A DNA stretch of 64,000 nt. It comes from Planctomycetota bacterium (GTDB lineage Bacteria; Planctomycetota; B15-G4). The translations under genes were made by a program, and so were the position numbers. Positions 1 through 64,000 of the stretch are shown here, one piece after another (the stretch's first letter is position 1; the number at the start of each line of letters is the position of its first letter). The notes under the pieces are model-generated. The model did not search any database. It was not told where the DNA came from and saw only the letters and a program-made list of their open reading frames with translations. The stretch covers positions 1 to 64,000 of the forward strand of contig JAJDEO010000013.1 in the NCBI GenBank assembly GCA_029259745.1. The letters are read 5' to 3'.

Positions 1-1361
1 TCCGCGCGCGGGTCGACCTCGAGGCCGCGCGCGTCGCCTCGGCACTCGGACACATCGACGAGGCTGCCCGGCGCTACGCAGCGCTCGAAGTCACGAGTCC
101 GTCCGATGCACCCGAGGCGCTCCTCGGCTTGGCGGCGTGTCTCTCGGCGCTCGAGGACGCGACAGGCGCCGAGGCGACGTGGCGTCACCTTGCAGCCGAA
201 CACCCGACGAGTCCCCACGGCGCCGTGGCCGCGGCGATCCTGACCCATCCCGCCTTCGAGTTCATCGGCCCGTTCGATCTCACTTGGCCCGACGCCGAAC
301 TCACCCGCCTCGTCGAGCGTCGCGAACGAGCGCCACTCGGCGCCGCGACGGCCGACCGCGCGCGCTCCGATGCCCGCACGTACCTGCTCGACACGCAACG
401 CGACAACGGCGCCTGGCTCACGGCGGCGCAGGTGACGTCCGGCGCCGACTCCCGCGACGAAATCGTCGACGCCACGACGGCCCTCGCCGCGCGCGCACTC
501 CTCGCCGAACGCGAGGCACCCGGCACGCGGGAAGCCGTCGAGCGCGCGCTCGCGTGGCTGTCGCGTTCGCTCGACGAGCACCTCGCCGATTCCGGGGACT
601 CGCCATACATGGACTACGCCGTCTGGAGTCGCTGCTGCCTGTTGCTCGCGCTCGCCGACGCCATCGACGCGGGTGTCGGTGAGGCCGACGCTCACCGCGC
701 GGCGATGCGCAAGGCCCTCGATGACCTCGTCGCACGCCAGCAACCCACCGGCGGGTGGACGTACTTCCTGTCGGGCAGCGCCACAGGCGAACCTGTCAGT
801 CAGTCGATCAGCTTCGTGACGGCGTTCGTCCTGAAGACACTCGAACGCACGGCCGAGCTCGGCCTCACGGCGCCCGCCGTCACCGTGCAGCGCGGCACCG
901 ATGCGCTCGCGGCCATGCGCTCGGCCGATGTCCGCTACGCCTACATGCTCATGGACGGTGGCGTCACGTCGCCGCCCGTCAGCGAAGCCGGGTCCGCGGC
1001 GCGCGCACCGCTGTGCACGCACGCGCTGATGGAGTCGGGACGCACGTCACTCGAAGACTTGCGCGACGGACTCGACGTCTACGCCGCGCACATCGCGCCA
1101 CTGAACCACGAGGCCGGCAAGCGCATCATGCATGCCGGACCCGACGGACTCGGAGCCCACTACGTGCTCTTCGATCATCTCATGTCGGCCGAGGCGCTTG
1201 CGCCGCTGGATGCCGGCGAACGACGACGCTGGCGCTCGACGATCCTCGACGCGCTGCTCGCCGTGCGGCGCGACGACGGCTCGTTCGTCGATCTCCCGCA
1301 ACTCGGTCCCGCCACCGGCACGTCCCTCGCACTGCTCGCGCTCCAGACCCTGGCCGAGTAG
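1..1361 (+). CDS. prenyltransferase/squalene-oxidase-repeat (terpene-cyclase-like alpha/alpha toroid) protein, 5'-partial
   Basis: The frame of ORF 129..1361 stays open back to nt 3 (RARVDLEAARVASALGHIDEAARRYAALEV...), so the N-terminus lies upstream of the window. Q-x-x-x-G-(A/G)-W repeats (QRDNGAWL, QQPTGGWTYF) are typical of this repeat family. Stop TAG is at 1359-1361. Confidence 0.6.
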   Translation, partial: RARVDLEAARVASALGHIDEAARRYAALEVTSPSDAPEALLGLAACLSALEDATGAEATWRHLAAEHPTSPHGAVAAAILTHPAFEFIGPFDLTWPDAELTRLVERRERAPLGAATADRARSDARTYLLDTQRDNGAWLTAAQVTSGADSRDEIVDATTALAARALLAEREAPGTREAVERALAWLSRSLDEHLADSGDSPYMDYAVWSRCCLLLALADAIDAGVGEADAHRAAMRKALDDLVARQQPTGGWTYFLSGSATGEPVSQSISFVTAFVLKTLERTAELGLTAPAVTVQRGTDALAAMRSADVRYAYMLMDGGVTSPPVSEAGSAARAPLCTHALMESGRTSLEDLRDGLDVYAAHIAPLNHEAGKRIMHAGPDGLGAHYVLFDHLMSAEALAPLDAGERRRWRSTILDALLAVRRDDGSFVDLPQLGPATGTSLALLALQTLAE

Positions 1362-1364
1362 GTC

Positions 1365-1378
1365 GGCCCCCCGACTGT
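1365..1378 (+). terminator. short GC hairpin GTCGG-CCCC-CCGAC immediately after the stop of the first gene
   Basis: Perfect 5-bp inverted repeat 4 nt after TAG. There is no U-tract, as is common in high-GC genomes. Confidence 0.3.
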
Positions 1379-1484
1379 GCACTGAGCGCCATCGAGCAGG
1401 ACATGCGATGCACAGCGCCGTCGCGACACAGCCCGCTCGCCGCGAGCACCAAAGGGCGCAACGTCTCATCGCGCGGGCCTTTTT

Positions 1485-1649
1485 CCGGGTTATTCACGGA
1501 GATCGTCACGAGGTCGCGGCTGGGCCTTGCTGGCAAGGCGAAGCGAAGTTTCTGACCAGCAATGGCCATTGAGCACCCGAACCTTCGCTTGAACGCTGCC
1601 GGGAACGATTCAGGAACGACCGCAGCAGATCGTCCGTGAATCATCCGGG
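1485..1649 (+). repeat. MITE-like dispersed repeat, copy A (about 165 bp, full-length)
   Basis: Terminal inverted repeats CCGGGTTATTCACGGAGATCGTC ... GATCGTCCGTGAATCATCCGGG. Internal core GAGGTCGCGGCTGGGCCTTGCTGGCAAGGCGAAGCGA ... GTTCTGACC ... GACCGCAGCAGATCG is shared with copies at 40626, 42118, 51326, 32062, 27537, 48516 and 4398. It ends 78 bp upstream of the VIT-VWA start. Confidence 0.7.
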
Positions 1650-1726
1650 TTCGGACAATCGCGCTGTCATTGGCACGCGATGCGCAAAGGCAGTCTCCGT
1701 CGTCATCCCATTCACGGAGACACCCG

Positions 1727-3757
1727 ATGACCTTCTCGCTCGTACCGCGCACCGGCCTGCTCGCCGCAGCGCTCCTGCTGTCCCTTTCGGCTCCCGCTGC
1801 AGACGCCGGGGGCACGCTCACGCCCACCGGTGCCGTCGACCAAGAGATCAAGATCCTCGACCACCACGTCGACGTCACGCTCAACAACGGCTTCGCCCGC
1901 GTCGAGGTCTTCCAGACGTTCTTCAACCCGAACGCCTACGACCTCGAGGCGCGCTACAGCTTCCCGGTTCCGGAGAGTGGAAGTCTCTCGGAGATGTCCA
2001 TCTTCATCGGCGAAACGCAGCTCGACGGCGAGGTGATCGAGAAGACGCGCGCCGACAAGATCTACGAGGAAGAGCGCGCAGCCGGCAACGACGCCGGCCA
2101 CGCGACCAAGGAGAGCTACCTGCGCTACGAGTTCGCCGTCTCGCCCGTGCGCGCCGGTGACGAGACGAGCTTTCGCTTCGTCTACTACCAGCCGCTCAAG
2201 ATCGACACCGGCGTCGGGCGCTTTCTCTACCCGCTCGAGAACGGCGGCACCGATGAGATCGCGGATGCGTTCTGGACGACGAACACCGTCGTCGAGCGTA
2301 GCTTCTCGATGAACGTCGATGTCCGCTCGGCCGTACCACTGGCATCCGTGCGCATGCCGGGCTACGAAGCCGCCGCCGTCGTCACGCAGAAAGACCTTGG
2401 CGACTGGAACATCCGCCTCGACGCGGCTCGAGGCAGCCTCGCCGACGACATCGTCGTGTACTACAAGCTCGCCGAAGATCTTCCGGGGCGCATCGAGGTC
2501 ATCCCTTACAAGCCGACAAGCGACGCGACGGGCACGTACATGCTCGTCATGACGCCGGGCATCGACCTCGCACCGCTCAGTGGCGGTGCGGACTACGTCT
2601 TCGTGCTCGACCGATCGGGGTCGATGAAGGCCAAGTTGCACACGCTTGCCAAGGGCGTCAGGCAGGCGATCGGACAGATGCACGCCGGCGACCGCGTCCG
2701 TGTCGTCACGTTCGCAGAGGGCGCCACGGAGATCACGAAGGGCTGGACTCCCTGTACGCCTGAAAACATCGCGGGGATCGTCAGCAAGGTCGAGCGGCTC
2801 GAAGTCGGCGGCGGCACGAACGTCCATCGTGGCCTCGCGCACGCGCTCCGAGGTCTCGACGACGATCGCGCGACGAGCATCGTGCTCGTGACCGACGGCG
2901 TCGCGAACGAAGGCATCGTCGAACCGCGCGCCTTCCACGACCTGCTCTCGCAGTACGACGTGCGTGTCTTCGGCTTCCTCATGGGCAACGGCAGCAACTG
3001 GCCGCTCATGCGCACGATCTGCTCGGCCAGCGGCGGCTTCTACGCCGGCGTCTCGAACACCGATGACATCGTGGGCCAGATCCTGCTCGCGAAGAGCAAG
3101 ATCGCCTTCGAGTGTCTGCACGACGCCCGCATCGCGATCCGCGGCGTCGACACGCACGGCACGACAGGCGAGAACCTCGGCAAGGTCTTCCGCGGCCAGC
3201 AGCTCGTCTCGTTCGGTCGCTACGACAAGGCCGGCCGCGCGACGGTTTCGCTCGACGCCACACTGACAGGCGCCGACAAGACCTACTCAGCGACGTTCGA
3301 TTTCCCTGAAGTCGCCACGGAGAACCCGGAGATCGAACGTCTCTGGGCCATGGCGCAGATCGAGGACATCCAACACCGCATGGACATCGGCGCGGACGAC
3401 GAAGACGAGGGCGCCGCGGCGATCATGGACATCGGCGTGGAGTTCCAGCTTGTCACGGACGAGACGTCGATGATCGTGCTCGCCGACGAGGCCTTTGCCC
3501 GACACGGCATCGACCGGCGCAACCGCGAGCGGACGTCACGCGAGCGCTCGGCGCAAGCGACACGCAAGGCCGCACCCGTTCGCTCATACCGCGTCGACGA
3601 AGAAGCACCGGCGTTCAATCAGCGTGCCCCGCGGCCGAACTGGGGCAACGGCTCCGGTGGCGGCGCCGTCGACATCTGGATCTTGGCCCTCGCGGCAGGT
3701 GCGGTCTTCGCCGCGCGGCGTCGCCAGTCGGCGGATGAGGGGAAGGACGCGGCATGA
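1727..3757 (+). CDS. VIT + von Willebrand factor A domain protein with GlyGly-CTERM sorting signal
   Basis: ATG 1727 is preceded by GGAGA. Signal peptide MTFSLVPRTGLLAAALLLSLSAPAADA. VIT-like N-terminus, then a VWA MIDAS motif DYVFVLDRSGSM. C-terminus GNGSGGGAVDIWILALAAGAVFAARRR is a Gly-rich stretch, a TM helix and a basic cluster, the GlyGly-CTERM architecture. It overlaps the rhombosortase gene by ATGA. Confidence 0.8.
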   Translation: MTFSLVPRTGLLAAALLLSLSAPAADAGGTLTPTGAVDQEIKILDHHVDVTLNNGFARVEVFQTFFNPNAYDLEARYSFPVPESGSLSEMSIFIGETQLDGEVIEKTRADKIYEEERAAGNDAGHATKESYLRYEFAVSPVRAGDETSFRFVYYQPLKIDTGVGRFLYPLENGGTDEIADAFWTTNTVVERSFSMNVDVRSAVPLASVRMPGYEAAAVVTQKDLGDWNIRLDAARGSLADDIVVYYKLAEDLPGRIEVIPYKPTSDATGTYMLVMTPGIDLAPLSGGADYVFVLDRSGSMKAKLHTLAKGVRQAIGQMHAGDRVRVVTFAEGATEITKGWTPCTPENIAGIVSKVERLEVGGGTNVHRGLAHALRGLDDDRATSIVLVTDGVANEGIVEPRAFHDLLSQYDVRVFGFLMGNGSNWPLMRTICSASGGFYAGVSNTDDIVGQILLAKSKIAFECLHDARIAIRGVDTHGTTGENLGKVFRGQQLVSFGRYDKAGRATVSLDATLTGADKTYSATFDFPEVATENPEIERLWAMAQIEDIQHRMDIGADDEDEGAAAIMDIGVEFQLVTDETSMIVLADEAFARHGIDRRNRERTSRERSAQATRKAAPVRSYRVDEEAPAFNQRAPRPNWGNGSGGGAVDIWILALAAGAVFAARRRQSADEGKDAA

Positions 3758-4437
3758 CAGTGAGCCCGGCGCGTGTCGTTCCGATTCCTCGCGACCACGA
3801 TGGCCGCGCGTCGGGCTCCGATGCGTGGCGGCGGGCAGCTCACTTGCCCGTCGTCACGCTCTTGATCGCCTGCTCGGCCCTCGTCGCGGAGCTCTTGCCC
3901 GGCGCCGGGCCACTGCTCGAGTGGCACCGCGCCGCCGTCGCGAAAGGTGAACTCTGGCGCCTCGTCACGGCCCACCTCGTGCACTTCGGCTGGGCCCACC
4001 TGGCCTACGACGTCGGCGCGTGGCTGCTCCTGGCCGGCCTCAGCGAGCGCCGCGGACGCCGCACGATGGTCGCCACCCTGGCCGTCGCCGCCGCGCTGAT
4101 CCCGCTCGCCGTCGCCGTCACGCGCCCGGACCTGCTGACCTACCGCGGGCTCTCGGGCCTCGACTCGGCACTCTTCGCGCTGCTCGTCACGGACGTGCTG
4201 CGCGATCCGTCGACGCCCCGCCGCGGCCTCATCGCGCTCGTCGCCGTCGGGTTCGTCGCCAAGCTCCTCATCGAGTGCAGCGGAACCGGTGTCTTCGTCG
4301 TCACCGAAACCTTCGTGCCCGTGCCGATCGCCCACGCCGTTGGCGCCCTGGTTGGGCTCGCGATGGCGCTCAAACCCCGCGCACACCCGCGCGATGACCC
4401 GGGAAGGTTCGGCCCGGTCGCAGACGATCGTCCATGA
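3754..4437 (+). CDS. rhombosortase (rhomboid-family intramembrane serine peptidase, GlyGly-CTERM processing)
   Basis: Multi-TM protein with rhomboid motifs HLVHFGWAHLAYD, GLSGLDSALF (catalytic Ser) and AHAVGALVGL (His). It is translationally coupled to the upstream GlyGly-CTERM protein. The last 12 codons and the stop (PGRFGPVADDRP*) are contributed by MITE copy H. Confidence 0.75.
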   Translation: MTVSPARVVPIPRDHDGRASGSDAWRRAAHLPVVTLLIACSALVAELLPGAGPLLEWHRAAVAKGELWRLVTAHLVHFGWAHLAYDVGAWLLLAGLSERRGRRTMVATLAVAAALIPLAVAVTRPDLLTYRGLSGLDSALFALLVTDVLRDPSTPRRGLIALVAVGFVAKLLIECSGTGVFVVTETFVPVPIAHAVGALVGLAMALKPRAHPRDDPGRFGPVADDRP

Positions 4438-4447
4438 ATCACCCGGG
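4398..4447 (+). repeat. MITE-like repeat, copy H (50-bp minimal copy)
   Basis: CCCGGGAAGGTTCGGCCCGGTCGCAGACGATCGTCCATGAATCACCCGGG lies exactly between the convergent stop codons of the rhombosortase (TGA 4435-4437, inside the element) and the YciI-like gene (TCA 4448-4450). Confidence 0.6.
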
Positions 4448-4744
4448 TCAGCCCATCCCCAGATGGTTGTTCTCTTCGTGCGAGAGCAACCACTCTCGAA
4501 CCTCGCACGTCGAACTCCCTTCGGTGACGAACGGATCGGAGTTTGCAATCGTCCGTGCCGCTGCGAGCGAGTCGGCGCGCAGGACGATCATGCCCCCGGC
4601 TCCGTCTTCGAAGGGGCCAGCAAGGATGAGTTGACCCTGAGCATCAAGCGCTCGGAGGAACGCGACGTGGGCCCTGACGAGGGCCTCGCTGCGTGCTGTG
4701 CCCGGCGTCCGTTCCAACGTCACCACGTAGCAGCGATCGCTCAT
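4448..4744 (-). CDS. YciI-like protein
   Basis: MSDRCYVVTLERTPG...AHVAFLRALDAQGQLILAGPFEDGAGGMIVLRADSLAAARTIANSDPF matches the YciI family. ATG 4744 is chosen over the upstream ATG at 4849. Confidence 0.65.
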   Translation of the reverse strand: MSDRCYVVTLERTPGTARSEALVRAHVAFLRALDAQGQLILAGPFEDGAGGMIVLRADSLAAARTIANSDPFVTEGSSTCEVREWLLSHEENNHLGMG

Positions 4745-4938
4745 GGCCGAAGAGTCGACGTCGCTTGGATCCGACATCTTTGCTGATACAGCCTCTTTGC
4801 TGACACGACGACCGACTCCCGACCAGCGCAACGAAAGCGTTTCCGCCACAAGCTACGATGCTTCACACAAAGGGAAGCTCGTCGGCATCTTACTTCCGCT
4901 CGACGCTTCAGACTTCGAACCCTCCCGGAGGATTAGCC

Positions 4939-5265
4939 GTGACCGATGACACTGACCGTCCGCCGAAGCCGTTCCGCCAGTTCGTCGAGCGCTACCCCGA
5001 AGTGGCAAACGCCTATGAACAGCTGGGTGTGGCGGTCAGGAAGGGACCGCTGAACGAGCGCGAGGTGGCTCTCGTGAAGTTGGCTCTGTCGGTCGGCGCG
5101 CGCATCGAAGGCGGCACGCACGCGCACACTCGCAAGGCACTGGCCGCGAACATCGAACCCAAGGCCCTCGAGCAAGTCGCCGTCCTGGGCTGCCCCACCC
5201 TCGGCTTCCCGCACATGATGACCGCCCTCTCGTGGATCCGCGACGTGACGCAGGCGTCTGACTGA
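4939..5265 (+). CDS. carboxymuconolactone decarboxylase (AhpD-like) family protein
   Basis: GTG 4939 lies 8 nt after GGAGG. FVERYPEVANAYEQLGVAV...EREVALVKLALSVGARIEGGTHAHTRKA matches the AhpD-like core. Confidence 0.65.
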   Translation: MTDDTDRPPKPFRQFVERYPEVANAYEQLGVAVRKGPLNEREVALVKLALSVGARIEGGTHAHTRKALAANIEPKALEQVAVLGCPTLGFPHMMTALSWIRDVTQASD

Positions 5266-5316
5266 GCGACAAGGTCCGCGATACACCGCAAGCGACGGAA
5301 TCGTCTGCACCGATCG

Positions 5317-7131
5317 TCAGCTGTCGTACGACGCGTCGTGCGTGATGACGTGGACGCGATCGGCGGCGAGGTCAGTGCGAGTTTCTTCGGTTCCGTCGGG
5401 CCAGCGGACCGTCAGCTCGTCGACAACCGTTGCCTGCCCGAGTCCGAAGTGCAGCTCGCTCGGATGGCTGCTGAGATACGCCCCGTCGGCACCCACCTGC
5501 GCACATTGAACGAACTCACCGACGCGCACGGTCGCAACGGCACCGAGAGCTCGTTCGTTTCCACCGCGCTGCCGCAGGCGCAGAATGAATCGGTGGTGAT
5601 CGTTCGTTGTCGTGTTGCGCAGGAGGACGGGGCCTTCGCCGTGACGAGCGATGAGCAAGTCGAGGCGGCCGTCGCCGTCCCAATCCGCAGCGACACCGCC
5701 GCGTGCGACCCACGCGTCGGCCAACACGGGGCAAGCGCGCTCGCCGATCTCGAAGAAGCCGCGCTCGGGCACCTGGCGGAAGATGTGAGTTCGTTGAGGC
5801 TGGAGAAGCTTGGGCTGTCCGCTGACCTCCAGCGTACTGCCGTTCAACACCCACAGGTCGGGCCACCCGTCATCGTCGAAGTCCGCGAAGCCCGTCGACC
5901 ACCCGACCATCTGCAACGAGATCTGCCCGAGGCCATTCTGGTCGGCCTGGTCCATGAACAGCAGGCGCGGAGCGATCTCCTCGGATGACTTCTGGTCTCG
6001 CACCATGTTCTCGAAAAATGCATTCTCCTGCGCGACCCAATGCGTCACGAAGAGATCGAAGTCACCATCGTTGGAGAGGTCGGTGACGGCGAGGCCCATG
6101 GCCCCGCGGTAGTCGGCAGCGAGTGAGCTGGCTCCCACGTCTGCGAACGTGCCGTCACCTTCGTTGCGGAACACGCCGTTGGCGGAAACGTCGTTGGCGA
6201 CGTAGAGATCCAGGAGGCCGTCCATGTCGAAGTCGAACCAGATCGCGCCCAGTGAGCGCCCGGTGGGATTCGCGACGCCCGCTTCCACGGCGACCTCTGC
6301 AAAGCGACCGTCGCCCTCGTTGCGATAGAGACGATTGGCCTGCGGCGAGTAGGAAGACGGGTTGACCGTGAACGGGATCCCATGGCCGTACTGACGCGTG
6401 AGGCCGCTTCCATCGCCCTCGGGGACCTCGAAGTCCACGTAGTTGCACACGTAGAGGTCGAGGTCGCCATCGGCATCGGGATCGGCCCAGGAACACCCCG
6501 TGCCGAAGCCGGCATCGCCCACACCTGCTGCCGCGGTGACGTCGGTGAACGTTCCATCGCCTGCGTTGCGCATCAGACGGTTGGGACCCCAGGCGGTGAC
6601 GTAGAGGTCGAGGTCGCCGTCGGAGTCGTAGTCCCCGAAGGCAGCGCCTTGTCCGTAGAGCAGCAGGTCGAGGCCGGACGACGCAGACTGATCGGTGAAC
6701 GTGCCGTCGCCTTCGTTGCGCCAGAAGGCGCAGCGTCCCGTGGGCTCGGCCTGTTGCAGCGGGACATCGGCCGGGCCGGCGAAGTTCACGAGGAAGAGGT
6801 CGAGATCGTCGTCACCGTCGACGTCGCCGACCGCGAGCCCCGGCCCCATGTCCTCGGGCAGGAGTGATGAGCGCGTCGCGGGAAAGTGCTGGAACACGAT
6901 GCCGGTTCGCTCCGTCACGTCCTCGAACGTGAAGCTCACCATGTCGTCCGAAACTCCGCGCGTGAGCACACTCGTCAACCCGTCCACGCTGCCGTCCGGG
7001 TTGGCCGCGGAGGGATCCTCGCGCCCGCCGAAAGCAATCGCGACCCACGCGAGCAGAGACATCAGCACGAGAGCCGACACACCCCAGCGCAGCATCAGCG
7101 CGTGGCGCTTGCCGAGTCGTCGGCTAATCAC
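5317..7131 (-). CDS. FG-GAP/VCBS repeat protein with ASPIC/UnbV C-terminal domain (CRTAC1 family)
   Basis: Repeated DxDGDGDLDL(F/Y)V calcium-binding FG-GAP blades and RNEGDGTF motifs. N-terminal TM/signal region. The start overlaps the stop of the upstream cytochrome gene by 8 nt, consistent with an operon. Confidence 0.75.
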   Translation of the reverse strand: MISRRLGKRHALMLRWGVSALVLMSLLAWVAIAFGGREDPSAANPDGSVDGLTSVLTRGVSDDMVSFTFEDVTERTGIVFQHFPATRSSLLPEDMGPGLAVGDVDGDDDLDLFLVNFAGPADVPLQQAEPTGRCAFWRNEGDGTFTDQSASSGLDLLLYGQGAAFGDYDSDGDLDLYVTAWGPNRLMRNAGDGTFTDVTAAAGVGDAGFGTGCSWADPDADGDLDLYVCNYVDFEVPEGDGSGLTRQYGHGIPFTVNPSSYSPQANRLYRNEGDGRFAEVAVEAGVANPTGRSLGAIWFDFDMDGLLDLYVANDVSANGVFRNEGDGTFADVGASSLAADYRGAMGLAVTDLSNDGDFDLFVTHWVAQENAFFENMVRDQKSSEEIAPRLLFMDQADQNGLGQISLQMVGWSTGFADFDDDGWPDLWVLNGSTLEVSGQPKLLQPQRTHIFRQVPERGFFEIGERACPVLADAWVARGGVAADWDGDGRLDLLIARHGEGPVLLRNTTTNDHHRFILRLRQRGGNERALGAVATVRVGEFVQCAQVGADGAYLSSHPSELHFGLGQATVVDELTVRWPDGTEETRTDLAADRVHVITHDASYDS

Positions 7132-9462
7132 GCGGCGCGACTTCGATCGTGGAATGCACCTGCGTCATCAGCGTCACGGGAGAGCGAATGTCGGTCTCCG
7201 TGCCGTAGACAGCTTCCAGGAACTCCGGGTTCGCCTTGCGGTACCAGAGCGAAGCCGTGACGGTGAACGTGTCGGGAGACGTGTCGGCGTCAGCGCCGAA
7301 TGCAAAGTCCTCGACTCGCTCCCCGGGGGGCAACTTCTCGTCGTCGGGCGCGAGACGACCGCGCGACATCGAAGGGCACTGAAACTCGACATCGACGGCA
7401 TCCGACGTCGCAGGATAGACGCTCCGCTTGTAGCTCGACCCCACGAGGTCCCAGAGGTTGTGGCGATCGATCGGTTCTCCCTCGCGGTCGAACCCGACGC
7501 CCTTCATCAAGATGGGCGAGTCCGTGATCTCGTCGTCTTCGTCGAGTCCGCCTACATGAAAGATCTCGGTTCCGTCGGAAGACGTCACCAAGACCTCGAC
7601 CCAACTCTCGATCATGTCGAGTGGTCCGGTCGGGAAGTCGTGCCCGGTCTTGTTGTTCGTCAGCACGACGCGCACGACGACGTCATCGCCGGGGGCGATC
7701 CGCTCGGGCGCCACGACGTCCATGCGGACAACCGGGCCGGTCGCCCACTTGTCGGCGATCTCGGGGATCTCGTACTCGCCGCGCAACCAGGCCTCGGTCA
7801 GCCGCACGTGCTCGTCGGCCCCCTCGAGCCCGTGGAGCAACGGGATGTACTGGTTGGACGCCAGCATGCGATGGCTTCTGTGCTTGCCGTCGTCGCGAGT
7901 GCGGTTGACGTCCGTCATGTCACCGCGCGCCGGATCGGTGCTGTCCATCAGCGGCATGTGACACTCGCGACAACTGAGATCACGAGTGGAATCGTCCGGG
8001 TGATGCCAACGACTGTTCTTCCAGGAGTCATACTGATTCTGCCCTTGCACCTTGCCAATGTCGGTATTGACCTCTTTGTCGACGTACTGCTTGTGGCAGG
8101 CAGCGCAGAACTCGGGCGTTTTGTAGAGCGGACGTGAGTAGCTCTCGATGTGGTGCTCGGGGTACGTGCGAATCAGGAAGTCGCTGACGACCTTTGCGAA
8201 GTCTCCACCATTACTCTCGAAGATGTAGCGTTCGGGCTGACGCAACGTGTAGTCACCGTTGCCCTGCACGTCGGTCTGCACGATGGAGTGACAAACCAGG
8301 CACGAGCTCCCCTCGTCGGAACCTTCGGCGCTGAGAGTGATGTTGCCCTCGTTCTTGGCGCCGCTGAAGAGCGAGATCGGGTCGTGGCACCCAGCGCAAT
8401 AGCGCGTGTGCTCGGGTGACGTCTCCGCCGCCATGATCTCCTGGACACGCTGGAACATGTCGTCCAGCGCGGAGTAACGGTGTGCACTCGGAAGCCACTC
8501 TTCGTAGATCTGTGGATGACATCCGCTCGTGCCGCACCCCGCGCTGCCCGCCAGCGTCCCCGGCGGCGTCGCGCCGCGTTCGCGCACCTGACGCGCCGTC
8601 GACGTGAGGACGCGTTCGACGACATCGCGATCGACATCCGCACCGTCCACGCTCGCCACGGCAGCGCGCACGTGGTCGAAGAACCCGACCGTGTCGCCCC
8701 GTGGTTCGTCCATCGCGGCGGACAACGCGGCGCGGATGTCCGACGACACGGCCGCCAAGACACCGGTGCGCACGTCCTCTTCGACATCCACGTGCTCGAC
8801 GCGAGACATGCTCGGAGCGAAGGGGCGATCCTCGCCGAAGCGCCAGTTGTAGTCGTCGGGAAAGGGCTGCCCCACGACCGCTTGCTGATAGAAGAACGAC
8901 AGAATGCCGCCGATGATCAACAGGATGGCGGCCCCAGCGGCGCTGCGCCTGTAGAACGTGACACGCGCTGCTCGGAGACGCGCGCGTGCTTCGGCGCTGT
9001 GCACCGCGCGCACGATCAGCGTCGCCAAGTGCACGACCGTGAACAGCGGCACGCCGATGCCGCTCACGAGATGCACGATGTCCCAGAGTGTGGAAATACG
9101 CGGGCCGATCAGCCCCTGCACCGTCAGGATGACGCCGCTCGCAACACAAGCGACGAGGACGACGAGCGCGGCGTACCCCAGCAACTGATGGTGGCTGAGA
9201 TTCCCGCCACGGCGTACGAGCCAATGGCGCACGAGATACCAGCTTATCCACGGGAGTACGGCAACTCCGGCCACGGTATGCAGCAACACGCCGACCTGGT
9301 TGAAGCGACTGAACGGCAGCAGCAAGATGGCGAGTCCGGTCAGCGACTCGAAGAGCAGATAAGCGCCCGTGAGCCCTGCCAACGGCGATCGCCACTCGGC
9401 GATCGCGTCGACGCGGGCGCCCGTTTCGGAGAGGAGCGACGACCGACCCCGTGTCTCGTCTT
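7124..9462 (-). CDS. membrane-anchored multiheme c-type cytochrome
   Basis: At least five CxxCH motifs (CGTSGCH, CAGCH, CLVCH, CAACH, CRECH). N-terminal polytopic membrane domain (4-5 TM). Start ATG 9462 (MDSQDETRG...) is chosen because the in-frame upstream 70 codons are an R/G-rich non-protein-like extension. Confidence 0.7.
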
Positions 9463-9994
9463 GGCTATCCATCTCGGTCACCCGTGACGCTGAGGTGAGA
9501 GCGTCACAGCGCCTGGCGGCAGCTCCGTGCTCGGCGCCACACGGGTGGCCAGAGCCGCGGGGCGATCGGCCCCAGCTCCGCGTGGCAAAGCCAGCCTGGA
9601 CGTGCCCTGCATGATCCACCTCGCTGAATGAGGGAACTTCGCAACCCTCCTCCTGTTTACCTCCCACCCATCGCCGCGGCAATGCCTAATACGACTTTCC
9701 GATCAGTTTAGACGCATACAGTTCGAAGGACCGGAAAAGCCCCGAAATGAGCGTTCCTCAGGGAGCCGGTGGCAGCTGGACCGTCGGCGAAGAAGACAGC
9801 CCCGCTCGGGCGCAGCGAACACGACGCACAGTCACAGCCCCCGGCGCACTTTTCGGAATGCACTTTGTCTCGCGATCGCCCAAATCGGCTGCACGGTCGG
9901 CGCCTCGGTCACGCCTTGATCAGAAGACAACGCTGTCGCCGCCGACCTCGGCCGTGCGCGGCATCCCGAACGATTCAAGGAGAGGAACCGAACC

Positions 9995-11248
9995 ATGAAG
10001 ACCTCCATCATCTCACGCCTGGCGCTGTCGACTGTCGCCGCGCTGGCGCTTGCTGTCCCCGCGTCGAACGCCCAGTGCTTCGGCGACGACAACCTCGACA
10101 ACGGCCCATGCTGCGGCCTCACGCAGGCCAACCTTCCCGACTTCCCCGGCGTCCAGATGGGCGGACTGGGCGTCTGTTGGGATGCCTGCGCGGTGGTCGA
10201 CAAGAACAACATCCGCGTCGAGTGGGGCACCCTGAACCAGACGGTCTGCGGGCAGTACGTCACGCCGCTGCGCGTCATCGACGGAGCCACCGGCACGATC
10301 CTGCTCGACGGCCCGATGACGCTCGACTACTCCCGCACGTGGATCGAGATCGACCCGACCGGCATCGCGCATCAGGTCTGGCGCTTCGTCGCGAAGGTCG
10401 ACCTGACGGCCACGGCACCCGCCGGCGCCGTGCCACCGTGCCCGGTGCCGCTCAACCTCGTTCAGAACCCGAACGCCACGGCGTTCTTCTACGGGTACCT
10501 CGACTACGTCGACTGCCAGACCACGCCCGGCTTCGGTCCGCGCAACGCGCTCGTGCTCTACCACCCCTGCGACCGCTTCATGCACACGCCGGGCTTCTCG
10601 AGCCAGCCGGGTGCAGCTCACGGCGATGACGCGTTCGCGATCGTTGCGCCGCACAACGCCGCCCAGCCGTTCACGCCCGTGAACCAAAAGGCGCCCGGCG
10701 GTCCGGTCATCGAAGGCGCGACGCGCAACGTCTCGCCGTCGCCGCAGGTCTGCTTCGTCGAAGACCAGGTCTCCGTCGGATCGATCGCCGCTCTCGCCGC
10801 GGGTTGCCTCTGCACCGTGCAGAAGAACCCCAAGCAGCACACGATCCGTGACTTCAACGCCATGACGACCTGCCCGTCCCCCGTCGGCGTCCCCGGCGAC
10901 TGGGACAGCCAGGCCGTCAACTTCCCGACGCTGCCCTGGTTCGAGATGGTGACGACGAGCATCGGCTTCTGGAGCACGCCCGGCCTCTACCCCGGTGAAG
11001 AATCGGCCTGGGCCGACGAGGGTCTGTTCATCCACCAGGACGTCTGCCAGGGCTCGTTCATCGAGATCAAGTACGGCGGCTCGACGAACAAGGGCTGGGA
11101 CGCCCTCTCGTTCGCGGGCAACCAGCTCGGCTCGTTCACGGACATCGCCGACAACTGGTCGGCACCGCTGTTCGGCCCCTACAACCTGCCGATCTTCGGC
11201 AGCTCGCAGCCGACCGATCGCGTCATCCACGTCAACCTCGCGCCCTGA
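9995..11248 (+). CDS. secreted Cys-rich hypothetical protein
   Basis: Strong RBS AAGGAGAGG. Signal peptide MKTSIISRLALSTVAALALAVPASNA. No recognisable domain. Confidence 0.6.
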   Translation: MKTSIISRLALSTVAALALAVPASNAQCFGDDNLDNGPCCGLTQANLPDFPGVQMGGLGVCWDACAVVDKNNIRVEWGTLNQTVCGQYVTPLRVIDGATGTILLDGPMTLDYSRTWIEIDPTGIAHQVWRFVAKVDLTATAPAGAVPPCPVPLNLVQNPNATAFFYGYLDYVDCQTTPGFGPRNALVLYHPCDRFMHTPGFSSQPGAAHGDDAFAIVAPHNAAQPFTPVNQKAPGGPVIEGATRNVSPSPQVCFVEDQVSVGSIAALAAGCLCTVQKNPKQHTIRDFNAMTTCPSPVGVPGDWDSQAVNFPTLPWFEMVTTSIGFWSTPGLYPGEESAWADEGLFIHQDVCQGSFIEIKYGGSTNKGWDALSFAGNQLGSFTDIADNWSAPLFGPYNLPIFGSSQPTDRVIHVNLAP

Positions 11249-11270
11249 AGCAGGCTGAGGACTGACACCC

Positions 11271-11305
11271 GAGGGCATCGACCGCCACGCGCGGTCGATG
11301 CCCTC
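11271..11305 (+). terminator. perfect 15-bp stem-loop (GAGGGCATCGACCGC-CACGC-GCGGTCGATGCCCTC)
   Basis: Begins 23 nt after stop TGA 11246-11248 and is followed by a T-containing stretch. Confidence 0.55.
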
Positions 11306-11336
11306 GCTCATTGTCCGAAACGGTTAGAGTCGGGTC

Positions 11337-11870
11337 ATGTCGACGACCCGACTCGAGAAAGACGGCAAGCCCAGCCTGACGCGCCTACGGCGCACGCGCC
11401 CCGATCTCGAGCTTCGCCCGACGCGGCTGCGGGCGATCGTCGGCATGGGCCACGCATTCAGCAGCGGCACCCTGTTCGGCTACTTCCTGGTGCTCGCAGT
11501 CGACATGCTCATCACGGAGCGTGCTCCGAAGGACGACGAGCTCTGGCTCCCGGTCGTCGCCGCCGCAGCGGCGTTCGTGGTGGGCGCGATCTTCTCCGTC
11601 ACGATGGAGCGTTTCGGACAGCTCGGTCTCGTGGGCGACAAACTCATCGTCACCTTCCGAAACCTCGAGAACCCGGCAGTCGTCCCATGGGACACGATCG
11701 ACCAGGAGCGCACGCGTCGTGGGTCGCTCCTGCACTCCCTCTTCGGGCACCGGCGCATCGTGCGCATCGACGAGCGCCCGCTGTACATCCCGCGCGCCTT
11801 CTACTCCGACGACACGTTCGAGGGCTTCCTCGACGACTGCGAACAGCACATCCGCTCGAACGTGAGCTGA
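11337..11870 (+). CDS. membrane protein with bacterial PH-like (bPH_2/DUF304-like) domain
   Basis: Two predicted TM helices (LFGYFLVLAVDMLI, VVAAAAAFVVGAIFSV) followed by a roughly 90-aa soluble domain. The start is uncertain and an internal Met is possible. Confidence 0.45.
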   Translation: MSTTRLEKDGKPSLTRLRRTRPDLELRPTRLRAIVGMGHAFSSGTLFGYFLVLAVDMLITERAPKDDELWLPVVAAAAAFVVGAIFSVTMERFGQLGLVGDKLIVTFRNLENPAVVPWDTIDQERTRRGSLLHSLFGHRRIVRIDERPLYIPRAFYSDDTFEGFLDDCEQHIRSNVS

Positions 11871-11873
11871 CCG

Positions 11874-14495
11874 TCAGTCGTCGTCGCCTTCCTCTTCAGG
11901 CTCGGGTGCTTCGACGAAGATGTTCGCGAACTCGAGCGCGTCGCCTTCGTTGACGAGGGCGAGGGCCGTGCGGGCAGAAAGCGTGGTGCTTGCCTCACCC
12001 ATCGTCACCGTGACGCTCTCGTCATCGCGCGTGAACTCGACGCGGTTCCATTCGCCGGCCTGCTCGCCGGACAGTAAGACGTCCTGCCCGCCGAGCACGA
12101 AAGGCAGGATCTCGTCGGCCGTCTCGCGCTTGAAGTCCACGACGAGCGACGTCCACGTTTCGGGCAACTCCGTGAGAAGCTCACCCATCGACGACGCCAC
12201 CAGCTTCCAGTCGTCGGCCTTCCACTCGCCGGCGTTCACCGTCCAACCTTCGAGGTCGACGCCCGTGTAGAGCGTCGTGTGTTCTCCGGCTTCGCGCGCC
12301 GTGCTCGCTTCGTCAGCAGGGTTGGGGCCGACGGGCAGCTCGAGGATGCGCATGTCGCGGAAGTGCACCTCGCCGCCTTCCGACTCGAGGCAGAGGTAGC
12401 CCTTGGACGGGCTGGCGTTCGTGCCCGCCGTGACGAGCTCGCCATTGACCTCGAGCGAGACCGTGCCATCGAAGGCCGTGATGCGGTAGTGGTTCCACTC
12501 GCCCGTCGGGCGCGCGTGGAAACTGTCCTCGTTGGGCATCGAACGCGAGTTCGAGATCCTGAAGCGCGGGTCGGGCGTCATCTCGGCGCCCCAGATCGGG
12601 AAGATGTCACCGTGCGACGTGAACCAAGTGCCATTGCCGAGGTTGCAGATCTGAACCTCGACGCCGCGCGTGAACGGACCACCGAGCGCGGGCAGCGGAT
12701 CGGCCCAGATGAAGAGCCCCGCGTTGCCCGGGTCGTCGAGGTGACGCCACTCGAACTCGAGGATGAAGTTCTCGTACATCTCCTTGCTGCGGGCGAGCCC
12801 GATCGGCGCCCCGCTACAACGCAAGATGCGTTCGTCGTCGTCATCGGGGTTGTCGATCAACTCGAACGTGCCCGGCGCACAGTTGACGTCGACCCAGTGC
12901 TCGAGATCGCTCTTGCGCCCACCGAGCAGCTCGTCCCAGTCACCTGGGCGCGGCGCACGCGCGGGGCGCGACGCGAACTCGTCCACCGCGGTGAGCGGTG
13001 CGGGGTCGAGCGGCGTCAAGGTGCGGCCTTGCAGCCCGGGATTATCGGGTGCGATGCGCGTGGCGCGGAACATGCCGTACGTGAAGACGTCGGCCTCACC
13101 GTCGTCATCGAGCTTGCCGAACGGGCTGAGCAGGTCCCAGACCAGCGCGCCTGCGGGCGTCACCTCGAAGACGCGACCATCGGGGCCCGAACAGACGAGC
13201 GTGTTGCCATTCGGCAAGCGATGGGCACCGGAGATGAAGCTCGCGTAGACGCGCTCATCTTCCGGCGGTTCGTACTCCCAGGTTGGAGCCTCGGGACCGA
13301 AGGGCGCGTCGCCCTCGAGCGCGTAGGTGCCATCGGCGCGCAGCGGTGGCGCGATCTCGACGACGCTCGAATACTCTTCGTCGGGACGCCCGCGACCGTT
13401 GTTGAAGATCGTGATGTTGCCGGCACCGGGAAAGCCACGCGGGACCCACTGCGGATCGTGCTGGTGGAAGAGCTGACGGTCGGCCGGCCCGCCGCGCCCG
13501 TAGACCTGCGGATTCCCCCACCGGTAGAGCAAGTCGCCGGCTGGCCCGCTCGCCTGCTCCGTGGTGGTGCCGTGGTCGATCACCCAGATCTCGTTCATGA
13601 ACCATGAGCTGACGACGATCTGGTCGAGCTCGGCGTTGTAGTCGATGCCGTTGATGTGCAGCCAGTCGGCGCGCGTGGCGTCGTTGTCATCGCCGTGACC
13701 TCCGCCGTCGCCGTCGTCATCTCCGTCGCCACCATCACCGTCGATGTATCCCAACGCGATGAGATTCGCACGCTCCTCGCTCGACATGGCTTGCACGCTC
13801 TCGTCCTCGGCGCTGCGTGCAACGTCGCCGTTGATGTCGACCCGATGAGGATGATCAGAGGGCTTTCCGTAGTTCGGCAGACTCGGATCCTCGTCCTGGA
13901 CGAGGTGGTCCCAGACACGCCACTCCCAAACCACGCGAGCACCGTGCGGACGGTGGGGTTCGATCTCGTAGATGGCCCCTGGCCAGAGACCGTCATCGCC
14001 CGCGTGCGTTTCGCGGCGCCCTGCTGCGCGCACCTCGTCCGTCGTCTTCGCCTCCCAGACGATGGCGAGGAGGTTGCCGTTCGGAAGCGGCTCGATGTCG
14101 TGGTGCAAGTGAGCCCTGTCGCTCGCGAGCAGGAACTCCCAGACGAGCTCGCCGTCCCAGCTGAACTCCTGGATCCCGCCCGTGATCCCGCCGGCACCGA
14201 AGCGCACGGGGAGATCCTCGACCTGGACTCCGCGCAGCAGGTTGCCGTTCGGGAGCAGATACGGCGCAAGCCCTGGACGGTAGCCGCTCGTCCAGGAGTG
14301 GACGACGCGTGCCTGGTCATCGAGCAGGTACGTCACCGTGTCCGAGAATGGACTCACGAGCGTGTAGCCAGGACTCGCGCCGTCACCGGCGAGGGCGAGC
14401 CCGCGTGGCTTGTCCGCCTCGCCGTCCTCCGAGAGGGCATGGGCAGCGTTGGTCGCGACGAGCGACACGAGCACGAGCAGTCGGAGTAGGGGCAT
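11874..14495 (-). CDS. arylsulfotransferase (ASST)-like beta-propeller fused to DUF1080 (3-keto-disaccharide hydrolase-like) domain, secreted
   Basis: Start at MPLLRLLVLVSLV (14495), a signal peptide. Repeated LPNGNLL propeller motifs. C-terminal FILEFEWRHLDDPGNAGLFIWA resembles the DUF1080 jelly-roll. An acidic GDGDDDGDGGGHGDDND insert is present. Confidence 0.65.
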   Translation of the reverse strand: MPLLRLLVLVSLVATNAAHALSEDGEADKPRGLALAGDGASPGYTLVSPFSDTVTYLLDDQARVVHSWTSGYRPGLAPYLLPNGNLLRGVQVEDLPVRFGAGGITGGIQEFSWDGELVWEFLLASDRAHLHHDIEPLPNGNLLAIVWEAKTTDEVRAAGRRETHAGDDGLWPGAIYEIEPHRPHGARVVWEWRVWDHLVQDEDPSLPNYGKPSDHPHRVDINGDVARSAEDESVQAMSSEERANLIALGYIDGDGGDGDDDGDGGGHGDDNDATRADWLHINGIDYNAELDQIVVSSWFMNEIWVIDHGTTTEQASGPAGDLLYRWGNPQVYGRGGPADRQLFHQHDPQWVPRGFPGAGNITIFNNGRGRPDEEYSSVVEIAPPLRADGTYALEGDAPFGPEAPTWEYEPPEDERVYASFISGAHRLPNGNTLVCSGPDGRVFEVTPAGALVWDLLSPFGKLDDDGEADVFTYGMFRATRIAPDNPGLQGRTLTPLDPAPLTAVDEFASRPARAPRPGDWDELLGGRKSDLEHWVDVNCAPGTFELIDNPDDDDERILRCSGAPIGLARSKEMYENFILEFEWRHLDDPGNAGLFIWADPLPALGGPFTRGVEVQICNLGNGTWFTSHGDIFPIWGAEMTPDPRFRISNSRSMPNEDSFHARPTGEWNHYRITAFDGTVSLEVNGELVTAGTNASPSKGYLCLESEGGEVHFRDMRILELPVGPNPADEASTAREAGEHTTLYTGVDLEGWTVNAGEWKADDWKLVASSMGELLTELPETWTSLVVDFKRETADEILPFVLGGQDVLLSGEQAGEWNRVEFTRDDESVTVTMGEASTTLSARTALALVNEGDALEFANIFVEAPEPEEEGDDD

Positions 14496-14694
14496 TTTCG
14501 AGTCGTCCAGAGAGGCCGCGAGGGGCCGGCAATGTATCAGCGTGCGTCGGCGCTGGGGAGGCAACACACATCAGCGCTCTCGGCGTACACTTCGTGTCAG
14601 CTCCGCGACTCTCTCCCGATCTTCGCGGCGCGTCGGTCACCGCGGGCGCGGTCGCCGACACCCACTCTCCCGAAACCCGCAAAGAGCGTTCTCA

Positions 14695-16209
14695 ATGATC
14701 TCGAGACTACGCATCACGTCACTTCTCGTGCTCGCCGCAGCCTTCAACCCCGCCGCTGCGCAGGACGAAGAGCCCCGCGACATCCGCATCGATCACCACT
14801 TCGACTCCGGATGGGTCAGCAACGACACCGATTCCGAAGCCGTCATCATCGCCTTTCCCGTTCACATCCAGACCGCGCGCTCTCTGCGCCTCTACTTCGA
14901 CGACATCCAGCTGTCGGGCAACACGTTCGACGGGACCGGGTCGACCCTGCGCATCACGGCGCTGCGCGACGACGCGATCCAGTCCATGAACGCCGATCAC
15001 GTCGCGCAGTGGCAGAACTCGAGCTGCTACTTCAACGGCAACGCGGTGATGGTCGAGGTGATCGCCCAGCCCGGCACCGGGCCCAACCGCGTCGCGCTCG
15101 AGTCGATCGACATGGGCCTTGCGTGGAATGAGTACGAGTCGATCTGCGGCGTCGACGACCGCCAGCCGTCGAACGATCCACGCGTTTCGCGTCTGCTGCC
15201 TGTGGGCTGTACGTCGTGGCTCATCGACGATTGCGGCAAGTGCTACCTCACGGCAGGTCACTGCGTCGGGTTCATCAACGCCGTCGAGTACAACGTGCCG
15301 TTCTCGACCTCGGGTGGCTCTTGGAATCATCCGGGCCCCGAGGATCAGTACGCCGTCGACCCCGCGTCGATCCAGTCGAACGGTGGCGGCGGCGTCGGCA
15401 ACGACTACGCCTACTTCGGCACGTTCGCGAACTCGAACACGGGTCTGACGGCCTTCGAGGCTCAGGGTGATGCGTTTGAACTCGTTGCTCCGCCGAGCAC
15501 GACGTCTGGAAACACGATCCGGATCACGGGCCACGGTACTGACAGCACGCCGAACTCGACCTACAACCAGGTGCAGCAGACGCACGTCGGCCCGCTCGTC
15601 GGCGCGAGCACGTCCTCGCTCCAGTACGCAACCGACACGACGGGCGGCAACTCCGGCTCGCCCGTGATCTGGGAGCAGACCGACCAGGCGATCGGCATTC
15701 ACACGCACGGCGGCTGCTCGAGCGGTGCCAACAACGGCACGGCGTTCACGCAGAGCGGACTGCAATCGGTACTCAACAACCCACAGGGCGTCTGTGCACT
15801 CGGCTCGACGAGCGGTGTCTTCAGCGACCTCGGGTTCTCGAAGGACGGCTTCTTCTTCGGTGCGCCGGAGCTCGCGGGCTGCGGCTCCCTCCAGCCTGCC
15901 TCGGCGATGACGCTCACGCTCGCGATGCCGTTCAACCTCAACGGCCTCGTCGCCACGCGTTTCATCGGCCTCGCGCAGATCAACGCACCGTTCAAGGGCG
16001 GCACGCTCGTGCCCGCCCCGACGATCGTGCTTGGCGGCCTTCCGCTCGAGAACAACGGTCCGCCGGGCGCCACACTCATCGTCGACGCCATCTGGCCTGC
16101 CGGCATCCCGTCAGGCACCGAGATCTTCATCCAGGACTGGGTGAACGTGCCGTTCGCCCTCGGCGACGAACTCGTCGCGTCCAATGCGCTGAAACTCACG
16201 GCCCCCTGA
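14695..16209 (+). CDS. secreted trypsin-like serine protease with conserved C-terminal sorting-like domain (CTD family member 1)
   Basis: Signal peptide MISRLRITSLLVLAAAFNPAAAQ. Catalytic His in CYLTAGHC and Ser in GGNSGSP. The last roughly 85 aa (FIGLAQINAPFKGGTLVPAPTIVLGGLPLENNG...WPAGIPSGTEIFIQDW...SNALKLTAP) are homologous to the C-termini of four other proteins in the window. Confidence 0.8.
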   Translation: MISRLRITSLLVLAAAFNPAAAQDEEPRDIRIDHHFDSGWVSNDTDSEAVIIAFPVHIQTARSLRLYFDDIQLSGNTFDGTGSTLRITALRDDAIQSMNADHVAQWQNSSCYFNGNAVMVEVIAQPGTGPNRVALESIDMGLAWNEYESICGVDDRQPSNDPRVSRLLPVGCTSWLIDDCGKCYLTAGHCVGFINAVEYNVPFSTSGGSWNHPGPEDQYAVDPASIQSNGGGGVGNDYAYFGTFANSNTGLTAFEAQGDAFELVAPPSTTSGNTIRITGHGTDSTPNSTYNQVQQTHVGPLVGASTSSLQYATDTTGGNSGSPVIWEQTDQAIGIHTHGGCSSGANNGTAFTQSGLQSVLNNPQGVCALGSTSGVFSDLGFSKDGFFFGAPELAGCGSLQPASAMTLTLAMPFNLNGLVATRFIGLAQINAPFKGGTLVPAPTIVLGGLPLENNGPPGATLIVDAIWPAGIPSGTEIFIQDWVNVPFALGDELVASNALKLTAP

Positions 16210-16229
16210 TCGTCCCCATCTGGGGACGA
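16210..16229 (+). terminator. hairpin TCGTCCCC-ATCT-GGGGACGA directly after the protease stop
   Basis: Perfect 8-bp inverted repeat starting 1 nt after TGA 16207-16209. Confidence 0.45.
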
Positions 16230-16581
16230 GACGCCGCGTCCGGGGTCCGCTCCTGGCAGCCTGTTGAAGAACTGCTCCGAGTGGGACGTGCGTGACCGAG
16301 TGAGCCTGTGCCAGTGTGGGAACGAGACGAATCGGTGGATTCGTCGAGACTCCCGCGCTCGCACAGTCGCGCTCGGGTGCGTGCAGCGCGCCGGATGAGT
16401 TCTTCAACGGGCTGCTGGCGCGGCATCTTGCAAGTCGCCCCGGCGTTTCCTTAACAACGGCGTCATCGAGCGATCCCGCACGACACCGCAGAGCTCCCGA
16501 AACAGGCTCTGAATCGTCCTGCAGCGTTGCGTACCGTGGGGGTGCGTTGGCATCGGGAATCGCGAAGACCGGGAGGCGACG

Positions 16582-17130
16582 ATGGACGATGTGTATCTGT
16601 GGTCGGCGGTAGGCGGCGGAGGGCTTCTCATCCTCCAAGTGCTGCTGATGCTGATCGGTGGCGACGACTTCGACGGCGAAGGTGACATTGACGTCGACGG
16701 AGGTGGCTCGACGCTCTTCTTCAAAGCGCTGAGCCTCAAGACGATCGTCGCGTTCTTCACCTTCTTCGGCTTGGCCGGAGTGTGGTCGACGGGAAGCGGC
16801 TGGTCGACAGGCTCGTCACTCGCACTCGCGAGCATCACCGGCATGCTGGCGTTCTTCGTCATCGGCTGGGTCATGAACGCGCTGATGGAGCTGCAATCGA
16901 GCGGCACGATCCAGCTCGAGGACGCCATCGGGCAGACGGCCGACGTCTACCTGCGGATCCCAGGCAAGCACAAAGGGCACGGCAAGGTGACGGTGACGTG
17001 CGGCGGACGCACGCACCAGGCCAAGGCCGTCACGTCGGGTGAAGAGATCCCGACGGGTCGATCAGCGCGCATCGTGGGGATGTCGAGTCCCGGCACGCTG
17101 GACGTCATCGCACTCGACGAGGAGACCTGA
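16582..17130 (+). CDS. NfeD-family membrane protein (OB-fold C-terminal domain)
   Basis: RBS GGGAGG. TM helices plus a C-terminal beta-barrel segment (KGHGKVTVTCGGRTHQAKAV). The stop lies 1 nt before the flotillin start, the typical nfeD-flotillin arrangement. Confidence 0.7.
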   Translation: MDDVYLWSAVGGGGLLILQVLLMLIGGDDFDGEGDIDVDGGGSTLFFKALSLKTIVAFFTFFGLAGVWSTGSGWSTGSSLALASITGMLAFFVIGWVMNALMELQSSGTIQLEDAIGQTADVYLRIPGKHKGHGKVTVTCGGRTHQAKAVTSGEEIPTGRSARIVGMSSPGTLDVIALDEET

Positions 17131-17131
17131 C

Positions 17132-18772
17132 ATGTTCGACTTCATCACCGAGAACGTCGGCGCGCTGGGGACGGGCATCCTCGTTCTCTTCGTCCTGCTG
17201 ATGATCATCCTGCTCGTCAAACGCTACAAGCGCTGCCCGAGCAACCGCGTCCTCGTCATCTACGGACGCGTGAGTGGCGGATCAGCCAAGTGCCTGCACG
17301 GTGGCGGCGCGTTCGTCCTCCCGCTGATCCAAGACTTCTCATTCCTGTCGCTCGACCCCATCCAGATCGAGGTGCCGCTCAAGGGTGCGCTGTCGATCGA
17401 GAACATCCGCGTGAACGTGCCCAGCGTGTTCACCGTGGCGATCGGAACCGACAGCACCGCGATGAACAACGCGGCCGTGCGTCTGCTCGGACTCAACACG
17501 CACGAGATCATGAAGCAGGCCGAGGACATCATCTTCGGTCAGCTGCGCCAAGTGATCGCCTCGATGCGCATCGAGGACATCAACCGCGACCGCGACAAGT
17601 TCCTCGAGGCGATCCAGAGTTCGCTCGAACCCGAGCTCGAGAAGATCGGCCTCGTCCTGATCAACGTCAACATCACCGACATCACGGACGAGTCGGGCTA
17701 CATCGAGGCCATTGGTAAGAAGGCCGCGAGCGAGGCGATCCAGCAAGCCGAGATCGACGTCGCGGAGCAGCGGAAGAAGGGCTCGATCGGCGTCGCGGAG
17801 GCTGAGCGGGAGCGTGCGATCAGCGTCGCAGAGGCCGAGAAGCTGCAGATGATCGGCACCAAGAAGGCCGAGCAGGAGCGCACCGTCCAGGTCGCAAACC
17901 TCGAACGAACGAAAGCGATCGGTGAGCAGGCGGCGCTCTACGAGCAGGAGGCGCAGGTCAAGAACGACGAGCGCGAGATGCGCATCAAGGTCGCCGAAGC
18001 CAACGCGACGGCCGTCGCTGGTGAGAACCTCAGCCGCGCCGAAATCGCCGACTCGAACGCCAAGCTCCAGGTGAAGGAAGCCGAGGCATTCCAAATCGGT
18101 GAGACGCGCAAGCGTGAAGCCGATGCGGCCGTTCGTGAGGCACAGTACGAGGCCGAGGCCAAGGCCGCCACGGCGCTGTCGTTCAAGATCGAGGCCGAAA
18201 AGCGCGCCGAGATGGAAGCCGTTGCCAAGGCCATGAAGGCCAAGCAGATCGTCGACGCCGAGGCGCGCGCCGAGCGCACGCGTATCGAGGCGGAAGGCGA
18301 AGCGGCGGCAATCTTCGCGCGACTCGAAGCCGAGGCCAAGGGTGAGTATCAGATCCTGGCCAAGAAGGCGGCGGGTCTAAAGGAGATCGTCGAAGGCTGT
18401 GGAGGTTCGCAGCAGGCGTTCCAGCTCATGATGCTCGAGCACCTCGAGAAGCTCTCGGAAACAGCGGCGACCGCGATCTCGAACATCAAGTTCGACAAGA
18501 TCGTCGTCTGGGAAGGCGGAGGTGCAGGCGACGGCAGCGGTGGCACGGCCGGGTTCTTGAAGAGCCTGACGGGCGCGCTGCCGCCGATGCTGGAAGTGAT
18601 GAAGGACATCGGCGGTGTCGAGATGCCCGAGTACTTCGGCAAGCTCGTCGACCCGGACTCCGATGCGAAACGCACGCCCGTCGCCTCGCGCATCAGCAAA
18701 GAGGACTCGGAGTCGAGCGACGACGGCGCCGAGGATGATCACTCGAATGGCGCCGACGAGGTCACCGAGTGA
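17132..18772 (+). CDS. flotillin (SPFH/band-7 family, YqiK/FloT-like)
   Basis: N-terminal TM GALGTGILVLFVLLMIILLV, then the SPFH domain (RVLVIYGRVSGG...), a long EA-rich coiled coil and an acidic tail. RBS GGAGAC. Confidence 0.85.
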   Translation: MFDFITENVGALGTGILVLFVLLMIILLVKRYKRCPSNRVLVIYGRVSGGSAKCLHGGGAFVLPLIQDFSFLSLDPIQIEVPLKGALSIENIRVNVPSVFTVAIGTDSTAMNNAAVRLLGLNTHEIMKQAEDIIFGQLRQVIASMRIEDINRDRDKFLEAIQSSLEPELEKIGLVLINVNITDITDESGYIEAIGKKAASEAIQQAEIDVAEQRKKGSIGVAEAERERAISVAEAEKLQMIGTKKAEQERTVQVANLERTKAIGEQAALYEQEAQVKNDEREMRIKVAEANATAVAGENLSRAEIADSNAKLQVKEAEAFQIGETRKREADAAVREAQYEAEAKAATALSFKIEAEKRAEMEAVAKAMKAKQIVDAEARAERTRIEAEGEAAAIFARLEAEAKGEYQILAKKAAGLKEIVEGCGGSQQAFQLMMLEHLEKLSETAATAISNIKFDKIVVWEGGGAGDGSGGTAGFLKSLTGALPPMLEVMKDIGGVEMPEYFGKLVDPDSDAKRTPVASRISKEDSESSDDGAEDDHSNGADEVTE

Positions 18773-20613
18773 CGTCGAACCTGTCGTTGACGCTGCGCGT
18801 GCTCGTGTCGCTCTTGAGCCTCGCGCTCATGGGGACGGAAGCGAGTGCGCGCAGCGCCGACAAGCTCTCGCCGTTCGACGGTGTCCGTTGGGGCACAGAT
18901 GAGCGTCCCGAGGTGGACATCGCAGGTGAGTGGTATGCCTTCGAGAGCATCGACGGCGTCGCCTGCGACGAGATCCTCGCGGCGATCGACGAGCGTTGGC
19001 CCGGCCAGCGTGACAAGCGCTTCGCCGAAGACCTCATGGAGGTGCTCGAGATCCTCGGCAGCGCGCCACGCACAACGGCTTCCGTTCATGGACGCCGACT
19101 CAGTGACGGCGTGGCGGTCACGCTCGAGCACGTGCCGAACACCACATCGAAGCGTCAGGCGCTCCGGGCGACGCGCAATGCGCGCCGAGCAACGCCGGTC
19201 GCGCCCAGCGAGATCTCTCGCGACGCCGCTCGTGCGGACGTCGCCGTCTTCGCCCGCGAGTTCGCGGCGCGCTTTGCATACCTCGAGTGGCGCGGCATTG
19301 ACTTCGACGACAGCGTCGCCAAGCTCCTGCTGCAACTCGAGGAAGCACCCGACCCGCTGCCGACCAAGGAACTCGCCAACGCACTGACGGCCATCGTCGC
19401 TCCGTTCGGCGATGGGCATGCGTCTGTCAGCGGTGTCCGATCGATGGGCCGCGGTGCGCTCCCGTGTCTCCTGCACGAAGTCGACGACATCGTCATCGCC
19501 AGCTCGGCCGATCGCACGCAGCTGCTCGCCCCCGATCACCCGCGCGTGCTCGCCATCGATGGTCGCGAGATCGAGTCGTGGATCGACAGCCAGCGCGCGT
19601 TCATCAACGCGGGAAGCGAACATTACGTCCGGCGCCAGGCGCTGCGTGCCCTGCGCGAGATCAACGACGTCCGCGATCTCATGGGCATGCGCACGTCTGG
19701 CTCGGCCACGCTCACTCTCGCATCCCTGACCGACGTCGCGGACACGCGCGACGTCGAGCTCACCCTCGTGTCACGACGCGCAACCTACGGCACCTGGCCC
19801 CCGCGCCCACTTCATCACGTCACCGAGATGAACACGGGCCAGCGCATCGGAACACTCAGCATCCCCGCGATGGATGCCGACCTCGTCGACGCGATGCATG
19901 ACGTTCTCACCGCACTCGCCGACTGCGATGCGTGGATCATCGACGTCCGCGGCAACGGCGGCGGCAGTCGCGCACATCTCCTCGGCCTTGCACCCTATCT
20001 CCTCGCGCCCGGCGCCACGCCGCTGGTCGGCAATATCGCGGCCTACCGTCTCCACCCCGACCGTGACGACGATCACCTCGTCGCGCGCTTCATGGTGCGC
20101 TCCGATACACCCGAACTGACCGCTGAGCAGAGAGCTGCGATCGATCGCGCGGCGCGCTCGTTCAAACCGGAGTGGACTCCCCCCGCCGAGAAGTTCTCCG
20201 CCTGGCATTATCTCCTCCTCGACCGCAAGAACGCCGACGCACGCACGTTCCACTTCACCGGGCCGGTCGCACTCCTCACGGACGCCGGATGCTTCAGTGC
20301 GACCGACATCTTCGTGGGCGCCCTGACCGTACTGGATGCCGTCGAGGTCATCGGCGCACCGACCGGCGGCGGCAGCGCTCGGTCGCAGACGTTCACGCTC
20401 CCGCGATCGGGCCTCAGCGTCCGCTGCGCCTCGATGGCGAGCTTTCGACCCGATGGCCGCCTCTACGACGGTCGCGGGATCGAGGTCGACATCCCCGTTC
20501 GAGTGACCGCGGAGGATCACCTGATCGACTCCGATACCGGTATGGCACAGCACGACGCCGTTCGCGCGAGAGCGATCGAGCGCCTCGAAGAGCGCCTCGC
20601 CGAACGACGCTGA
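18769..20613 (+). CDS. S41-family peptidase (C-terminal processing / tail-specific protease-like), secreted
   Basis: ATGA overlap with the flotillin stop. Signal peptide. Motifs IIDVRGNGGG and LTDAGCFSATDIFVGAL are typical of peptidase S41. Confidence 0.7.
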   Translation: MTSNLSLTLRVLVSLLSLALMGTEASARSADKLSPFDGVRWGTDERPEVDIAGEWYAFESIDGVACDEILAAIDERWPGQRDKRFAEDLMEVLEILGSAPRTTASVHGRRLSDGVAVTLEHVPNTTSKRQALRATRNARRATPVAPSEISRDAARADVAVFAREFAARFAYLEWRGIDFDDSVAKLLLQLEEAPDPLPTKELANALTAIVAPFGDGHASVSGVRSMGRGALPCLLHEVDDIVIASSADRTQLLAPDHPRVLAIDGREIESWIDSQRAFINAGSEHYVRRQALRALREINDVRDLMGMRTSGSATLTLASLTDVADTRDVELTLVSRRATYGTWPPRPLHHVTEMNTGQRIGTLSIPAMDADLVDAMHDVLTALADCDAWIIDVRGNGGGSRAHLLGLAPYLLAPGATPLVGNIAAYRLHPDRDDDHLVARFMVRSDTPELTAEQRAAIDRAARSFKPEWTPPAEKFSAWHYLLLDRKNADARTFHFTGPVALLTDAGCFSATDIFVGALTVLDAVEVIGAPTGGGSARSQTFTLPRSGLSVRCASMASFRPDGRLYDGRGIEVDIPVRVTAEDHLIDSDTGMAQHDAVRARAIERLEERLAERR

Positions 20614-20753
20614 CGAATCCGCTCAGACAACCGGAGTGACACACGGGCGGTCGAGGCGAGACCTGCGCGACATGGATCCGGATGAGGGGAGCAGACGCCC
20701 GAGTCCTCGATGCCCGCGCCGCCATGTCACTCCCCCTACCTCTGAGCAAGCCG

Positions 20754-21371
20754 TCAGTCTTCGAGCACGAGATCCGCGAGCCGCGCCAAGGCCCGCGGGA
20801 GCAGGTTGCGAATCGACGCCTCCGTGCGCCCCGTCACCTGAGCAATCTCGGCCCGCGAGAGCCCCGCGACACGCGACAGCATGATCACTTCGCGATGGTC
20901 GTCGGGCAGCTGCTCGAACGCCGCATCGAGACGCTCGAGGGCCTCCCGCCCCACGGCGTCTTGACTCGGACTCGAAAGCGTGCGCCGCACGAGGTCGAAC
21001 ACGCCGTCCTCGACACGCTGCTCGCGTCCGACGTCGCGCCGCTGCGCCTTCCAGTACTCGGCACGATCCGCGATCTTGCGCGAGACGTGCGTGTAGAGCC
21101 AAGCGCGGAACGCGGCCTCACCTCCGTAGCGGAAGCGTGGCGCCCCCTCGAGCACTTCGCGAAACGCCGACTGCACGACATCATGGGCCGATTCGCGCGC
21201 CGCGAGCATCGGCCCGAGACGGAGGCGGGCGAACGCGAGCAAGGCGGGCATGTGCTGCTCGAACAGAGCGTCGACAGCCCCAGGCTCACCGGCACGGAAG
21301 CGCTCGATCGCGCCCTCGGATACGACCGCCCAGTCCGGCGGTACACTCGTCTCTCGTTCCATCATCGGCAT
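20754..21371 (-). CDS. ECF-family RNA polymerase sigma factor
   Basis: Sigma-70 region 2 (HDVVQSAFREVLEG...FRAWLYTHV) and region 4 (HREVIMLSRVAGLSRAEIAQVTGRTEASIRNLL). Start at MPMMERE (21371). Divergent from the Ser/Thr kinase gene, 71 bp away. Confidence 0.8.
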   Translation of the reverse strand: MPMMERETSVPPDWAVVSEGAIERFRAGEPGAVDALFEQHMPALLAFARLRLGPMLAARESAHDVVQSAFREVLEGAPRFRYGGEAAFRAWLYTHVSRKIADRAEYWKAQRRDVGREQRVEDGVFDLVRRTLSSPSQDAVGREALERLDAAFEQLPDDHREVIMLSRVAGLSRAEIAQVTGRTEASIRNLLPRALARLADLVLED

Positions 21372-21442
21372 TCCGTTGGGAGGCGTGATGCAGTCTTGGA
21401 GAAGCACGACGCGACTGTGGTATTGCGCAGGAGATACACGAC
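21372..21442. promoter_or_regulatory. divergent promoter region between ECF sigma and Ser/Thr kinase genes
   Basis: 71-bp spacer between divergent starts at 21371 (-) and 21443 (+). No motif is assigned. Confidence 0.3.
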
Positions 21443-24370
21443 ATGAGTGACGAGCGTGAGCACGTCGCCGAGTTCGTCGCGCGTTGCGTCGCACTTCGTG
21501 AGAGCGAAGGTGACGTCTCGATCGAAGCCGTGTGTGCCGAACACCCCCACCTCGCCGAGGCTGTTCGTCGGCGCCTCGACGTGCTCACGTCGATGGGCAT
21601 GCTCAACGACGAAGAGACGCCACAGCGCGGACGACGCCTCGGCCCGTTCGAGCTCCTCGGCAGTCTCGGGGGCGGCGGCATGGGCGAGGTCCACCTCGCC
21701 CGTCAGGACGGACTCGAACGTCATGTCGCCCTCAAGATCGTGCGCCCCGACCATTTGCACTTCTCGGGCGCGCGCGAGCGGTTCGCGCGCGAAGCGGAGG
21801 CGATTGCGCAGCTCAAACATCCCGGCATCGTACCCGTCTACACCGTGGGCGAGGATGGAGGTGTCCCGTATCTCGCCATGGAGTGCGTCGAGGGAGCAAC
21901 GCTCGAGGAGATCCTGACATCCGTGTCGGGCCGCGACCCGGCCACGCTTTCGGGGCGCGACATCGAGCGCGCGGTCGAGGCCTGTGTCGAGCGTCTCGAT
22001 CTCGCGCGCGGAACGACCAGGACCTCATGGTCGTCGGAGGGACGCGGGCGCGCGCTCTTCACGGCGAGCTGGGTCGAAGCCGTGCTGCGTCTTGGCGTCG
22101 CGGTCACCGACGCGCTGCAGCACGCCCACGACCGCGGAATCCTCCACCGCGACGTCAAGCCGTCGAATCTCATGCTGACGCTCGATGGACGCGTGCTGCT
22201 GCTCGACTTCGGACTCGCGCTGCGCGATGGAAGCGCACGCATGACGCGTACGGGTGCCGTGGTCGGGTCGTTGACGTACATGGCACCCGAACTGATCCGC
22301 GGTGAAGAAGCCGACGCCCGTGCGGACGTCTACGGACTTGGCGTGACCCTGTTCGAGATGCTCGCCCTGCGCGCACCTTTCATCGGGAACGACTACGACA
22401 CGACGCGCGCCGCGATCCTTGCCGGCGGCCCACCCTCGGTGCGCTCGACGAACCCCTCGGTGGGCCAGGACGCGGCCACGCTGCTGGGCATCGCCCTGGC
22501 CGCGCAGCAGGCCGACCGCTACCCGTCCGCGGCAGCTCTCGGTGCCGACCTCCAACGCGTTCTCGAACGCCGCCCGTTGCTGGCAAAACCGCCCAGCGCC
22601 GCACTCCGCACGTGGCGCTGGGTCCAACGTCGCCCAGCATTCGCGGCGGCCTGCGCGCTGGCGTGCGTGCTAGCGATCGGTGGCCCGATCACGTACGCCA
22701 TGCTCGCCCAACGGCATGCCGACGAAATGTCGGACATCGCCCGTGAAGCCAAGGATGCGGCCCAGCGCGCCGATGAGGAATCGCTTCGCGCCACGGCGGC
22801 GATGCGCGCGACGGAACGCCACTTCGCACTGGCCAAGCACGCCATCGACGACCTCCTCGTCGAAGTCGGCCGCGTCGACCTCAAAGACCACCCGCGCATG
22901 CTCGCCGTGCGCCACAGCATCATCGATCGCGCCATCACGGCCTACGACACCCTCATCGAAGCGCGCCCCGACGACGTCGACCTGCGGTTCGAGCGCCTCT
23001 CGATCCTCAACAACGCGGCCGTCTTGCTGCTGAACATGGGTGAGTCGTCGGAGGCACTCGAACGCTACCAGCAGTCGCTCGACCTCTCGACGGCGGAACT
23101 CGCACTTGTCACCCCGGGATTGGCGCCGCGTGCACTCGTCCGACAGCACATCAAGACAATCTTGGCAATCGCCATGGCGAGGATCGCACGCGGCGAGTTG
23201 GACCGCGGAAACGAGCTGCTCGTCGAGGCCTTGGCTCGCCTGGAGCTCGCCACCGAGACGTTCCCCGACGACCGCGACCTGCTGACCGACCTTGCCGAGG
23301 CACGTGGATACTGGGCCGATCAACTGGCCATGCTGGGCAACGAGGACGCGGCGGACGCGGAGTACGAACGCGCTCTCGAACTGCTGGACGCGTTGCTCAC
23401 GGGCGTCCGTGACGACGCGCGCGCTTTGCACGTCCGCACCTGGATCGGGCAGTCGTGGGTGACGCACTTGAGCGAGCTCCAACGTCTCGAAGCGTGTGTC
23501 GACGCCGGCCTCGAAACCCTCACGTTCGCCGATCGTCTCGAGGAACTCGGGCGCACGACGGTCGCCGATCGCACGGCGCGCCACGCCGTCTGGGCACACA
23601 TGGGTCGCAGTTTATCGCGACTCGGTGCAGCATCCGAAGCGGAGTCGATGCTCGCCGCGGCACGCGCGGCCGCACGCGCCCTCTCCGAAGAGCACCGCGA
23701 CGACGCTCACATCGTCACGACATACCTCAACTCGCTCGACTTCAGCGCAGCGCATGCCCGCCGCGTGGGTCGTCCAACGGACGAACTCGAGTTCTACATC
23801 GAGCTCGAGCTCGCATCGCGGCAGGCACACGAAGCGGCACCGACCCTGGTCGCGCCCGCCATCTCGCAGGCCTTGGCAGCACTCGGGCAGGCGCGCGCCC
23901 AGCGCAGTCTGCACGCTCCCGAAGCGGCGCTCGTCGCCGCACAACGGGCGGTGGAACTCTGCCGCGCGCTCGAGGGTCGCGTTGAACGGGCAACGTGGAC
24001 GGAGAGGATGCGTGACTTCTTCGACGTCCTCGGCCGCGTCCACGATGATCTGGGCGACCACGCCGCCACGATCCGTGCCGCCGAGGCGATGGCGAGTGTC
24101 GACCCCGAGTCCGCAACGGCGACGAGCCTCCGACGCGCGGCTTTCCTGATGTGTTGTGCGCTCGAGGACCTCTCACGCGACACCAGGCTCGGGGCGGACG
24201 AGCGCGACACACGTCGTCGCGCAACCATCGACCGCTGCATCACTCTGCTCACACAGGCCGCACGCCTTTCCCCCGTGCCGCCGGCGAGTTTTCGTGTCGA
24301 TCCGCGCTGGTCACCCATTCTCGATCACCCGCACTTTCCCGCGATCGAAACAGCGTTTGCGCTTCCGTGA
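21443..24370 (+). CDS. Ser/Thr protein kinase with C-terminal TM and TPR-like region
   Basis: N-terminal ECF-associated motif (CAEHPHLAEAVRRRLDVL), then GxGxxG (LGSLGGGGMGEVHLA), VALK, HRDVKPSNLML and DFGLA kinase motifs. A TM helix and a long helical repeat region follow. Confidence 0.85.
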   Translation: MSDEREHVAEFVARCVALRESEGDVSIEAVCAEHPHLAEAVRRRLDVLTSMGMLNDEETPQRGRRLGPFELLGSLGGGGMGEVHLARQDGLERHVALKIVRPDHLHFSGARERFAREAEAIAQLKHPGIVPVYTVGEDGGVPYLAMECVEGATLEEILTSVSGRDPATLSGRDIERAVEACVERLDLARGTTRTSWSSEGRGRALFTASWVEAVLRLGVAVTDALQHAHDRGILHRDVKPSNLMLTLDGRVLLLDFGLALRDGSARMTRTGAVVGSLTYMAPELIRGEEADARADVYGLGVTLFEMLALRAPFIGNDYDTTRAAILAGGPPSVRSTNPSVGQDAATLLGIALAAQQADRYPSAAALGADLQRVLERRPLLAKPPSAALRTWRWVQRRPAFAAACALACVLAIGGPITYAMLAQRHADEMSDIAREAKDAAQRADEESLRATAAMRATERHFALAKHAIDDLLVEVGRVDLKDHPRMLAVRHSIIDRAITAYDTLIEARPDDVDLRFERLSILNNAAVLLLNMGESSEALERYQQSLDLSTAELALVTPGLAPRALVRQHIKTILAIAMARIARGELDRGNELLVEALARLELATETFPDDRDLLTDLAEARGYWADQLAMLGNEDAADAEYERALELLDALLTGVRDDARALHVRTWIGQSWVTHLSELQRLEACVDAGLETLTFADRLEELGRTTVADRTARHAVWAHMGRSLSRLGAASEAESMLAAARAAARALSEEHRDDAHIVTTYLNSLDFSAAHARRVGRPTDELEFYIELELASRQAHEAAPTLVAPAISQALAALGQARAQRSLHAPEAALVAAQRAVELCRALEGRVERATWTERMRDFFDVLGRVHDDLGDHAATIRAAEAMASVDPESATATSLRRAAFLMCCALEDLSRDTRLGADERDTRRRATIDRCITLLTQAARLSPVPPASFRVDPRWSPILDHPHFPAIETAFALP

Positions 24371-24759
24371 GGCCAGTACGGATGGAGGGCGCACGTGGGA
24401 CGGACTCACACGCGGAGCCCCTCGAACATCACGAGGGCGCCGTGCGAGTTGGACCGATCGTTACAGTTCCGAAGACGTGTCACTTTACCGCGACGCGACG
24501 TCTGTCGAGTGCTCACCACTGTCGAGAAGTGATAGTCTTCAGCGCTCGAGAGTCGTCGTGAGGGCGTGACTTCTTCAGTAGAGGCAGGACGCGCGAGGTG
24601 TATGCCGAGGCATCTTCAGGCCTAGGTCGACGCGCGTTCGCTGAACAGAGACACGCCCCGCCGACCCTCGCGAGATGTTGGCGGCACGTCTGGCCAGTGA
24701 ACACAAGTGGACACGAGCCGATCGTCGCTACAGTGAACTGTCATGCGCGGGGGGCCAAC

Positions 24760-25338
24760 GTGGGCGAGGCCGAAGCAGACGAAACGACGGAGATTCTCCA
24801 CGAGATTGCCAAAGGCAATCGCGCGGCTGTCGATCGACTCGCGCCAGCCGTCTATCGCGAGCTCCATGGCCTTGCGCAAAGCATGCTGCGCCGCGAGGTG
24901 CGCGACCACACGCTACAGCCGACAGCCCTCGTCAACGAAGCGTACCTCCGACTGATCGACCAAGACCGGGTCGAGTGGGCATCGCGTGCGCACTTCTTTG
25001 CGATCGGCGCCAAGGCCATGCGACGCATCCTCATCGACCACGCGCGGAACCGCAAGCGACTCAAGCGCGGTGGAAACCATGTGCGCGTGATCGTCGACAC
25101 CGAGCTTGCCCTCTCCTTCGACCGTCCCGAGAGCTTCCTCGCACTCGACGAAGCTCTCGTCAAACTACGGGGACTCGACCGACGCCAATGCGACGTCGTC
25201 GAGATGCGGTTCTTTTCAGGCATGACCATGAGCGAGATTGCCGAGGCGCTGAACACATCCAAGCGCACCGTCGAGGGCGACTGGATGCTGGCACGTGCTT
25301 GGCTGCGCCGTGAGTTGAGCGACCCAAGCGTCGAATGA
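24760..25338 (+). CDS. ECF sigma factor of the Ser/Thr-kinase-associated (TIGR02999-like) type
   Basis: N-terminus EILHEIAKGNRAAVDRLAPAVYRELHGLAQSMLRREVRDHTLQPTALVNEAYLRL is characteristic of that family. Region 4 FSGMTMSEIAEALNTSKRTVEGDW. Start GTG 24760 (alternative GTG 24733). The stop overlaps the kinase start (ATGA). Confidence 0.7.
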   Translation: MGEAEADETTEILHEIAKGNRAAVDRLAPAVYRELHGLAQSMLRREVRDHTLQPTALVNEAYLRLIDQDRVEWASRAHFFAIGAKAMRRILIDHARNRKRLKRGGNHVRVIVDTELALSFDRPESFLALDEALVKLRGLDRRQCDVVEMRFFSGMTMSEIAEALNTSKRTVEGDWMLARAWLRRELSDPSVE

Positions 25339-27536
25339 GTCGCGATCAGCACAAGCGGGTCAGGAAGCTCTTCCTGCGTGCCGTGCGACGACCGGCCGAC
25401 GAACGCACCGCGTTGCTCGACGCCGAGTGCGACGACCAAGAACTTCGCGCCGACGTGCAGTCACTGCTCGACCACCATGTCGACGACGTCGCGACCGACA
25501 GCCTCGACGACATGCTCCCTGAAGTGCTGGTGCCGAGCAGTGGTCTCCGCAGCGCCTTTCAGTTCATGGCGAGGCAGCGCCCTTTCGTCACGGCCGCGCT
25601 GACAACGCTTCTCGTCGCGTCTGTTGGCATGCTGCTGCTCGCCATCGTCATGCAGCGGGAGATGCGTCACGTCCAAGCTGCCTCGCTCCGCACGATCCAT
25701 CGGGTGAGCCTCGAGGCTCTCGAGCAGGCTCTCAACACCCATCGCATGCAGGTTGTCGACTGCGCCGGTATGCCCAGCGTGCGTGCCGTGGTCCAAGACA
25801 TGGTCGCCCTCGAGGTCGGCGAACGAACGGACGAGGAGAGCGCGGACATCCCCAAGCTGCGCGCGCTCAACGAACGCATGAACGTGTTGATCGCGTCGTG
25901 GCTCGAAACGCTGCCCGGCGCGACGGGCTTCGGGATCGCTGACGAGCGCGGATACGTCCTCGCGATCGACGCCAACGACCGTGATTGGCTCGGCCGCAGG
26001 CTCTCCCCGATGGGTCGCCAGCTGACAACAGCAGTCATCGCCGCTGGACCACGCGTCCTGCTGCCATTCAGCGAGGATGAGCTCGTCGACACACCGCTAC
26101 GCCCCGACTCGATCAACACACTCGCCTTTACCGCTCCCATCCGCGGCAGCGACGGCACGCCGGTTGCCGCACTCGCAGTCTTCGTGGACGTCGAAGCCGA
26201 CTTCACGCGCATCCTCTCGCTCGCGCGGAGCACACCCGCAGGAACGACCTACGCGTTCGACGACCGCGGTGCCATGTTCTCGGCGCAACAGATCGACGAC
26301 GCCCACGACAGCCTGGCTTACGATGACAAAGGACGTCTCTTGCTCCTCGACCCCGGCGCCGACATCACACAAGGCGAGACGCCCGACCCCGTTTCGCTAC
26401 GTCCGACGACGCGCATCGTGCGCCAGGCGCTCGCCGAACGATCGAACCCCGAAGGGCCGCGTACCGGTGAGGTCAGCGACTACCGCGACATCCGCGGAGT
26501 AGAGTCCTTCGGGTTCTGGACGTGGCTCGACGAGTTCGGCTTCGGCGTGATCACGGAGATCAGCGATCGCCAAGCGTCGACGCCGATCCGTCCGCTGCGC
26601 AGCACGAGCGTGGGATTGATGGTCGCCACCATCGGGGCGCTGCTCGCCCTCTTCATCACGACGGGCGCTGCGAGAATGCTCCGTTCACGCCTCGCGCACA
26701 TCCGCCGACTCGGCAGCTACACGCTCGTCGAACACCTCGGCGTCGGCGGCATGGGCGACGTGTTCTTGGCGCGTCACGACATGCTCAAGCGCCCCACCGC
26801 CGTCAAGGTCCTCAGTGCGCGAGCGCTCACCGAGGTCGGCATCGCGCGCTTCGAACGCGAGGTGCAGTTCATGTCGCTGCTCACCCACCCGAACACCGTC
26901 GGCATCTACGATTACGGCCTCACCACCGAAGGGCTGCCGTACTTCGCGATGGAGTACGTCGACGGCACGACGCTCAAGTCGCTCGTCGAAACGGAGGGCG
27001 CGCTGCCCCTCGCGCGCGCCGTCGGCATCCTCGAACAACTCTGTGGAGCCCTCGCCGAGGCGCACACGCTGGGGCTCGTCCACCGCGACGTGAAACCTCT
27101 GAACATCATGCTGACCGAGCGGGGCGGTCGGCACGACTTCGTCAAGCTCCTCGACTTCGGACTCGCCAAGGACGTCCAACGCCGCCAGGACCTCACGCTC
27201 ACGTCCGCGACGACCGGCACGCCGCTCTACATCGCTCCCGAAGTCCTGCGCAGCCCTTCGGCGACGTCACCACGCTCGGACGTCTACTCCGTCGGCATCA
27301 TCGCCTACTACCTCGTGACGTCACGCGAGGTATTCGAGGGCGACACGGCTCTCGAGCTGTTCGCCCAGACCCTGACCGAAGACGTGCCGACACTCGCGGC
27401 ACTCACCGGCATCTCGCCGGACTTCGAGCAACTCATCCGCGACTGCCTCGCGAAGGATCCCGAGGAACGCCCGCAACACGCCGGCGCCGTCCTCGAACGA
27501 CTGCACGCGATCAGGGCCGCCATCGTGCCGACCTAG
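25335..27536 (+). CDS. Ser/Thr protein kinase with periplasmic sensor domain
   Basis: N-terminal ECF-associated motif (LFLRAVRRPADERTALLDAECDDQELRADVQSLLDHH), TM, a roughly 270-aa extracytoplasmic domain, a second TM, then the kinase domain (VGGMGDVFLARH, HRDVKPLNIML, DFGLAKD). Stop TAG 27534-27536 directly abuts MITE copy F. Confidence 0.85.
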   Translation: MSRDQHKRVRKLFLRAVRRPADERTALLDAECDDQELRADVQSLLDHHVDDVATDSLDDMLPEVLVPSSGLRSAFQFMARQRPFVTAALTTLLVASVGMLLLAIVMQREMRHVQAASLRTIHRVSLEALEQALNTHRMQVVDCAGMPSVRAVVQDMVALEVGERTDEESADIPKLRALNERMNVLIASWLETLPGATGFGIADERGYVLAIDANDRDWLGRRLSPMGRQLTTAVIAAGPRVLLPFSEDELVDTPLRPDSINTLAFTAPIRGSDGTPVAALAVFVDVEADFTRILSLARSTPAGTTYAFDDRGAMFSAQQIDDAHDSLAYDDKGRLLLLDPGADITQGETPDPVSLRPTTRIVRQALAERSNPEGPRTGEVSDYRDIRGVESFGFWTWLDEFGFGVITEISDRQASTPIRPLRSTSVGLMVATIGALLALFITTGAARMLRSRLAHIRRLGSYTLVEHLGVGGMGDVFLARHDMLKRPTAVKVLSARALTEVGIARFEREVQFMSLLTHPNTVGIYDYGLTTEGLPYFAMEYVDGTTLKSLVETEGALPLARAVGILEQLCGALAEAHTLGLVHRDVKPLNIMLTERGGRHDFVKLLDFGLAKDVQRRQDLTLTSATTGTPLYIAPEVLRSPSATSPRSDVYSVGIIAYYLVTSREVFEGDTALELFAQTLTEDVPTLAALTGISPDFEQLIRDCLAKDPEERPQHAGAVLERLHAIRAAIVPT

Positions 27537-27632
27537 CCCGCACTTCTCATGACGATCTCCCGCGCCTGCATCTGAATCCTTCCTGGCAAGGCTCAGCTGC
27601 AGCCTCGCGGCGACCCTCGTGCATCACTCGGG
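27537..27632 (-). repeat. MITE-like repeat, copy F (about 96 bp, internally deleted)
   Basis: TAG|CCCGCACTTCTCATGACGATCT ... CAAGGCTCAGCTGCAGCCTCGCGGCGACCCTCGTGCATCACTCGGG aligns in reverse orientation with copies A-D. It starts at the kinase stop codon. Confidence 0.6.
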
Positions 27633-27703
27633 CGCGCTCGGCTCGGCGCGGGCGCGAGACGCGAAGATCGGCGCGCCGGGTGCCGCGTCCTCGGCTCAGA
27701 GAC

Positions 27704-28987
27704 TCAGGGGCCGAAGACAGCCTCCAGCGCGTTGCTCAACGCCACGCCCTTCGGTTGCGAGCCGTCTGCGATCGCCGCCTGGAGGATGGCCGTGAAGGGG
27801 CCGCTCCCGCCGGGCACGGGCAGCGCGAGCTCGCCGGAGCTGTCGGTGCCGAAGGACAGCGTCAGCAAGATCGGCACCGGCACGAGCGTGCCGCCCTTGA
27901 ACGGCGCAGGGTTCTGCGCCAGCCCGACGAACAGGGCCACGGGCGCGTTCGCTGCCGCTTGTGTGAGCGAGAGGGTCGCGAGGCCACCGGAGTCGAGCGC
28001 ATCGCCACACAACGAAAGCGCAGCGTTGCCGGGTCCGCCGAAGCCGAGGTCGGTCTGGCACGTCTCGCAGACGAGTCGCTCGATACGCAGGTCGTCGATG
28101 GCCGCCTCGATGATCGACCCGTCGCCGTTGTCCGAGGCGATGAACCGCAGGCGCATCTGCGAGGTCGGCGCGACGAGGTCGGCGACGACAAAGCGGTGCT
28201 GCATCCAGCCGCCCACCGTCTCCGAGCCCGTCGGACCGACCACCTCGACACTCGTCCACGATGAACCGCCGTTGTTCGTGATGTCGACTTCGAAGATGTC
28301 CGCTCCGGCCGAACCGCCGGTCGAGTTGGAGTACCAGCGCCAGTAGCTGATGAGCGCGTCCTCGCCCGCGAGGTCGAAGAGATTCGTCGTCAGAGTCGTC
28401 TGCCCGCCGTCGACGTCGTTGTCACCGAGCCCGCCACCGAACGAGCCCTGCCCCGTGACGTAGCACTGCGTGCCGGACGGCGTGTGGTCGTCCTCCGGCT
28501 GGGCGCTCGTGCCGACGGGGTTGACGCGTTCCCAAATGCCCGTCGTGGCCGTGTCGGCCGGAGCCCCCACCGACCAGCCCGGGTTCGACTCGAGATCGAC
28601 TTCCGAGAGCAGCACCAGGTCGGATGCCGCGACCGTCGAGTAGCGCGCCGTCGGCGCACCGGCCGGCGCGGTCCAGGTCACACCGTCGGTCGTCTCGGCG
28701 CTCACGTACCACGAAACTTCCGAGCCACACTCGAACGTCGGCAGCAGCGCGCGGTAGTCGTCTCCACCGAGAACGGCGAGCGGCAGGTCGAACAGGCCCG
28801 CACCGGCGTCGTAGTGGAACGTCGCACTTCCCGGCACGATCGACACGCCAGGCTCGGGGTTGATCGTGACGTCTACCACCTCGTTGCTCGTGGAAAACAG
28901 CTCCGGGATGCCGTCGATGACGGTGATCGTGAGGTCGGGATCACCGAGACGCCAGAGAAACAGGCCCTTCTCGATGTCACTGCCCAC
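27704..28987 (-). CDS. C-terminal fragment: MAM-like (choice-of-anchor J-like) domain + conserved CTD (CTD family member 2)
   Basis: MAM-like motifs (PSGTQCYVTGQG, ALISYWRWYSN, GSIIEAAIDDLRIE). C-terminal LAQNPAPFKGGTLVPVPILLTL...ALSNALEAVFGP is the conserved CTD. It has no start codon of its own (GTG only), so it is the continuation of the upstream fragment. Confidence 0.55.
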   Translation of the reverse strand: MGSDIEKGLFLWRLGDPDLTITVIDGIPELFSTSNEVVDVTINPEPGVSIVPGSATFHYDAGAGLFDLPLAVLGGDDYRALLPTFECGSEVSWYVSAETTDGVTWTAPAGAPTARYSTVAASDLVLLSEVDLESNPGWSVGAPADTATTGIWERVNPVGTSAQPEDDHTPSGTQCYVTGQGSFGGGLGDNDVDGGQTTLTTNLFDLAGEDALISYWRWYSNSTGGSAGADIFEVDITNNGGSSWTSVEVVGPTGSETVGGWMQHRFVVADLVAPTSQMRLRFIASDNGDGSIIEAAIDDLRIERLVCETCQTDLGFGGPGNAALSLCGDALDSGGLATLSLTQAAANAPVALFVGLAQNPAPFKGGTLVPVPILLTLSFGTDSSGELALPVPGGSGPFTAILQAAIADGSQPKGVALSNALEAVFGP

Positions 28988-30149
28988 GAGCGTGCCACTC
29001 GGTAGGTACGGGTAGACGTTCCACAGACCGTTGAACTCCGCGGCATCGTCTTGCGGGTACGTGTCGAAGAAGGCCGTCGACGGGCGCCGTCGGGTTCGAG
29101 GCGTCGAAGACCCGCAGACCGCTGCGGTAGTTCGCCTCGAAGATTTGCGTGCCCTTGGTGTAGAGGTTGTGGTCGATCGCCGTCAGACCGGTCGTGAACG
29201 TTCCGACCTGCGTCGGGTTCGAGAGGTTCGAGACGTCCGCGATGCGCGTCGTCGTCAGCGTGCCGAAGGACGTCTCGTCAAGCTCGTCGTTGATGTAGAT
29301 GTACTGGTTGTCCGGCGAGAGCCAGCCTTGGTGACTGAAGACGGGGCTCGAGTAGAAGAGCGTGCTCAGCGTCTGGATGTTGCCCTTGTTCGTGACATCG
29401 AGGATGTCGACACCCGGCGAGCCGCCGCCCGACGATGTCTCCGAGTAGGCGAAGACGATCTGCTTGCCCGCGTTGGGACCACTCGTGTACGTGATGGCCT
29501 GGGCGTCATGGACGTAGCGCGTATCCCAGCTCGTGACGAACTGCGGCGAACTCGGGTTCGAGAGGTCGTAGATCCGGAGACCTTCGGTCGGGTCGCCGCC
29601 GCCTCCCGTGCGATACAAGTAACCCGACGTCTCGTCGATCGCGAGGTTGTGCGTGGCGCTCGTCCCCGGACCGCCGACGGAGCTCAAGAGCTGCACGTTG
29701 CCGTTGTCGATGTCCGACATGTCGACGACCTGGATCCCGTCGCCACCTTCCGACACGTAGTACGCGTGGTCTTGGTAGACCTTGATGTCGCGCCACGAAC
29801 TTCCCACCGCGGAAATGACCTGCACGATGTCCGGCTGACCGGGATCGGTGACTTCGACGAACGCCACGGCGTTGGACGTCCCGATGATCGCGTACTCGCG
29901 ACCCGACGGCGCCGTGTAGCCCCAACAATCTGCGCCCGAGGACCCACCGCCGAGCTGGTCGAGCGGGATCCAGCCGAGGAGCGAGATCCCATTGGCCGGA
30001 AAGACCTCTGGCGTGTCACCTGCCGTGAGCTTGAGCGGCCCCGTGAACGGAGCCTGCCGCGCCGAGATGAACTTGACGCTGTCATGCGCCGCGAGAGTGG
30101 GCGCCAAAGCGCACACGAGGAGAGACGCTGCAACGAGACGGAGGGTCAT
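28977..30149 (-). CDS. N-terminal fragment: choice-of-anchor B family beta-propeller (signal peptide + LVIVD-like repeats)
   Basis: See the pseudogene entry. The last roughly 25 codons before the stop are R-rich and not protein-like. Confidence 0.55.
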   Translation of the reverse strand: MTLRLVAASLLVCALAPTLAAHDSVKFISARQAPFTGPLKLTAGDTPEVFPANGISLLGWIPLDQLGGGSSGADCWGYTAPSGREYAIIGTSNAVAFVEVTDPGQPDIVQVISAVGSSWRDIKVYQDHAYYVSEGGDGIQVVDMSDIDNGNVQLLSSVGGPGTSATHNLAIDETSGYLYRTGGGGDPTEGLRIYDLSNPSSPQFVTSWDTRYVHDAQAITYTSGPNAGKQIVFAYSETSSGGGSPGVDILDVTNKGNIQTLSTLFYSSPVFSHQGWLSPDNQYIYINDELDETSFGTLTTTRIADVSNLSNPTQVGTFTTGLTAIDHNLYTKGTQIFEANYRSGLRVFDASNPTAPVDGLLRHVPARRCRGVQRSVERLPVPTEWHARGQ

Positions 30150-30298
30150 CGGGGCCAGCTCCAGGAGCGGATCGCGAGCCTCGAGTGGTGGAATACGGCC
30201 CGGATATCGGGAGAGAGGGAGCCGTGGACGCGAGGATCGCTGGTCGGGGGAGGACTACAGCTCACACCGCGATGGGCCACCCGTCAAGCTTCGGCCGC

Positions 30299-31597
30299 TC
30301 AGTTGCTTTGCGACGTCAGCCGTGCCGACGCCGGCGCCCGTCGCAGATCGGCGTCCAGAGTCTCGTCTGTCAGCGACGCGAGGAATGCCAAGAGATCGTC
30401 GACCTCCGCCTCCGAGAGGTGCAAGGGAACGAGGATCGTCTCCGTGTGTTCCCCCGGCGCCGCCGCGTTCTCCAGCGTCGAGTAGAACTCGACGACAGCG
30501 CGCAGCGTCGCGATCTGACCCTCGTGCATGTACGGAGCCGTCCTGGCGACATTGCGCAGCGTCGGCGTCTTGAACTCACCCGGCGTACGCCAGCCCATCG
30601 GCGCCAGCGCGAGCTTCCGTCGCCCCTCTTCTCCACCGTCGTCGGCATGGCGGGAGAGACTGTTGAACGGATCCTCGAGCAGGCGACTGATCCCGAGTGG
30701 CCGGCCCGGATCAGACCCTTCGCCCGTCGGGACACGGTTGGCGTGAAACTCGAGATCCGTGAAGTTTGGGCCGTCGTGACACACGAGGCACTGGGCCTTG
30801 CCGACGAACAGCGAGAAGCCGCGCTGGGCCGACTCCGAGAGCGCCGCGACCTTGTCGCGATCCCGCGCGGCCAGGCCTTCGACGAAGACGTCGAACGGTG
30901 CGCGGCGCGAGACGATGCGACGTTGGTAGGCGGCGATCGACTTCCCGACGTTGACGAAGACGTCGTCGATGAGCGCCTGATCGCGCTCCTCCATCGCAGC
31001 CCAGGCGCGCGCATGGGGATGTTCTTCGTCGCCCGCGACGGGACGGGCGTCAGCCGGGAAGCGCGCGCCGTCCGCGAGATCGGGAAGCGCACCGAAGAGT
31101 TCTTCGTACGCGGAACGAAGATCGTCGTCGTCGTGGACGACGTGCGCCACGGCCAGTCGGCTCGTCCCGTGCTCACGCGGATCCTCGAATGGCGCCAAGG
31201 CCTGCGACCACAGCGTGTCCTTGCGTCCGGCCCAGAAGAACCAGCGGTTGTAGGCCACGTTCCAGAGGGTCAGCGTGTGGCGCGGGTGGTGAGCGATGGC
31301 TTTCGCGAGGCGCCGCCCGTCACCCCAGCCACGAGCAGGGTCATGGCACGTGGCGCAGGAGACATCGCCCGTCCCCGAGAGCCGCTCATCGAAGAACAAC
31401 GCCTGCCCGAGTCGAGCCGCGGCTGGGTCGTCTGCGACACGGTTCGTCGGTGAGGGCGGTACCGGCGGGAGCGGCGAGAGTTCAAGCGCGATCGCGACCT
31501 CTTGTCCCGTGAGTAAGTGACTTGGCGCCGTCGGGGAGCGCGTCACGAACCAGAGGGCAACGACAAGCAGGACACTGAAGGAGATGAGTGTGCGCAT
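30299..31597 (-). CDS. di-heme cytochrome c peroxidase (CCP/MauG family)
   Basis: Two heme sites, CATCHD and CLVCHDG. The TPTLRNVARTAPYMHEG motif is present. N-terminal signal/TM region. Confidence 0.85.
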   Translation of the reverse strand: MRTLISFSVLLVVALWFVTRSPTAPSHLLTGQEVAIALELSPLPPVPPSPTNRVADDPAAARLGQALFFDERLSGTGDVSCATCHDPARGWGDGRRLAKAIAHHPRHTLTLWNVAYNRWFFWAGRKDTLWSQALAPFEDPREHGTSRLAVAHVVHDDDDLRSAYEELFGALPDLADGARFPADARPVAGDEEHPHARAWAAMEERDQALIDDVFVNVGKSIAAYQRRIVSRRAPFDVFVEGLAARDRDKVAALSESAQRGFSLFVGKAQCLVCHDGPNFTDLEFHANRVPTGEGSDPGRPLGISRLLEDPFNSLSRHADDGGEEGRRKLALAPMGWRTPGEFKTPTLRNVARTAPYMHEGQIATLRAVVEFYSTLENAAAPGEHTETILVPLHLSEAEVDDLLAFLASLTDETLDADLRRAPASARLTSQSN

Positions 31598-31600
31598 GTC

Positions 31601-32026
31601 TCAGAGGTCGACGACGAAGGAAACGGTCTCGGCGACGTCGCCGGCGCGCAGGTCGAAATGGAGGTCCCAGCGCCCGCGCATGTGCAGCAGCAGCCCCTCC
31701 ACGCGATAGCGCCCCGCGCCCATGTCGCGCACCGGCGGCGTGCGCACCATGCCGTGGCCGTGGTCGGGCATCCACCCGCGCACGGCGACGTCGAGCCCCG
31801 CCGCGGGCTCGCCGTCCAAATCGACGGCGACGTCGAGATCGCGACTCTCGTTGCGGGCCAGCGGCATGCCGGTCGACCGCCACGCGACGGAGAAGCGGCC
31901 CTCGCCCGCAGCGCTTGTCACCCACTGCTCGGACGGCGCAAGCGCGTCATCCGCGCACGCTCCGAGCACCATGACGATCGCGGCAGCGAGCCCCGAGACC
32001 GTCCAACGTCGCACCGAGTTCAGCAT
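31601..32026 (-). CDS. lipoprotein with FixH/YtkA-like domain
   Basis: Lipobox VMVLGAC. The GWMPDHGHGM motif resembles YtkA/FixH-like metal-binding domains. The stop lies 4 nt upstream of the CCP start, suggesting co-transcription. Confidence 0.45.
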   Translation of the reverse strand: MLNSVRRWTVSGLAAAIVMVLGACADDALAPSEQWVTSAAGEGRFSVAWRSTGMPLARNESRDLDVAVDLDGEPAAGLDVAVRGWMPDHGHGMVRTPPVRDMGAGRYRVEGLLLHMRGRWDLHFDLRAGDVAETVSFVVDL

Positions 32027-32061
32027 GGCCCCATCCTTCCTGAGAGTTGGACGTCTCGCCA

Positions 32062-32160
32062 GCCCGGGCTGTCAGGGAGAGCGTCGCGAAGCCGCAGCTG
32101 GGCCCATGCTGGCAAAGCGAAGCGACCTCTCTGACGTGATTCAACCCCCGAGGATCAGGG
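32062..32160 (+). repeat. MITE-like repeat, copy E (5' half only, 3'-truncated)
   Basis: CCCGGGCTGTCAGGGAGAGCGTCGCGAAGCCGCAGCTGGGCCCATGCTGGCAAAGCGAAGCGACCTCTCTGAC...GAGGATCAG aligns with the left half of copies A-C. The right TIR is absent. Confidence 0.5.
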
Positions 32161-32300
32161 GCGCGGCCCGTGCGGATTGCTTGCCCGTCGCGCGGGCCGC
32201 GCTCGCGACACACGCACCGTCACAAGCCCGACATCTCGGCGCTGAAATCTCGCTCGACGAATCGAAACAATGCCCCATTGCACTCGACGGAGGAGTCCCC

Positions 32301-33950
32301 ATGCGCGCTCTCGGCCTGACCATCGCCGCCGCACTCGCCCTCGCACCCGCCAGCCACGCCGCACCCGACGAGTGGACACACCTCGCCAGCGCGCAGATCG
32401 CGAGCGGCCGCGAACTCTGGGACAGTCCCCTGGGCCGACCGATCCGAGCCGCGCTCGAAGCTGAGGAAGACGTTCGCAAGCTGCGCGCCGGCTTCCAGCT
32501 GGCCACGCGCGTCCCGCTCGAGCGCGCTCTCGACGCCCTGCTCGGTGGACCGCTCGACATCGAGGTCCACGTGGCACAACAGTCGCGCTCACGCCTGCAG
32601 GACGGCGAGCGTTCGGACCCGCACGTGATTCTCCGCGCGCGGACCGAACGCGGCGAGGACACACGCAAGCTACTCGACTCGACACTCGCCATGGTGCAGC
32701 AGCACGAGCGCGTGCGCCGCGCGACGTTCCGCGGCGTCGACTACGCTCGCATCGGCGACGACGTCCTCTGCTGCGTCGTCGGCGACACGCTCCTCCTCTC
32801 CTCGCACGACGACCTTCTCGCCGCGGCCATCGACGCGCTTCTCGACGGCGACGCCGGCCCGCCGCAGCGCCACGCCCCCGGCGTCCACTTCCGGGCCCAG
32901 CGCCCCGACGGAGCACTGGCAACCGACGGCTCCAGCGCACGCGAGCCACTCGCGAACCTGCTCTTCGCCGGACTCATCGACATCGCATCCGGCGCCCAGA
33001 GCCTCGACGCTCACCTGACATGGACCGACGAAGAGCTCGTCCTCGACGCCCTCATCGACACAGACGCCGAGCCGGCCGTCTCGCCCTACGCGCCGCTCGC
33101 CACGACAGCGACATCCATCCCGACGACATCACACACGCTCGGCATCTTCTTCGCCCGGCGCGATCTCGCCGAATGGTGGCGCCGGCGCGAGACGCTGATG
33201 TCGATGGATGTCCAGAAGCAGCTCGCGAAGTTCGACGCCGACATGACCACGCTCTTCTCCGGGCAGGACCTCGCGGAGGACGTCTTCGCGCGACTGGGCG
33301 ACGCGTGGGCGCTCGTCGTCGGCCGTCAGGACTTCGCCCTCGCCGACCGCGCACCCGACGTCCGACTGCCGGGATTCTGCCTCGTGGCACGCATCCGCGA
33401 GGGTGAGGAAGCCGCGCTGAAAGCAACGATGCGCGTCGCGTTCCAGTCCGTCCTCGGCTTCGTCAACGCCGATCGTGGCGAGAAGGGACTGGCGCCGTTC
33501 CTGGTCGACGCAGATGTCCACGACGGTGTCCCTGTTTACGCCGCGCGCCTGCTGCCCGACCTCGGACGCACCGGCGTGGCGCCGGGATCGCTCGAGTTCA
33601 ACTTCACGCCCAGCCTGGCGCTCGTCGACGATTGGCTCTTGCTCGGGTCCTCGGCCGAACAGGTCAAACGGCTCGTGTCGTCGATCGGGTCCGACGATGT
33701 CGAGGCGCTGTCGAGCAACACGACACTAGACGTCGACGTCTCTCGATCGCTCGCACTCGCGCACGAGAACCGCAGCGCACTCGTGGCGCAGACGGTGCTC
33801 GAGAAAGGTCTCGACGTCGTCGCGGCTGCGCAGGAGATCGACATGCTGTTCGACCTCGCCGGGCTGCTCGACCGACTGCGCGTCGACGTCACGCCGGGCA
33901 GCGAAGGCCTCGCGCTGCGCCTGACCCTCGACGCGGCCGCCAACCGATGA
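32301..33950 (+). CDS. secreted hypothetical protein (first gene of a DUF1800/DUF1501 operon)
   Basis: ATG 32301 is preceded by GGAGG. Signal peptide MRALGLTIAAALALAPASHA. The stop overlaps the DUF1800 start (ATGA). The longer ORF from 31722 is rejected as a non-protein-like N-extension. Confidence 0.55.
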   Translation: MRALGLTIAAALALAPASHAAPDEWTHLASAQIASGRELWDSPLGRPIRAALEAEEDVRKLRAGFQLATRVPLERALDALLGGPLDIEVHVAQQSRSRLQDGERSDPHVILRARTERGEDTRKLLDSTLAMVQQHERVRRATFRGVDYARIGDDVLCCVVGDTLLLSSHDDLLAAAIDALLDGDAGPPQRHAPGVHFRAQRPDGALATDGSSAREPLANLLFAGLIDIASGAQSLDAHLTWTDEELVLDALIDTDAEPAVSPYAPLATTATSIPTTSHTLGIFFARRDLAEWWRRRETLMSMDVQKQLAKFDADMTTLFSGQDLAEDVFARLGDAWALVVGRQDFALADRAPDVRLPGFCLVARIREGEEAALKATMRVAFQSVLGFVNADRGEKGLAPFLVDADVHDGVPVYAARLLPDLGRTGVAPGSLEFNFTPSLALVDDWLLLGSSAEQVKRLVSSIGSDDVEALSSNTTLDVDVSRSLALAHENRSALVAQTVLEKGLDVVAAAQEIDMLFDLAGLLDRLRVDVTPGSEGLALRLTLDAAANR

Positions 33951-35227
33951 CGCCAGCGACCGACGCACTCACACCGACGAGCCTCCGCCGCGCCGAAGAG
34001 GCGCTGCTCCCCTACCGACCCGACGTCGACGGCCCGTTCGGCGCCCAGCAAGCGGGACATGCCGTTCGACGGATCCAATTTGGCGGCCCGATCTCACTGC
34101 GTCACGAAGTCGAAGCCTGGGGGCCGGTCCGCGCGAGCGTCGAACTCACGCGACTCGACGCCGACACGCGCGACCACCGTGCATTGCTCGAGGCACTCGA
34201 CATGCTCGCAGGCGTCGAGGACCTCACCACGGCCCAGTCGATCTGGCTGACGCGCATGCTCCGCTCGCCGCGCCCCTTCGAGGAGAAGCTGGCCGTCTTC
34301 TGGCACGGACACTTCGCCACGTCCGTCACCAAGGTGCAACGCACGCGCCTCATGGTCGAGCAGGTCGACACGCTGCGACGCCTCGGCCCCGGCGACTTCG
34401 GCACGCTTGCCAAGGCCGTCAGCCGCGACCCGGCCATGATCCTGTGGCTCGACGGGAACACGAACCGGCGCCACCAACCCAACGAGAACTACGCGCGCGA
34501 ACTGCTCGAGCTCTTCTGCCTCGGACACGGCAACTACAGCGAGCGCGACGTCCTCGAGGCCGCGCGCGCGCTCAGCGGTTGGCACGAGTCGGCCGGGCGC
34601 TTTCGTTTCATCGCCGCAGAGCACGATGGCGGCGCGAAGACGGTGCTGGGGCGCAGCGGGTCACTCGGGGGTGATGACGTCGTCGAGGCGTGCCTCGACC
34701 ACCCCGCCTGCGCGCGCTGGATCGCGAGTCGACTGCTGCGCTTCTTCGTGCATCCCGAACCCGGCGCGACACTCATCGACGCTGCCGCCGACCTCTATCG
34801 CGCCGAGGGCCACGACACGCTCGCCTTCCTGCGCACGGTCTTCGCGAGTCGCGCGTTCTACGCGCCGCGTGCCTACCGCGCTCTCATCAAGAGCCCCGTC
34901 GAGCTCGCCGTCGGCGCCGGACGCACCTTCACGACGCCGCTGGAAACGAAGGCGCTCGCAGCACGTCTCGAGAGCCTCGGTCAGAGCCTCTACTCCCCGC
35001 CGAGCGTCAAAGGTTGGGACGGCGGACAGACGTGGCTCAACACAGCAACACTGATCGGTCGCCTTCAGCTCGCCGCCACGATCACGGCGTCGCCCGAGTC
35101 CGATGACGCCGTCGACGCCCTGCTCGACGATCAGCTTCCCGACGCGATCCGGTCGACGCTCCCACCGCCCGGATCACGCCGGCACGTCACGAGCGTGATG
35201 TCACTTCCGGAGGTCCAACTCGCATGA
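33947..35227 (+). CDS. DUF1800 family protein
   Basis: FWHGHFATS, ILWLDGNTNRRHQPNENYARELLELFCLGHGNYSERDV and YSPPSVKGWDGGQTWLN motifs are characteristic of DUF1800. Confidence 0.8.
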   Translation: MTPATDALTPTSLRRAEEALLPYRPDVDGPFGAQQAGHAVRRIQFGGPISLRHEVEAWGPVRASVELTRLDADTRDHRALLEALDMLAGVEDLTTAQSIWLTRMLRSPRPFEEKLAVFWHGHFATSVTKVQRTRLMVEQVDTLRRLGPGDFGTLAKAVSRDPAMILWLDGNTNRRHQPNENYARELLELFCLGHGNYSERDVLEAARALSGWHESAGRFRFIAAEHDGGAKTVLGRSGSLGGDDVVEACLDHPACARWIASRLLRFFVHPEPGATLIDAAADLYRAEGHDTLAFLRTVFASRAFYAPRAYRALIKSPVELAVGAGRTFTTPLETKALAARLESLGQSLYSPPSVKGWDGGQTWLNTATLIGRLQLAATITASPESDDAVDALLDDQLPDAIRSTLPPPGSRRHVTSVMSLPEVQLA

Positions 35228-36423
35228 CGCACACCACCCACACCATGCACCCGAACCGCCGCGCACTGCTCGCCGCGCTTGCCGCCACGCCGCTGGCCGC
35301 CGCACTCCCGTGGACGCAGGCACCGTCTTCGGCTCGGCCACGCGACCGCGTGCTCGTCGTCGTTCAACTCACAGGCGGCAACGACGGACTCAACACCGTC
35401 GTGCCTTACCGTGACCCGCGCTACCGAGCCGCCCGGCCTGTGCTCGCCCACGCGGCCGACGCCGTGCTTCCGCTCGACGAGCACAACGCCCTCCACCCCG
35501 CACTCGGCGGACTGGCAGAGCTGTGGGCCGACGACCAACTCGCGGTCGTCCACGGTGTCGGCACACCGCAGCCCGATCGCTCGCACTTCCGATCCATGGA
35601 GATCTGGCACACGGCGAGCACGTCGCCCGACGTCCCGCACGAGGGTTGGATCGGGCGCCTCGCAGCCAGCCGTGCACACGCAGGTCGCGCGCTGCCGTTC
35701 GCGCGGCTCGGCGGGCGTGATCTCCCGCTTGCCCTGGCCGGCGCCCCGGCTCAGATCCCCGCGATCCCCTCCATGGCCGAGCTCGACCTCAGCTCACTCG
35801 GGTCGCCCGCGGAGCGACGCGCGCTCGAGACGCTTTGCACGTCGCACGAGGGCCGCACGGGACTCACCGCGGACATCGCGTCGCTCATGAGCTCGACGTT
35901 CGCGAATGCGCGGCAGCTCGCTTCGGTGGACGTCGGGGCCTCGGACGCCTTCGGCAACTCACAGATCGGACGTTCGTTGGCACTCGCGGCTTGGGTCATT
36001 CACGCCGACGTCGGCGCCCGCGTGCTCTACGTCACGCAGGACGGCTACGACACGCACTCGAAGCAATCGAAGCCGCACGCGGCACTCCTGGGCGACCTCG
36101 ACCGCGCGCTGACGAGCTTCGTCCAGCAACTCGGCGAACAAGGCAACGGCGAACACGTCGCGACGCTGGTCTTCTCCGAGTTCGGCCGACGGGTTCGCGA
36201 GAACGCCTCGGCGGGCACCGACCATGGCGCGGGGAACTCGGCGTTGCTCGTCGGATCACCGGTGCGCCGCACGATCCACGGCCCGCGCCCAGACCTCGAT
36301 CGCGACGACGTGCCCGTCACGACCGACTTCCGTTCGCTGTACGCCACGGCGCTCGAATGGCTCGGCGAAGACCCACGTCAGGCCCTTCCCGGACGCCATT
36401 CGAGCCTGCCGCTGTTCACCTGA
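35224..36423 (+). CDS. DUF1501 family protein with twin-arginine (Tat) signal
   Basis: Tat signal NRRALLAALAATPLAAALPW. VVQLTGGNDGLNTVVPY, FRSMEIWHTAS and SEFGRRVRENASAGTDHGAGN are typical of DUF1501 (sulfatase-like fold). ATGA coupling with DUF1800. Confidence 0.8.
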   Translation: MTHTTHTMHPNRRALLAALAATPLAAALPWTQAPSSARPRDRVLVVVQLTGGNDGLNTVVPYRDPRYRAARPVLAHAADAVLPLDEHNALHPALGGLAELWADDQLAVVHGVGTPQPDRSHFRSMEIWHTASTSPDVPHEGWIGRLAASRAHAGRALPFARLGGRDLPLALAGAPAQIPAIPSMAELDLSSLGSPAERRALETLCTSHEGRTGLTADIASLMSSTFANARQLASVDVGASDAFGNSQIGRSLALAAWVIHADVGARVLYVTQDGYDTHSKQSKPHAALLGDLDRALTSFVQQLGEQGNGEHVATLVFSEFGRRVRENASAGTDHGAGNSALLVGSPVRRTIHGPRPDLDRDDVPVTTDFRSLYATALEWLGEDPRQALPGRHSSLPLFT

Positions 36424-36432
36424 CAGCGAGCG

Positions 36433-36795
36433 TCAGTCGTCGCGCTCGACCTCGATCACGGTCCCGTCGGACAACACCTCGACCTCCCAGCGTTCGCCGT
36501 TCAGCGTGCCTTCGAGGTCGTAGACGGTCCCTGACGCGGAGCCTTCCGTCTCGGCGGCGTCGAACGTCACGCCGGGGAGCGCGGCCAGAGCGGCGTCCAT
36601 GACATGGCGCGGCACGGCACTGAGCGCGATCGGCGTGTCGTCGTCATCGAGATCGTCGTCGGCGACGTCATCGTCGACAACGGCGGCCGCTGGCGTCACG
36701 GCATCGGGACCGGACGGCCCGTCGTCGTGCAGGAGGAACGGAACGATCACAGCTGCGACGGCTCCAAGAGCCATCATCCATCGACTAGACCTCAT
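36433..36795 (-). CDS. small secreted PepSY-like domain protein
   Basis: RBS GAGGAGAG. Signal peptide MRSSRWMMALGAVAAVIVPF. Acidic linker, then YDLEGTLNGERWEVEVLSDGTVIEVE, which is PepSY-like. It is the last gene of the HK/RR operon. Confidence 0.5.
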   Translation of the reverse strand: MRSSRWMMALGAVAAVIVPFLLHDDGPSGPDAVTPAAAVVDDDVADDDLDDDDTPIALSAVPRHVMDAALAALPGVTFDAAETEGSASGTVYDLEGTLNGERWEVEVLSDGTVIEVERDD

Positions 36796-36838
36796 AGAAC
36801 TCTCCTCGTCATCTTGGGATCGACCCACGTCGCGAGTT

Positions 36839-37591
36839 TCAGAACTCGAGCTCGCTCTCGAGATCGACTTCGCTCAGTGTCGTGTCGAAGAGCTTCGTCT
36901 TGCTGCCGTCGGCCTTCTCTTTGACATTCCCGACGCCGGGAACGACCCAGCGAAACTCATGATCGTCGCCGTTGTCGGAACTCGACTCGCGCAGCTTCAC
37001 CGACCACTGGTACTTCCCCGACGGCACCTTCACCCGATCACCGACCGACACGACGGTCAGCACTTCGTCGGAGTGCGGGAAGTCCTCTTGCTTGAAGACG
37101 TCACCCTCGGCGAGTGTGGCCGGCATGTACATCTGTGGACCGGCGGCGTTGTAGACCGTCGGTGGATCGGTCGCCTGTGTCGCGCCACCGACGATCCAGC
37201 TGTCGCTCTCGACGTTCACTGGCACACCGTCGGCGTACTCGATCGACACCTCACCGAACGAGCGCACGTTGCCGGCGTCGTCCTGCGCGAGATAGTGCAG
37301 CGTGATCTCGGCCAATGAGCCCGCCTCGAACTCCTTCTCCTCGAGCGTGCAACACGACACGGCGACACCACCGAGCTGGAAGACACGAACATCGTCGAGG
37401 TGATTGATGACCGTTGTCGTCCGCTTGCCCTCACGACGACCGTGAAAGATCTTCACAGCGCCATGATCGAACGGCGCGAAGACGTTGGTGATCGCTGTCG
37501 GGTTGCTGAAGGTCTCGTCGAGCCCCTGACCTGCGAGGTCGGGCGCGGAGAGCGCGAGACCGATCACCAGCAGAGAACATGAATGACGCAT
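36839..37591 (-). CDS. secreted hypothetical protein (lower-GC composition)
   Basis: Signal peptide MRHSCSLLVIGLALSAPDLAGQ. No recognisable domain. Codon usage is visibly less GC-biased than that of its neighbours. Confidence 0.5.
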   Translation of the reverse strand: MRHSCSLLVIGLALSAPDLAGQGLDETFSNPTAITNVFAPFDHGAVKIFHGRREGKRTTTVINHLDDVRVFQLGGVAVSCCTLEEKEFEAGSLAEITLHYLAQDDAGNVRSFGEVSIEYADGVPVNVESDSWIVGGATQATDPPTVYNAAGPQMYMPATLAEGDVFKQEDFPHSDEVLTVVSVGDRVKVPSGKYQWSVKLRESSSDNGDDHEFRWVVPGVGNVKEKADGSKTKLFDTTLSEVDLESELEF

Positions 37592-37632
37592 GGAACGGTC
37601 TCCCGAACGCGAGGGTGGCTACTGCGCGAAGC

Positions 37633-39147
37633 CTATCCCTGGCTGGATGTGGCGACATGATGTGAAGATGACGAATCCGCCTCGTCGACGGACGAGGCCC
37701 GTTCGAGACCGGCGAGCGACATCGTGAAAACCCGCGCATCGATCTGGGAAGCCACCGTACACCCCAGGACGGACGCCACGGCACGCACCAGGGTGAGGCC
37801 CAGTCCACTGTGCTGACCGCTGCTGCGGGCCTCGTCCTTGCGCCAGAACGGTTCGCTGAGGAGGACGAGATCGTCGGACGTGAGGTCGTCGGTGAAGTTC
37901 GCCACGGACACCGACCACGTCCCGTCGTGTGCGAGGGATGACCGCACGTCGACGTCCCCGCCGGACGCGAAGCTCGCGGCGTTCTGAAGCAGATTCCCGA
38001 GCGCGATCGCGAGCAGCCCGGAGTCCGACGCGACAAGAGCGTCGTCGGCGATGTTGTTCACGAACACGAGCCCACGTTCGTCAGCACGCAGCGAGTGCGG
38101 GACCCACAGCGCATCGACGAAGGGACGCAAGGCAATCGTCTCCACCTCGAGCCGCGCCTGGCCGGCCTCGAGACGGCAATAGCGCATCAGCGACTCGATC
38201 GTCGTGCCCATGCGTCGCGCCACTTCGCCGGCCGTGGCGATCACCTCGTCCACCATCGAATCGTCGTCGGGCCAGGCGCGCGCCACGTCTGACGCGCTGC
38301 GCAGCTCGGCGATCGGCGTGCGCAACTCGTGCGCCATTGCGGCCGTCATGCGACGCTCCTTGGCGAACGACTCATCGAGGCGCGCGAAGAGTGCATCGAG
38401 CGCGCTCGTGATCGGCTTCAACTCGACGGGCACGGCGTCGCCATCGACGCGCGTCGTCAGCGATTGGGCATCCACGGCGGCCACGCGCGCTGCGAGCTGC
38501 TCGACCGGCTCGAGCCCTCGGCGCACCGCGAACATGATCACGACTGCAAGCAAGACCGCCGACGCGACGGACGCGAACGCAAGTCCGGTCCCGAGCGCGG
38601 CGAGCTGTGAATCGAGACTCTCACGCGACGTCGCCACCACCACGGTGACGGCGAGATCACCCGTCCCGACCTCGGCCTCCAGCAACGGAGCCTCTTCATC
38701 GTCGTCGTCCGGCTCGTCGCCGTCATCATCCTCGACCACGACGACCGGAAGATCGACCCCGATGACGCGCCCCGGGCGACCGTCGGGAAGCACCGCATCC
38801 CAGACGACGCGCTCGCCGAGCCCGGCCGACCGCCGCTCGAGCGACCGACCACCCAGACTCGGGGACGTCATGGTCTTGGTCTGCCCCTCGAGCCACATGG
38901 TGAAGTACTCGAGGTCCGCGCCATCGACGAACTGCGGCATCGCCTCCTCGTGGAAGTTCACCTCCACGTAGATCCCCTCACGCTCGACCATCGCACCGAG
39001 CGCGCGGGCCCGCGCCTCGAGCCCGACGTCGAACTGAGCCGTGAGCGAGTCGGTGACGGCGCCATGCAGGATCCAGCCCCCCACGGCCAGCACGGCCAGT
39101 GCGCTGACGAACAGCGTCACGACGAGTTGGCGACGGATCGACTTCAT
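37633..39147 (-). CDS. sensor histidine kinase
   Basis: Two TM helices flanking a periplasmic domain with an acidic DDDGDEPDDDDEE insert. HisKA H-box AMAHELRTPIAEL. HATPase N/G boxes (LLQNAASFA, GLGLTLV). Confidence 0.85.
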   Translation of the reverse strand: MKSIRRQLVVTLFVSALAVLAVGGWILHGAVTDSLTAQFDVGLEARARALGAMVEREGIYVEVNFHEEAMPQFVDGADLEYFTMWLEGQTKTMTSPSLGGRSLERRSAGLGERVVWDAVLPDGRPGRVIGVDLPVVVVEDDDGDEPDDDDEEAPLLEAEVGTGDLAVTVVVATSRESLDSQLAALGTGLAFASVASAVLLAVVIMFAVRRGLEPVEQLAARVAAVDAQSLTTRVDGDAVPVELKPITSALDALFARLDESFAKERRMTAAMAHELRTPIAELRSASDVARAWPDDDSMVDEVIATAGEVARRMGTTIESLMRYCRLEAGQARLEVETIALRPFVDALWVPHSLRADERGLVFVNNIADDALVASDSGLLAIALGNLLQNAASFASGGDVDVRSSLAHDGTWSVSVANFTDDLTSDDLVLLSEPFWRKDEARSSGQHSGLGLTLVRAVASVLGCTVASQIDARVFTMSLAGLERASSVDEADSSSSHHVATSSQG

Positions 39148-39821
39148 GGCTCGTGCTCGGTGAGGACGTATCCGAGTCCGCGCCGCGTATGGATCAGGCG
39201 CGGCTCGCCTTCGGCTTCGAGCTTCTCGCGCAGGGAGCAGATCGTCGACGCGATGACGTTGCTGAGCGGGAGCGTGTCCTCGTCATAAAGGTGATCCTCG
39301 ATCTCGATGCGCGAGACGATCTCGCCGCAGCGCGACGCCAGGTACGTGATCAGGGCGTACTCGCGGCGCGACAAGTCGAGTCGGCGCTCGCCACGCATCA
39401 CGGTTCGACCAGCGGTGTCGATCACGAGGTCACCAAGGCGAATCTGCGGCGCGGGAGTTCCTCGCACCCGACGTCCCAACGCCTCGACGCGTGCCGCGAG
39501 CTCCTCGAACGCGAAGGGCTTGACGAGGTAGTCGTCGGCACCGGTATCCAGTCCCCGCACACGATCCTCGACGGTGTCGCGAGCCGTGAGCAGCAGCACC
39601 TGGGTGTCGACGCCGAAGTCGCGCAGCTGACTGAGCACGGACAACCCATCGAGCCCCGGCAACATGATGTCGAGCAACACGACGTCGTACGGGTTCACCT
39701 TCGCGTACGAGAGCCCCGTCGTGCCATCGAACACGACGTCGACCGCATGCCCGAGCTTGCGGAGTCCGGCCTGCACGGAGCGTGCGAGGCGCTGACTGTC
39801 TTCGACGAGGAGGATGCGCAT
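39144..39821 (-). CDS. OmpR-family response regulator
   Basis: REC domain MRILLVEDSQRLARSV...DVVLLDIMLPGLDG plus a winged-helix domain (LSRREYALITYLASRCGEIVSRIEIEDHLY). Overlaps the HK start by 4 nt. Confidence 0.9.
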   Translation of the reverse strand: MRILLVEDSQRLARSVQAGLRKLGHAVDVVFDGTTGLSYAKVNPYDVVLLDIMLPGLDGLSVLSQLRDFGVDTQVLLLTARDTVEDRVRGLDTGADDYLVKPFAFEELAARVEALGRRVRGTPAPQIRLGDLVIDTAGRTVMRGERRLDLSRREYALITYLASRCGEIVSRIEIEDHLYDEDTLPLSNVIASTICSLREKLEAEGEPRLIHTRRGLGYVLTEHEP

Positions 39822-39964
39822 GGCTGAACCGTATGCGGCTTCTCATCACCCCGCAAACGGATACGTCCGCTTATCACATTCACATAACGTCGAAACACGT
39901 CCCGCGAAGGGCGCTGCGGGATCCGACATGACGTTCAATGCCGCCTCGTCGAACATCTGTCGCT

Positions 39965-39996
39965 CTCCGAGACACGAGGCCTCCGAGACACGAGGC
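39965..39996. repeat. perfect 16-bp tandem duplication (CTCCGAGACACGAGGC x2)
   Basis: Two identical adjacent units inside the decayed gene. The unit is not a multiple of 3 bp and is therefore frameshifting. Confidence 0.85.
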
Positions 39997-40133
39997 ACCG
40001 AGCCGGTCACTTCACGCGCGTCGCACCGTGAAGGCAAGCAACTTGGCCAGCTCGCGCTCGCGCTTCGCCTCGTCCCGCTCGACGACGCGCCACGCGACTG
40101 GGCCTCGAGGACCTCGATGAGCTTGCGGTAGAG

Positions 40134-40169
40134 CCCCTCGTTCCCGGCGATCCCCTCGTTCCCGGCGAT
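40134..40169. repeat. perfect 18-bp tandem duplication (CCCCTCGTTCCCGGCGAT x2)
   Basis: Encodes the in-frame IAGNEG-IAGNEG repeat of ORF 39846..40181. Confidence 0.85.
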
Positions 40170-40625
40170 GAAGAACTTCATGAGTTCGTCTTACTCGGGC
40201 GTGTCGCGATAGCCGCTGCCGTACGAGGTAAGCGCGAGTGCTCTTCGTCGATCGTCTCGAAGAGGATGACGTTGGAGAGCTTGTCGGCGTCCTGCTTCAG
40301 CACCTCGGGCCAGTTCTTCGCGACGTCGGGATCGTGCCGCCGACGCGGAGGTCGCTCTCCACGAGCGGTGACGGCCACGCGACCCAGCCGTCAACCGTCG
40401 TGTGGCATCCCAGACGGCACGTTGCGGCGCCGCGATGGAAACCTCCTGGACGAGGATCCGCTCGCCGGCATCGGTCACGTCGACGCGACTGACCACGTGC
40501 CCGGTTGCGTCGCCCGTCGGCGGGACATCGAGGGCAGCCACGACGAGCGGCAGCAGCGTTGCCGCAACGAAGATGACGAGGCGCATCGAGCCGCTCCGGT
40601 GAGTGGGTTACGATCACCCGCGTCA

Positions 40626-40802
40626 CCCGGATCATCCATTGACGATCGTCGCGAAGTCGCAGCTAGGCCTTGCTGGCAAAGCGATGCGAGGGTTCTGACC
40701 GGAGGCGGCCCATTTTGGCCGTTGAGGATCAGAAACGTCGCTTCGACGCCGCCAGGAAGGATCGACATGCGACCGCAGCAGATCGTCCGCGGATGATCCG
40801 GG
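40626..40802 (+). repeat. MITE-like repeat, copy B (about 177 bp, full-length)
   Basis: TIRs CCCGGATCATCCATTGACGATCGTC ... GATCGTCCGCGGATGATCCGGG. It is the best-preserved internal sequence (GTTCTGACC...GAGGATCAGAAACGTCGCTTCGACGCCGCCAGGAAGGATCGACATGCGACCGCAGCAGATCG). It sits between divergent genes and ends 36 bp before ATG 40839. Confidence 0.7.
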
Positions 40803-40838
40803 CTCAGTGCCCCAGACCCCGCTCGGCTCGAGTTCCCG

Positions 40839-42020
40839 ATGAACGCCCTCTCGATCCTCCTCACCTGTCTCCTTGCCGCATCGAGCCTGGCCTCGCCCGT
40901 GCAAGAGGCACGTACCGTCGACCCCGTCGAACCCGCCACGCTCGGAGACGCCTCCAACGTGCACCGCGCCGGATCACTGTTCCTCTCAGGAGGGCTCGAG
41001 CCTGGCGATGTCGACACGCTCGTCGAGCGCGGGATCACGCGCGTGATCAGTCTGTGTCAAGACGGCGAGGTCGATTGGGACGAGCAAGGTGCGCTGCGTG
41101 CGGCCGATATCAGGTTCATCTCGATTCCCCTGCGCGCGCCCGACACGTTCACGGACACGGCATTCCACACCCTGCGCATGCACCTCGCGACCGGGTCCGA
41201 GCCCACGCTCCTGCACTGCGCGTCGGCCAGTCGCGTCGGTGGTCTGTGGATTCCCTTCCGCGTCCTCGACCAGGGCGTGCCGATCGAACGCGCCGTCGCC
41301 GAAGCCAAGACGATCGGCATGGGCAATCCGGTCTACGAGCAGCGGGCGCGGGCGTACGTCGCACGGCAGCTCGCGCGAACGCGCGCACTCGAACCGTCGA
41401 GCATCAACGAGGGCATCAACACGTCGTACCTCGACCCCGATCTCGACGTCGACGCATTCGTCGCGCGCTTCGAGACCGAGAGCCGCGAGATCTTCACGTC
41501 ACGACACGCGATCGTCGCGTCGCTCGGCCTTGCTCCGGGCGACCGCGTCGCCGATGTCGGTGCGGGCACGGGCCTTTTCACGCCACTCTTCGCCGACTCC
41601 GTGACGCCGAACGGTTGGGTCTACGCCGTCGACATCGCTCCGCGCTTCCTGCAGCGCATCCTCGCAGCCGCCGAGGAAACCGACACGCGGCACCTCTCGG
41701 CCGTCCTGTGTCCCGAGGACTCGATCGGCCTCGCGCCCTCGACGATCGACGCGGCGTTCGTCTGCGACACGTATCACCACTTCGAGTATCCGCGGGCAAC
41801 GATGACGTCGATCCACGACGCCCTGCGACCGGGTGGCAAGCTCGTCGTCATCGACTTCCACCGCATTCCGGGTCTATCGAAGGACTGGGTCCTCGGACAC
41901 GTGCGCGCCGGACAGCAGGCGTTTCGCGCCGAGATCGAATCGGTCGGCTTCGAACACGTGCGCGACCTCGAGGTGGCCGGACTCGTCGAGAACTACGCGA
42001 TGGAGTTCGTGCGCCCCTGA
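40839..42020 (+). CDS. fusion protein: dual-specificity-phosphatase/rhodanese-like N-terminal domain + class I SAM-dependent methyltransferase
   Basis: Signal-like N-terminus. The HCASASRVGG P-loop-like motif resembles the DSP/Blh family. Methyltransferase motif I VADVGAGTGLFT and GGKLVVIDF. Confidence 0.65.
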   Translation: MNALSILLTCLLAASSLASPVQEARTVDPVEPATLGDASNVHRAGSLFLSGGLEPGDVDTLVERGITRVISLCQDGEVDWDEQGALRAADIRFISIPLRAPDTFTDTAFHTLRMHLATGSEPTLLHCASASRVGGLWIPFRVLDQGVPIERAVAEAKTIGMGNPVYEQRARAYVARQLARTRALEPSSINEGINTSYLDPDLDVDAFVARFETESREIFTSRHAIVASLGLAPGDRVADVGAGTGLFTPLFADSVTPNGWVYAVDIAPRFLQRILAAAEETDTRHLSAVLCPEDSIGLAPSTIDAAFVCDTYHHFEYPRATMTSIHDALRPGGKLVVIDFHRIPGLSKDWVLGHVRAGQQAFRAEIESVGFEHVRDLEVAGLVENYAMEFVRP

Positions 42021-42117
42021 GGATCCGGGTTCGGCGGCGCTGACGACGCCCTCGTGCGTGTCCAAGGGCATCGCCAGAGCAACTCGCGCTCCGTAGAGGC
42101 CGCGGCCCATTCCTAGC

Positions 42118-42263
42118 CCGGGTCATGGACGATCTGCTGCGGTCGCATCTGGATCCTTTCTGGCTGCGTCGAAGCGACGTCTCTGATCCTCAATGGCCCT
42201 CGCATCGCCTTTCCAGCAAGGCCCAGCTGCAACCTCGCGACGATCGTCCAGGAATGACCCGGG
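42118..42263 (-). repeat. MITE-like repeat, copy C (about 146 bp, reverse orientation)
   Basis: CCCGGGTCATGGACGATCTGCTGCGGTCGC ... GCGACGATCGTCCAGGAATGACCCGGG. It is preceded by TAG as in copies F and G. Confidence 0.7.
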
Positions 42264-42397
42264 CCTGGCAGGCTGTCGAAAAACTGCGACTCCGGGACGC
42301 CGTCTCGCCGCGCACGGCTTCACGCGTGACGCGCCGACCCCACGGCCGCGGCGCGACTGGTATCTTGGCGGTCAACGTCCTTCCTTGGAGCCCCACC

Positions 42398-44035
42398 ATG
42401 TCCCGCTTGCCGCTCGCCTCTGTTCTCGGCGCCCTCGTTCTCGCGCCGACCAGCCTTGCGTCCGACCCTAGCGACGTCGTCATCCAAGCCGTCGTGCTCG
42501 AGGGTGACACTATCAGCGGCATCGGCGACGTCACGACGACGGGCGCTGTCGCCGTCAACAACGCCGGCACATGGCTCGTCGAAGTCGACACGAACAACCC
42601 CGACACCGACATCGACGGCGCCATCGTCGGTGCCAGCGGAGTCGTGTTCGCCGAAGGTCAGTCGATCGCCACTCCGACCGGCGCGCTGCTCGACTCGTTC
42701 GGCGCGATCTCCGGCGCGCTCAACAACGCTGGCGACCTCGCCTGGAACCTCTTCCTCGACAACACCGTGGGCGGCGGCAACGACGACTCGGGTATCTACT
42801 TCAACACCGCGCAGGTGGTCCAAGAAGCAGGCATCGCGCTCGTCACGGGCCTCTCGGTCGGCACGACCTGGGAGGGCTTCTTCTCGGTCCACCACAACGA
42901 CGCCAACCAGGTGCTCGCGATGACGAGCGTCGACGACCCGGCCATCGCGACCAGCGTCGATCGCGCGCTCGTGCTCTTCACGATCGACGGCACGGGCACG
43001 CCGACGAGCGCAGAGGTCGTCCTCAAGGAAGGCGACATCCCGCCCGGTCAGACAGAAGCCGTCGCCGACATGGAGACGAGCGTGCACAACTTCGTCCTCA
43101 ACGATGCCGGGCAAACGCTGCTGATCGCCGACCTCGCCGGCGACACGGCCGTCGATCACGCCGTCTACATGGACGGCACCCTGCTCGCGCAAGAGGGTTC
43201 GCCGTCTCCGGTGACAGGCCGCAACTGGGACCTGCTGTCGCTCGCCGAACTCGACCTCAACAACGCGGGCAGCTGGGTGCTCAGCGGATCGATCGAGGGC
43301 GACACCGCCACGGACGACATCATCGTCGTGGACGGCGACGTCTTCATCCAAACCGGCGACAGTCTGCCGGCGACGGGCGGATCGCCGATCACGTCGCTCG
43401 GGACGACGGGCTCGTCGGGCCCCGTGTACATCGGCGACAACGGCAACGTGCTCTGGTCGGCCGAGTGGAACGGTGGGAGCTCGAAGGGACTCTTCCTCAA
43501 CGACCGCCTGTTGGCCGAGATCAACCTGACCTCGATCGGCGGGTTCGTGCTTGAAGAGATCTTCGCCGTCACCGAGGGCTACGCGCTCAGCGATGACGGC
43601 CAGAAGGTCATCTTCCGCGGACGCCTTTCGGGCAGCATCGACGGAGCGTTCCTGATCGACGTGGGTCCGTGGGTCAGCCTCGGCAAGGGACTCGCCGGCG
43701 TCAACGGTGTGCCATGCCTGACGGGCTCGGGCACGCTCGCCGCGGGTGACGACGTCACGCTGTCACTGCGCGATGCAGCGCCCTCGGCCGTCACGAACCT
43801 CGTGATCGGATTCACGGAACTCTGCGCACCGTTCAAGGGCGGCACGATCGTGCCGAGTGTCGACGTGCTCATCGGCGGCCTCCCCACCAACGGGTTCGGC
43901 GACCTCGCACTGACGGCACCCTTCCCGGCCGGCGTCCCCGCGGCCACCGACCTCTACTTCCAGTTCTTCACGTCAGACGCAGCAGCGATCAAAGGCATCT
44001 CGGCCTCGAACGGCGTGCGCGGGACGACGCCCTGA
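42398..44035 (+). CDS. secreted repeat protein with conserved C-terminal domain (CTD family member 3)
   Basis: Signal peptide MSRLPLASVLGALVLAPTSLASD. Roughly 60-aa internal repeats (..DG.L.AQEG......G..L.S....NNAG.W.). C-terminus NLVIGFTELCAPFKGGTIVPSVDVLIGGLPTNGFGDLALTAPFPAGVPAATDLYFQ...SASNGVRGTTP. Confidence 0.75.
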   Translation: MSRLPLASVLGALVLAPTSLASDPSDVVIQAVVLEGDTISGIGDVTTTGAVAVNNAGTWLVEVDTNNPDTDIDGAIVGASGVVFAEGQSIATPTGALLDSFGAISGALNNAGDLAWNLFLDNTVGGGNDDSGIYFNTAQVVQEAGIALVTGLSVGTTWEGFFSVHHNDANQVLAMTSVDDPAIATSVDRALVLFTIDGTGTPTSAEVVLKEGDIPPGQTEAVADMETSVHNFVLNDAGQTLLIADLAGDTAVDHAVYMDGTLLAQEGSPSPVTGRNWDLLSLAELDLNNAGSWVLSGSIEGDTATDDIIVVDGDVFIQTGDSLPATGGSPITSLGTTGSSGPVYIGDNGNVLWSAEWNGGSSKGLFLNDRLLAEINLTSIGGFVLEEIFAVTEGYALSDDGQKVIFRGRLSGSIDGAFLIDVGPWVSLGKGLAGVNGVPCLTGSGTLAAGDDVTLSLRDAAPSAVTNLVIGFTELCAPFKGGTIVPSVDVLIGGLPTNGFGDLALTAPFPAGVPAATDLYFQFFTSDAAAIKGISASNGVRGTTP

Positions 44036-44100
44036 CAACGCGGCCCGCGCGAGCGCGAGCAGCACGCCAATACAGCAACAATCACGACCGGAGTTCGAGG

Positions 44101-45717
44101 ATGATGATCCGCAACGCCCTGCTTGCCGCCGCAACCATCCTCGGCCTCGGTCCGTCGGCCGTGGCTGACGACATCTTCGTTCCTGCCGACACGCCCTCGA
44201 TTCAGTTCGCTCTGAACTCCGCGTCGACCGGCGACCGCATCTTCGTCTCGGCCGGAGCCTACGCGAACGCTCTCGCGTTCTTGGGCAAGGACGTCGAAGT
44301 CATCGCTGTCGACGGCCCGGAGGTCACGGTGCTCGACGGCGCGGCGATCAACGGCGGGGCCTCGGTGATCTTCGCCTTGGGCACCGGGGACGGCGCGCTC
44401 GTGAAGGGCTTCACGATCCGCGACAACGACGGCGATGCGGTCACCATCGAAGACGCCGTCGGTACGCTCGAGAACTGCGTCATCTCGGGCACGAACGGAA
44501 ACGGTATTCGGGTCTTCGCGAACGGTGAGCTGCGAGCGACGGAGGTCACGATCACGGGGTGTAGCCTGAGCGGTGTCGACGGGGCGGGTGGAACGTCGAT
44601 CCTGGAGCGCTGTGAGATCTCGTCTTGCGGAAACACGGGGCTTCGGGGTGGCACCTGCATCGAGTGCCTCATCGAGGGGAACGGCAACGCGTCGTCCTTC
44701 GGCGGCGGAGCCTTCGGCGCGACGCTCATCGACTGCATCGTGCGCGACAACCTCGCATCGACGGGTGGCGGCGGGGCTTTCCTGGGGGGCGCGCAAGGCA
44801 CGACCTTCAGCTCGAACCACGCGACGTTCGCCGGCGGCGGCTACTACTTCACAGGTTCGTTCGGAGCCTCGCTCAGCGGTGCGACGTTCATCGACAACAC
44901 GGACGCCAACGGAACTTCGGGCGCCGCCATCAGTGCATCGAGTGACGGCATCTTCGGGACCAGTGCGTTCATCGGCGACTGTGTGTTCGTCCGCAACGAC
45001 GCATCGGTGAGCGCCTACGCAGCCACCTCGACCAGTTCGGCGGGCTTCGGGTCGTGTACGTTCATCGACTCGGACGCGTTCGTGTCCGCCGACAGTATGG
45101 GCGTCGCGAACTCGATCGTGCGCGGTGGCTCGATCGTCTCGTCGTCGGGAACGCTGAGCGTGACGTACAGCAACGTCGAAGGCGGTGCCGTCGGTGAGGG
45201 CAACATCGACGCCGACCCGCTGTTCGTCGGCGGTGCCGATCAGGGCGTGGTCTGCCTCGGCCTCGGGTCCCCGTGCATCGATACCGGCAACCCGACGGTC
45301 TTCGACCCCGACGGCTCGGTCCTCGACATGGGCGCCGAGCCCTACTCGGTCTTCTGCGACGCCGACAACGCACTGCGCGGACGCGCCGGCTTCCCGACGC
45401 TCACACCCAGCGGCGACACGACGCCGGGCGCGGCGCTGTCACTCGCCCTCGAGCACGGCGTGCCGAACGGCACGAGCAACTGGATCCTCGGGATCGCGCC
45501 GGTCTTCGCGTCCTTGAAGGGCGGCGTGCTCGTCCCCGACCTCACGTTCCTGCTGCCCGGGCTGCCTCTCGACGCCACGGGCAGCCTGATGCTCGGCTCG
45601 ACCTGGCCCGCCGGCATTCCGGCCGGCACACCCGTCTGGATCCAGGCCTGGATGGTCGACTCGCAGGCCGTGAAGAACTTCTCGGCGTCGAACGGCGTGG
45701 CCATCCTCGGGAGCTGA
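44101..45717 (+). CDS. secreted right-handed beta-helix (pectate-lyase-fold) repeat protein with conserved CTD (CTD family member 4)
   Basis: Signal peptide. Repeated G-rich beta-helix rungs (GTNGNGIRVF, GCSLSGVDGAGG, GNTGLRGG, ...). C-terminus ILGIAPVFASLKGGVLVPDLTFLLPGLPLDATGSLMLGSTWPAGIPAGTPVWIQAW...SASNGVAILGS. Confidence 0.75.
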   Translation: MMIRNALLAAATILGLGPSAVADDIFVPADTPSIQFALNSASTGDRIFVSAGAYANALAFLGKDVEVIAVDGPEVTVLDGAAINGGASVIFALGTGDGALVKGFTIRDNDGDAVTIEDAVGTLENCVISGTNGNGIRVFANGELRATEVTITGCSLSGVDGAGGTSILERCEISSCGNTGLRGGTCIECLIEGNGNASSFGGGAFGATLIDCIVRDNLASTGGGGAFLGGAQGTTFSSNHATFAGGGYYFTGSFGASLSGATFIDNTDANGTSGAAISASSDGIFGTSAFIGDCVFVRNDASVSAYAATSTSSAGFGSCTFIDSDAFVSADSMGVANSIVRGGSIVSSSGTLSVTYSNVEGGAVGEGNIDADPLFVGGADQGVVCLGLGSPCIDTGNPTVFDPDGSVLDMGAEPYSVFCDADNALRGRAGFPTLTPSGDTTPGAALSLALEHGVPNGTSNWILGIAPVFASLKGGVLVPDLTFLLPGLPLDATGSLMLGSTWPAGIPAGTPVWIQAWMVDSQAVKNFSASNGVAILGS

Positions 45718-45727
45718 CGCGCGCGTC

Positions 45728-46303
45728 TCAGCTCGCCGTCAAGGCTGCGGCGGTTTCGACGAGCTTCGCCACGAGGCCGTTGACGAACGTCGCCGTCCTT
45801 TCATCGGTGAACGACCCATCGTCGGCGAAGGCCTCGTGAACCCTTCCGACGGCGGCATCGCCGGGCACGACGTGCGCGCCGATGCCGGACAGAATCGCGC
45901 GCACGTGAACGAGACCACGCATCCCGCCGAGCGCCCCCGGGGACGCACTCAGTAACCCCACGACCTTGCCGCGCGTCACCTGCGTGCCGGCGGCGACAGC
46001 ACTCGGACGCGACGTCCAGTCGATGACGTTCTTCAGCAGCGGTGTGATCGATCCGTTGTACTCGGGACACGCGATGAGGAACGCGTCGTGCTCGAGCATG
46101 AGTCGCTGCATGGCCAAGACGTTCTCGGGAATGCCTTCGCGCTCCTCGAGGTCGCCGTCGTAAAGCGGCATCGGCAATGCGGCAAGATCGACGAGCGTCA
46201 CATCGACCCCTGTGCCGCGCGCTTGCTCTGCGGCATAGCCAGCGAGACGTTTGTTCCAAGACGCTTGGCGAACACTTCCGGCAAAGACGAGAACACGTGT
46301 CAT
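45728..46303 (-). CDS. NAD(P)H-dependent FMN reductase family oxidoreductase
   Basis: MTRVLVFAGSVRQASWNKRLAGY...FLIACPEYNGSITPLLKNVIDW matches the flavodoxin-like FMN reductase family. RBS GGAG. The very long R-rich ORF above it (to 48145) is rejected as an antisense artefact. Confidence 0.8.
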   Translation of the reverse strand: MTRVLVFAGSVRQASWNKRLAGYAAEQARGTGVDVTLVDLAALPMPLYDGDLEEREGIPENVLAMQRLMLEHDAFLIACPEYNGSITPLLKNVIDWTSRPSAVAAGTQVTRGKVVGLLSASPGALGGMRGLVHVRAILSGIGAHVVPGDAAVGRVHEAFADDGSFTDERTATFVNGLVAKLVETAAALTAS

Positions 46304-46558
46304 CGAGGGTCTCCGTAGCTTGGGGCGTGACTGCGGAAAACGATAGCAGTCGTGCGCGGCCGCGACACGGGCACGGCGGAGACAGGCACGGCGGACCGCG
46401 CCGGCCAACCCGGGTGGATCAGCATCTTTCGACAGGTCGGCGAACTCACGCTTCGTTGAGCGCAAGAGGCGTGTTGTTCGACGCAGCCCTGCTCGCGCAG
46501 GCGCATCCTTAAGGTAGGGTGCCGAGCACGCTCGCTTCCCGCTTCTCGAGGTGCCGAC

Positions 46559-48088
46559 ATGTCTCCATGCCTGTTGCTCACGCGCACGATCGGCGCGGTC
46601 GCGCTCCTCTCCGCGCTGCTCCACGCTCAGACCTGGCCGGTTGTCGCGCGGTCGGCCGATGGCTCCTTCGACGTCCGCATCGTCCCGGGCACGGGGCTCG
46701 TCGTCGAGCGTGACGGCGAGGTCGTCTTCCGCGATCCCGAAGGTGCATTTCCGCGCTTCGACGTCGACGGAACGCTGATCTTCGAAACGGCGTACGACGA
46801 CGGACACATGCTCTTCGGGCGCAAGACGTGGCGCTGGTCGCCGAGCACGGGCCAGTCGCGCAAGCTCGGCGATTCCGTCGCCATCCCGCCGTGGCGCCCC
46901 CTCGTCGGGAACGACGCCAGCGGCGACGGCGGAGATGTCCGACTCTGCATCGATCCCGGGCACGGCGGCAGCGACCCCGGCGCGGTCGGCAACGGCCTCC
47001 TCGAGAAGGACATCGTCCTCGACGTCGGCTTGCGTCTGCGCGATCTGCTCGACGCCGACACGGCGGACGCCTCGGGGGGCGGCGCGTGGGACGTCCTCAT
47101 GACGCGCGACACGGACGTCTTCATCTCGCTGCTCCAGCGCGTCACGCTCGCCAACACCTTCGGCGCCGACAGCTTCATCTCGATCCACGCCAACGGCTTC
47201 GGCGACCCGGCCGCCAACGGCACCGAGACCTTCGCGTTCGCCGAAGGCACGGTCGCGGCGTCTCTGCGCGACCGTATCCACGCGCGCATGATCGAGGCCT
47301 GGCAGCTGACCGATCGCGGCACGAAGACGGCCGGCTTCTACGTGCTCGTCAACACGGCGATGCCCGCGTCGCTCTCCGAGCTCGCCTTTGTCACGAACCC
47401 CGGTGATGCCCTCGTGCTCGGCAACCCCGCCGAGCGCCAGCAGGCCGCCCGCGCGCACCTCTTCGCCGCCCAGGAACATCACGGTTTCGCGCCCTACGAG
47501 CCCGGCGGCGGACCGACAGCCGGAACGCTCAAGGGGATTCTCTTCGACGCGAATGTCGGCACGTCCGCGCCGCTCGCGGGCGCACTCGTCGCCCTCGCCG
47601 ACGGCACCTTCACGACGACGACGAGCAACGGCCTCTACGAGTTCCCGCTTCCGGCCGGGACGTACTCCTTCGCGGCAACGGCAGCAGGCTTCGACGTCGG
47701 CACGGCGAGCGAAACCGTCACGAGCGGTGATGTCTGGGAGAGCCTCGGTCTCGCCACCCGTGTCGCGCCGACGCTCGCGACGACGGTCGTGGGTCACACG
47801 CTCACGCTCGCGGCCACGGGCGATCCGGCCACGCCGGTCTTCCTCGCCGCGGCGCTCTTTCCGCAGCTGCCCGCGCTTTCGCTCGGCAACAAGGGAACGC
47901 TGTGGGTCGACGTCGCGACCCTCGTGGTCGTGCCGCTCGGCAACGCGGGACCGACAGGCGTCGCCTCGACGATCGCGACGCTGCCGAGTCTCCCCGGCGC
48001 GACCGGCGTGCCCCTCCACCTGCAGGCCATCGCCGTGTCCGGCGGGAGTACGCAGCTCTCGAACGGCACGGCGTTTGCTCTTCCGTGA
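46559..48088 (+). CDS. N-acetylmuramoyl-L-alanine amidase (Amidase_3) + carboxypeptidase-regulatory-like domain + conserved CTD (CTD family member 5)
   Basis: Signal peptide. Amidase_3 motifs CIDPGHGGSDPGAVG, EKDIVLDV, ISIHANG and GFYVLVNTAMPASLSELAFVTNP. SNGLYEFPLPAGTYSF is a CarD-like beta-sandwich. C-terminus PALSLGNKGTLWVDVATLVVVPLGNAGP...LQAIAVSGGSTQLSNGTAFALP. Confidence 0.8.
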   Translation: MSPCLLLTRTIGAVALLSALLHAQTWPVVARSADGSFDVRIVPGTGLVVERDGEVVFRDPEGAFPRFDVDGTLIFETAYDDGHMLFGRKTWRWSPSTGQSRKLGDSVAIPPWRPLVGNDASGDGGDVRLCIDPGHGGSDPGAVGNGLLEKDIVLDVGLRLRDLLDADTADASGGGAWDVLMTRDTDVFISLLQRVTLANTFGADSFISIHANGFGDPAANGTETFAFAEGTVAASLRDRIHARMIEAWQLTDRGTKTAGFYVLVNTAMPASLSELAFVTNPGDALVLGNPAERQQAARAHLFAAQEHHGFAPYEPGGGPTAGTLKGILFDANVGTSAPLAGALVALADGTFTTTTSNGLYEFPLPAGTYSFAATAAGFDVGTASETVTSGDVWESLGLATRVAPTLATTVVGHTLTLAATGDPATPVFLAAALFPQLPALSLGNKGTLWVDVATLVVVPLGNAGPTGVASTIATLPSLPGATGVPLHLQAIAVSGGSTQLSNGTAFALP

Positions 48089-48119
48089 CGAGTTCAGACA
48101 CCTCGCACGGAGCACTCCC

Positions 48120-48515
48120 ATGCTGTCACTTCGCCCCGCCGTCACGGCCCTCGTCCTGCTCGCGCTGACGTCATGTTCCGCGACGCGTCTCTACGATGGC
48201 CCCGCGCGCCTCGAGCACGAGGTGGTTCGCATCAAGGGCATGAGCAACGCCGACCCGCTGTCGGGCTTCACCGGCACCTCCGTCTGCGCGATCGACGGAC
48301 GCGAACTCGAGGGATGCCCACGCCACGTCGAGTTCCTGCCCGGAACGCACGAGCTACGCCTCGAGAGGCGTCGCTACGGCCTGAACGCCGCGCAGGCGAC
48401 CGTCGTGCAAGACTTCGCGCCTGGCGAACGCCACGTCATCGGCATCAGCTACAGCGCCAATGACGGCATGAAGCCGGCGTTGATCATCACCGACATCGTG
48501 ACCGCAGACGGTTAG
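48120..48515 (+). CDS. hypothetical lipoprotein
   Basis: Lipobox LALTSCS. It lies 31 nt downstream of the amidase gene. Stop TAG 48513-48515 is immediately followed by MITE copy G. Confidence 0.5.
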   Translation: MLSLRPAVTALVLLALTSCSATRLYDGPARLEHEVVRIKGMSNADPLSGFTGTSVCAIDGRELEGCPRHVEFLPGTHELRLERRRYGLNAAQATVVQDFAPGERHVIGISYSANDGMKPALIITDIVTADG

Positions 48516-48600
48516 CCCGGGTGATTCATGGACATCGGCTGCGACCGAATCCGAATCCTACCTGGCAGCTCCTCACGACGATCGTCCGTGAACCATCCGC
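48516..48600 (-). repeat. MITE-like repeat, copy G (about 85 bp, internally deleted, reverse orientation)
   Basis: TAG|CCCGGGTGATTCATGGACATCGGCTGCGACCG ... CACGACGATCGTCCGTGAACCATCCG. It fills the gap between two convergent genes. Confidence 0.6.
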
Positions 48601-48613
48601 TGATTCTGGCGCG

Positions 48614-49240
48614 TCAGGCTCGCGGTTTGCCGAGCACCCAGGTCGTCATGCACCGCAGACCGGCAACGTTCGTCGTCTTGATCGGGTCGAGGAGTTCACC
48701 GCCGAGCCGACGTGAGTGACCGAGCAAGTCGTTCTCGTCGACGAGGTAGCGCTGCGAGCCATCGGGCAACTGGAACCAACCCGGTTGCGCCGGGACGACG
48801 TGGACGCGTTTCTCGATCCCGATGGACGACGCCAGGCGCGACCAGAACAGCCCGCCCTCGGCGAGCACGCGCCAGCACTCGTCGAGACACGCAACGAACA
48901 CGGCACGCGATGCACTGAAGTGCAGCACGGCATTGCAGATGACGACATCGAAGGCCCCGTCGTCGAACGGGAGCTGCTCGAGCGCCGCGACCTCGAAGCG
49001 TGCGTTCGGCCTGCCCGCGAAGCGCTCTCGAGCCTCGGCGACCGCCTCTTCGCTGCGGTCCACTCCCACGACATCGAAACCGGCCTGTGCGAGGTAGTCC
49101 AGGTTGCGGCCCGCGCCACAGCCTGCGTCGAGCACGCGCATCCCCGGGACGATCCGCCCGCGCAGGAGCTGATCGAAGAGATACACATCGATTGAACCGA
49201 AGAGGTCGCGCAGGCCCTCGGGCGGCAATGGTGTGGACAA
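48614..49240 (-). CDS. class I SAM-dependent methyltransferase
   Basis: Motif [17 protein letters not shown] and post-I DVVGVD. The start is uncertain: TTG 49240 (GGAG 6 nt upstream) is preferred over the GTG at 49339, whose N-terminus is not protein-like. Confidence 0.55.
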
Positions 49241-49323
49241 TCGATGCTCCGTTCGCTCGAGAGGCGGACATGCGACACAGATGGCACATTTGCGTGGCAG
49301 CGGTCGACATGGTGCTGTGACGT

Positions 49324-49941
49324 GTGGCCGATGACCCACCGGGAGGAGAGAACATCGACGACCCCATCACGAAGAACGTCTTCATCGTCAAAGAGCACAT
49401 CGGGATGTTCAAGGCGGCAAACAACTTCGATATCTACGATCCGACTTCCGGCAAGATCGTGATGGAGTGCCGCGAGGAGTCCCTCGGCGTCTTCACGAAG
49501 TTCCTGCGCTTCACCGACTACAAGCGCATGACGCCCTTCGACATCCGCGTACGTACGGCGGATGGGCGGCAGGTCGTGCGCGTAACGCGCGGCGTGTCGT
49601 TCTTCCTCTCGAAGGTCGACGTCTTCGACGAGACCGACGCGTACATCGGCGGGTTCCGTCAAAAGTTCTTCTCGATCGGCGGACGCTTCACGATCCTCGA
49701 TCCCCACGAGCGTCCGGTCTGCGAGCTCAAGGGTAAGTGGACGGGCTGGGACTTCCGCTTCCTCGCCGGCACGAAGGAGCTCGCCCACGTGTCCAAGAGG
49801 TGGTCCGGCATGGGCAAGGAGATGTTCACGTCGGCGGACACGTACGTCCTCGAGATCGCCGACGACGTGGCGCCCGACGATGACGCACGCCCGCTGATCG
49901 TCGCGGCCGTGATGTGCATCGACATGGTTCTCAAGGAGTAG
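49324..49941 (+). CDS. scramblase/LURP-one-like (tubby-fold) family protein
   Basis: [23 protein letters not shown]...[17 protein letters not shown] matches the PF03803/DUF567-type fold. Only a GTG start is available in frame. Confidence 0.5.
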
Positions 49942-50177
49942 TCCCGCAAGGATGGTGCGCCGAACATCACGTGTCGGACCGCTGGACATCACGTGTACGG
50001 TCGGCGCCATTGCGCCGCGCACCGTCGCCCAGGGCAGCGAACTTTTCTCCCGCGCGTCCCGCGCTCGAAGCCAGCCCCTCCTGGCGACTATGGGCACCGT
50101 CACCCTGGTAGACTCCGGCCCGTTGTTTCCCCCCTGGACGTCAGCGCGGCGCTCCAGAAGCATCCCGAGGAGTTCAT

Positions 50178-51167
50178 TTGATGAAGGCATTCGCCGGCAT
50201 CGCCGCAGCCGTGGCTCTCGCCGCGTCCGTGATGACCTCGCCCGTGTATGCGAACGACTCGGCCGTCGGCTCGACCCCTCCCGAGATCGAAGCCGTGAGG
50301 TGGTACAACACGATGCCACTCACCTTCGAGCAGTTGCAGGGACGCGCCGTACTGGTCGAAGTCTTTCGCACTTGGTGCGGCGCTTGTAAGAACCAAATCC
50401 CCTCCCTCAACTCCAAAGCGGAAAAGGGTCGGAAGGAGGGTTTGGTGATCATCGGCGTGACCGATGAACCTGCGGAGGTGGTCGATCAGTTCGTGGCGAC
50501 GTACCAGCCCACGTATCCGATCGTGATCACGAAGGACAACAGCTTCGAGCGTCATCTCGGGGTAAAAAGCTTCCCCACCGCCGCGGTGATCGACACCAAG
50601 GGTGACATCTCTTGGCTCGGACACTTCGGTTTCGAAGGCGCGGTCAAGAACGCCCAGAAGGGCGCCGATCGGTCCCCGCTCTGGCCCGAGCCGTTTGCCA
50701 AGGCCGAGAAGAAGCTGAACGATCACGACATGGCTGGCGCGTACGCCGAAGTCAGCAAGACGATCGAGAAGAAGCCGCTCGACGACGAGGAGGCGGCATT
50801 CGGCGCGCGCGCGAAGACGTGGCTCGAGTCGGAAGCCTCCACGGCGTTCACGCGCGCGAAGGCTCTCGTCGCCGCGGGCAGCGTCTACATGGCGATGACC
50901 AAGCTCGAACCATACGTCGACGGTGATGCCCCGTTCCCCGAGCACCAGGAGATGGTGACCTTCCTCGAGGAGCAGCGCAGCCGGGACGGATTCAAGGACG
51001 AGATGAAGGCCGGCGGCATGCTCGTCGAAGCCAACGATCTCGCCCGGAACAAGCGCACGGTCAAGGACGCCATCGAGATGTTCGAAGAGATCGTGAGGAC
51101 GTACGCGGGGACGGCTGTCGCCGACGTCGCACTCAATCGTCTCGACGAACTCGAGAAGTACCGCTGA
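50178..51167 (+). CDS. secreted thioredoxin-like (TlpA/redoxin, WCGAC) protein with C-terminal helical/TPR-like domain
   Basis: Signal peptide MMKAFAGIAAAVALAASVMTSPVYA. Redox motif FRTWCGACKNQ. The helical C-terminal half is YbgF/TPR-like. GC is locally about 10 points lower, with AAA/GTA/TTT codons. Confidence 0.75.
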   Translation: MMKAFAGIAAAVALAASVMTSPVYANDSAVGSTPPEIEAVRWYNTMPLTFEQLQGRAVLVEVFRTWCGACKNQIPSLNSKAEKGRKEGLVIIGVTDEPAEVVDQFVATYQPTYPIVITKDNSFERHLGVKSFPTAAVIDTKGDISWLGHFGFEGAVKNAQKGADRSPLWPEPFAKAEKKLNDHDMAGAYAEVSKTIEKKPLDDEEAAFGARAKTWLESEASTAFTRAKALVAAGSVYMAMTKLEPYVDGDAPFPEHQEMVTFLEEQRSRDGFKDEMKAGGMLVEANDLARNKRTVKDAIEMFEEIVRTYAGTAVADVALNRLDELEKYR

Positions 51168-51189
51168 CTGACGAATAGTTGCACCAAGA

Positions 51190-51246
51190 GAGGCTTCGAA
51201 CCTCTCCGACGACCGCCCCGCGAAGCCTGCGCTTCGCGGGGCGGTC
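51190..51246 (+). terminator. tandem hairpins: GAGAGG-CTTCGAA-CCTCTC, then perfect 16-bp stem GACCGCCCCGCGAAGC-CTGC-GCTTCGCGGGGCGGTC
   Basis: Starts 23 nt after stop TGA 51165-51167 of the thioredoxin-like gene. Confidence 0.6.
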
Positions 51247-51325
51247 GTCGTTCGCGGGCATCCACTTCGCCGGTCCACCACATGGACGAATCGACATCGA
51301 CACATGCGTACACACCTGAACAGCG

Positions 51326-51448
51326 CGGGTTCATGCACGATCGTCGCGAGGTTGCGGCTGGGCCCGCTGCGCATCGGGAAACATCGCTGCCGCGCTGCGA
51401 GGGAGGATTCAGAGGCGACCGCAGCAGATCGCCCGTGAATAATCCGGG
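51326..51448 (+). repeat. MITE-like repeat, copy D (about 123 bp, central deletion)
   Basis: CGGGTTCATGCACGATCGTCGCGAGGTTGCGGCTGGGCC ... GGCGACCGCAGCAGATCGCCCGTGAATAATCCGGG. It ends 54 bp before the start of the giant CHAT gene. Confidence 0.65.
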
Positions 51449-51502
51449 TTAACGTGAGACGCCGCTGCCGCGACGGCAGCGAGATATCTTGGGGGCAAGA
51501 TC

Positions 51503-54500
51503 ATGGCCGAGTACACCGTCGTCGGGGAACGCACGCGCAACGCCGAAAGCGCACTGCGACTCGACGGAACGACCATCTCCGTGGCGCGCGGAGTGCGCAT
51601 GCTCGGCGCGACGCGCGCCGGCGCGCACGAGACGAAGATCGAGATCGGGAAAGACGATCTCATCGAGGTGGAGTTCGACAACGGCTTCGTCCTCTGGACG
51701 ACCATCGACCGCCTCGAGCACGACACGCGCCAGGGTGCGACGCGCGGCGCCGAGGGCACGCTCCCGACGCGCTATCCCACGCCGGACGATACCGGCGAGC
51801 GCGGCTTCGTCGGCAACGTCATCCGCGCCCTCAAAGTGCTCAACTACGACCTTCCGAAAGAGGGCGCGCGTGCGGTTGCCGCGAAGGTCGAAGGGCAACT
51901 GGCGGGCGAGGGATTCCTGCGCATCGCGCGCGACGGCAGTCTGACGCCCGAAGCCCCCGCTGCGGACAACGCCGACAAGCCGGTGCTTGTCCTCATCCAC
52001 GGCACGGCCTCGGCGACGGCGAACGCCTACTCGGGGCTCTTCGAGACGAACAACAAGCTCTGGCGCGAGCTGCACGACCACTACGAAGGCCGCGTCTTCG
52101 GCTTCGAACACCGAACGCTCACGCAGAGTCCGCTGCAGAACGCGGCAGACCTGCTCGACGCCCTCCCGGCGGACCTCGAGCTGCACCTCGTCACGCACAG
52201 CCGCGGTGGACTCGTCGGCGACCTGATCGCGCATGGCCAGGTGCAGGGCGACATCTTTGCGCCCGACGACATCGAGCGCGAACTCGCCCACGCCTTCGGC
52301 AAGGGATCCTCGGCGTTCACCGAGCAACGCAAGCTCTACCGCAAGTACCAGCGCGCCATCGCCGCCAAGCGTCCGCGCGTCACGCGCTTCGTGCGGGTCG
52401 GTTGTCCGGCAGCCGGCACGACGTTGGCTTCGGGGCGCCTCGACACGCTCTTCTCGATCCTCGTCAACCTCGCCAACGGCATCCCGGGAATCGGTCCGTT
52501 CGTCGCGGCTTTCGGTGAACTCGTCGCGGCCGTCGCCAAGGAGCGCACCCAGACTGACGCCCTGCCCGGCCTCGAAGCCCAGCGCCCCACCTCCGCGTTC
52601 ATCCGCCTGCTGAACAGCTCGCAGCACGTCCTCGAGAGCGACCTCACGGTGCTCGCCGGCGACTCGGACGGCTTCATCAAGAACCTCGCCAACCTCTTCT
52701 TCTGGAAAGCCAACGACCTCGTCGTCGACACCCGCTCGATGGCCGGTGGCGCGACCCGGCGCGAGTACCTCTGGCACCTCGAAGAGAACCGCCACGTCAC
52801 GCACGTGAACTACTTCCGTCGCTCCGAGACGGCCTCGCTCGTCCAGCGCGCACTTCTGCGCACGGACGCCGGAACGGCGGGCTACGAGCGACGCGCGCGG
52901 AACAGTGCGATGCGCGGCGAGGTCGACGAGGGCAAGCCCGACGAGAAGGTCGATCAGACGGGCGTGGTCTTGCTGCCCGGCATCATGGGCTCGCATCTGA
53001 GCGTCGAGGACGGCAACCGCCGCAACCGCATCTGGCTCGACAAGTCGGACATCATGATGGGACGCGGGAAGCTGCTCCGCACGGGAGCCGCGACGGTGCA
53101 TCCCGACGGTGTCCTTCAAAGCGCCTACGACGACATCCGCGACAACTTCGTCGGGCACGACCTGCACGTCATGCCCATGGCGTACGACTGGCGCATTTCG
53201 CTGACGCGCGCCGCCGACCAGCTCAACGCGCTCGTCCGGCAGCGGCTCGAGGCCTCATCGGAACCTCTGCACCTGCTGGCCCACTCGATGGGCGGTGTCG
53301 TCGCGAGCCTGTTCATCGCACGCCACGACGATACCTGGCAGCGACTGCGAGCCGGTGGCGGGCGGCTTGTCCAAGCCGGGACACCGAACCGCGGTTCGTA
53401 CGTCATCCCGCGCATCTTCCAGGGCACCGAGAAGATGCTGCGCATGCTTGCCGGCCTCGACTTTCGTGCCGACACGAAGCAGTGGGCGACGTGGGCCACC
53501 GGCTGGCAAGGGGTGCTGGAACTCACGCCGCAGTTCGACGACCTCGACTTCTCGAAGACGCAAACGTGGAAGGACTTCGCGCCGCTTGCGCATCCGAGCG
53601 AAGCGCAGCTCCGCAGAGCTGGCAACATCTGGGAGATCTTGCACGAGCAGACGAAGAAGCTCGCCGATGAAGACGTTCTCTACGTCGCCGGCGGCCCCAC
53701 CGAGACGCCGATCTACGACCCGACCGCCGTGAGTGACGACAAGAGCGGCGCGCACCATGTCATCCGCTGGACCGAGCGCGGCGACGGCCGTGTCACCTGG
53801 GACTCGGGGATCCCGCCGCGTACTCGCACCTGGTACATCCCCGTCAAGCACGGCAGCTTGCTCAACGAGAGGCAGGCCTTCGACGGCCTCCGCGAGCTCG
53901 TCACCACGGGCGCGACGGACAAGCTCGCCAGCGAACCGCCACCGGCCTCGACGATGCTGCGGTCGGGCACCGAAGACGTCCCGGTGCTCGCCGACGACGA
54001 GCACATGCCGTTCATTCCGTCGGACGAGCAACTCGAGGCCGCTGCTCTCGATGCCGAGGACCCGACCGAACGCCGCGCGCGTCGTCGCCGCGACACGCCG
54101 CCCGTCACACTCTCGGTCGTGCACGGCGACCTGCGCTTCTCACGCCACCCGATCATGGCGGGCCACTACGCCGGCGACCCGATCGTGCACGCCGAAGCCG
54201 CACTCGACCGCTGCCTCGACGGGGCACTCCGCACGCAGCACCAGCTCGGCCTCTATCCCGGCGCGACGGGAACGGCCGAGATCCTCCTGAGCCCGCGAAG
54301 CGCTTTGCGCTCAGACCTGGCCGGACCGAGTGGCGCGATCATCCTCGGCCTCGGAAACGTCGGCGAGCTGACGCCAGGCGCCCTCACACGTTCGATCGAG
54401 GCGGGGCTGCTGCGCTTTGCACAGGCCGCCTGCGACCGTCCCCATTCTGCCGCGGGCCTGACCGTGTCGACGCTCCTGGTCGGGAGTGGCGAGGCCGGAC

Positions 54501-56836
54501 TCGCCGTCGCGCCGATCATCGACGCGCTGCTCGACGGAGTCGAACGCACGAATCGCGCCATCGCGAATCTTCCCCGAGACGACGAGGGCGCGTCGCTCCG
54601 TCAGCTCTCTCCGATCGCGCGCATCGAGATCATCGAGCTGTATCACGACATCGCTCTCGAGGCCCTCCACGCCCTGCGCGCCGCGCCAGCACGCAACGGC
54701 GTCACCATTCATCCCACGCTGATCGCACGCAGCGGTGGTCGCCGACGGGCGCGCGCATCAGCGCCGGCGGGTTGGTGGACGCGCCTGTCGATCGAAGCCT
54801 CGCGCGACGAGAAGTGCGCCGACCGCGTCACGCTCCGATTCACGTCGCACGGCGAGCGGGCGCGGGCCCGCGTCAGCGACGTGTGCCTGCAAGAACGCCT
54901 CGTGAGTCAGGTGCTCGCCGAGACGATGCGCAACCAGGCCTCGGCGACGGGACACGTTCCGCAGGCGCTCTTCGAGCTGCTCGTGCCGTGTGACCTCAAG
55001 GCCGGCGCCGCCGACCAACGCGACATCCAACTCGTGCTCGACGAGACCTCGGCGAGCTACCCGTGGGAGCTGCTCGTCGACCGCAACTCCGCCGGCGATC
55101 GGCCGATCGGCATCGGCGCGGGGATGCTGCGGCAGCTGCGTGTGAAGAGTCCACCGCTCGTCCACCATCCCGAGAACCACAGTGCGCTGGTGGTCGGCGA
55201 CCCGCCGTCGAACTTCCCGGCACTCCCGGGTGCGCGACGCGAGGCCCAGGCCGTCGCCGCGACGCTCTCGGATCGCGGCTGGGACGTCGTGACGCAGATC
55301 CGCAGCAGCGATGACGCCACCGATGTCTCGGCGTCGAGCGTCGTGCGCGCCCTGCTGACGCACGACGCACGCATCCTCCACCTCGCCGGCCACGGCATCC
55401 ACGACGCCAACGACCCGCGCAAGTCGGGGCTCGTCCTCGGTGGCAGCCCGAACGATCCCAAGGACCCGCCGGTGCTCGTGACGGTCGAGGAGATCGCGCA
55501 GATGCGCACGCAGCCCGAGGTCGTCTTCATCAACTGCTGCCATCTGGGACGCATCGAATCGAACTCGCCGTTCCCGGAACTGGCGTCCAACCTCGCGGCC
55601 GAGTTCATTCGCGCGGGCGTAAAGATCGTGGTGGCTGCGGGCTGGGCCGTCGACGACCGCGCCGCGAAGACGTTCAGCGAAACCTTCTACGAGTGGATGC
55701 TCGGCGGGGCCGACTTCGGCACGGCGGTTCGCCGCGCGCGCGAAGCCACGTACGACCAGTTCAGCGAGTCGAACACCTGGGGCGCCTACCAGTGCTACGG
55801 CGACCCCGGCTTCCGGCTGTCGATGGACCTCGAGGTTCGCGCACTCGCGCAAGACACGTCACGCCGACGCACTCGCTTCGTCGACCCCAGCGAGATCGCG
55901 ATCGCGCTCGACAACATCGTGCACACCGCATGCGTCGATACGTCGGACAAGGAGAAGGAAGGGCTCGCCCGCTGGCTCGAGTCGCTCACGTCGGCGGCCG
56001 AGGACGCGGGGTGGGAAAGCGACCCGGACGTCCTCATCGGCCTCGCGCGTGCGCATGGCGAGCTCGGCAATCACGAGATGTGCATCGCGCTGACCGAACG
56101 CGCACAGAGGCTCGAGGCCGGTCGCGTGACGCTGCACGACATCGAGCAACTCGCCAACCATCGCGCGCGCGTCGCGTTGTCATCGCGCGACGCGAAGCTC
56201 TTCGAACGCGTCATCGGAGATCTCGAGGCGCTGATCACGACGCACGGCGCAACGGCCGAGCGCAAGTCGCTCTTGGCTTCGACGTGGAAACGTTTCGCGA
56301 TCCTCCAGATCAGCAAGGACGCCTCGCGCAAGGCCGTGCGCAAGGCGGTCTGCGCCATGACGCAGCGATACATCGAGGCCACGGCGCTCGACGCGCCTCA
56401 GTGGTTCTACCCGGCGACGAACGCACTCCTCGGCGTGCTACTGCTCGGCGGCCCGTGGGCGCGCGCGCCGCGCAAGAGCACCGTGGCCCGCGAGATCTGG
56501 GACGCACTCGACGGGTGGGCGAAGCGCGAGACGTTCGAGACGAACTTGCGCCGTGCCGAGGACAGCCTTCCGAACGACGGGCACCAAGACCTCTGGGACG
56601 CCCTCGCGTCCCCGGAACTCGCGGTAGTGAAGGCCCTCGCGGACGATGCGTTCGCCAAACGATCTCAGCAGATCGCCGCCCGCTATCGCTCGGTGCTCGC
56701 TCTGTACGGATCACAGCGCGAGATCGGTTCAGTCGCCAACAACTGGGACTTCGCTCTGAACGCCGCCAAGGCGCTTGACGAACCTCAACTCATCCGCGAC
56801 ATCGCGCAACTCCAGCAGCTTCTCCAGCGCCCCTGA
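51503..56836 (+). CDS. giant (1777 aa) multidomain protein: two PGAP1/LCAT-like alpha/beta-hydrolase (lipase/esterase) domains + CHAT (caspase-like) peptidase domain + helical/TPR-like C-terminus
   Basis: Domain 1 VLVLIHGTASA...LVTHSRGGLVGDL. Domain 2 VVLLPGIMGSHL...LLAHSMGGVVASLF, an AHSMGG nucleophile elbow. CHAT HGxxD near the end of ILHLAGHGIHDANDP and the Cys dyad region VVFINCCHLG. C-terminal helical repeats. Single uninterrupted ORF. Confidence 0.85.
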   Translation: MAEYTVVGERTRNAESALRLDGTTISVARGVRMLGATRAGAHETKIEIGKDDLIEVEFDNGFVLWTTIDRLEHDTRQGATRGAEGTLPTRYPTPDDTGERGFVGNVIRALKVLNYDLPKEGARAVAAKVEGQLAGEGFLRIARDGSLTPEAPAADNADKPVLVLIHGTASATANAYSGLFETNNKLWRELHDHYEGRVFGFEHRTLTQSPLQNAADLLDALPADLELHLVTHSRGGLVGDLIAHGQVQGDIFAPDDIERELAHAFGKGSSAFTEQRKLYRKYQRAIAAKRPRVTRFVRVGCPAAGTTLASGRLDTLFSILVNLANGIPGIGPFVAAFGELVAAVAKERTQTDALPGLEAQRPTSAFIRLLNSSQHVLESDLTVLAGDSDGFIKNLANLFFWKANDLVVDTRSMAGGATRREYLWHLEENRHVTHVNYFRRSETASLVQRALLRTDAGTAGYERRARNSAMRGEVDEGKPDEKVDQTGVVLLPGIMGSHLSVEDGNRRNRIWLDKSDIMMGRGKLLRTGAATVHPDGVLQSAYDDIRDNFVGHDLHVMPMAYDWRISLTRAADQLNALVRQRLEASSEPLHLLAHSMGGVVASLFIARHDDTWQRLRAGGGRLVQAGTPNRGSYVIPRIFQGTEKMLRMLAGLDFRADTKQWATWATGWQGVLELTPQFDDLDFSKTQTWKDFAPLAHPSEAQLRRAGNIWEILHEQTKKLADEDVLYVAGGPTETPIYDPTAVSDDKSGAHHVIRWTERGDGRVTWDSGIPPRTRTWYIPVKHGSLLNERQAFDGLRELVTTGATDKLASEPPPASTMLRSGTEDVPVLADDEHMPFIPSDEQLEAAALDAEDPTERRARRRRDTPPVTLSVVHGDLRFSRHPIMAGHYAGDPIVHAEAALDRCLDGALRTQHQLGLYPGATGTAEILLSPRSALRSDLAGPSGAIILGLGNVGELTPGALTRSIEAGLLRFAQAACDRPHSAAGLTVSTLLVGSGEAGLAVAPIIDALLDGVERTNRAIANLPRDDEGASLRQLSPIARIEIIELYHDIALEALHALRAAPARNGVTIHPTLIARSGGRRRARASAPAGWWTRLSIEASRDEKCADRVTLRFTSHGERARARVSDVCLQERLVSQVLAETMRNQASATGHVPQALFELLVPCDLKAGAADQRDIQLVLDETSASYPWELLVDRNSAGDRPIGIGAGMLRQLRVKSPPLVHHPENHSALVVGDPPSNFPALPGARREAQAVAATLSDRGWDVVTQIRSSDDATDVSASSVVRALLTHDARILHLAGHGIHDANDPRKSGLVLGGSPNDPKDPPVLVTVEEIAQMRTQPEVVFINCCHLGRIESNSPFPELASNLAAEFIRAGVKIVVAAGWAVDDRAAKTFSETFYEWMLGGADFGTAVRRAREATYDQFSESNTWGAYQCYGDPGFRLSMDLEVRALAQDTSRRRTRFVDPSEIAIALDNIVHTACVDTSDKEKEGLARWLESLTSAAEDAGWESDPDVLIGLARAHGELGNHEMCIALTERAQRLEAGRVTLHDIEQLANHRARVALSSRDAKLFERVIGDLEALITTHGATAERKSLLASTWKRFAILQISKDASRKAVRKAVCAMTQRYIEATALDAPQWFYPATNALLGVLLLGGPWARAPRKSTVAREIWDALDGWAKRETFETNLRRAEDSLPNDGHQDLWDALASPELAVVKALADDAFAKRSQQIAARYRSVLALYGSQREIGSVANNWDFALNAAKALDEPQLIRDIAQLQQLLQRP

Positions 56837-56879
56837 CCGCCGAGCCGACGCAAATCGGCCCGGCGGTCCACCGAGCCGT

Positions 56880-57224
56880 TCAGTCGAGCAGGTCGCCGTA
56901 GGCATCTTCGTGGAATCCGACCATCCACGTCTTGCCCTTGCGGAAGGCCGGCGCGCGCAGATTGCCGGACGGTCCGATGACGACCTTCTGCGCCGCTTCG
57001 CCGAACACGTCGTCGCCCTTGAACTCGAGCACCTTCTTGCCGCGCGCGACGACGAGTCGTGAGGCGCCTCCGAAGAGGGTTTCGAGGTCGTCGGCGCCGT
57101 AACGCTCTTTCGTGGCGTTCACCGTCTCACGGACGGTGACGTCCCGGCCTTCAAGGAAGGCGTCGGAACGCTTGCAGCTCGTTCAGCCCTTGCGGTGGTA
57201 ATACCAATCGATGCGCTTGGCCAT
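56880..57224 (-). CDS. ArsC/Spx/YffB-family thioredoxin-fold protein with in-frame TGA at the catalytic Cys position (candidate selenoprotein; alternatively a nonsense pseudogene)
   Basis: ATG 57224 with RBS GAGGGAG. MAKRIDWYYHRKG-[TGA 57183-57185]-TSCKRSDAFLEGRDVTVRETVNATKERYGADDLETLFGG...GPSGNLRAPAFRKGKTWMVGF. The TGA replaces the first Cys of the family's CxxC (CTSC in Spx) motif. A GCCUUC-CUU-GAAGGC hairpin lies about 21 nt downstream. Confidence 0.5.
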
Positions 57225-57385
57225 GTGCTCACTCCCTCTCTGTGGGTGTCGGTGACAACAAGCGCCAGGAATAGCATGTTCCCCACACCGCCGCGACGGC
57301 GCAGCTCAGGCGTGAATCATGGCGTCTCGCCGCCATCTGTCGTCATCCGCCGACCTCGCGTTGACGCGGCCCTCCACACGGCCGC

Positions 57386-58288
57386 ATGATTGCTCCCATG
57401 ATCGAAGTGCGAGAGCTGCACAAGAACTATGGCGACCTCCATGCCGTCGATGGCGTGAGCTTCGAGATCGCCGCCGGCGAAGCGTTCGGGCTGCTCGGAC
57501 CCAACGGGGCTGGCAAGTCGACGACGATCCTCATGATCGTGGGTGCCCTCGCCCCAGACAGCGGCCAGGTCATGCTCGACGGACAAGTCGACCCGACGCG
57601 CGCCGAGGTGCGCCGCAAGGTCGGCATCGCGCCTCAGGACCTCGCGATCTACGACGAGCTCACGGGCAGCGAGAACCTCGCCTTCTTCGGCAAGCTCTAC
57701 GGGATGCGCGGCGCCAAACTCGCCGAGCGCGTCGACTGGGGGCTCGAGTTCGCTGGCCTCGAAGACCGCCGCGCCGACCGCGCCGCCGGTTACTCGGGCG
57801 GCATGAAGCGACGCCTCAACCTTGCCTGCGCGCTCATCCATGCGCCGCGCATCTTCTTCTGCGACGAACCGACCGTCGGCGTCGATCCTCAATCGCGCAA
57901 CCACATCTTCGAGAGCATCGAAGGCCTCAAGCGCGACGGCTGCACGCTGATCTACACGACGCACTACATGGAAGAGGCCGAGCGCCTCTGCGACCGCGTG
58001 GCGATCATCGACAGCGGCAAGGTGCTGGCCGTCGACACGCCGGCCGCGCTTGTCGATCAACACGGCGGCGCCTCTATCGTCGAAGCCGAGTTCACGGAAG
58101 CGCCGCCGCCCGACCTCCTGCAGCGTGGCACGTTCGCCGACGGCTGGCTCAAGCTCGAAACCGACCGTCCGATCGAGGCGATCGCGGCGCTGGGCAAGGG
58201 CGGCGCCGACATCGCCAACCTGCGTATCCGCCGCCCGAATCTCGAGCGGGTCTTCCTGCACCTCACCGGCCGGAGCCTGCGCGACTGA
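57386..58288 (+). CDS. ABC transporter ATP-binding protein
   Basis: Walker [10 protein letters not shown], signature YSGGMKRRL, Walker [14 protein letters not shown]-loop. Translationally coupled (ATGA-like overlap) to the permease. Confidence 0.9.
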
Positions 58289-59613
58289 TGGGACCGATCC
58301 TGACGCTGGCACTCAAAGACGTGAAGCTCGTGGTGCGCGACAAGTTCGCGCTCTTCTGGCTCTTCGCCTTCCCGCTGATCTACGCGCTGTTCTTCGGCGC
58401 CATCTTCGGTAGCGACGATGGTGACGGCTCGCGCGGCCGCATGGGCGTCGCGATCGTCGACGACGACGGCTCGCAGGCCTCGCGTGACCTCGCCGCGCGG
58501 CTTGCCGACCACTCGGCTCTGCGCGTCGACCGCGTGTCCGAAGGCGACGACGCCGCGCCACTCCTGCACTCGGTCGAAGACGCTCGCGACCTCGTGCGCC
58601 GCGGCAAACTCGCCGCCTACATCCAGATCCTGCCCGGCTTCGGCGAGACGCCCTGGGGCATGTTCGGCGGCGGCGGCGACCCGATGATCGAGGTCGGCAT
58701 CGACCCGTCACGCACGGCCGAGGCAGGCATGTTGCAGGGCGTGATGATGGAGTCGCTGTTCGGCGGCATGACGGCGCGCTTCGGCGACAAGGACTGGCTG
58801 CTCGAACAGACCGCGTCCGCGCGCGAGGACATCGCGGGCGCCGCCGACCTCAGCGGCGTCCAGAAGCTCGTCTTCTCGAACTTCATGTCGGCCCTCGACG
58901 TCTTCTTCACGCAGATCGACTTCGATTCTCTCGAGGGCGACGGCCCGGGCGTCCTGGCCGGCGGCGCCGACATGGTGAACGTGGTCGAGGTCACCCGCGA
59001 GCGCGGCAACGTCCCCCGGTCGACGTTCGAGATCACCTTCCCCACCGCCATGATCTGGGGCCTGATGAGCGTCGCGCTGACGTTCGCCATCACGATCGTC
59101 CGCGAACGCACCCAGGGCACGCTACTGCGCCTGCGTGTCGCCCCCATCTCCGGCGCCCAGATCCTCGCCGGCAAGGCGCTGGGATGCTTCCTGATGTGTC
59201 AGGTCGTGATGATCTTCCTCATGGCCGTGGGCACTCTGGCGCTCGACATCCGGGTCGCGAGTGTCCCGCTGCTGATCGTCGCGATGGTGAGCATCGCCTG
59301 CTGCTTCACCGGCTTGATGATGGTCGCCTCCGTCACCGGCAAGACGGAGCAAGCCGTCGCGGGTGCATCCTGGGGACTGATGATGCCGTTTGCCATGATC
59401 GGTGGCGGGATGATCCCACTCATCGCGATGCCGTCCTGGCTGCTCACGCTCAGCAACTTCAGCCCCTTCAAGTGGGGCATCATCGCCATGGAAGGCGCGA
59501 TCTGGCGCGGCTTCAGCATCGCGGACATGGTCATGCCGTGTACGATCCTGATTGGCCTCGGCGCAGCGTTCTTCGCCGTGGGTGTCTGGATCTTTCGGCG
59601 CGGCGAGGGGTGA
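58288..59613 (+). CDS. ABC-2 type transporter permease
   Basis: N-terminal TM, a large extracytoplasmic loop, then 5 TM helices (ABC-2 topology). Confidence 0.8.
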   Translation: MGPILTLALKDVKLVVRDKFALFWLFAFPLIYALFFGAIFGSDDGDGSRGRMGVAIVDDDGSQASRDLAARLADHSALRVDRVSEGDDAAPLLHSVEDARDLVRRGKLAAYIQILPGFGETPWGMFGGGGDPMIEVGIDPSRTAEAGMLQGVMMESLFGGMTARFGDKDWLLEQTASAREDIAGAADLSGVQKLVFSNFMSALDVFFTQIDFDSLEGDGPGVLAGGADMVNVVEVTRERGNVPRSTFEITFPTAMIWGLMSVALTFAITIVRERTQGTLLRLRVAPISGAQILAGKALGCFLMCQVVMIFLMAVGTLALDIRVASVPLLIVAMVSIACCFTGLMMVASVTGKTEQAVAGASWGLMMPFAMIGGGMIPLIAMPSWLLTLSNFSPFKWGIIAMEGAIWRGFSIADMVMPCTILIGLGAAFFAVGVWIFRRGEG

Positions 59614-59695
59614 CTCGTCGCGACTCCTCGGAGGGAGGCCGTCGTGACAGTCCTGGTTGCGTCCTGCCGCGTGTCTCGGTCGGTCGATTAACGCG

Positions 59696-61024
59696 ATGCC
59701 GCAAGTCGCCCCCCGCCGGTGGAATCTCACGGTCTTCGCGCTCGCGCTGTTCTTCGTCACAATCGGCTGCCGCGAGCCGGTCGACGACACGCGGCTCGAT
59801 GTCCTCGCCGCCGACGCCATCGACTGGCTCGTCCGGCACCAAGAGCCCGATGGATTCTGGTCGGGTGCGGCGTTCGACCTCGTCTGCGCCGAGGAGCACG
59901 ACGAACCGTGCGGCGGACTGGCCGGCTCGGCCGTCCACGACGTCGGCCTGACCGCCCTCGCCGCGCTCGCGCTGATGGCGAGCCCGACCGCCGACAGCGA
60001 CCTCCGTGGCCCCCTCGACCAGGCTCTCGAGTGGCTCGTCGCCCAGCAAGACTCCACGGGCAATCTCGGGCTCGCCGACGTCTTCAACCACACGTACGAC
60101 CACGCGATCGCCACGCTCGCGCTCGCACGCGCCGTCCGACTGCTCGGCCGCGACGACCTCCGCGCACCGCTCGTCGACGCTGTCCGATACCTCCGCGAGA
60201 TGCGCACCCCACGCCTGGGCTGGCGCTACGCCGACTTCTCCGTCGAGATGCGTCAGCACGCCTCGGACAGCTCGGTAACGGCATGGGCCGTGCACGCACT
60301 GCTCGCCGCACAGCAGGCCGGGATCGCGATCGAGCAAGACGTCCTCGCGCAGGGCCTCCGCTTCCTCGTCAACATGACGGACGACGACGACGCCCAGGCC
60401 GTCGCCGACGCCGAAGAGGCGATCGAGAAGGCGCGCGCCGAGCTCACGCGGCTGACGAAGCTGCACGACGACAGCGCGTCCTCGGCCGCGGCGATCTCCG
60501 CTCAGCGATCGTTGATCCAGTCGCTGGAGGACGAGGCGCCGCGGGCGAAGGCCACCGGCCGCACCGGCTACTTCGAGCGCGGCGGACTCGTCTCGCGCAT
60601 CGACGCCGCGAGCGAGCTGTTCCCGTGGAGCAAGTCGGAGGCCTGCACGGCGGCGGCCCTGAGCTGTCGCCTCGGCCGCGTCGGCGACACCGAGCACCTC
60701 GACGAAGCTCATGAGCTCATGCTTGCGCGCTGCCTCGAGCTACTCCCCGACGTCGGCAACCCGGAAGCCTTCGACGCCTACGGTTGGCACTACGTCTCCG
60801 TCGCCGTCGCCCATCCCCTCGTCCCACGGCGCGATGCCGTGCGCTGGCGCGACGCGCTCGCGACGACGCTCACCGAGCTGCAACGCACCGACGGATGCGC
60901 ACGCGGATCTTTCGACCCGCACCGCTTCGCTTGGGGCTCGGCCGGTGGACGCGTCTACCAAACGGCCATCCTCGCGCTGGCCGCCCAGGCTCACCGCGGC
61001 AGGCACCTCAACCCCGCACCCTGA
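59696..61024 (+). CDS. prenyltransferase/squalene-oxidase-repeat (alpha/alpha toroid) lipoprotein with coiled-coil insertion
   Basis: Start MPQVAPRRWNLTVFALALFFVTIGC, a lipobox. Repeats of the HQEPDGFWSG, QQDSTGNLG and RTPRLGWRY type. Coiled-coil insert AEEAIEKARAELTRLTKLHDD. Same family as the partial gene at 1..1361. Confidence 0.6.
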   Translation: MPQVAPRRWNLTVFALALFFVTIGCREPVDDTRLDVLAADAIDWLVRHQEPDGFWSGAAFDLVCAEEHDEPCGGLAGSAVHDVGLTALAALALMASPTADSDLRGPLDQALEWLVAQQDSTGNLGLADVFNHTYDHAIATLALARAVRLLGRDDLRAPLVDAVRYLREMRTPRLGWRYADFSVEMRQHASDSSVTAWAVHALLAAQQAGIAIEQDVLAQGLRFLVNMTDDDDAQAVADAEEAIEKARAELTRLTKLHDDSASSAAAISAQRSLIQSLEDEAPRAKATGRTGYFERGGLVSRIDAASELFPWSKSEACTAAALSCRLGRVGDTEHLDEAHELMLARCLELLPDVGNPEAFDAYGWHYVSVAVAHPLVPRRDAVRWRDALATTLTELQRTDGCARGSFDPHRFAWGSAGGRVYQTAILALAAQAHRGRHLNPAP

Positions 61025-61530
61025 CCCGCCCTTCCTGCTCGCCGGACGAGCGCGGTGTTCCCGGTCGTCGTAGCGCTGCACGTCTTCGAGGGATGCCTCA
61101 GCCCGCGGCGCGTCTCGGGTCTGTTCTTCTGGGACGCACCGGATGCGAGCGATGCGAGCGGACGTCGGCGCGAGCGCCTGGTCACGTCGACGCCGTCGTG
61201 GCTCGAACTCGCGGCGGTTCTTCTGCTCGCCCTGGCGACATGCGCTCACGCGCCGCCATGGCTTCACGTGTCCCGGAACACGCGTCGGGTTCATGGCGTA
61301 GGGAGACCACGCTTGACGGGATCGGAGATGTCGGCGAATCTCCGGGCTCATGACCATTGTCTGAGAATCTCATCGTGGCCCGCCCGCGCGCTCGAACCGC
61401 CGCCGCCCCTGCGGCGAGGGTCGCCACCGTCGTTCGCCTCCCCCCGCCACCGCGCGGGCCGCGAGGCCTGCTGAACCCCGCTCGCTCGATCGCTCGACGC
61501 GATGCCACGACTCACGGATTCTCACCTGAC

Positions 61531-62610
61531 ATGGATCTCCACGACCTCGGCTGGACCTCGTTCTTCTCCGACCAGCCCGCCTGTCCCGATCACCACACCC
61601 TGGGGCGCATCGTCGCCCAAGAGCGCCACGGCTTCGTCGTCGCCACCGCGGCGGGCCAGCGCCCGGCCGAACCCTCCGGCAAGCTGCGCCGCCTCGCTGA
61701 AGTCGAAGACGACGCGGTCGTCGTTGTCGGCGACTGGGTCGACATCGCCACGGCGGCCGGCAGTGGCGCCGACGACGTTGCGCACATCGTGCGTGTCTAC
61801 GGGCGCCGCAGCACGCTGCAACGCAAGGAAGCCGGCGAGGTCACACGCCGCCAGCTCATCGCCGCGAACGTCGACGTCGTCTTCGTCGTCTGCTCGCTGA
61901 ACCAGGAGCTCAACATCCGCCGCATCGAGCGGTATCTCACGGGCATCTGGGACAGCGGCGCGCGGCCCGTTGTCCTGCTCAACAAGGCCGATCTCTGCGA
62001 CGACCTTCCCGCCGTGCTCGCGGAACTCGAAACCGTCGCGCTGACAGTGCCGGTGTTGGCGGTCAGTGCCGCAACCGGCGCGGGGCTCGACGAGGTCCAT
62101 GCGCAGCTCCCCGCCGCGACCACGGGCGTGCTCGTCGGGTCGTCGGGCGTGGGCAAGTCGACGCTCACCAACCGTCTGCTCGGACGCGCGGTGCAGCCTA
62201 CACAGGCCGTGCGCGCTGGCGACGACAAGGGCCGTCACACGACGACGGCCAAGCGTCTCGTCGCGCTCAGCCACGGCGGGCTCGTCATCGACACGCCGGG
62301 CATGCGCGAGTTCCAGCTCTGGTCGGGCGACACGGCCTCGTTCGACGACGTCGACAGCCTCGCCGCGCAGTGCAAGTTCAACGACTGCGGTCACGAGTCG
62401 GAGCCCGGCTGCGCCGTGCGCGCGGCCATCGACGACGGCTCACTCGACGCCGGCCGCGTCACGAGCTGGCGCAAGCTCGGCCGCGAACTCGCCCGCCTCG
62501 AAGCCCGCAAAGACGCCGCAGGTCGAGCCCAAGAGCGCGCCCGCTTCAAGTCCCAGGGCAAGCTCTACAAGTCGATCCAGAAGCACAAGCGCGACCGTCA
62601 CCGCGACTGA
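61531..62610 (+). CDS. rsgA: ribosome small-subunit-dependent GTPase A
   Basis: Circularly permuted GTPase motifs VVLLNKADL (G4), GSSGVGKSTLTN (G1) and DTPG (G3). C-terminal zinc finger CKFNDCGHESEPGC. ATG 61531 is chosen, and the upstream 58 codons of the ORF are not protein-like. Confidence 0.85.
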   Translation: MDLHDLGWTSFFSDQPACPDHHTLGRIVAQERHGFVVATAAGQRPAEPSGKLRRLAEVEDDAVVVVGDWVDIATAAGSGADDVAHIVRVYGRRSTLQRKEAGEVTRRQLIAANVDVVFVVCSLNQELNIRRIERYLTGIWDSGARPVVLLNKADLCDDLPAVLAELETVALTVPVLAVSAATGAGLDEVHAQLPAATTGVLVGSSGVGKSTLTNRLLGRAVQPTQAVRAGDDKGRHTTTAKRLVALSHGGLVIDTPGMREFQLWSGDTASFDDVDSLAAQCKFNDCGHESEPGCAVRAAIDDGSLDAGRVTSWRKLGRELARLEARKDAAGRAQERARFKSQGKLYKSIQKHKRDRHRD

Positions 62611-62645
62611 GGACGGCGGCTCGGCAGGCTCGGCGCGCCCCATCC

Positions 62646-63725
62646 TCAGCGCGGCGCGTCGAGCACCTGCTCGAGGACGGTGAAGTTGCCGGGGTTCCAG
62701 GCGTAGGCGAGGACGTAGAGCTTGCGCGGGCCATCGGGTTGGTCGACGACGTGGAACGCGGCGTTGTGGATGTGCGTGAAGCCTTCGAGGCCGAGGTCAC
62801 GCGTGATGTTGAGTTCGGCGACGATGTTGCCGTGCTCGAGGATGTAGATCGGCGCGGGCGTGGAACCGTCGGGGCCGCGCAGGCAGCCGACGAGCGTGAG
62901 GTCGTCGAGGTAGTCGACGTCGCAGGGTAGTGTTCCGGGCGGCAGGGTCGTGCCGCCGACGTAGCGGCCGTCGGGCGTGAACGACTCGAGGCGCGCGTGG
63001 GCGCGGTCGGCGATCGTCACGACGTTCGTCCCCGGCATGCGTGTGATCCCGTGGGCGGTGCCGAACTTGCCGTGCTCGGTCCCGGTCCCGCCGAACGTGT
63101 GGTCGTCCCAGTGGCCGAGGCTCGGCTCGTCGGCTTCACGACGCAGCGGGTTGGTGACGAAGACGACGTTGTCGGCGTAGCCATTCGTCGCGATGAGCTG
63201 CTCGTCGACGTACTCGAGGTCGGTGACGCGAAACGCCTGGCCGCTGTCGCCGTAGGGGTTCGGGAACGTGCGCAGCAACTGCCCGCGCGGCGAGGTCAGG
63301 AACGCGCGCTGGGCCTCGTCGGACGGGAGCGCCAGGAACGTCTCGCCGTGGGCGCGGAAGAGACACGTGTTGTGCACGTTGACGTTGGCGAACGATTCGT
63401 CGCCGCCGATCACATCAACAGCCGAGACGTCGGCGCGCAGGTTCAGCAGCCCGACCCCCTTGAGCGCGAAGTACGTCGACCCATCGCCGCCCGCCGAGCG
63501 CGCGTCGTGCGCGAAGCCGCCGTGGGCGTGGACGAGCTGTTGCGCCATCTCGGCCGGGATCTGCACGGGCAGGTGGCGAAAGGTGTATTCACCCGAACCC
63601 GTCGTCGCCTCGGTCGGTGCTGCGAGCTGCAGTGCAGCCGGAACTGCCGGCGGCGCCTCGTGGGCATGGTGTCCATCGTGGACGAACAAGGAGAGCGCAG
63701 CGAACGCAGCGGTGACGAACGACAT
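62646..63725 (-). CDS. secreted hypothetical protein (possible NHL/PAL-like beta-propeller)
   Basis: Start MSFVTAAFAALSLFVHDGHHAHE (signal-like). The upstream 61 codons are R/P-rich. No confident domain assignment. Confidence 0.45.
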   Translation of the reverse strand: MSFVTAAFAALSLFVHDGHHAHEAPPAVPAALQLAAPTEATTGSGEYTFRHLPVQIPAEMAQQLVHAHGGFAHDARSAGGDGSTYFALKGVGLLNLRADVSAVDVIGGDESFANVNVHNTCLFRAHGETFLALPSDEAQRAFLTSPRGQLLRTFPNPYGDSGQAFRVTDLEYVDEQLIATNGYADNVVFVTNPLRREADEPSLGHWDDHTFGGTGTEHGKFGTAHGITRMPGTNVVTIADRAHARLESFTPDGRYVGGTTLPPGTLPCDVDYLDDLTLVGCLRGPDGSTPAPIYILEHGNIVAELNITRDLGLEGFTHIHNAAFHVVDQPDGPRKLYVLAYAWNPGNFTVLEQVLDAPR

Positions 63726-64000
63726 CGGCAGTTCCAAGGGCAGGTTCACGTCGGCGACCGCCGCTCGCGGCCGGGCCGTGCAGTGTCGCAGATCCGACGT
63801 CGGACGACACGTCAGGGGCGCTCCACGCAGCGAGGACGCCGTGTGCTCGCGCGAACTGACTGGTGTCCGAGTCGGTGATCGAGCGCAGCAGGGGAATCTT
63901 TCGTGCACCGGAACTTGTCACCCAGCCCGTCTTGCCGGATGCTCGGGACGTGAACTCTGTCGACTCTCTCCCCCCGTGCGGCCGAGTCCTCTGGACGACG

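Follow-up and report, generated by a model that had tools for sequence, protein, structure and literature searches.

The window, that is, the whole 64-kb stretch of Planctomycetota DNA analysed here (67% G+C), contains one palindromic non-coding repeat in eight copies of 50-183 bp, identified by a repeat search combined with a profile search. Three of the eight copies lie in spacers between convergent genes, and four lie upstream of genes, in promoter regions. Among the former, copy H (4398-4447 in its core, plus strand, with similarity extending over 4387-4447) comprises the right-hand part of the repeat only, and lies where a rhombosortase gene (3754-4437, plus strand, 227 aa) converges with a YciI-like gene (4448-4849, minus strand). 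Copy F (27537-27633, minus strand), a short form and the most diverged copy, occupies a 167-nt convergent spacer downstream of the gene for Ser/Thr kinase 2 (25335-27536, plus strand). Copy G (48516-48601, minus strand), also a short form, fills most of the 98-nt spacer between a small lipoprotein gene (48120-48515, plus strand, 131 aa) and the stop codon of a convergent methyltransferase gene (48614-48616). Of the remaining copies, A (1480-1651, plus strand) is a long form between tandem genes, and B (40624-40804, plus strand) is a long form in a divergent promoter region. Copy C (42117-42265, minus strand), a further long form, and copy D (51324-51450, plus strand), a medium form, have a terminus adjoining CTAG (42113-42116) and TTAA (51449-51452), respectively, at places where no gene ends. 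Copy E (32062-32158, plus strand) consists of the left half only, and lies upstream of a minus-strand YtkA-like gene, 36 nt from its start codon (32026).

The repeat is thus short (<300 bp), non-coding and dispersed, with two further copies in a related contig (described below). Inverted termini of about 25 nt, CCCGGGTKATTCAYGGACGATCGTC...GACGATCGTCCRTGAATCAYCCGGG, flank a hairpin core of variable length and are present in copies A, B, C, D, F and G; full copies are near-palindromes that differ in length distally in the hairpin. When three or fewer mismatches are allowed, the 22-nt terminal repeat GATCGTCCRTGAATCAYCCGGG has 5 and 3 matches, compared to none in 100 shuffles. Nearly every terminal repeat contains TGAATCA or TGATTCA, which places a TGA on both strands. 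Terminal repeats also contain a perfect 10-bp palindrome, GACGATCGTC (at 4423-4432, 40641-40650, 42239-42248 and 48577-48586), located next to TGAATCA and CCCGGG and forming with them three consecutive mini-palindromes per terminal repeat, an arrangement which suggests a candidate binding site for a dimeric protein. None of the 46 window ORFs scanned against Pfam is a transposase, and the whole window gives no Rfam match at the gathering score. A single class-I methyltransferase gene (40839-42020) lies between copies B (plus strand) and C (minus strand), which are inverted relative to each other and whose arms, 92% complementary over 72 nt, form the closest pair in the window; this layout resembles a composite MITE-gene-MITE unit.

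The predicted hairpins are strong for the long copies (-79.9 kcal/mol, z -6.3 for copy C) and moderate for the three copies in convergent spacers, with z about -2.2 to -2.4 on one strand (-31.8 kcal/mol, z -2.4 for H; z -2.2 on the minus strand for F; z -2.3 for G). An earlier reading of the DNA, made from the sequence only, had proposed that these hairpins may double as transcription terminators between convergent genes. The proposal finds no support in the sequence, as hairpin-plus-U scans detected no U-tract after the hairpins and no terminator-like site overlapping H, F or G; on a role at the RNA level more generally, the sequence is neutral. Covariation between the arms, considered as a sign of a selected hairpin, was also discarded, with compensatory changes in 3 of 19 pairs and an unfavourable covariation term.

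Coding ends at copies H, G and F

In alignment, copy H matches the right half of the other copies, with similarity starting from about 4387-4391, and its left 'CCCGGG' aligns with an internal GCCAGG of the longer copies. The rhombosortase stop codon (TGA, 4435-4437) lies inside this half copy and is the top-strand TGA of the terminal repeat. The sequence-only reading had assigned the last 12 codons of the gene and its TGA to copy H; the assignment is correct for the stop codon, but the repeat-derived coding end is longer, comprising the last 13-16 codons (up to 16, PRDDPGRFGPVADDRP). The match to TIGR03902 reaches the end of the model at residue 206 of 227, and in 19 homologues the tails past the last conserved glycine vary in length and sequence and are not alignable. 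By these comparisons, the rhombosortase core is complete, with the repeat-derived tail replacing or extending a variable region. The gene upstream encodes a VIT/VWA protein (1670-3757) ending in a GlyGly-CTERM-like tail (GGGAVDIWILALAAGAVFAARRR...), and its stop codon overlaps the rhombosortase start codon (ATGA at 3754-3757); the two proteins are likely a pair of substrate and sorting enzyme.

On its other side, copy H ends with CCCGGG (4442-4447) and touches the stop codon of the YciI-like gene (TGA, the complement of 4448-4450), which begins at the base right after H, as the sequence-only reading had stated. The public gene call for this protein is 109 aa, starting from 4777. Its C-terminus, EENNHLGMG, is kept to the last residue, since homologues with 47-71% identity end in EENNH[LM]G[MR][GA], while the stop codon itself is TGA here and TAG and TAA in the two relatives whose DNA was read. 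The YciI-like protein thus ends where its homologues end and is unchanged by the repeat. The junction of the rhombosortase gene, copy H and the YciI gene is identical in another assembly built from the same reads (Logan contig L014, 4.8 kb, SRR15505515). Positions 1-37 of this short-read contig correspond to about 1615-1651 of the window, so that its first base falls within the right terminus of copy A; assemblies of this organism break at these repeats, an effect that may also limit the contiguity of the metagenome-assembled genome (MAG).

The lipoprotein gene ends in TAG (48513-48515), directly followed by the CCCGGG of copy G, in agreement with the earlier placement. The 60 homologues of the lipoprotein are mostly 115-136 aa in length, and the closest (51% identity, 130 aa) aligns from residues 7-130 to residues 7-130, the two proteins ending within one residue of each other (...VVTAD versus ...IVTADG). 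The lipoprotein is accordingly full length, and unchanged by the repeat, when set against its homologues.

Ser/Thr kinase 2, which consists of an N-terminal sensor region and a C-terminal kinase domain, likewise ends in a TAG (27534-27536) directly followed by the right terminus of copy F, and here too the contact is as first described. Its catalytic domain is complete, with only 20 aa after the subdomain-XI RP motif. It was compared with 27 homologues that share its architecture, with a sensor region ahead of the C-terminal kinase domain, at 34-46% identity; 25 of them extend 38-109 residues past the RP motif and carry a conserved W-x(7-12)-W-[WV] segment. Within window 27528-27536, the TAG of kinase 2 aligns with the first tryptophan of this W...WW segment, and no remnant of the segment is encoded in any frame downstream of copy F. 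Judged by this alignment, the conserved tail is missing from kinase 2. The loss may have resulted from the insertion, from an associated deletion or from an earlier TGG-to-TAG change, and the tail may have been lost before the element arrived. TGG becomes TAG by one transition, which would at the same time generate the CTAG adjoining the terminus of F.

The idea that insertion has trimmed or re-terminated coding regions thus does not hold in general, and is supported in part. The end and stop codon of the rhombosortase gene are repeat-derived and the kinase 2 tail is missing, but the lipoprotein and YciI end like their homologues, and therefore these two coding sequences were not trimmed. Coding ends matching those of homologues, which the sequence-only reading had named as the observation that would speak against it, are found for the lipoprotein and YciI. 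In sum, the C-terminus is replaced in the rhombosortase, probably lost in kinase 2 and untouched in the lipoprotein and YciI. This comparison of C-termini rests on distant homologues because the protein collection contains no near relative: identity to the best homologue is at most 49% for the rhombosortase, 45% for the kinase, 51% for the lipoprotein and 71% for YciI, and the first three are each singletons at 90% identity. The databases searched contain no close relative without the insertions and no empty site was seen, so that the ancestral states are what we infer from distant proteins. Public gene calls list rhombosortase, kinase and lipoprotein products with exactly these lengths and ends, and for each of the four genes a family or homologues back the reading frame as far as its end.

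Stop-type triplets at the right terminus

All the flush contacts with genes (YciI, kinase and lipoprotein) are made by the same terminus, the right one in the orientation of the profile. Its outward flanks are TTAG (G), CTAG (F), CTAG (C), TTAA (D), CTGAG (B), CTGA (H) and CCGAA (A), and it therefore carries or adjoins a stop-type triplet, TAG three times, TAA once and TGA twice. The tetranucleotide YTAR, which has only 19 sites in the 64 kb (a frequency of 3e-4 per position-strand), adjoins four of the seven right termini (binomial P = 2.7e-13), and a stop triplet adjoins five of the seven (P = 1.3e-8). The association between stop triplets and terminus is beyond chance, and it is very significant from few copies because YTAR is nearly absent from the genome: base composition predicts 195 CTAG and 48 TTAA in the window, where only 8 and 4 occur, respectively. 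If insertion is taken as confined to convergent spacers, the flush placement of G in its 98-nt spacer and of F in its 167-nt spacer has a likelihood of about 1/14 x 1/71, a figure obtained by simple arithmetic from the ORF and copy coordinates. Of the 19 YTAR sites, three are stop codons, two of these carrying an element, and eight intergenic sites are empty. The stop codons of 36 confident genes in the window comprise 29 TGA, 6 TAG and 1 TAA.

The sequence-only reading had described the leading TAG-CCCGGG of the element as apparently acting as a built-in terminator codon. A stop-type triplet does recur at the right terminus, but a strictly built-in TAG is doubtful, as three of the seven right termini are without TAG or TAA, and copies G and H, identical in their 18 terminal bases, continue with CTA in G and TCA in H. 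An element-associated head is favoured by the YTAR at sites terminating no gene (copies C and D, and L27a), and by the opposite (left) termini, which mostly carry CAG, a near-symmetric partner of TAG. In addition, an in-frame TGA follows two codons past the junction stop codon at both G (TAG CCC GGG TGA) and H (TGA CCC GGG TGA). Because the ends of the element are not fixable to the nucleotide from 7-9 diverged copies, the source of the stop triplet may be either the host or the element. The TAG beside copy C was considered as the end of a gene and rejected, since the coding sequence of the methyltransferase stops 94 nt before it, and its C-terminus looks natural.

No consistent target-site duplication was detected at the flanks of seven copies, and YTAR is present on one side only, although the copies are diverged and old duplications could have decayed. 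Placing the boundary differently (at CCCGGG, AG-CCCGGG or CCCGGG-YT) yielded 2-3 nt repeats (AGG for C; TCA or CA for B; AAC for D), which are inconsistent among copies and were discarded. A tagged end without target-site duplication fits better with movement by an HUH/tyrosine-type transposase than with a DDE-type MITE.

Explanations for the placement of the repeat

The observations to be explained are the copies with their junctions, a stop-type flank that is not random, and the condition of the four C-termini. We favour, with a probability of about 0.6, a non-autonomous palindromic repeat of MITE or REPIN kind, which settled at gene boundaries with effects differing from gene to gene. With a stop-type triplet at one terminus and TGA on both strands of the terminal repeats, such an element would close any ORF running into it, either right at the junction or no more than a few codons further on. 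For the lipoprotein and YciI, the element would have come to lie at the nucleotide after the ancestral stop position, leaving the protein unchanged, with a stop codon that is either native or re-formed at the junction. The rhombosortase ORF would run into a half copy and take its last 13-16 codons and TGA from the repeat, most likely after a deletion in which the original gene end and the left half of the element were both lost. In kinase 2, the TAG would stand where the conserved tryptophan codon is expected, with the conserved post-kinase segment gone. The order of these events, the mode of movement, and the RNA-level effect of a hairpin starting at a stop codon are all parts of the account that we infer.

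Several other explanations were weighed against the same observations. An element which carries its own TAG and inserts into the 3' ends of coding sequences, so that all three proteins are truncated or re-terminated, is unlikely. It would account for the TAG or TAA at four of seven right termini, including those of copies ending no gene, for the symmetric CAG at the left termini, by which YAG may belong to the inverted repeat, and for a kinase without its conserved tail. It fits poorly with the three right termini lacking either triplet and with the different triplets that flank the identical 18-mers of G and H; moreover, the lipoprotein and YciI keep their ancestral C-termini, where random insertion would have to strike the native stop codon exactly. 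Target-site choice has better prospects, while still being doubtful: the element would integrate without duplication next to YTAR or T-R-R, the stop codons would be native and the coding sequences unaltered by insertion, and the kinase tail and rhombosortase end would have been lost in separate events. Stop codons would then make up a large share of the tolerated targets, because TA-containing tetranucleotides are almost absent from coding sequence. The occupation of two of the three stop codons among the YTAR sites, the unaltered lipoprotein and YciI, the lack of a target-site duplication at any copy and the presence of a CTAG-flanked copy in a second genome are in line with such a choice, while the eight empty intergenic sites are not; nor are the CTGA, CTGAG and CCGAA that adjoin H, B and A in place of YTAR, the CTAG at the opposite terminus in the related genome, or the lack of a candidate transposase among the window ORFs. 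A stop-codon-homing element, integrating without duplication and with nucleotide precision directly 3' of T-R-R (TAG, TAA or TGA), is a speculative and distinctly improbable proposal. Real stop codons would be its main safe landing sites because the genome is almost devoid of TA-containing tetranucleotides, and the flush hairpin would tune translation termination or 3'-end stability.

It is also improbable that the hairpins are RNA elements selected by the host at 3' ends (terminators, mRNA stabilisers or brakes on translation termination) rather than selfish insertions. Such a function would suit the stable predicted hairpins and the three copies that fill convergent spacers. Experiments on REPs near stop codons and translation termination have reportedly been carried out by Liang, Rudd and Deutscher in 2015. 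Downstream of ORFs, REPs are believed to function as RNA elements (PMC3733652), and a passage of PMC6815119 cites REPs near stop codons as reported regulators of translation termination. Host selection is however difficult to reconcile with the four copies in promoter regions upstream of genes, with half copies and internally deleted copies, which look like decay rather than conservation, and with the absence of U-tracts, of an Rfam family and of more than a little covariation between the arms. That the pattern is due to chance, or to errors of assembly or gene calling at repeats, is hardly credible. Short-read assemblies do break at repeats, as L014 does by starting inside copy A, and spurious ORFs abound at 67% G+C; against this, the binomial P of the flanks is 1e-8 to 1e-13, the H junction is the same in two assemblies, and support from families or homologues reaches the ends of all four genes. 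A settled non-autonomous repeat, with consequences that differ by gene, accordingly remains the preferred explanation.

Known repeat families and related sequences

Among the closest parallels are the GTAG-REPs, reported in Planctomycetes, with Rhodopirellula baltica named, and termini of these repeats often provide a TAG stop codon (PMC3733652, Di Nocera, De Gregorio and Rocco 2013). Tagged REPs are found mainly between convergent and tandem ORFs, with the convergent ones <20 bp from both 3' ends (PMC3733652). The window family resembles GTAG-REPs and REPINs in being a palindromic extragenic repeat with a ...TAG tag at one end and no target-site duplication, and also in its placement, with F and G directly after TAG stop codons, H touching a TGA stop codon, and three of eight copies in convergent spacers. 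By contrast, each unit consists of a single long hairpin (50-183 bp) bounded by 25-nt TIRs, instead of a 20-40 bp stem-loop or a dimer of these, as the termini pair across the whole element and the arms do not fold alone. Its tag is YTAG or TTAA, sometimes CTGA, none of the seven heads being GTAG, and the window contains no RAYT (Y1 transposase) gene.

Overlap of MITEs with coding ends is known from Coxiella burnetii, in which QMITE1 and QMITE2 reach 1-50 bp into functional genes at their 3' ends, and an in-frame QMITE copy supplies the 33 C-terminal residues of EnhC (PMC5896051). The authors of that study also consider that the hairpin might affect mRNA and termination (PMC5896051). QMITEs are unrelated in sequence, belong to an AT-rich host and have direct repeats at their ends, and a preference of one terminus for stop triplets, as in the window family, is not reported for them. 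Enterobacterial RU/ERIC-type repeats and the Correia elements of Neisseria are small TIR repeats which have fused to host ORFs to give new C-terminal peptides, and stop-rich versions of them stay intergenic (Delihas, PMC2229807, PMC2759123). Their termini differ from those of the window family. Correia elements duplicate TA, whereas no target duplication is seen in the window family. TIRtrons, which are associated with tyrosine transposases and include moderately abundant TIR families without coding capacity (PMC3733652), and IS200/IS605-type elements share with it the lack of target-site duplication, a short motif at one end and palindromic ends. The window, however, contains no Y1/HUH transposase, the ends of its repeat are inverted copies and not two distinct subterminal hairpins, and the motif is found at the other end in the related genome.

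The repeat is therefore a new family of the general REP/MITE kind, belonging to neither named family, and is filed outside REP and MITE because it has no 20-40 bp stem-loop, no GTAG and no target-site duplication. Repeat termini giving TAG stop codons, and MITEs overlapping gene 3' ends, have already been published, and the present family opens no new question in this respect; for mobile-element biology, it adds one more clean case of a palindromic repeat terminus that goes with stop codons. For annotators, it illustrates that in repeat-rich, GC-rich genomes the final codons of an annotated gene, stop codon included, may derive from a repeat. Testable phenotypes are the tail of the rhombosortase and a kinase 2 without its post-kinase segment.

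Exact-pattern scans returned 13 loci in genome representatives and 12 loci in JGI/ENA metagenome contigs, each of them an isolated short match, either in an unrelated taxon or within a coding region, and rejected as a further copy, and gave no match in viral contigs. Two clearly related copies are instead present on a 134-kb contig carrying a 69%-identical YciI homologue (L031, ENA ERZ25072999), at 10405-10616 and 11187-11401, and share with the window family the termini and the GATCGTCGCGAG and CGCAGCAGAT blocks. On account of these two copies, the repeat family is common to at least two related genomes. The copy at 11188 has CTAG at its terminus, opposite to the one tagged in the window, where no gene ends, and a 20-kb stretch of the contig contains only four YTAR sites. 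In the region 10303-11401 of this contig, the two copies flank a 131-aa ORF, the first of them starting about 100 nt downstream of the stop codon of the YciI homologue; a YciI gene with a repeat copy downstream is thus found in both genomes, while the other neighbour genes differ. The closest homologues with an organism name come from Planctomycetia and Pirellulales MAGs.

A separate observation concerns the motif ...APFKGGTLVP..., which is C-terminal in four secreted-looking proteins of the window and visible at the DNA level (15964-16013, 43805-43854 and 45487-45536; 27871-27931 on the minus strand). The 427-aa member of this group has no Pfam match, and the motif may represent a common C-terminal sorting or anchoring domain.

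Follow-up and report, generated by a model that had tools for sequence, protein, structure and literature searches.

A secreted serine protease encoded in a 64,000-nucleotide stretch of planctomycetal DNA (here called the window) ends in a domain that is probably a lineage-specific C-terminal domain (CTD) for sorting to, or anchoring on, the cell surface. Judged from sequence comparisons, the family to which this CTD belongs is large, obligately C-terminal, lineage-specific and without an entry in the libraries that we searched.

A secreted S1B-type protease carries the CTD

The gene at positions 14695-16209 (+ strand) was defined from the open reading frame listing and its translation. Its product, 504 aa long, is a secreted serine protease of the S1B type (V8/glutamyl-endopeptidase-like) that ends in the CTD, and an identical 504-aa match (P0264) is found at NCBI on a 130-kb contig. 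The N-terminus reads by eye as a signal peptide (MISRLRITSLLVLAAAFNPAAAQ, 14695-14763), which would direct export of the protease; AlphaFold2 modelled aa 3-21 as a helix with low pLDDT. The strands of an N-terminal beta-sandwich domain follow at aa ~30-141 (14782-15117, pLDDT ~97), and a lower-confidence linker at aa 141-160 comes after it. This N-terminal domain had no Pfam match and is possibly a pro-domain.

The S1 catalytic domain (aa ~160-365, 15172-15789) was assigned from its triad, motifs and structural matches. The triad consists of His189 (15259-15261), Asp237 (15403-15405) and Ser320 (15652-15654), all invariant across the protease alignment (A6, n=53 sequences), and the motifs AGHC, GNDYAY and GGNSGSP are present. 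An earlier reading made from the sequence alone had called the product a trypsin-like protease. Pfam bears this out, with Trypsin_2 (28.3 bits, cutoff 27.6) and Trypsin (25.4 bits, cutoff 20.6) covering aa 172-347; the full-length protein had no NCBIfam match. In the PDB, a profile of the protease family matched V8 protease at E 6e-8. Foldseek with the protease model returned V8, Esp and Spl proteases, with a TM of 0.70 to Esp/V8 and a range of 0.70-0.76 to the structural matches, and the Vibrio S1 proteases VesB and VesC, which join an S1 protease to an Ig-like domain at the C-terminus plus a sorting signal, were also among the matches of the full-length model. The passenger of the CTD in this gene is thus a peptidase of family S1B, with the chymotrypsin fold and His/Asp/Ser triad that V8, Esp, Spl, VesB and VesC also have. 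It differs from all of these in its extra N-terminal beta-sandwich and its own CTD, and its identity to solved proteases is ~20%.

Boundaries and fold of the CTD

HMM and AlphaFold2 place the CTD at aa 375-504 (130 aa, 15817-16206, + strand), as a seven-strand Ig-like beta-sandwich that continues up to the last residue. The HMM envelope spans 15841-16206 at 99.7 bits, and an HMM built solely from non-window sequences recovered the domain at E 1.8e-24. Modelled alone, the CTD reached a pLDDT of 89; when the full-length protein was modelled, its strands ran from aa 376 to aa 502. The domain opens with FSDLG at aa 375 (nt 15817), and its first strand (aa 376-380) comes after the helix at aa 354-361 with which the S1 fold ends. 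The sequence-only reading had given the domain as 15937-16209. This interval translates exactly to the residues quoted there, including FKGGTLVP and WPAGIPSGT, up to the stop codon, but it spans only the last ~90 residues of the domain, starts ~120 nt too far downstream and misses the first three beta-strands. The CTD edge coincides with a structural boundary; AlphaFold2 showed no disordered linker at the S1/CTD junction, with pLDDT at 86-90 throughout.

The motifs of the CTD are W-x-D-L-G, APFKGG, WPxGxPSG and a terminal T-T-P. APFKGG forms the loop between strands 3 and 4, WPxGxPSG that between strands 5 and 6; the most conserved residues of the domain lie in loops. The consensus of the CTD end is ...A-S-N-A/G-L-x-x-T-T-P, with a C-terminal Pro in 113/140 CTDs and SN at -9/-8 in about 112/140; the window protease itself ends in ...LTAP. 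The last 130 residues are built of beta-strands, without a hydrophobic helix or an Arg/Lys cluster.

Four unrelated proteins in the window share the CTD

BLASTP with the last 125 aa of the protease matched a protein at 42-44 kb (36% identity over 118 aa, E 2e-17), one at 44-45.7 kb (39% over 95 aa, E 7e-17) and one at 27.7 kb (41% over 59 aa, E 1e-8). The external-only HMM recovered all four window copies (E 1e-38 to 1e-22), and a leave-one-out HMM also supported their homology. The gene at 27704-30149 (- strand) encodes a choice-of-anchor B / LVIVD protein with its CTD at 27707-28045 (E 9e-23, external HMM). TIGR04312 matched the N-terminal part of this protein (28977-30254) at 263.9 bits against a cutoff of 100. 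Its reading frame is broken near 29077, and tblastn with an intact orthologue from locus L036 switches frame at 29076/29077. The gene at 42398-44035 (+ strand) encodes a protein with a signal peptide, a weak match to NxxGxxAF repeats (TIGR05002, 27.3 bits, under the cutoff of 50) and a CTD at 43682-44032 (E 1.3e-38, external HMM). The gene at 44101-45717 (+ strand) encodes a signal-peptide protein with a right-handed beta-helix (Pfam Beta_helix, E 1.2e-12) and a CTD at 45364-45714 (E 4e-31, external HMM). N-termini that look like signal peptides were seen by eye in 4/4 CTD-bearing window proteins. On the evidence of these alignments and profiles, the CTDs of the four window proteins and of ~9,400 clusters outside the window are homologous.

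A fifth copy had been counted at the end of an Amidase_3 (E 1.7e-43) and CarboxypepD_reg protein (46559-48088, + strand). While the four copies above align by BLASTP and HMM, this tail (47741-48085) does not: it scored 1.9 bits with the external HMM and E 0.1 or worse in pairwise BLASTP, and hhalign gave no match. All that it shares with the CTD is a general ...Q...SNG...P-end pattern, and it is not supported as a member.

The FKGGTLVP and WPAGIPSGT cores are the most eye-catching matches among the window copies, and could in principle reflect convergence on a short motif, or else a domain recently duplicated or shuffled within the window. Both are refuted. The alignments extend over 95-118 residues at E ~1e-17, as expected of a domain that is homologous across unrelated proteins, and identity among the window copies is only 28-41%, which supports the earlier view of a dispersed domain rather than a local tandem duplication. 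The claim that the protease CTD has its highest identity to the cluster members was overstated, since the CTDs of orthologous proteases are closer (44-48%) and the window paralogues rank 152nd, 164th and 285th of 292 matches. In other genomes, ~150 copies are closer to the protease CTD than any window copy is. Because its closest relatives are the CTDs of orthologous proteases, we judge from sequence that the fusion of protease and CTD is old and vertically inherited, and not recently borrowed from the cluster at 42-46 kb.

The CTD defines a large and strictly C-terminal family

Representative clusters (50% identity) that match the CTD number 9,412 at E <= 1e-3 and 2,144 at E <= 1e-30. Domain-wide matches at E <= 10 were found neither in Pfam (5 isolated domains) nor in NCBIfam (44 domains), and the CTD region was without a match to either library in the window proteins and 88 full-length members. 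A CTD profile run against PDB sequences gave only noise (E 0.3 or worse), and a literature search returned no description of the CTD or of the GC-type dockerin discussed below. Where a sequence has an organism name attached, it mostly comes from a metagenome-assembled genome (MAG) of uncultured Planctomycetota/Phycisphaerales, a host lineage known from MAGs only.

The 143 newly returned proteins among the best 150 representatives each carry a single copy (143/143), which reaches the last residue in 134/143 and lies <=10 residues from the end in all. In 1.34 Mb of related loci we found 171 distinct CTD copies, and no ORF with two (0/171). When related-locus copies were counted if the match ran through the model end and the ORF was closed by a stop codon (143 copies), 130/143 ended exactly at the stop. 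Single MAGs hold at least 37 (OFTM49), 24, 23 and 19 distinct copies.

Passengers and alternative tails

The passengers include FG-GAP/VCBS repeats, beta-helix, beta-propellers, PKD, choice-of-anchor L and NxxGxxAF repeats, and the majority are non-enzymatic repeat or propeller proteins. Enzymes among them include a C25 peptidase, an M12 peptidase and a PHB depolymerase. Gingipain-like C25 peptidases with a pro-domain bear the CTD (P0165, with homologues in loci L056, L010 and L003), and two CTD members resemble a T9SS-dependent M6-like protease. In P0020, P0038 and P0048 the CTD stands alone behind a signal peptide.

This range of passengers bears on whether the CTD is an extension of the pre-peptidase type, which would aid folding, latency or secretion in the maturation of an enzyme and then be removed. 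Removable C-terminal beta-sandwich domains are frequent on secreted proteases, the CTD directly follows the catalytic domain of the protease, and VesB and VesC are among the structural matches. Such a role is nevertheless very unlikely, as the CTD is also found on proteins for which no activation is needed (FG-GAP, beta-helix, propeller, PKD and choice-of-anchor types), as well as alone after a signal peptide, and no Pfam model matched it at E <= 10, the PPC domain PF04151 included.

The fusion of protease and CTD was retained in 47/120 best-scoring homologues of the protease core, all with >=50% identity over the core; some of the remaining homologues carry a GC-type dockerin (NF041540, cutoff 29) and others different tails. 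The dockerin is clear in the protease orthologues P0326 (E 5e-11, 42.8 bits) and P0360 (E 8e-17, 61.3 bits). When variant tails of protease orthologues were compared with the CTD by hhalign, one group was linked at 97% and two weakly (57% and 27%), and three were unlinked. Among 120 orthologues of the choice-of-anchor B protein, 39 match a dockerin HMM, 5 have a tail of the CTD superfamily, and many have a hydrophobic stretch at the C-terminus with Arg residues after it. The window protein was accordingly classed as a choice-of-anchor cargo by its TIGR04312 score above cutoff and by these alternative tails. The GC-type dockerin appears to be the alternative tail in related genomes; none was found in the 1.34 Mb from CTD-bearing genomes. 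Family size, strict C-terminal position, absence from the searched libraries and alternative tails all lie beyond what the sequence-only reading had covered.

The same observations bear on a different role, in which the CTD would be a ligand- or substrate-binding module (CBM- or lectin-like) that targets secreted enzymes and adhesins to an environmental polymer or particle instead of the surface of the producing cell, with no dedicated sorting machinery. Like many CBMs the CTD is a beta-sandwich, its low-ranking Foldseek matches include CBM21 and the Wzt carbohydrate-binding domain, its conservation peaks in loops, and no machinery gene was found nearby. Carbohydrate-binding modules, though, occur at either protein end, internally and also in tandem, whereas the CTD is always last and always single (143/143 representatives, 171/171 ORFs). 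Its passengers are mostly non-enzymatic repeat or propeller proteins, and its conserved free C-terminus and its exchange with dockerin-type and hydrophobic-plus-Arg tails point to attachment. We therefore consider a binding module unlikely.

Comparison with known C-terminal sorting and anchoring systems

In protein secretion by the type IX system (T9SS), many unrelated cargoes combine an N-terminal signal peptide with a C-terminal beta-sandwich (PMC5445135). The type A T9SS CTD of Bacteroidota (TIGR04183 / Por_Secre_tail) resembles the planctomycetal domain in being an Ig-like beta-sandwich that occurs once per protein, at its very C-terminus, and in being carried by unrelated Sec-exported cargoes that include proteases, among them gingipain-type C25 peptidases. 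The window adds to this likeness, with CTDs on a protein with a strong choice-of-anchor B match and on one with a weak, sub-cutoff NxxGxxAF match. The planctomycetal domain differs from the T9SS CTD in being longer (~115-130 aa) and having its own motifs, and neither the type A models (TIGR04183 / PF18962) nor the type B models (TIGR04131 / PF13585) matched it in sequence.

A strict T9SS-like signal would entail recognition by an outer-membrane translocon, cleavage by a sortase-like enzyme and covalent attachment of the passenger to a surface glycolipid. The combination of signal peptide and strictly terminal beta-sandwich on many unrelated cargoes would fit, as would the CTDs on gingipain-like C25 peptidases with a pro-domain and on the two members that resemble an M6-like protease. 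However, the T9SS models failed to match even at E <= 10, and there is no flexible linker before the CTD for a peptidase to cut. The hosts are Planctomycetota and lie outside the Fibrobacteres-Chlorobi-Bacteroidetes (FCB) group, to which the T9SS is confined according to PMC12398890. The C25 peptidase P0165 was examined as a PorU-like sortase and set aside: in the PDB it matched gingipain R and the pro-domain of Lys-gingipain but not PorU, which makes it a likelier cargo than sortase. Together, these results make a strict T9SS-like signal improbable.

The GC-type dockerin occupies the same terminal position as the CTD on the protease orthologues P0326 and P0360, and dockerin-type tails (Pfam PF00404) end choice-of-anchor B orthologues as the CTD ends the window protein. 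The two have no sequence similarity. The dockerin model is far shorter (67 positions) and its tail ends in ...G-C, whereas the CTD is a beta-sandwich with a final Pro; NF041540 does not match the window protease, whose end is ...LTAP rather than Gly-Cys, so it is not a carrier of this dockerin. PEP-CTERM/exosortase, LPXTG/sortase and GlyGly-CTERM/rhombosortase systems resemble the CTD in that, within particular lineages, they tag the C-termini of surface proteins that form large paralogous sets, and the hydrophobic-plus-Arg tail of choice-of-anchor B orthologues sits exactly at the CTD position. Such tripartite signals are ~25-35 residues long (motif, transmembrane helix, basic tail), in contrast to a folded, soluble domain of 130 residues. 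Having no hydrophobic helix, basic cluster or NCBIfam match, the CTD belongs to none of these classes. In its logic the CTD would resemble both T9SS CTDs and dockerins, with no detectable homology to either, and it is most likely a tag for sorting to or anchoring on the cell surface.

Search for partner genes

We clustered 909 ORFs from 80 sources (79 loci and the window), and no gene for a partner or for machinery emerged from the neighbourhoods. Ser/Thr kinases recur in 23/80 sources; the other non-CTD families are each present in <=4/80. Ten neighbours in CTD-dense loci were, by Pfam, unrelated or unannotated genes, with one T2SS-G-like ORF. The contexts of the protease orthologue P0281 (5.3-Mb contig) and of the CTD-only P0048 (1.9-Mb contig) held no informative neighbour, and none of the T9SS components SprA/Sov, PorK-N, PorV or PorU was seen among the sampled neighbours of CTD genes. 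An S41 peptidase, encoded 2.5 kb downstream from the protease gene, was considered as a processor of the C-terminus; it does not recur beside other CTD genes, and the idea was therefore dropped.

Proposed function of the CTD

If the CTD is a surface sorting or anchor domain, its carriers would be exported by Sec through their N-terminal signal peptides and fold in the periplasm. The CTD would then serve as a common address tag, recognised by a shared partner that delivers the unrelated passengers to the cell surface or keeps them in place on it. Candidates for this partner are a receptor, a translocon or a surface polymer. We infer that recognition involves the pole of the sandwich opposite the passenger, where, as deduced from strand order, the APFKGG loop, the WPxGxPSG loop and the free ...SNAL-x-x-T-T-P end would converge. 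A single-copy, C-terminal dockerin-like module would give the same genomic signature, so that a sorting signal and a non-covalent anchor are not separable on these data. The tag may be removed by cleavage, in the manner of a T9SS CTD, or may stay on the protein like a dockerin. A more far-reaching version, which we regard as possible but doubtful, is that uncultured Planctomycetota/Phycisphaerales have an undiscovered pathway for outer-membrane secretion or surface attachment whose cargo is marked by the CTD, with APFKGG, WPxGxPSG and ...T-T-P as the recognition tip of the domain. Such a pathway, made of unrelated parts, would be a functional counterpart to cohesin-dockerin display or to the system of T9SS CTDs.

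Protein transport across and onto the unusual envelope of Planctomycetota is largely uncharted, and the lineages concerned here are uncultured. With a model of the CTD, 'hypothetical proteins' in their thousands would be annotated as secreted or surface cargo, and the tag marks out the probable surface proteome of organisms that are common in marine biofilms and activated sludge. As the tag occurs on dozens of proteins per genome, it also offers a handle for phylogenetic profiling of the machinery. From its tag, the window protease is predicted to be an extracellular endopeptidase that stays associated with the cell, and to be neither freely released nor periplasmic.

The protease ends in a complete beta-sandwich domain

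The ORF at 14695-16209 encodes a 504-aa product identical to an NCBI protein on a 130-kb contig (P0264; P-numbers denote homologous database proteins). Translation of 15937-16209 (+) reproduced the peptide quoted in the sequence-only reading, with a stop codon at its end, and Pfam Trypsin_2 and Trypsin matches at aa 172-347 bore out a trypsin-like protease as its carrier. His189, Asp237 and Ser320 were invariant in an alignment of 53 homologues, and the catalytic domain resembled the V8, Esp and Spl glutamyl endopeptidases (profile E 6e-8; TM 0.70-0.76). The full-length protease was modelled with AlphaFold2 from the 53 aligned homologues (mean pLDDT 90.7). The model comprises a signal-peptide helix (aa 3-21, MISRLRITSLLVLAAAFNPAAAQ), an N-terminal beta-sandwich (aa 30-141), a linker of lower confidence (aa 141-160), an S1 catalytic domain that closes with a C-terminal helix (aa 354-361) and, directly after it, a C-terminal beta-sandwich (aa 376 to 502), hereafter the CTD. 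The pLDDT was 86-90 throughout the junction between the S1 domain and the CTD, indicating a clean domain boundary and no flexible linker; checked for coincidence with a domain linker, as suggested in the first reading, the CTD start proved to lie at a domain boundary that has no such linker. The first CTD strand, FSDLG (aa 376-380), is the W-x-D-L-G start motif of the family, so the domain spans aa 375-504 (nt 15817-16206). The start first read at 15937 (aa 415) was too late and lost the first three strands.

The isolated CTD was modelled from 44 sequences as a confident seven-strand sandwich (pLDDT 89). Its most conserved positions are APFKGG(T/V)LVP, WPxGxPSG, a Gln in strand 6 and a terminal A-S-N-(A/G)-L-x-x-T-T-P, and Pro is the last residue in 113 of 140 complete copies. 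In the model, APFKGG is part of the strand 3-4 loop and WPxGxPSG of the strand 5-6 loop. Since consecutive strands are antiparallel, both loops and the C-terminus should, judging by strand order, be at the pole that faces away from the N-terminus and the passenger. Foldseek returned no structural match to the model below E 1e-3, and a PDB sequence search with the CTD returned none. No Pfam-A or NCBIfam model matched the CTD in the window proteins, in isolated domains at E <= 10 or in 88 full-length members, and no description of it was found in the literature searched.

Four copies of the CTD are supported in the window

Four window ORFs contained FKGG(T)(L/I)VP or WPAGIP-type cores in a motif scan, and alignment of the C-terminal 120 residues from the five proteins originally named as carriers gave a 119-column consensus. 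In BLASTP, the protease tail matched those of the 42-44 kb gene (E 2e-17 over 118 aa), the 44-45.7 kb gene (E 7e-17 over 95 aa) and the 27.7 kb gene (E 1e-8 over 59 aa); the match to the tail of the Amidase_3 protein was not significant (E 0.11). An HMM built solely from sequences outside the window matched four copies in the window (E 1e-38 to 1e-22) and missed the amidase tail, showing that the similarity is real, extends over the domain rather than a 10-residue core, and supports four copies; chance resemblance is excluded. The sequence-only reading holds in substance, but its coordinates are too short and it erred on the fifth copy. Besides the S1B protease, the passengers are a choice-of-anchor B/LVIVD protein (TIGR04312, 263.9 bits), a beta-helix protein and one whose match to the NxxGxxAF repeat is weak; all four start with a signal-peptide-like sequence.

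The tail of the peptidoglycan amidase (47741-48085 (+), in the gene at 46559-48088) was rejected as a copy, scoring 1.9 bits with the external HMM and giving no hhalign match. Its ~115 residues have the general pattern ...LQA...SNG...LP at the end, with no statistical tie to the family; its single marginal link is P0120 (E 0.009). The tail could represent a highly diverged branch or a separate domain.

The protease CTD was closest to the CTDs of orthologous proteases (44-48% identity, E 1e-32 to 1e-27). The window paralogues, initially thought to share the highest identity with it, ranked 152nd, 164th and 285th of 292 matches. Local duplication is excluded, as the first reading had held. The protease-CTD fusion is long-standing, passed down together with the protease, and does not stem from a recent transfer out of the 42-46 kb cluster.

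The CTD family is large and obligately C-terminal

Searched with the CTD profile, 1.84 billion representative proteins gave 9,412 clusters at E <= 1e-3, of which 2,144 reached E <= 1e-30. Re-scanning the 143 proteins newly returned among the 150 best representatives gave one CTD in every protein, ending at the last residue in 134. A genome scan with the peptide APFKGGTLV, using one genome per GTDB species, yielded 79 loci (L-numbers) from 13 MAGs, 11 labelled Planctomycetota or uncultured Phycisphaerales/Phycisphaeraceae and two Gammaproteobacteria or Pseudohongiellaceae. The HMM found 171 distinct copies in these 1.34 Mb of loci plus the window, and no ORF with two. The CTD ended exactly at the stop in 130 of 143 copies whose match reached the model end in a stop-terminated ORF. 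Individual MAGs held at least 37, 24, 23, 19, 18 and 16 copies, often in tandem arrays of FG-GAP/VCBS paralogues, such as five in 7.4 kb (L039). The family is thus large, lineage-restricted, obligately C-terminal and absent from the copies of Pfam-A, NCBIfam and the PDB searched.

Small proteins consisting of a signal peptide and the CTD also occur (P0020, P0038, P0048); the P0048 gene (L081 10001-10483) lies complete on a 1.9-Mb contig, among uninformative neighbours. A few CTD genes, including a protease orthologue, were present on gammaproteobacterial-binned contigs: L014, L076 (Pseudohongiellaceae MAG JBLIMM), L053 (Gammaproteobacteria MAG VGVB) and P0288. These could be mis-binned planctomycete contigs or products of horizontal transfer.

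Passengers and alternative tails suggest an address tag

The passengers, identified in 88 full-length members, were all of extracytoplasmic type. Among them were FG-GAP/VCBS (15/88), beta-helix, beta-propellers of several kinds, PKD, C-type lectin, NxxGxxAF repeats and choice-of-anchor L, and enzymes such as a gingipain-like C25 peptidase with pro-domain, an M12 metallopeptidase and a PHB depolymerase. A C-terminal pro-domain specific to proteases is very improbable, given these non-enzyme passengers. The C25 peptidase with gingipain-type pro-domain and CTD (P0165; L056 7892-10315, L010 2304-4241, L003 12419-14095) occurred in at least two MAGs; in the PDB it matched gingipain R and the Lys-gingipain pro-domain rather than PorU. 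The gingipains of P. gingivalis are the classic cargo of its T9SS, whereas PorU is a sortase resembling C25 peptidases.

Homologues with the same passenger bore differing tails at one position, indicating that the CTD is positionally interchangeable with those tails. Of 120 protease-core homologues, 47 carried the CTD; others ended in a GC-type dockerin (confirmed by NF041540 in P0326 and P0360), in PKD plus another tail, or in divergent CTD relatives (hhalign linked one group at 97% and two at 57% and 27%). About 15 had a different unannotated ~130-aa tail, ...ERSDIDNVELTGR / ...GDVDDVTV... (P0291, P0304, P0305, P0307-P0309, P0320, P0325 and others). This tail was unrelated to the CTD by hhalign, and no region of P0305 or P0309 matched NCBIfam; it seems to be a further C-terminal module, also undescribed. 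Of 120 choice-of-anchor B orthologues, 39 matched a custom dockerin HMM, five carried the CTD superfamily and many had a terminal hydrophobic stretch with Arg residues after it. One alternative tail is termed an anchor by NCBIfam itself. No GC-type dockerin was found in the 1.34 Mb from CTD-bearing genomes.

T9SS cargo proteins combine an N-terminal signal peptide with a conserved C-terminal beta-sandwich domain, which the translocon recognises and PorU then removes (PMC5445135). The CTD shares this logic of signal peptide and terminal beta-sandwich, but differs from the T9SS family by the sequence criterion and in having hosts outside the FCB group; it appears to be an analogue in logic rather than a member. 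Because its features fit known C-terminal sorting and anchor domains, we propose that the CTD is an address tag, and comparative evidence makes it fairly likely that a shared envelope partner reads it at the conserved tip. Such a tag would act in outer-membrane translocation, surface retention or both. The main rival, a plain ligand-binding module, is unlikely, as the CTD is absolutely terminal and single-copy and is replaced by dockerin-type and hydrophobic-plus-Arg tails. From these comparisons we infer that the CTD behaves like a C-terminal tag of a new kind, for anchoring or sorting.

Neighbouring genes

The choice-of-anchor B gene (27704-30254 (-)) has a frameshift near 29076/29077 that gives two overlapping ORFs; NCBI called a 390-aa N-terminal part alone (P0384), and the L036 orthologue is a single intact 911-aa ORF. 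An independent Logan assembly of run SRR15505515 was 100% identical over 3,024 bp spanning the break, so the break is present in the reads. It reflects pseudogenisation, strain variation or systematic error. The di-haem MauG/CCP peroxidase and YtkA-like genes at 30299-32071 (-) show conserved synteny in L036 with the choice-of-anchor B gene. The window also holds a multihaem cytochrome-like protein (7124-9685 (-)), with weak, mostly sub-cutoff MtrC/MtrF, c554 and c7 matches, and a 1,792-aa ORF (51458-56836 (+)).

The protease-gene neighbourhood was not conserved round an orthologue in a 5.3-Mb contig, and no partner gene for the CTD emerged from the 79 loci and the window. Ser/Thr kinases with large C-terminal membrane regions lay near CTD arrays in 23 of these 80 sources, against a Planctomycetota kinase background that is itself high (window 20640-27536 (+); L013, L037, L055, L058, L071 and others). 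The window kinases (21389-24370, 25314-27536) sit between two CTD genes, and an ECF-type sigma factor directly adjoins the kinase in four loci (L037, L041, L058, L071). An NfeD-like/flotillin (Band_7) pair directly follows the protease gene (16582-18772 (+)) and, in the second of two instances, directly precedes two CTD genes in the MAG OFTM9 (L074 16524-18593). A 442-aa ORF (9920-11248 (+)) without a Pfam match has homologues, 48-51% identical, beside CTD genes in two other MAGs (L003 10021-11514; L063 4918-6471).

Follow-up and report, generated by a model that had tools for sequence, protein, structure and literature searches.

The 64,000-nucleotide stretch of DNA analysed here (the window), from an uncultured member of the Planctomycetota, carries a dispersed family of short palindromic repeats, which is probably a lineage-specific, non-autonomous and non-coding mobile repeat of the MITE or REPIN kind. 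The sequence family appears to be undescribed; its kind is well known (PMC10969869, PMC3184786, PMC11602168). In well-studied bacteria, small palindromic repeats are a common find, but hardly any have been catalogued from Planctomycetota or from metagenome-assembled genomes.

The original prediction had counted at least eight copies, and this count held. The four long copies served to build an nhmmer profile, which recovered all eight sites (E 1.4e-49 to 1.2e-3), and no ninth site in the 64-kb window fell below E=0.1, none being better than E=0.17. A covariance model of the consensus hairpin (R1) found six of the eight, namely the four long copies and those at 27528-27639 and 48507-48608. It missed the two that are shortest by nhmmer (4401-4450 and 32066-32126) and added no credible new site in the window; a weak match at 28128-28276 (E 0.02), inside a coding region, was discarded. 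The segments 1501-1652, 40644-40805, 42123-42263 and 51339-51451 were also linked by a repeat finder. The sites had been located correctly, but the elements reach about 5-10 bp further than predicted and end in YTAR-CCCGGG. They are 56-193 bp long, are spread over 50 kb and occur in both orientations, as had been claimed. Four copies (145-193 bp) are close to complete, three have internal deletions with both ends kept and one has lost its right arm. Their GC content is 58-66%, compared with 64-70% in the window and 67% in the genome. Pairwise identity among the copies is 62-88%; this divergence of 12-38% marks them as old, so that any current activity is hypothetical. The flanks are unique and unrelated for every one of the eight copies, which together with the range of identities indicates dispersal and not segmental duplication, the reading that had been set against the mobile element from the start.

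The near-full copy at 1478-1658 (+, 181 bp; nhmmer E 1.8e-48; 159 bits with the covariance model; dG -72.6 and z -2.6 when 1478-1656 was folded) lies between genes of the same direction, with the upstream stop at 1361 and the start of a VIT/VWA gene at 1727. The Logan contig L036, which corresponds to about 1616-6466 of the window, begins inside this copy, suggesting that the family fragments short-read assemblies of this organism. The longest copy, at 40619-40811 (+, 193 bp), also forms the best hairpin (dG -107.3, z -7.2 for 40616-40812) and scored E 3.4e-49 with nhmmer (40621-40808) and 169.9 bits with the covariance model; it sits just upstream of a methyltransferase gene (start 40839). 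On the other side of that gene, between its stop at 42020 and the start of a DUF7453 gene at 42398, lies a full copy with a shorter apex at 42108-42270 (-; nhmmer 42109-42268, E 1.4e-49; 178 bits; dG -87.6 and z -6.6 for 42108-42273). These two are the most similar of the copies, being 88% identical and inverted relative to each other. The fourth long copy, at 51313-51457 (+, 145 bp), has lost its apex (nhmmer 51315-51455, E 4e-35; 111.7 bits; dG -54.2). It is placed between an AhpC/TSA-redoxin-domain gene (stop 51167) and the gene of a 1777-aa DUF7379-CHAT protein (start 51503), and TTAA flanks its right end.

The remaining copies are shorter. The minimal one, of about 56 bp at 4395-4450 (+; nhmmer 4401-4450, E 2.5e-4; dG -30.9, z -3.4), keeps the ends TGACCCGGG and CCCGGGTCA and has lost nearly its whole interior. 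It occupies a convergent junction: the copy includes the last 14 codons of a rhomboid gene together with the stop (4435-4437), and it is abutted by the stop of a minus-strand YCII gene (4448-4450). The copy at 27528-27639 (-; 43.8 bits, E 6e-9; nhmmer 27532-27588, E 1.2e-3; dG -47.3, z -2.6) is internally deleted with both arms kept. It also lies in a convergent junction, where the Ser/Thr kinase gene 25335-27536 takes its TAG stop (27534-27536) from the terminal CTAG of the copy. Another internally deleted copy, at 48507-48608 (-; 27 bits, E 1e-4; nhmmer 48511-48569, E 1.4e-8), was also seen in an alignment with the empty site in the relative L034. It fills a convergent junction, its terminal TTAG giving the TAG stop (48513-48515) of a 130-aa gene, with the stop of a minus-strand methyltransferase gene at 48614-48616. 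The truncated copy at 32053-32163 (+; nhmmer 32066-32126, E 5.7e-8), identified also from its sequence, consists of the left arm and apex only and lies in a divergent intergenic region between a minus-strand gene starting at 32026 and a plus-strand gene starting at 32301.

Each long copy is an imperfect palindrome over its whole length. The original prediction of terminal inverted repeats ending in CCCGGG was right about the repeats and their ends, but limiting them to about 25 bp was not. The conserved end reads YTAR-CCCGGG-TGATTCATGG-ACGATCGTC (for example CTAGCCCGGG), extending about 4 bp past the CCCGGG, and wherever a copy has both ends, YTAR-CCCGGGTGATTCATGGACGATC, these pair with each other. 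The RNAalifold consensus has 50 pairs and is unbranched, and the long stem that full copies were expected to form runs through them from end to end. The apex is hypervariable, with length differences of 26 bp and about 16 bp between copies. Size varies through loss of the apex and inner stem: the copy at 51313-51457 is without its apex, and those at 27528-27639 and 48507-48608 are without most of the interior. As had been proposed, these variants are internal deletions, since both CCCGGG ends are retained in all internally deleted copies, including the minimal 56-bp one.

The stability of these hairpins could also mean that the element is not selfish DNA but is selected by the host, as an RNA 3'-end protector, a terminator, a modulator of translation near stop codons or a DNA site for a regulator. 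The hairpins are very stable, and three of the eight copies sit exactly at stop codons of convergent junctions. However, the two strands fold about equally in all eight copies (dG difference 0.1-11 kcal/mol, with varying direction) and have similar G-U counts, so the palindrome belongs to the DNA and not to one transcript; for the same reasons a strand-specific RNA was rejected as the main reading. Orientation is mixed as well, with 42108-42270 antisense to its neighbours and 1478-1658 and 51313-51457 sense. Structure is poor among the short copies, with z between -0.5 and 0.1 in three of them. Around the two best copies (40400-42500) neither strand has a T-run or a terminator- or promoter-like site, and the flanks of all copies are GC-rich. 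The structured RNA family offered as an alternative in the original prediction found no support in Rfam, which had nothing for the whole window at the gathering threshold and nothing for 40500-42400 at E<=1.

Covariation was scored on six copies aligned to the model, which gave 256 informative pair cells: 198 unchanged, 20 with a one-sided change that still pairs, 7 with a two-sided, compensatory change and 31 broken. Divergence is lower in paired columns (13.9%) than in unpaired ones (23.8%). Double changes numbered 12, about 2.4 times the roughly 5 expected at 14% per-site divergence. These figures are a weak signal that palindromy is maintained in the family. The better conserved stems and the 7 compensatory cells could be claimed for a host function; on the other hand, the excess of double changes is small and 5 of the 12 break the pair. 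The pattern fits the constraints of a transposase or a hairpin, or correction within the hairpin, and is unlike the strong strand-specific covariation of a functional RNA. Considering also that the corresponding junctions of syntenic relatives have no element and that the neighbouring genes are functionally unrelated, we regard selection by the host as quite improbable.

A small coding peptide was likewise rejected, since stops occur in the six-frame translations and indels shift the frame between copies, so that no reading frame is conserved. The spurious open reading frames predicted earlier are real consequences of the repeats: long false frames or false N-terminal extensions arise at 42125-42397 and 40670-42043, and an ATG at 42125, inside a copy, extends the gene 42398-44035 by 91 codons. 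Integron attC sites are marked by RYYYAAC...GTTRRRY core sites, one uniform orientation and a nearby integrase; the family falls outside this description, given its CCCGGG ends, its mixed orientation and the lack of an integrase among the scanned reading frames.

The history of the family was read from comparison with the nearest retrievable relatives, L034 (SRR36204701) and L035 (SRR29340338), which share the gene order of the window at 68-70% amino acid and about 76% nucleotide identity in shared genes. Neither contains a copy by nhmmer or the covariance model. The spacer between the methyltransferase and DUF7453 genes measures 50 bp in L034 and 65 bp in L035, and 377 bp in the window, where it holds the 163-bp copy. 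At the convergent junction of the 130-aa gene and the small methyltransferase gene, where the flanking proteins are 52% and 65% identical and their orthology was confirmed, the two stops overlap as CTAG (GACTAGCC) in L034 but are 98 bp apart in the window, the gap being almost entirely repeat (48507-48608). Repeat-free orthologous junctions in the relatives support insertion in the lineage of the window. For junctions so tight, loss in both relatives would be less parsimonious, and the alignments support the view that the copies were gained. Because the relatives are distant and the element does not account for all the differences between the spacers, the boundaries of the insertions are approximate and not exact to the nucleotide.

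These comparisons also bear on the idea that the repeats are not a family at all but stem from local segmental duplication, from a composite transposon with the methyltransferase gene as its cargo, or from an artefact of assembly. A composite transposon is suggested by the inverted pair of most similar copies on either side of that gene; nevertheless, the methyltransferase-DUF7453 pair is found in the same place in both repeat-free relatives, and the gene was thus not imported by the copies that flank it. Segmental duplication is contradicted by the unrelated flanks of the eight copies, their 50-kb span and their divergence. As for an artefact, an independent Logan assembly (L028, run SRR15505515) reproduces the copies at 32053-32163 and 40619-40811 with identical scores, which shows that they are not created by the assembly of the window. 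All of these readings are therefore excluded by unrelated flanks, repeat-free synteny and independent assembly, and we consider them extremely unlikely.

Beyond the two relatives, no copy was found in the more distant Planctomycetota contigs L029-L032 or in L033, a 14-kb piece probably from the same 130-kb contig; the other Logan contigs of run SRR15505515, L028 and L036, add no sequence outside the window. The exact 21-mer GACCGCAGCAGATCGTCCRYG matched 13 loci among genome contigs and 14 among metagenome contigs, all single chance matches covering only the pattern. Plasmids and phages, searched by blastn in distant mode, contained no match, and the six-frame pseudo-protein of three copies, compared with 5.8 billion proteins, gave nothing at E<=0.01. 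The family is likely to be lineage-restricted, as judged from searches that were narrow outside the contig (the exact 21-mer). The product of the methyltransferase gene (40839-42020) has an identical counterpart encoded on a 130,019-bp NCBI contig, and its named homologues are proteins of "Planctomycetota bacterium" metagenome-assembled genomes.

Two further features emerged from the alignment with the relatives. All three genomes share the motif CTGGTATCKTGGSCG roughly 40 bp upstream of the start of the DUF7453 gene, at 42357-42371 in the window and at about 11196-11210 in L034 and 6412-6426 in L035 (positions estimated from the alignment). The spacer otherwise differs among them, and the motif may serve as a promoter or operator. 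In addition, an ECF-sigma and Ser/Thr-kinase pair lies between flavodoxin-like and amidase genes in L034 (15017-17961). The corresponding spacer in the window is about 245 bp, with a sigma-kinase pair (24598-27536) 20 kb away, which points to rearrangement or paralogy between the relatives.

Three copies lie between genes of the same direction, in both orientations relative to them, two in divergent promoter regions and three in convergent junctions; all three in convergent junctions are short derivatives. The original prediction that the copies are always intergenic is thus nearly correct but slightly too strong, because the end of the rhomboid gene lies within the copy at 4395-4450 and the copies at 27528-27639 and 48507-48608 contain the TAG stops of their neighbours. 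By Pfam and the gene tables of L028 and L036, the genes around the copies are ordinary and unrelated: VIT/VWA, rhomboid, YCII, ECF sigma with Ser/Thr kinase, YtkA, DUF1800/DUF1501, a two-component system, a phosphatase-methyltransferase, DUF7453, amidase, an AhpC/TSA-redoxin-domain protein and the CHAT protein.

The tetranucleotide at the ends of the element deserves attention. CTAG is about 24-fold under-represented in the window (8 observed against 195 expected from composition), and three of the eight CTAGs belong to the repeats, whose total length is about 1.7% of the window. YTAR occurs at 19 sites in the window, and four of these coincide exactly with the right end of an element. From the scarcity of CTAG and the YTAR sites at right ends, we infer that the terminal tetranucleotide either belongs to the element and is under constraint or is what the element targets. 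As separate observations on composition, TTAA is depleted (4 observed against 47.5 expected) and CGATCG is about 5-fold over-represented (111 against 22) in the window.

No target-site duplication was detected in seven copies at offsets of 0-7 on each side and lengths of 2-7 (384 combinations); the best mean identity, 0.5 at 2 bp, is at chance level for these seven old copies, which are 12-38% diverged. The direct repeats that flank MITEs become less recognisable as the elements age (PMC10969869). For this family, the search makes a fixed-offset duplication of at least 3 bp unlikely, and one of 2 bp, such as TA, would be compatible with it. As the original prediction stated, the window holds no transposase: no transposase, integrase or reverse transcriptase was found by Pfam in its 30 long reading frames or among the Pfam annotations of the L028 and L036 genes. 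Nor was there a longer parent element in the window, or a Y1/HUH (Y1_Tnp-type) match among the scanned reading frames. The description of the family as MITE-like therefore stands in part. Its dispersal, non-coding nature, terminal inverted repeats, deletions and absence from relatives agree with it; the target-site duplication, transposase and parent transposon that would complete it were not found.

Two types of enzyme might have moved such an element. A DDE-type transposase acting as on a MITE is slightly favoured, and is held tentatively, because of the size of the element, its long terminal inverted repeats, the retention of both ends in the deletion derivatives and the YTAR-like context of the ends. 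We take this context to be reminiscent of IS5/IS630-type targets. The other candidate, an HUH/tyrosine transposase acting on a single-stranded hairpin as for REPINs, accounts for the data nearly as well and is possible, if rather doubtful.

Under this second reading, the element would be a doublet of inverted units moved as single-stranded DNA by a single-copy HUH/tyrosine transposase (RAYT/TIRYT) without duplicating its target, the terminal YTAG playing the role of GTAG in REPs. We hold it to be somewhat unlikely, though several features speak for it: a palindrome that extends beyond terminal repeats over the whole length, the lack of a detected duplication, a preference of the extragenic copies for gene 3' ends and convergent junctions, a conserved tetranucleotide beside the stem, and the lower divergence and compensatory cells of the paired columns. 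Families of REP and TIR repeats with tyrosine transposases have also been reported in the planctomycete R. baltica (PMC3733652). REPs are defined as stem-loop units of 20-40 bp with a terminal GTAG (or CGTC) motif (PMC3733652), however, and the arms here are about 80 bp, much longer than such units. GTAG is absent, CGTC is present only within the stem (GACGATCGTC) and not as a terminal tag, and the ends are YTAG/YCAG-CCCGGG. No Y1/HUH transposase gene lies in the window, and a missing duplication is weak evidence when the seven copies are old. The whole-length palindrome and the lack of duplication fit the REPIN or TIR-repeat type about as well as they fit a classical DDE MITE.

A less ordinary possibility is that the family represents a third class of "tagged" hairpin repeats (YTAG-CCCGGG). 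Such repeats would be moved as single-stranded DNA by an unrecognised HUH/tyrosine transposase of Planctomycetota that targets the avoided CTAG/YTAR sites at stop codons; they would remodel gene 3' ends and might have been co-opted as RNA hairpins close to stop codons. We consider this improbable. The family conveys no new biological principle, and the association with stop codons and CTAG is the only lead toward something less ordinary.

For the mobile palindromic repeat that we prefer, the following course of events would be consistent with the sequences. An element of about 160-190 bp would be recognised at its two identical ends by a transposase encoded elsewhere in the genome, which would move or copy it into gene-free DNA. 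Insertions would tend toward rare TA-containing sites, which in a 67% GC genome are presumably for the most part stop codons and gene junctions. After insertion the copies would decay, and loss of the hairpin apex by internal deletion would give the derivatives of 50-145 bp that keep both ends. Effects on the host would be incidental: a strong hairpin added to 5' or 3' untranslated regions, and a stop codon provided or displaced in three cases.

Comparison with known systems gives a similar picture. Prokaryotic MITEs are shorter than 500 bp, have terminal inverted repeats, are intergenic and form a stable stem-loop (PMC10969869). Like Correia/NEMIS of Neisseria and RUP of S. pneumoniae (PMC10969869, PMC3184786), the present family is below 500 bp, non-coding and bounded by terminal inverted repeats, with many dispersed copies in both orientations. 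It is also mostly intergenic, forms stable stem-loops, varies in size by internal deletion and can supply or alter gene ends. In contrast to them, it is without a detectable target-site duplication and no cognate IS was identified, and it is GC-rich (58-66%) where typical MITEs are AT-rich. Within the collections searched, it has no sequence similarity to any element.

REPINs are described as hairpin-forming inverted doublets of REPs (PMC3116915, PMC3337134). REPIN, REP and TIR repeats (PMC3116915, PMC3733652) are hairpin-forming inverted doublets that are extragenic and often at gene 3' ends, like the repeats found here; they too have a conserved tetranucleotide beside the stem, they come without target duplication, none being detected here, and such repeats have been reported in Planctomycetes. 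Unlike REPs, the present family ends in YTAG/CCCGGG and not in GTAG or CGTC, and the length of its arms places it outside the REP definition. It also differs from RAYT/TIRYT-associated repeats in that no associated tyrosine transposase was seen in the window.

The ERIC or IRU repeats of enterobacteria are said to have been described (by Hulton in 1991 and by Wilson & Sharp in 2006) as extragenic imperfect palindromes over their whole length, with deletion and insertion variants at internal sites. They are not known to have a transposase. ERICs occupy conserved positions in different species and are now regarded as largely immobile. The present repeats resemble them as imperfect palindromes of roughly 130-190 bp over the whole length, in their extragenic position and in having shorter and longer variants. 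They differ in sequence and phylum, and in that syntenic relatives are without copies.

In practical terms, the family can mislead annotation and assembly, with spurious reading frames, false N-terminal extensions, possible breaks in short-read assemblies and three stop codons provided or displaced. It would also be a useful marker for strain typing and assembly quality in this lineage. If its transposase were found, the family would be a further example of a mobile element directed to TA-containing sites, which are very rare in a high-GC genome.

Some neighbouring genes have features of their own. The reading frame 40191-40586 (-) has a signal-peptide-like N-terminus (MRLVIFVAATLLPLVVAAL...) and a GGAG motif upstream; it is absent from the Logan gene table and has no similarity to the gene at that position in L034. 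The 1777-aa protein encoded at 51503-56836 (+), directly downstream of the copy at 51313-51457, combines DUF7379, an alpha/beta-hydrolase-like region, a CHAT protease and a TPR-S sensor domain, an architecture that resembles those of proteases in defence or signalling. A C-terminal domain of about 120 aa (motifs APFKGGTLVP, WPAGIP, SASNG) without a Pfam match is common to four secreted proteins, at 15844-16206 (+), 27707-28069 (-), 43670-44032 (+) and 45352-45714 (+). A profile search with this domain found 304 proteins, of which the named ones come from Planctomycetota metagenome-assembled genomes, and it may be a lineage-specific sorting or anchoring domain.

Follow-up and report, generated by a model that had tools for sequence, protein, structure and literature searches.

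A large family of Ig-like terminal domains on varied, putatively exported proteins of Planctomycetota, and its possible role as a handle for the cell surface

Four proteins encoded within one 64,000-nucleotide stretch of planctomycetal DNA (the window) have unrelated N-terminal parts and finish in the same domain, for which we use the name PFKGG terminal domain, a label coined here from its invariant hairpin. The family that it belongs to is very large and is absent from Pfam and NCBIfam. On balance, and with modest confidence, we favor the reading that the PFKGG domain is an autonomous, lineage-specific Ig-like module that serves as a common handle for delivery to, or retention at, the cell surface.

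All five open reading frames in which a sequence-only reading had described a common C-terminal domain are present, and each begins with the Sec-like N-terminus that had been claimed for it, as called by a hydropathy heuristic (Table 1). Their N-terminal parts are as unrelated as described. The trypsin-like protease matches Pfam Trypsin_2/Trypsin in its N-terminal part, the beta-helix protein matches Pfam Beta_helix (E 8e-13), and the repeat protein has a weak NxxGxxAF match that lies under the cutoff (TIGR05002, 29 bits). The protein first labeled choice-of-anchor B/J is of type B in its N-terminal part (choice_anch_B, TIGR04312, 264 bits versus a cutoff of 100 in NCBIfam), and type J was not found there. 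Reading it as one gene requires bridging a frameshift near 29,100, with translation and GC3 profile placing the frame switch near 29,090-29,130.

Table 1. Genes of the window whose products end in the PFKGG terminal domain or its divergent relative.
Product	Gene	Strand	Terminal domain
Trypsin-like serine protease, signal peptide	14695..16209	+	PFKGG terminal domain, 15817-16206 (aa 375-504)
Choice-of-anchor B protein	27704..30149	-	PFKGG terminal domain, 27707-28060
Repeat protein, weak NxxGxxAF choice-of-anchor repeat, signal peptide	42398..44035	+	PFKGG terminal domain, 43667-44032
Right-handed beta-helix protein, signal peptide	44101..45717	+	PFKGG terminal domain, 45349-45714
MurNAc-L-Ala amidase, Amidase_3 + CarboxypepD_reg, signal peptide	46559..48088	+	Divergent sister-subfamily domain, 47732-48085

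In leave-one-out searches, with the HMM built without the member under test, four of the five terminal domains were recovered at E values from 1e-6 to 1e-18 (9.4e-7 for the choice-of-anchor B protein, 1.6e-15 for the repeat protein, 5.3e-17 for the beta-helix protein, and 1.5e-18 for the trypsin-like protease). A family HMM of 122 sequences, likewise built without the sequence being scored, gave 1.2e-38, 7e-50, 1.2e-39, and 9e-32 in the same order. Judged by sequence, these four canonical C-termini are unquestionably homologous. The amidase tail is divergent, and the proposed five members in 64 kb come down to four canonical copies plus one divergent copy that is not an equal member. An HMM search of the six-frame translation of the window gave no additional copy. 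A homologue of the repeat protein at another locus (L061) likewise bears the domain. An operon joining the three genes at 42-48 kb was considered and rejected because relatives do not preserve the synteny of the cluster.

The domain is about 120 aa long (~118-130 aa) rather than the ~85 aa first proposed, and it starts upstream of the part noted at that time, with the motif W-x-(D)LG-x-GLAG-x2-G-x-P-x-L-x-G-x-G. Across clusters less than 50% identical to each other, conservation reaches at least 85% at 34 positions, which suggests constraint from a shared partner. The conserved elements are the W-x-DLG start, the PFKGG hairpin, WP-x-G-x-P, Q-x-W-x2-D, the ASN of the last strand, and the terminal Pro, and four aromatic residues, three of them Trp, are highly conserved (W34, F88, W118, and W133). 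The canonical subfamily has no conserved Cys pair, and the linker upstream of the domain has no special composition. The invariant K, D, and N led us to consider an intramolecular Lys-Asp/Asn cross-link; the sister subfamilies do not conserve this Lys.

An AF2 model of the terminal domain of the trypsin-like protease (pLDDT 91) contains nine beta strands and no helices. The structure prediction that had been proposed for distinguishing a T9SS-CTD-like sandwich from a dockerin-like fold thus came out in favor of an Ig-like beta-sandwich, and by this model the fold is a generic one. Foldseek returned no neighbor in the PDB at E<=1e-3, and the weak neighbors include CBM21 (E 0.013, TM 0.42), CBM56, and GH2 Ig-like domains. 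No match to the domain was obtained in a sequence search of the PDB. Nor does any model in Pfam-A or NCBIfam cover it, including those for T9SS type A/B CTDs, PEP-CTERM, and GlyGly-CTERM, which bears out its first description as an unrecognized signal; we found no account of it in the literature. A substrate-binding or adhesive role would suit an Ig-like sandwich with three conserved Trp just as well.

Clustering at 50% identity yields 9,285 clusters for the family at a cutoff of E<=1e-3 and 2,271 at E<=1e-30. A single exact motif led to 278 copies confirmed by tblastn in GTDB representative genomes. The taxonomic restriction of the family rests on the best 80 of these 278 copies, which lie in 13 MAGs, 10 of them labeled Planctomycetota, Phycisphaerales, or Phycisphaeraceae; the organisms in which the family was found here are MAGs only. 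Single MAGs hold at least 32, at least 30, at least 23, and at least 22 copies, counted over the part of each genome that was covered.

The position of the domain within its proteins is strikingly uniform. It ends no more than 5 residues from the end of the protein in 117/120 matches and in almost every one of the best 150 representatives; in 148 of 151 genomic copies, 1-5 residues separate it from the stop. Every protein carries one domain (145/145), and the terminal residue is Pro in 129 of the 145, in ends such as ...GTTP or ...ATTP. The tail is not hydrophobic: within the last 40 residues, mean hydropathy over 18 aa reaches at most 1.68 (mean 0.60). This low hydropathy agrees with the earlier statement that a C-terminal TM helix is missing and, together with the lack of any NCBIfam match, with the statement that signals of the LPXTG, PEP, or GlyGly type are missing too. 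At the other end, a signal-peptide-like hydrophobic N-terminus was called in 96 of 104 full-length proteins by the hydropathy heuristic rather than by a dedicated predictor, and export of the cargo by Sec is probable. Internal occurrence had been named as an observation that could refute the idea of a sorting domain. What we found is a domain that is single and almost always C-terminal; in three proteins, a signal peptide is followed by the PFKGG domain and then by an MBL or unknown domain. These three N-terminal placements indicate an independent module, and an autonomous binding module fits them better than a strictly C-terminal secretion signal does.

The cargo is as varied as the five window proteins had suggested, with 90 PFKGG-domain proteins falling into 52 unrelated N-terminal groups. 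Pfam identifies FG-GAP/VCBS, beta-helix, and PKD domains, C25 and M12B peptidases, PQQ dehydrogenases, nucleases, and lectins, and NCBIfam identifies choice-of-anchor Q, L, and R, the NxxGxxAF repeat, HAF, and ScyE/F. Counting type B from the window and the NxxGxxAF repeat, five choice-of-anchor families carry the domain; as the NCBIfam naming of these families implies, their members in other lineages bear sorting signals of other kinds. Comparable cargo elsewhere has PEP-CTERM, T9SS, or MYXO-CTERM tags, and by this analogy we infer that the destination is probably the cell surface.

This range of cargo also bears on whether the domain has a sorting role at all. It could instead act passively, as a PPC-like C-terminal pro-domain or folding aid, or be an Ig spacer. 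C-terminal beta-sandwich pro-domains exist on secreted proteases and provide a precedent, and both the generic Ig-like fold and the lack of machinery among neighboring genes would suit such a role. Very high sequence conservation over more than 9,000 clusters is hard to reconcile with it, as are 52 unrelated cargo groups that are mostly not proteases, a strict single copy in terminal position with a terminal Pro, and dozens of copies per genome within one clade. PPC (PF04151) gave no Pfam match on the terminal domain, and we regard a passive role as very improbable.

The amidase tail required a different approach. It scored -8 bits when absent from the family HMM and is not a member by that measure. 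A single-sequence hhalign comparison with the family gave a probability of 0.07%, and a single-sequence search found no relatives. The relationship was revealed only by a profile of orthologues: this type of tail is conserved in ~27 amidase orthologues, whose profile aligns with the main family at an hhalign probability of 85.5% (E 5.7e-6) with 107 columns in register. The predicted fold of this subfamily has nine strands in an order identical to that of the canonical domain. The amidase tail is a divergent sister subfamily of the PFKGG domain. A Cys-rich "QWWYRDP" subfamily was linked to the main family in the same way (hhalign 97%, E 9e-11). In Myxococcota, amidase homologues have MYXO-CTERM in place of the tail, and one amidase module is found with MYXO-CTERM in Myxococcota and with the PFKGG domain or its variants in Planctomycetota. 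MYXO-CTERM is a proven tag for cell-surface sorting (PMC11980579), and its presence at the same position of the amidase is the pattern expected for a sorting or anchoring tag.

That replacement points to cell-surface sorting and speaks against a CBM- or adhesin-like module directed at an external polysaccharide or the wall of a prey cell instead of the producer's own envelope. Such a binding module would be consistent with the CBM-like size, the beta-sandwich with its conserved aromatic residues, the CBM and GH2 domains among the weak structural neighbors, the placement of the domain at either terminus, and the lytic amidases, proteases, and nucleases among the cargo. Most of the cargo, however, is something other than glycan-active enzymes, chiefly FG-GAP/VCBS propellers and choice-of-anchor or adhesin types, and no Pfam CBM model matched the window proteins or 90 relatives. 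CBMs are commonly tandem or internal, unlike the PFKGG domain with its single copies (145/145) and terminal positions (148/151). We consider a role in binding external targets improbable.

The sequence-only reading had further proposed a dedicated export or attachment pathway. The pattern is tag-like; neither the 64-kb window nor related loci totaling 1.39 Mb yielded any dedicated machinery. Among the neighbors in 77 loci, there was no translocon, sortase-like membrane enzyme, or scaffold, and the only recurrent ones were Ser/Thr kinases, sulfatases, and ECF sigma factors, of which the kinases and sulfatases are abundant planctomycetal families. In its most elaborate form, the domain would be the address tag of an unrecognized, T9SS-independent outer-membrane secretion or attachment pathway in Phycisphaerae-type Planctomycetota, serving dozens of cargo proteins per cell, with processing by a C25 (PorU/gingipain-like) peptidase that bears the same tag and regulation by cargo-adjacent pairs of ECF sigma factors and Ser/Thr kinases. 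We think this scheme unlikely.

A clade of MAGs, mostly with Planctomycetota or Phycisphaerales labels, appends the PFKGG domain once to each of a large variety of putatively Sec-exported proteins, and the role that we favor for it is that of an autonomous surface handle. The N-terminal signal peptide of the cargo would direct its export by Sec, and the domain would fold in the periplasm. Its conserved residues would then be recognized by one shared partner, an envelope glycan or a protein receptor, whose existence we infer. Proteases, lytic amidases, propellers, and adhesin-like proteins would thereby be brought to the cell surface and kept there.

The delivery of surface proteins in Planctomycetota is poorly understood, and here thousands of protein clusters, with dozens of proteins per genome, share one easily recognized terminal domain. 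If it is a sorting tag, it would allow the surface and secreted proteome of this clade to be read out directly by computation, it would provide a bait for the receptor or translocon, and it would be a new, non-homologous addition to the few bacterial protein-sorting domains. The family model missing from Pfam and NCBIfam can be built immediately from the present alignments.

Several known systems invite comparison. The T9SS CTDs of Bacteroidota (type A, TIGR04183/Por_Secre_tail; type B, TIGR04131) resemble the PFKGG domain in being Ig-like C-terminal beta-sandwiches on Sec-exported cargo, with one per protein and dozens of unrelated cargo proteins per genome, C25 peptidases and other proteases included, in one lineage. 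A T9SS-like signal would imply that a dedicated outer-membrane translocon recognizes the folded domain and that a C25 (PorU-like) peptidase, itself bearing such a domain, removes it, leaving the cargo released or covalently bound to a surface glycolipid. Proteins with Propeptide_C25, Peptidase_C25, and a PFKGG domain do exist (P0188), with homologues in three MAGs at loci where the domain occurs two to five times, but they have a gingipain-type propeptide and may be mere cargo. Type A models matched none of the window proteins at E<=0.1 in Pfam or NCBIfam and were not among the matches of 90 full-length relatives, and the type B model matched neither set, in keeping with the earlier observation that the domain is unlike both types. 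T9SS CTDs have roughly 70-100 aa and seven strands versus about 120 aa and nine strands here, and the motifs PFKGG, QxWxxD, and ASN...P are unlike theirs. The structural matches do not exceed those to any Ig domain. T9SS CTDs are not known in the N-terminal position seen in three PFKGG proteins, and T9SS is not known in Planctomycetota. Sov/SprA, PorV, PorU, and PorK-N were found neither in the window nor among the recurrent neighbors in the 1.39 Mb of related loci. We consider a T9SS-like signal unlikely.

MYXO-CTERM, GlyGly-CTERM, PEP-CTERM, and LPXTG occupy the same position as the PFKGG domain on the same kinds of cargo, including choice-of-anchor families common to both. These tripartite signals measure 20-35 aa, combine a motif with a TM helix and a basic tail, and are cleaved by a membrane sortase, whereas the PFKGG domain is a 120-aa soluble beta-sandwich without a TM segment. 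The window holds a genuine GlyGly-CTERM/rhombosortase pair, showing that the PFKGG and GlyGly-CTERM systems coexist. A VIT-vWA protein at 1640-3757 has a tripartite C-terminal tail, in contrast to the PFKGG-domain proteins.

Dockerins, SLH domains, and the type B CTD-PorP system provide non-covalent surface anchoring and are likewise based on autonomous terminal modules, mostly C-terminal and occasionally N-terminal, through which a variety of enzymes are attached to a single shared partner. Our searches found no cohesin-like or other partner of the PFKGG domain, no Pfam match to dockerin, and no EF-hand-like helical repeat in the predicted structure. The PFKGG domain is predicted to be all-beta, unlike the Ca-binding helical repeats of dockerins and the helical SLH domains. 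In that respect it resembles PPC, PKD, Big, and CBM domains, which are also beta-sandwiches of ~100 aa on secreted enzymes. Those domains, however, occur in tandem or internally and in many phyla, whereas the PFKGG domain is single, terminal, and clade-restricted.

All five secreted proteins named in the sequence-only reading are present in the window, each with a plausible Sec signal peptide, and Pfam and NCBIfam agree with its description of their N-terminal parts (see table); no model from either collection covers the C-terminal region that the five were said to share. HMMs built from the other C-termini recovered the tails of the repeat protein (E = 1.6e-15), the beta-helix protein (5.3e-17), the trypsin-like protease (1.5e-18), and the choice-of-anchor B protein (9.4e-7), and a 122-sequence family HMM matched these 4 canonical members at E values from 7e-50 to 9e-32. 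By these scores the domain shared by the four is real, far beyond chance. The amidase tail fell outside it, going unrecovered (−8 bits) when left out of the family HMM, and a six-frame translation of the window yielded no further copy better than an E of about 2. The domain spans about 118 to 130 residues rather than the ~85 first proposed, beginning at a conserved W-x-DLG-x-GLAG-x2-G-x-P-x-L-x-G-x-G upstream of the portion originally seen. Reading the choice-of-anchor B protein as a single gene requires crossing a frameshift near 29,100; within 28,977-29,182, GC3 profile and translation place the frame switch near 29,090-29,130 (...NPTAPVDG, then ...AFFDTYPQDD...); the cause is an assembly error, or else the gene is a pseudogene.

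Genes of the window and of related genomic loci from MAGs (L-numbers)
Source	Position (strand)	Feature	Detail
Window	1640-3757 (+)	VIT-vWA protein	
Window	3739-4437 (+)	Rhombosortase	TIGR03902, 108 bits vs cutoff 84
Window	14695-16209	Trypsin-like protease	Trypsin_2
Window	18739-20613 (+)	S41 protein	C-terminal processing peptidase-like
Window	24772-25272 (+)	ECF sigma homologue	Adjoins choice-of-anchor gene
Window	25314-27536 (+)	Kinase	Adjoins choice-of-anchor gene
Window	27704-30149 (−)	Choice-of-anchor B protein	TIGR04312, 264 bits vs cutoff 100
Window	42398-44035	Repeat protein	Weak match to NxxGxxAF choice-of-anchor repeat
Window	44101-45717	Beta-helix protein	Right-handed beta-helix, Pfam Beta_helix
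Window	46559-48088	Amidase	Amidase_3 + CarboxypepD_reg
Window	51458-56836 (+)	Giant 1,792-aa protein	DUF7379, LCAT-like hydrolase region, CHAT/caspase-like protease domain, TPR-S sensor
L007	11882-14098 (+)	Tagged C25 peptidase	
L009	15748-18513 (−)	Tagged C25 peptidase	
L031	1494-4640 (+)	Tagged C25 peptidase	
L070	12527-15178 (+)	Tagged C25 peptidase	
L070	10343-10978	ECF sigma	PF07638-like
L024	2527-3774 (−)	Domain after signal peptide	
L038	9620-11137 (+)	Domain after signal peptide	
L058	9836-11161 (+)	Domain after signal peptide	

As a single sequence, the amidase tail aligned with the main family at an hhalign probability of 0.07%. A search with the full amidase returned a protein of identical sequence, encoded on a 130-kb contig at NCBI, and about 27 orthologues (42-68% identity), all sharing one variant tail (...KG-x-LWP...P-x-PG-x2-H-x-QA...LSNGAAF-x-LP). 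Combined into a profile, these tails matched, in the same register over 107 columns, a main-family profile built without any amidase sequence (probability 85.5%, E = 5.7e-6). Across the amidase homologues (P-numbers denote related proteins), one catalytic module carries 4 alternative endings: the canonical domain (P0293, P0296), the amidase-type variant, a Cys-rich relative, and, in Myxococcota, a MYXO-CTERM tail (two proteins so named by JGI), which experiments have established as a tag for cell-surface sorting (PMC11980579). The Cys-rich ending (YC-x-AK-x-NS-x-GC...PF-x-GGTLC...QWWYRDP...GLS-x-GL-x-F-x3-P; P0300, P0302-P0304, P0319, P0341, P0367, P0368, and others) is, judged by profile comparison, homologous to the main family (hhalign 97%, E = 9e-11). 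A further variant, RHYQAWYRN...FNLSNG, occurs in P0295 and P0297-P0299. None of the beta-sandwich variants (canonical, amidase-type, or Cys-rich) is present in NCBIfam.

When a profile was run against 1.84 billion cluster representatives, 9,285 clusters matched at E ≤ 1e-3 and, at the stricter E ≤ 1e-30, 2,271. Among the 150 strongest, nearly every match stops 1 to 2 residues before the end of a protein of 127 to 1,044 aa, and a word-indexed search put the domain within 4 residues of the C-terminus in 117 of 120 matches. In GTDB representative genomes, one exact peptide pattern gave 278 copies that tblastn confirmed; the best 80 of these fall in 13 MAGs, 10 of them labelled Planctomycetota, Phycisphaerales, or Phycisphaeraceae and two, at 63-73% G+C, Gammaproteobacteria or Pseudohongiellaceae. 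MAGs with the latter labels hold many copies (L003, L017, L024, L039, L071, L073) and also the orthologous amidase P0274; as carriers of an otherwise Planctomycetota-restricted domain they are probably mislabelled or mis-binned. In the part of each genome examined, individual MAGs carry no fewer than 32, 30, 23, and 22 copies.

Every representative (145/145) has exactly one copy, ending in Pro in 129, typically as ...GTTP, and, as had been claimed, the tails lack a hydrophobic segment that could form a C-terminal transmembrane helix. The N-terminus is signal-peptide-like in 96 of 104 full-length proteins, with a lipobox-like motif in 6 of 81. Conservation reaches at least 85% at 34 positions among clusters less than 50% identical; set beside this, a passive pro-domain or spacer seems very unlikely. 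Across representatives P0121-P0265, Lys is very rare (about 1% of residues), while the PFKGG Lys is 94% conserved, the QxWxxD Asp is invariant, and the Ser-Asn of the last strand is also conserved; these may form a functional or cross-linking triad. The sister subfamilies do not conserve the PFKGG Lys.

The expectation that the domain occurs only at C-termini held for 148 of 151 complete copies in 1.39 Mb of related loci, which stop 1 to 5 codons before a stop codon. It failed in three genes, where the domain follows the signal peptide and precedes a metallo-beta-lactamase fold (two, from different MAGs) or ~250 aa of unknown kind. This makes the module autonomous, with no absolute need for a C-terminal position, and such occasional N-terminal placement favours a targeting or retention module that would bind an envelope component over a strict C-terminal secretion signal. 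It weighs against a T9SS-like translocation signal processed by a tagged C25 peptidase, a reading we hold doubtful. Such gingipain/PorU-family peptidases (Propeptide_C25 + Peptidase_C25) do carry the domain (P0188 and four in the table), are shared by three or more MAGs, each adjoining a Ser/Thr kinase, and lie in loci with two to five domain copies; they may represent a candidate for the processing enzyme, or they may be no more than cargo.

The N-terminal parts of 90 full-length relatives form 52 unrelated groups with no common Pfam family. Pfam found FG-GAP/VCBS propellers (22), FG-GAP_2 (13), DUF7948, beta-helix, PKD, Peptidase_C25, M12B peptidases, glucose/sorbosone dehydrogenase, endonuclease/phosphatase, and C-type lectin domains; NCBIfam found choice-of-anchor Q (3), L, and R, NxxGxxAF and HAF repeats, and ScyE/ScyF, and no model over the terminal domain. 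Against this range of cargo, a substrate-binding or adhesive module appears improbable. We lean towards a surface-targeting or retention module that would work by binding a common envelope component, such that Sec-exported cargo would be targeted or anchored once the tag is recognised by this partner. We infer this function because the domain is single-copy, terminal, and strongly conserved, sits on very diverse Sec-exported cargo, reaches dozens of copies per genome in a single clade, and occupies the place where other phyla put proven sorting signals on the same cargo families.

The window is planctomycetal in look (DUF1501, Ser/Thr kinases, FG-GAP/ASPIC, sulfotransferase, multihaem proteins), with no obvious secretion machine in its 64 kb. 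The rhombosortase gene overlaps the end of the VIT-vWA gene, whose product has a classical GlyGly-CTERM-type tail (...GSGGGAVDIWILALAAGAVFAARRRQ...); the two are predicted to be a complete classical sorting pair, so the window combines short sorting signals with the new domain. Cargo apart, the neighbours that recur in 77 related loci are limited to Ser/Thr kinases, sulfatases, and planctomycete-type ECF sigma factors. The gene order at 42-48 kb is not conserved in relatives. ECF sigma genes, often with a Ser/Thr kinase after, recur beside tagged genes in the window, L070, L031, L034, L045, L052, and L063, and may regulate them. The S41 gene follows the tagged protease at a distance of 2.5 kb, and the giant 1,792-aa protein carries no terminal domain of the family.

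The domain is absent from Pfam-A (2025 copy), NCBIfam 20.0, and PDB, in line with the first impression that it was undescribed, and no description was found in the searchable literature. None of the sequence-testable defining features of known sorting domains was found in it, so it belongs to none of them. From sequence, we rate it as a putative sorting or anchoring domain, folded and terminal, that is new to these collections and whose likeness to the T9SS CTD lies in logic and fold class only.
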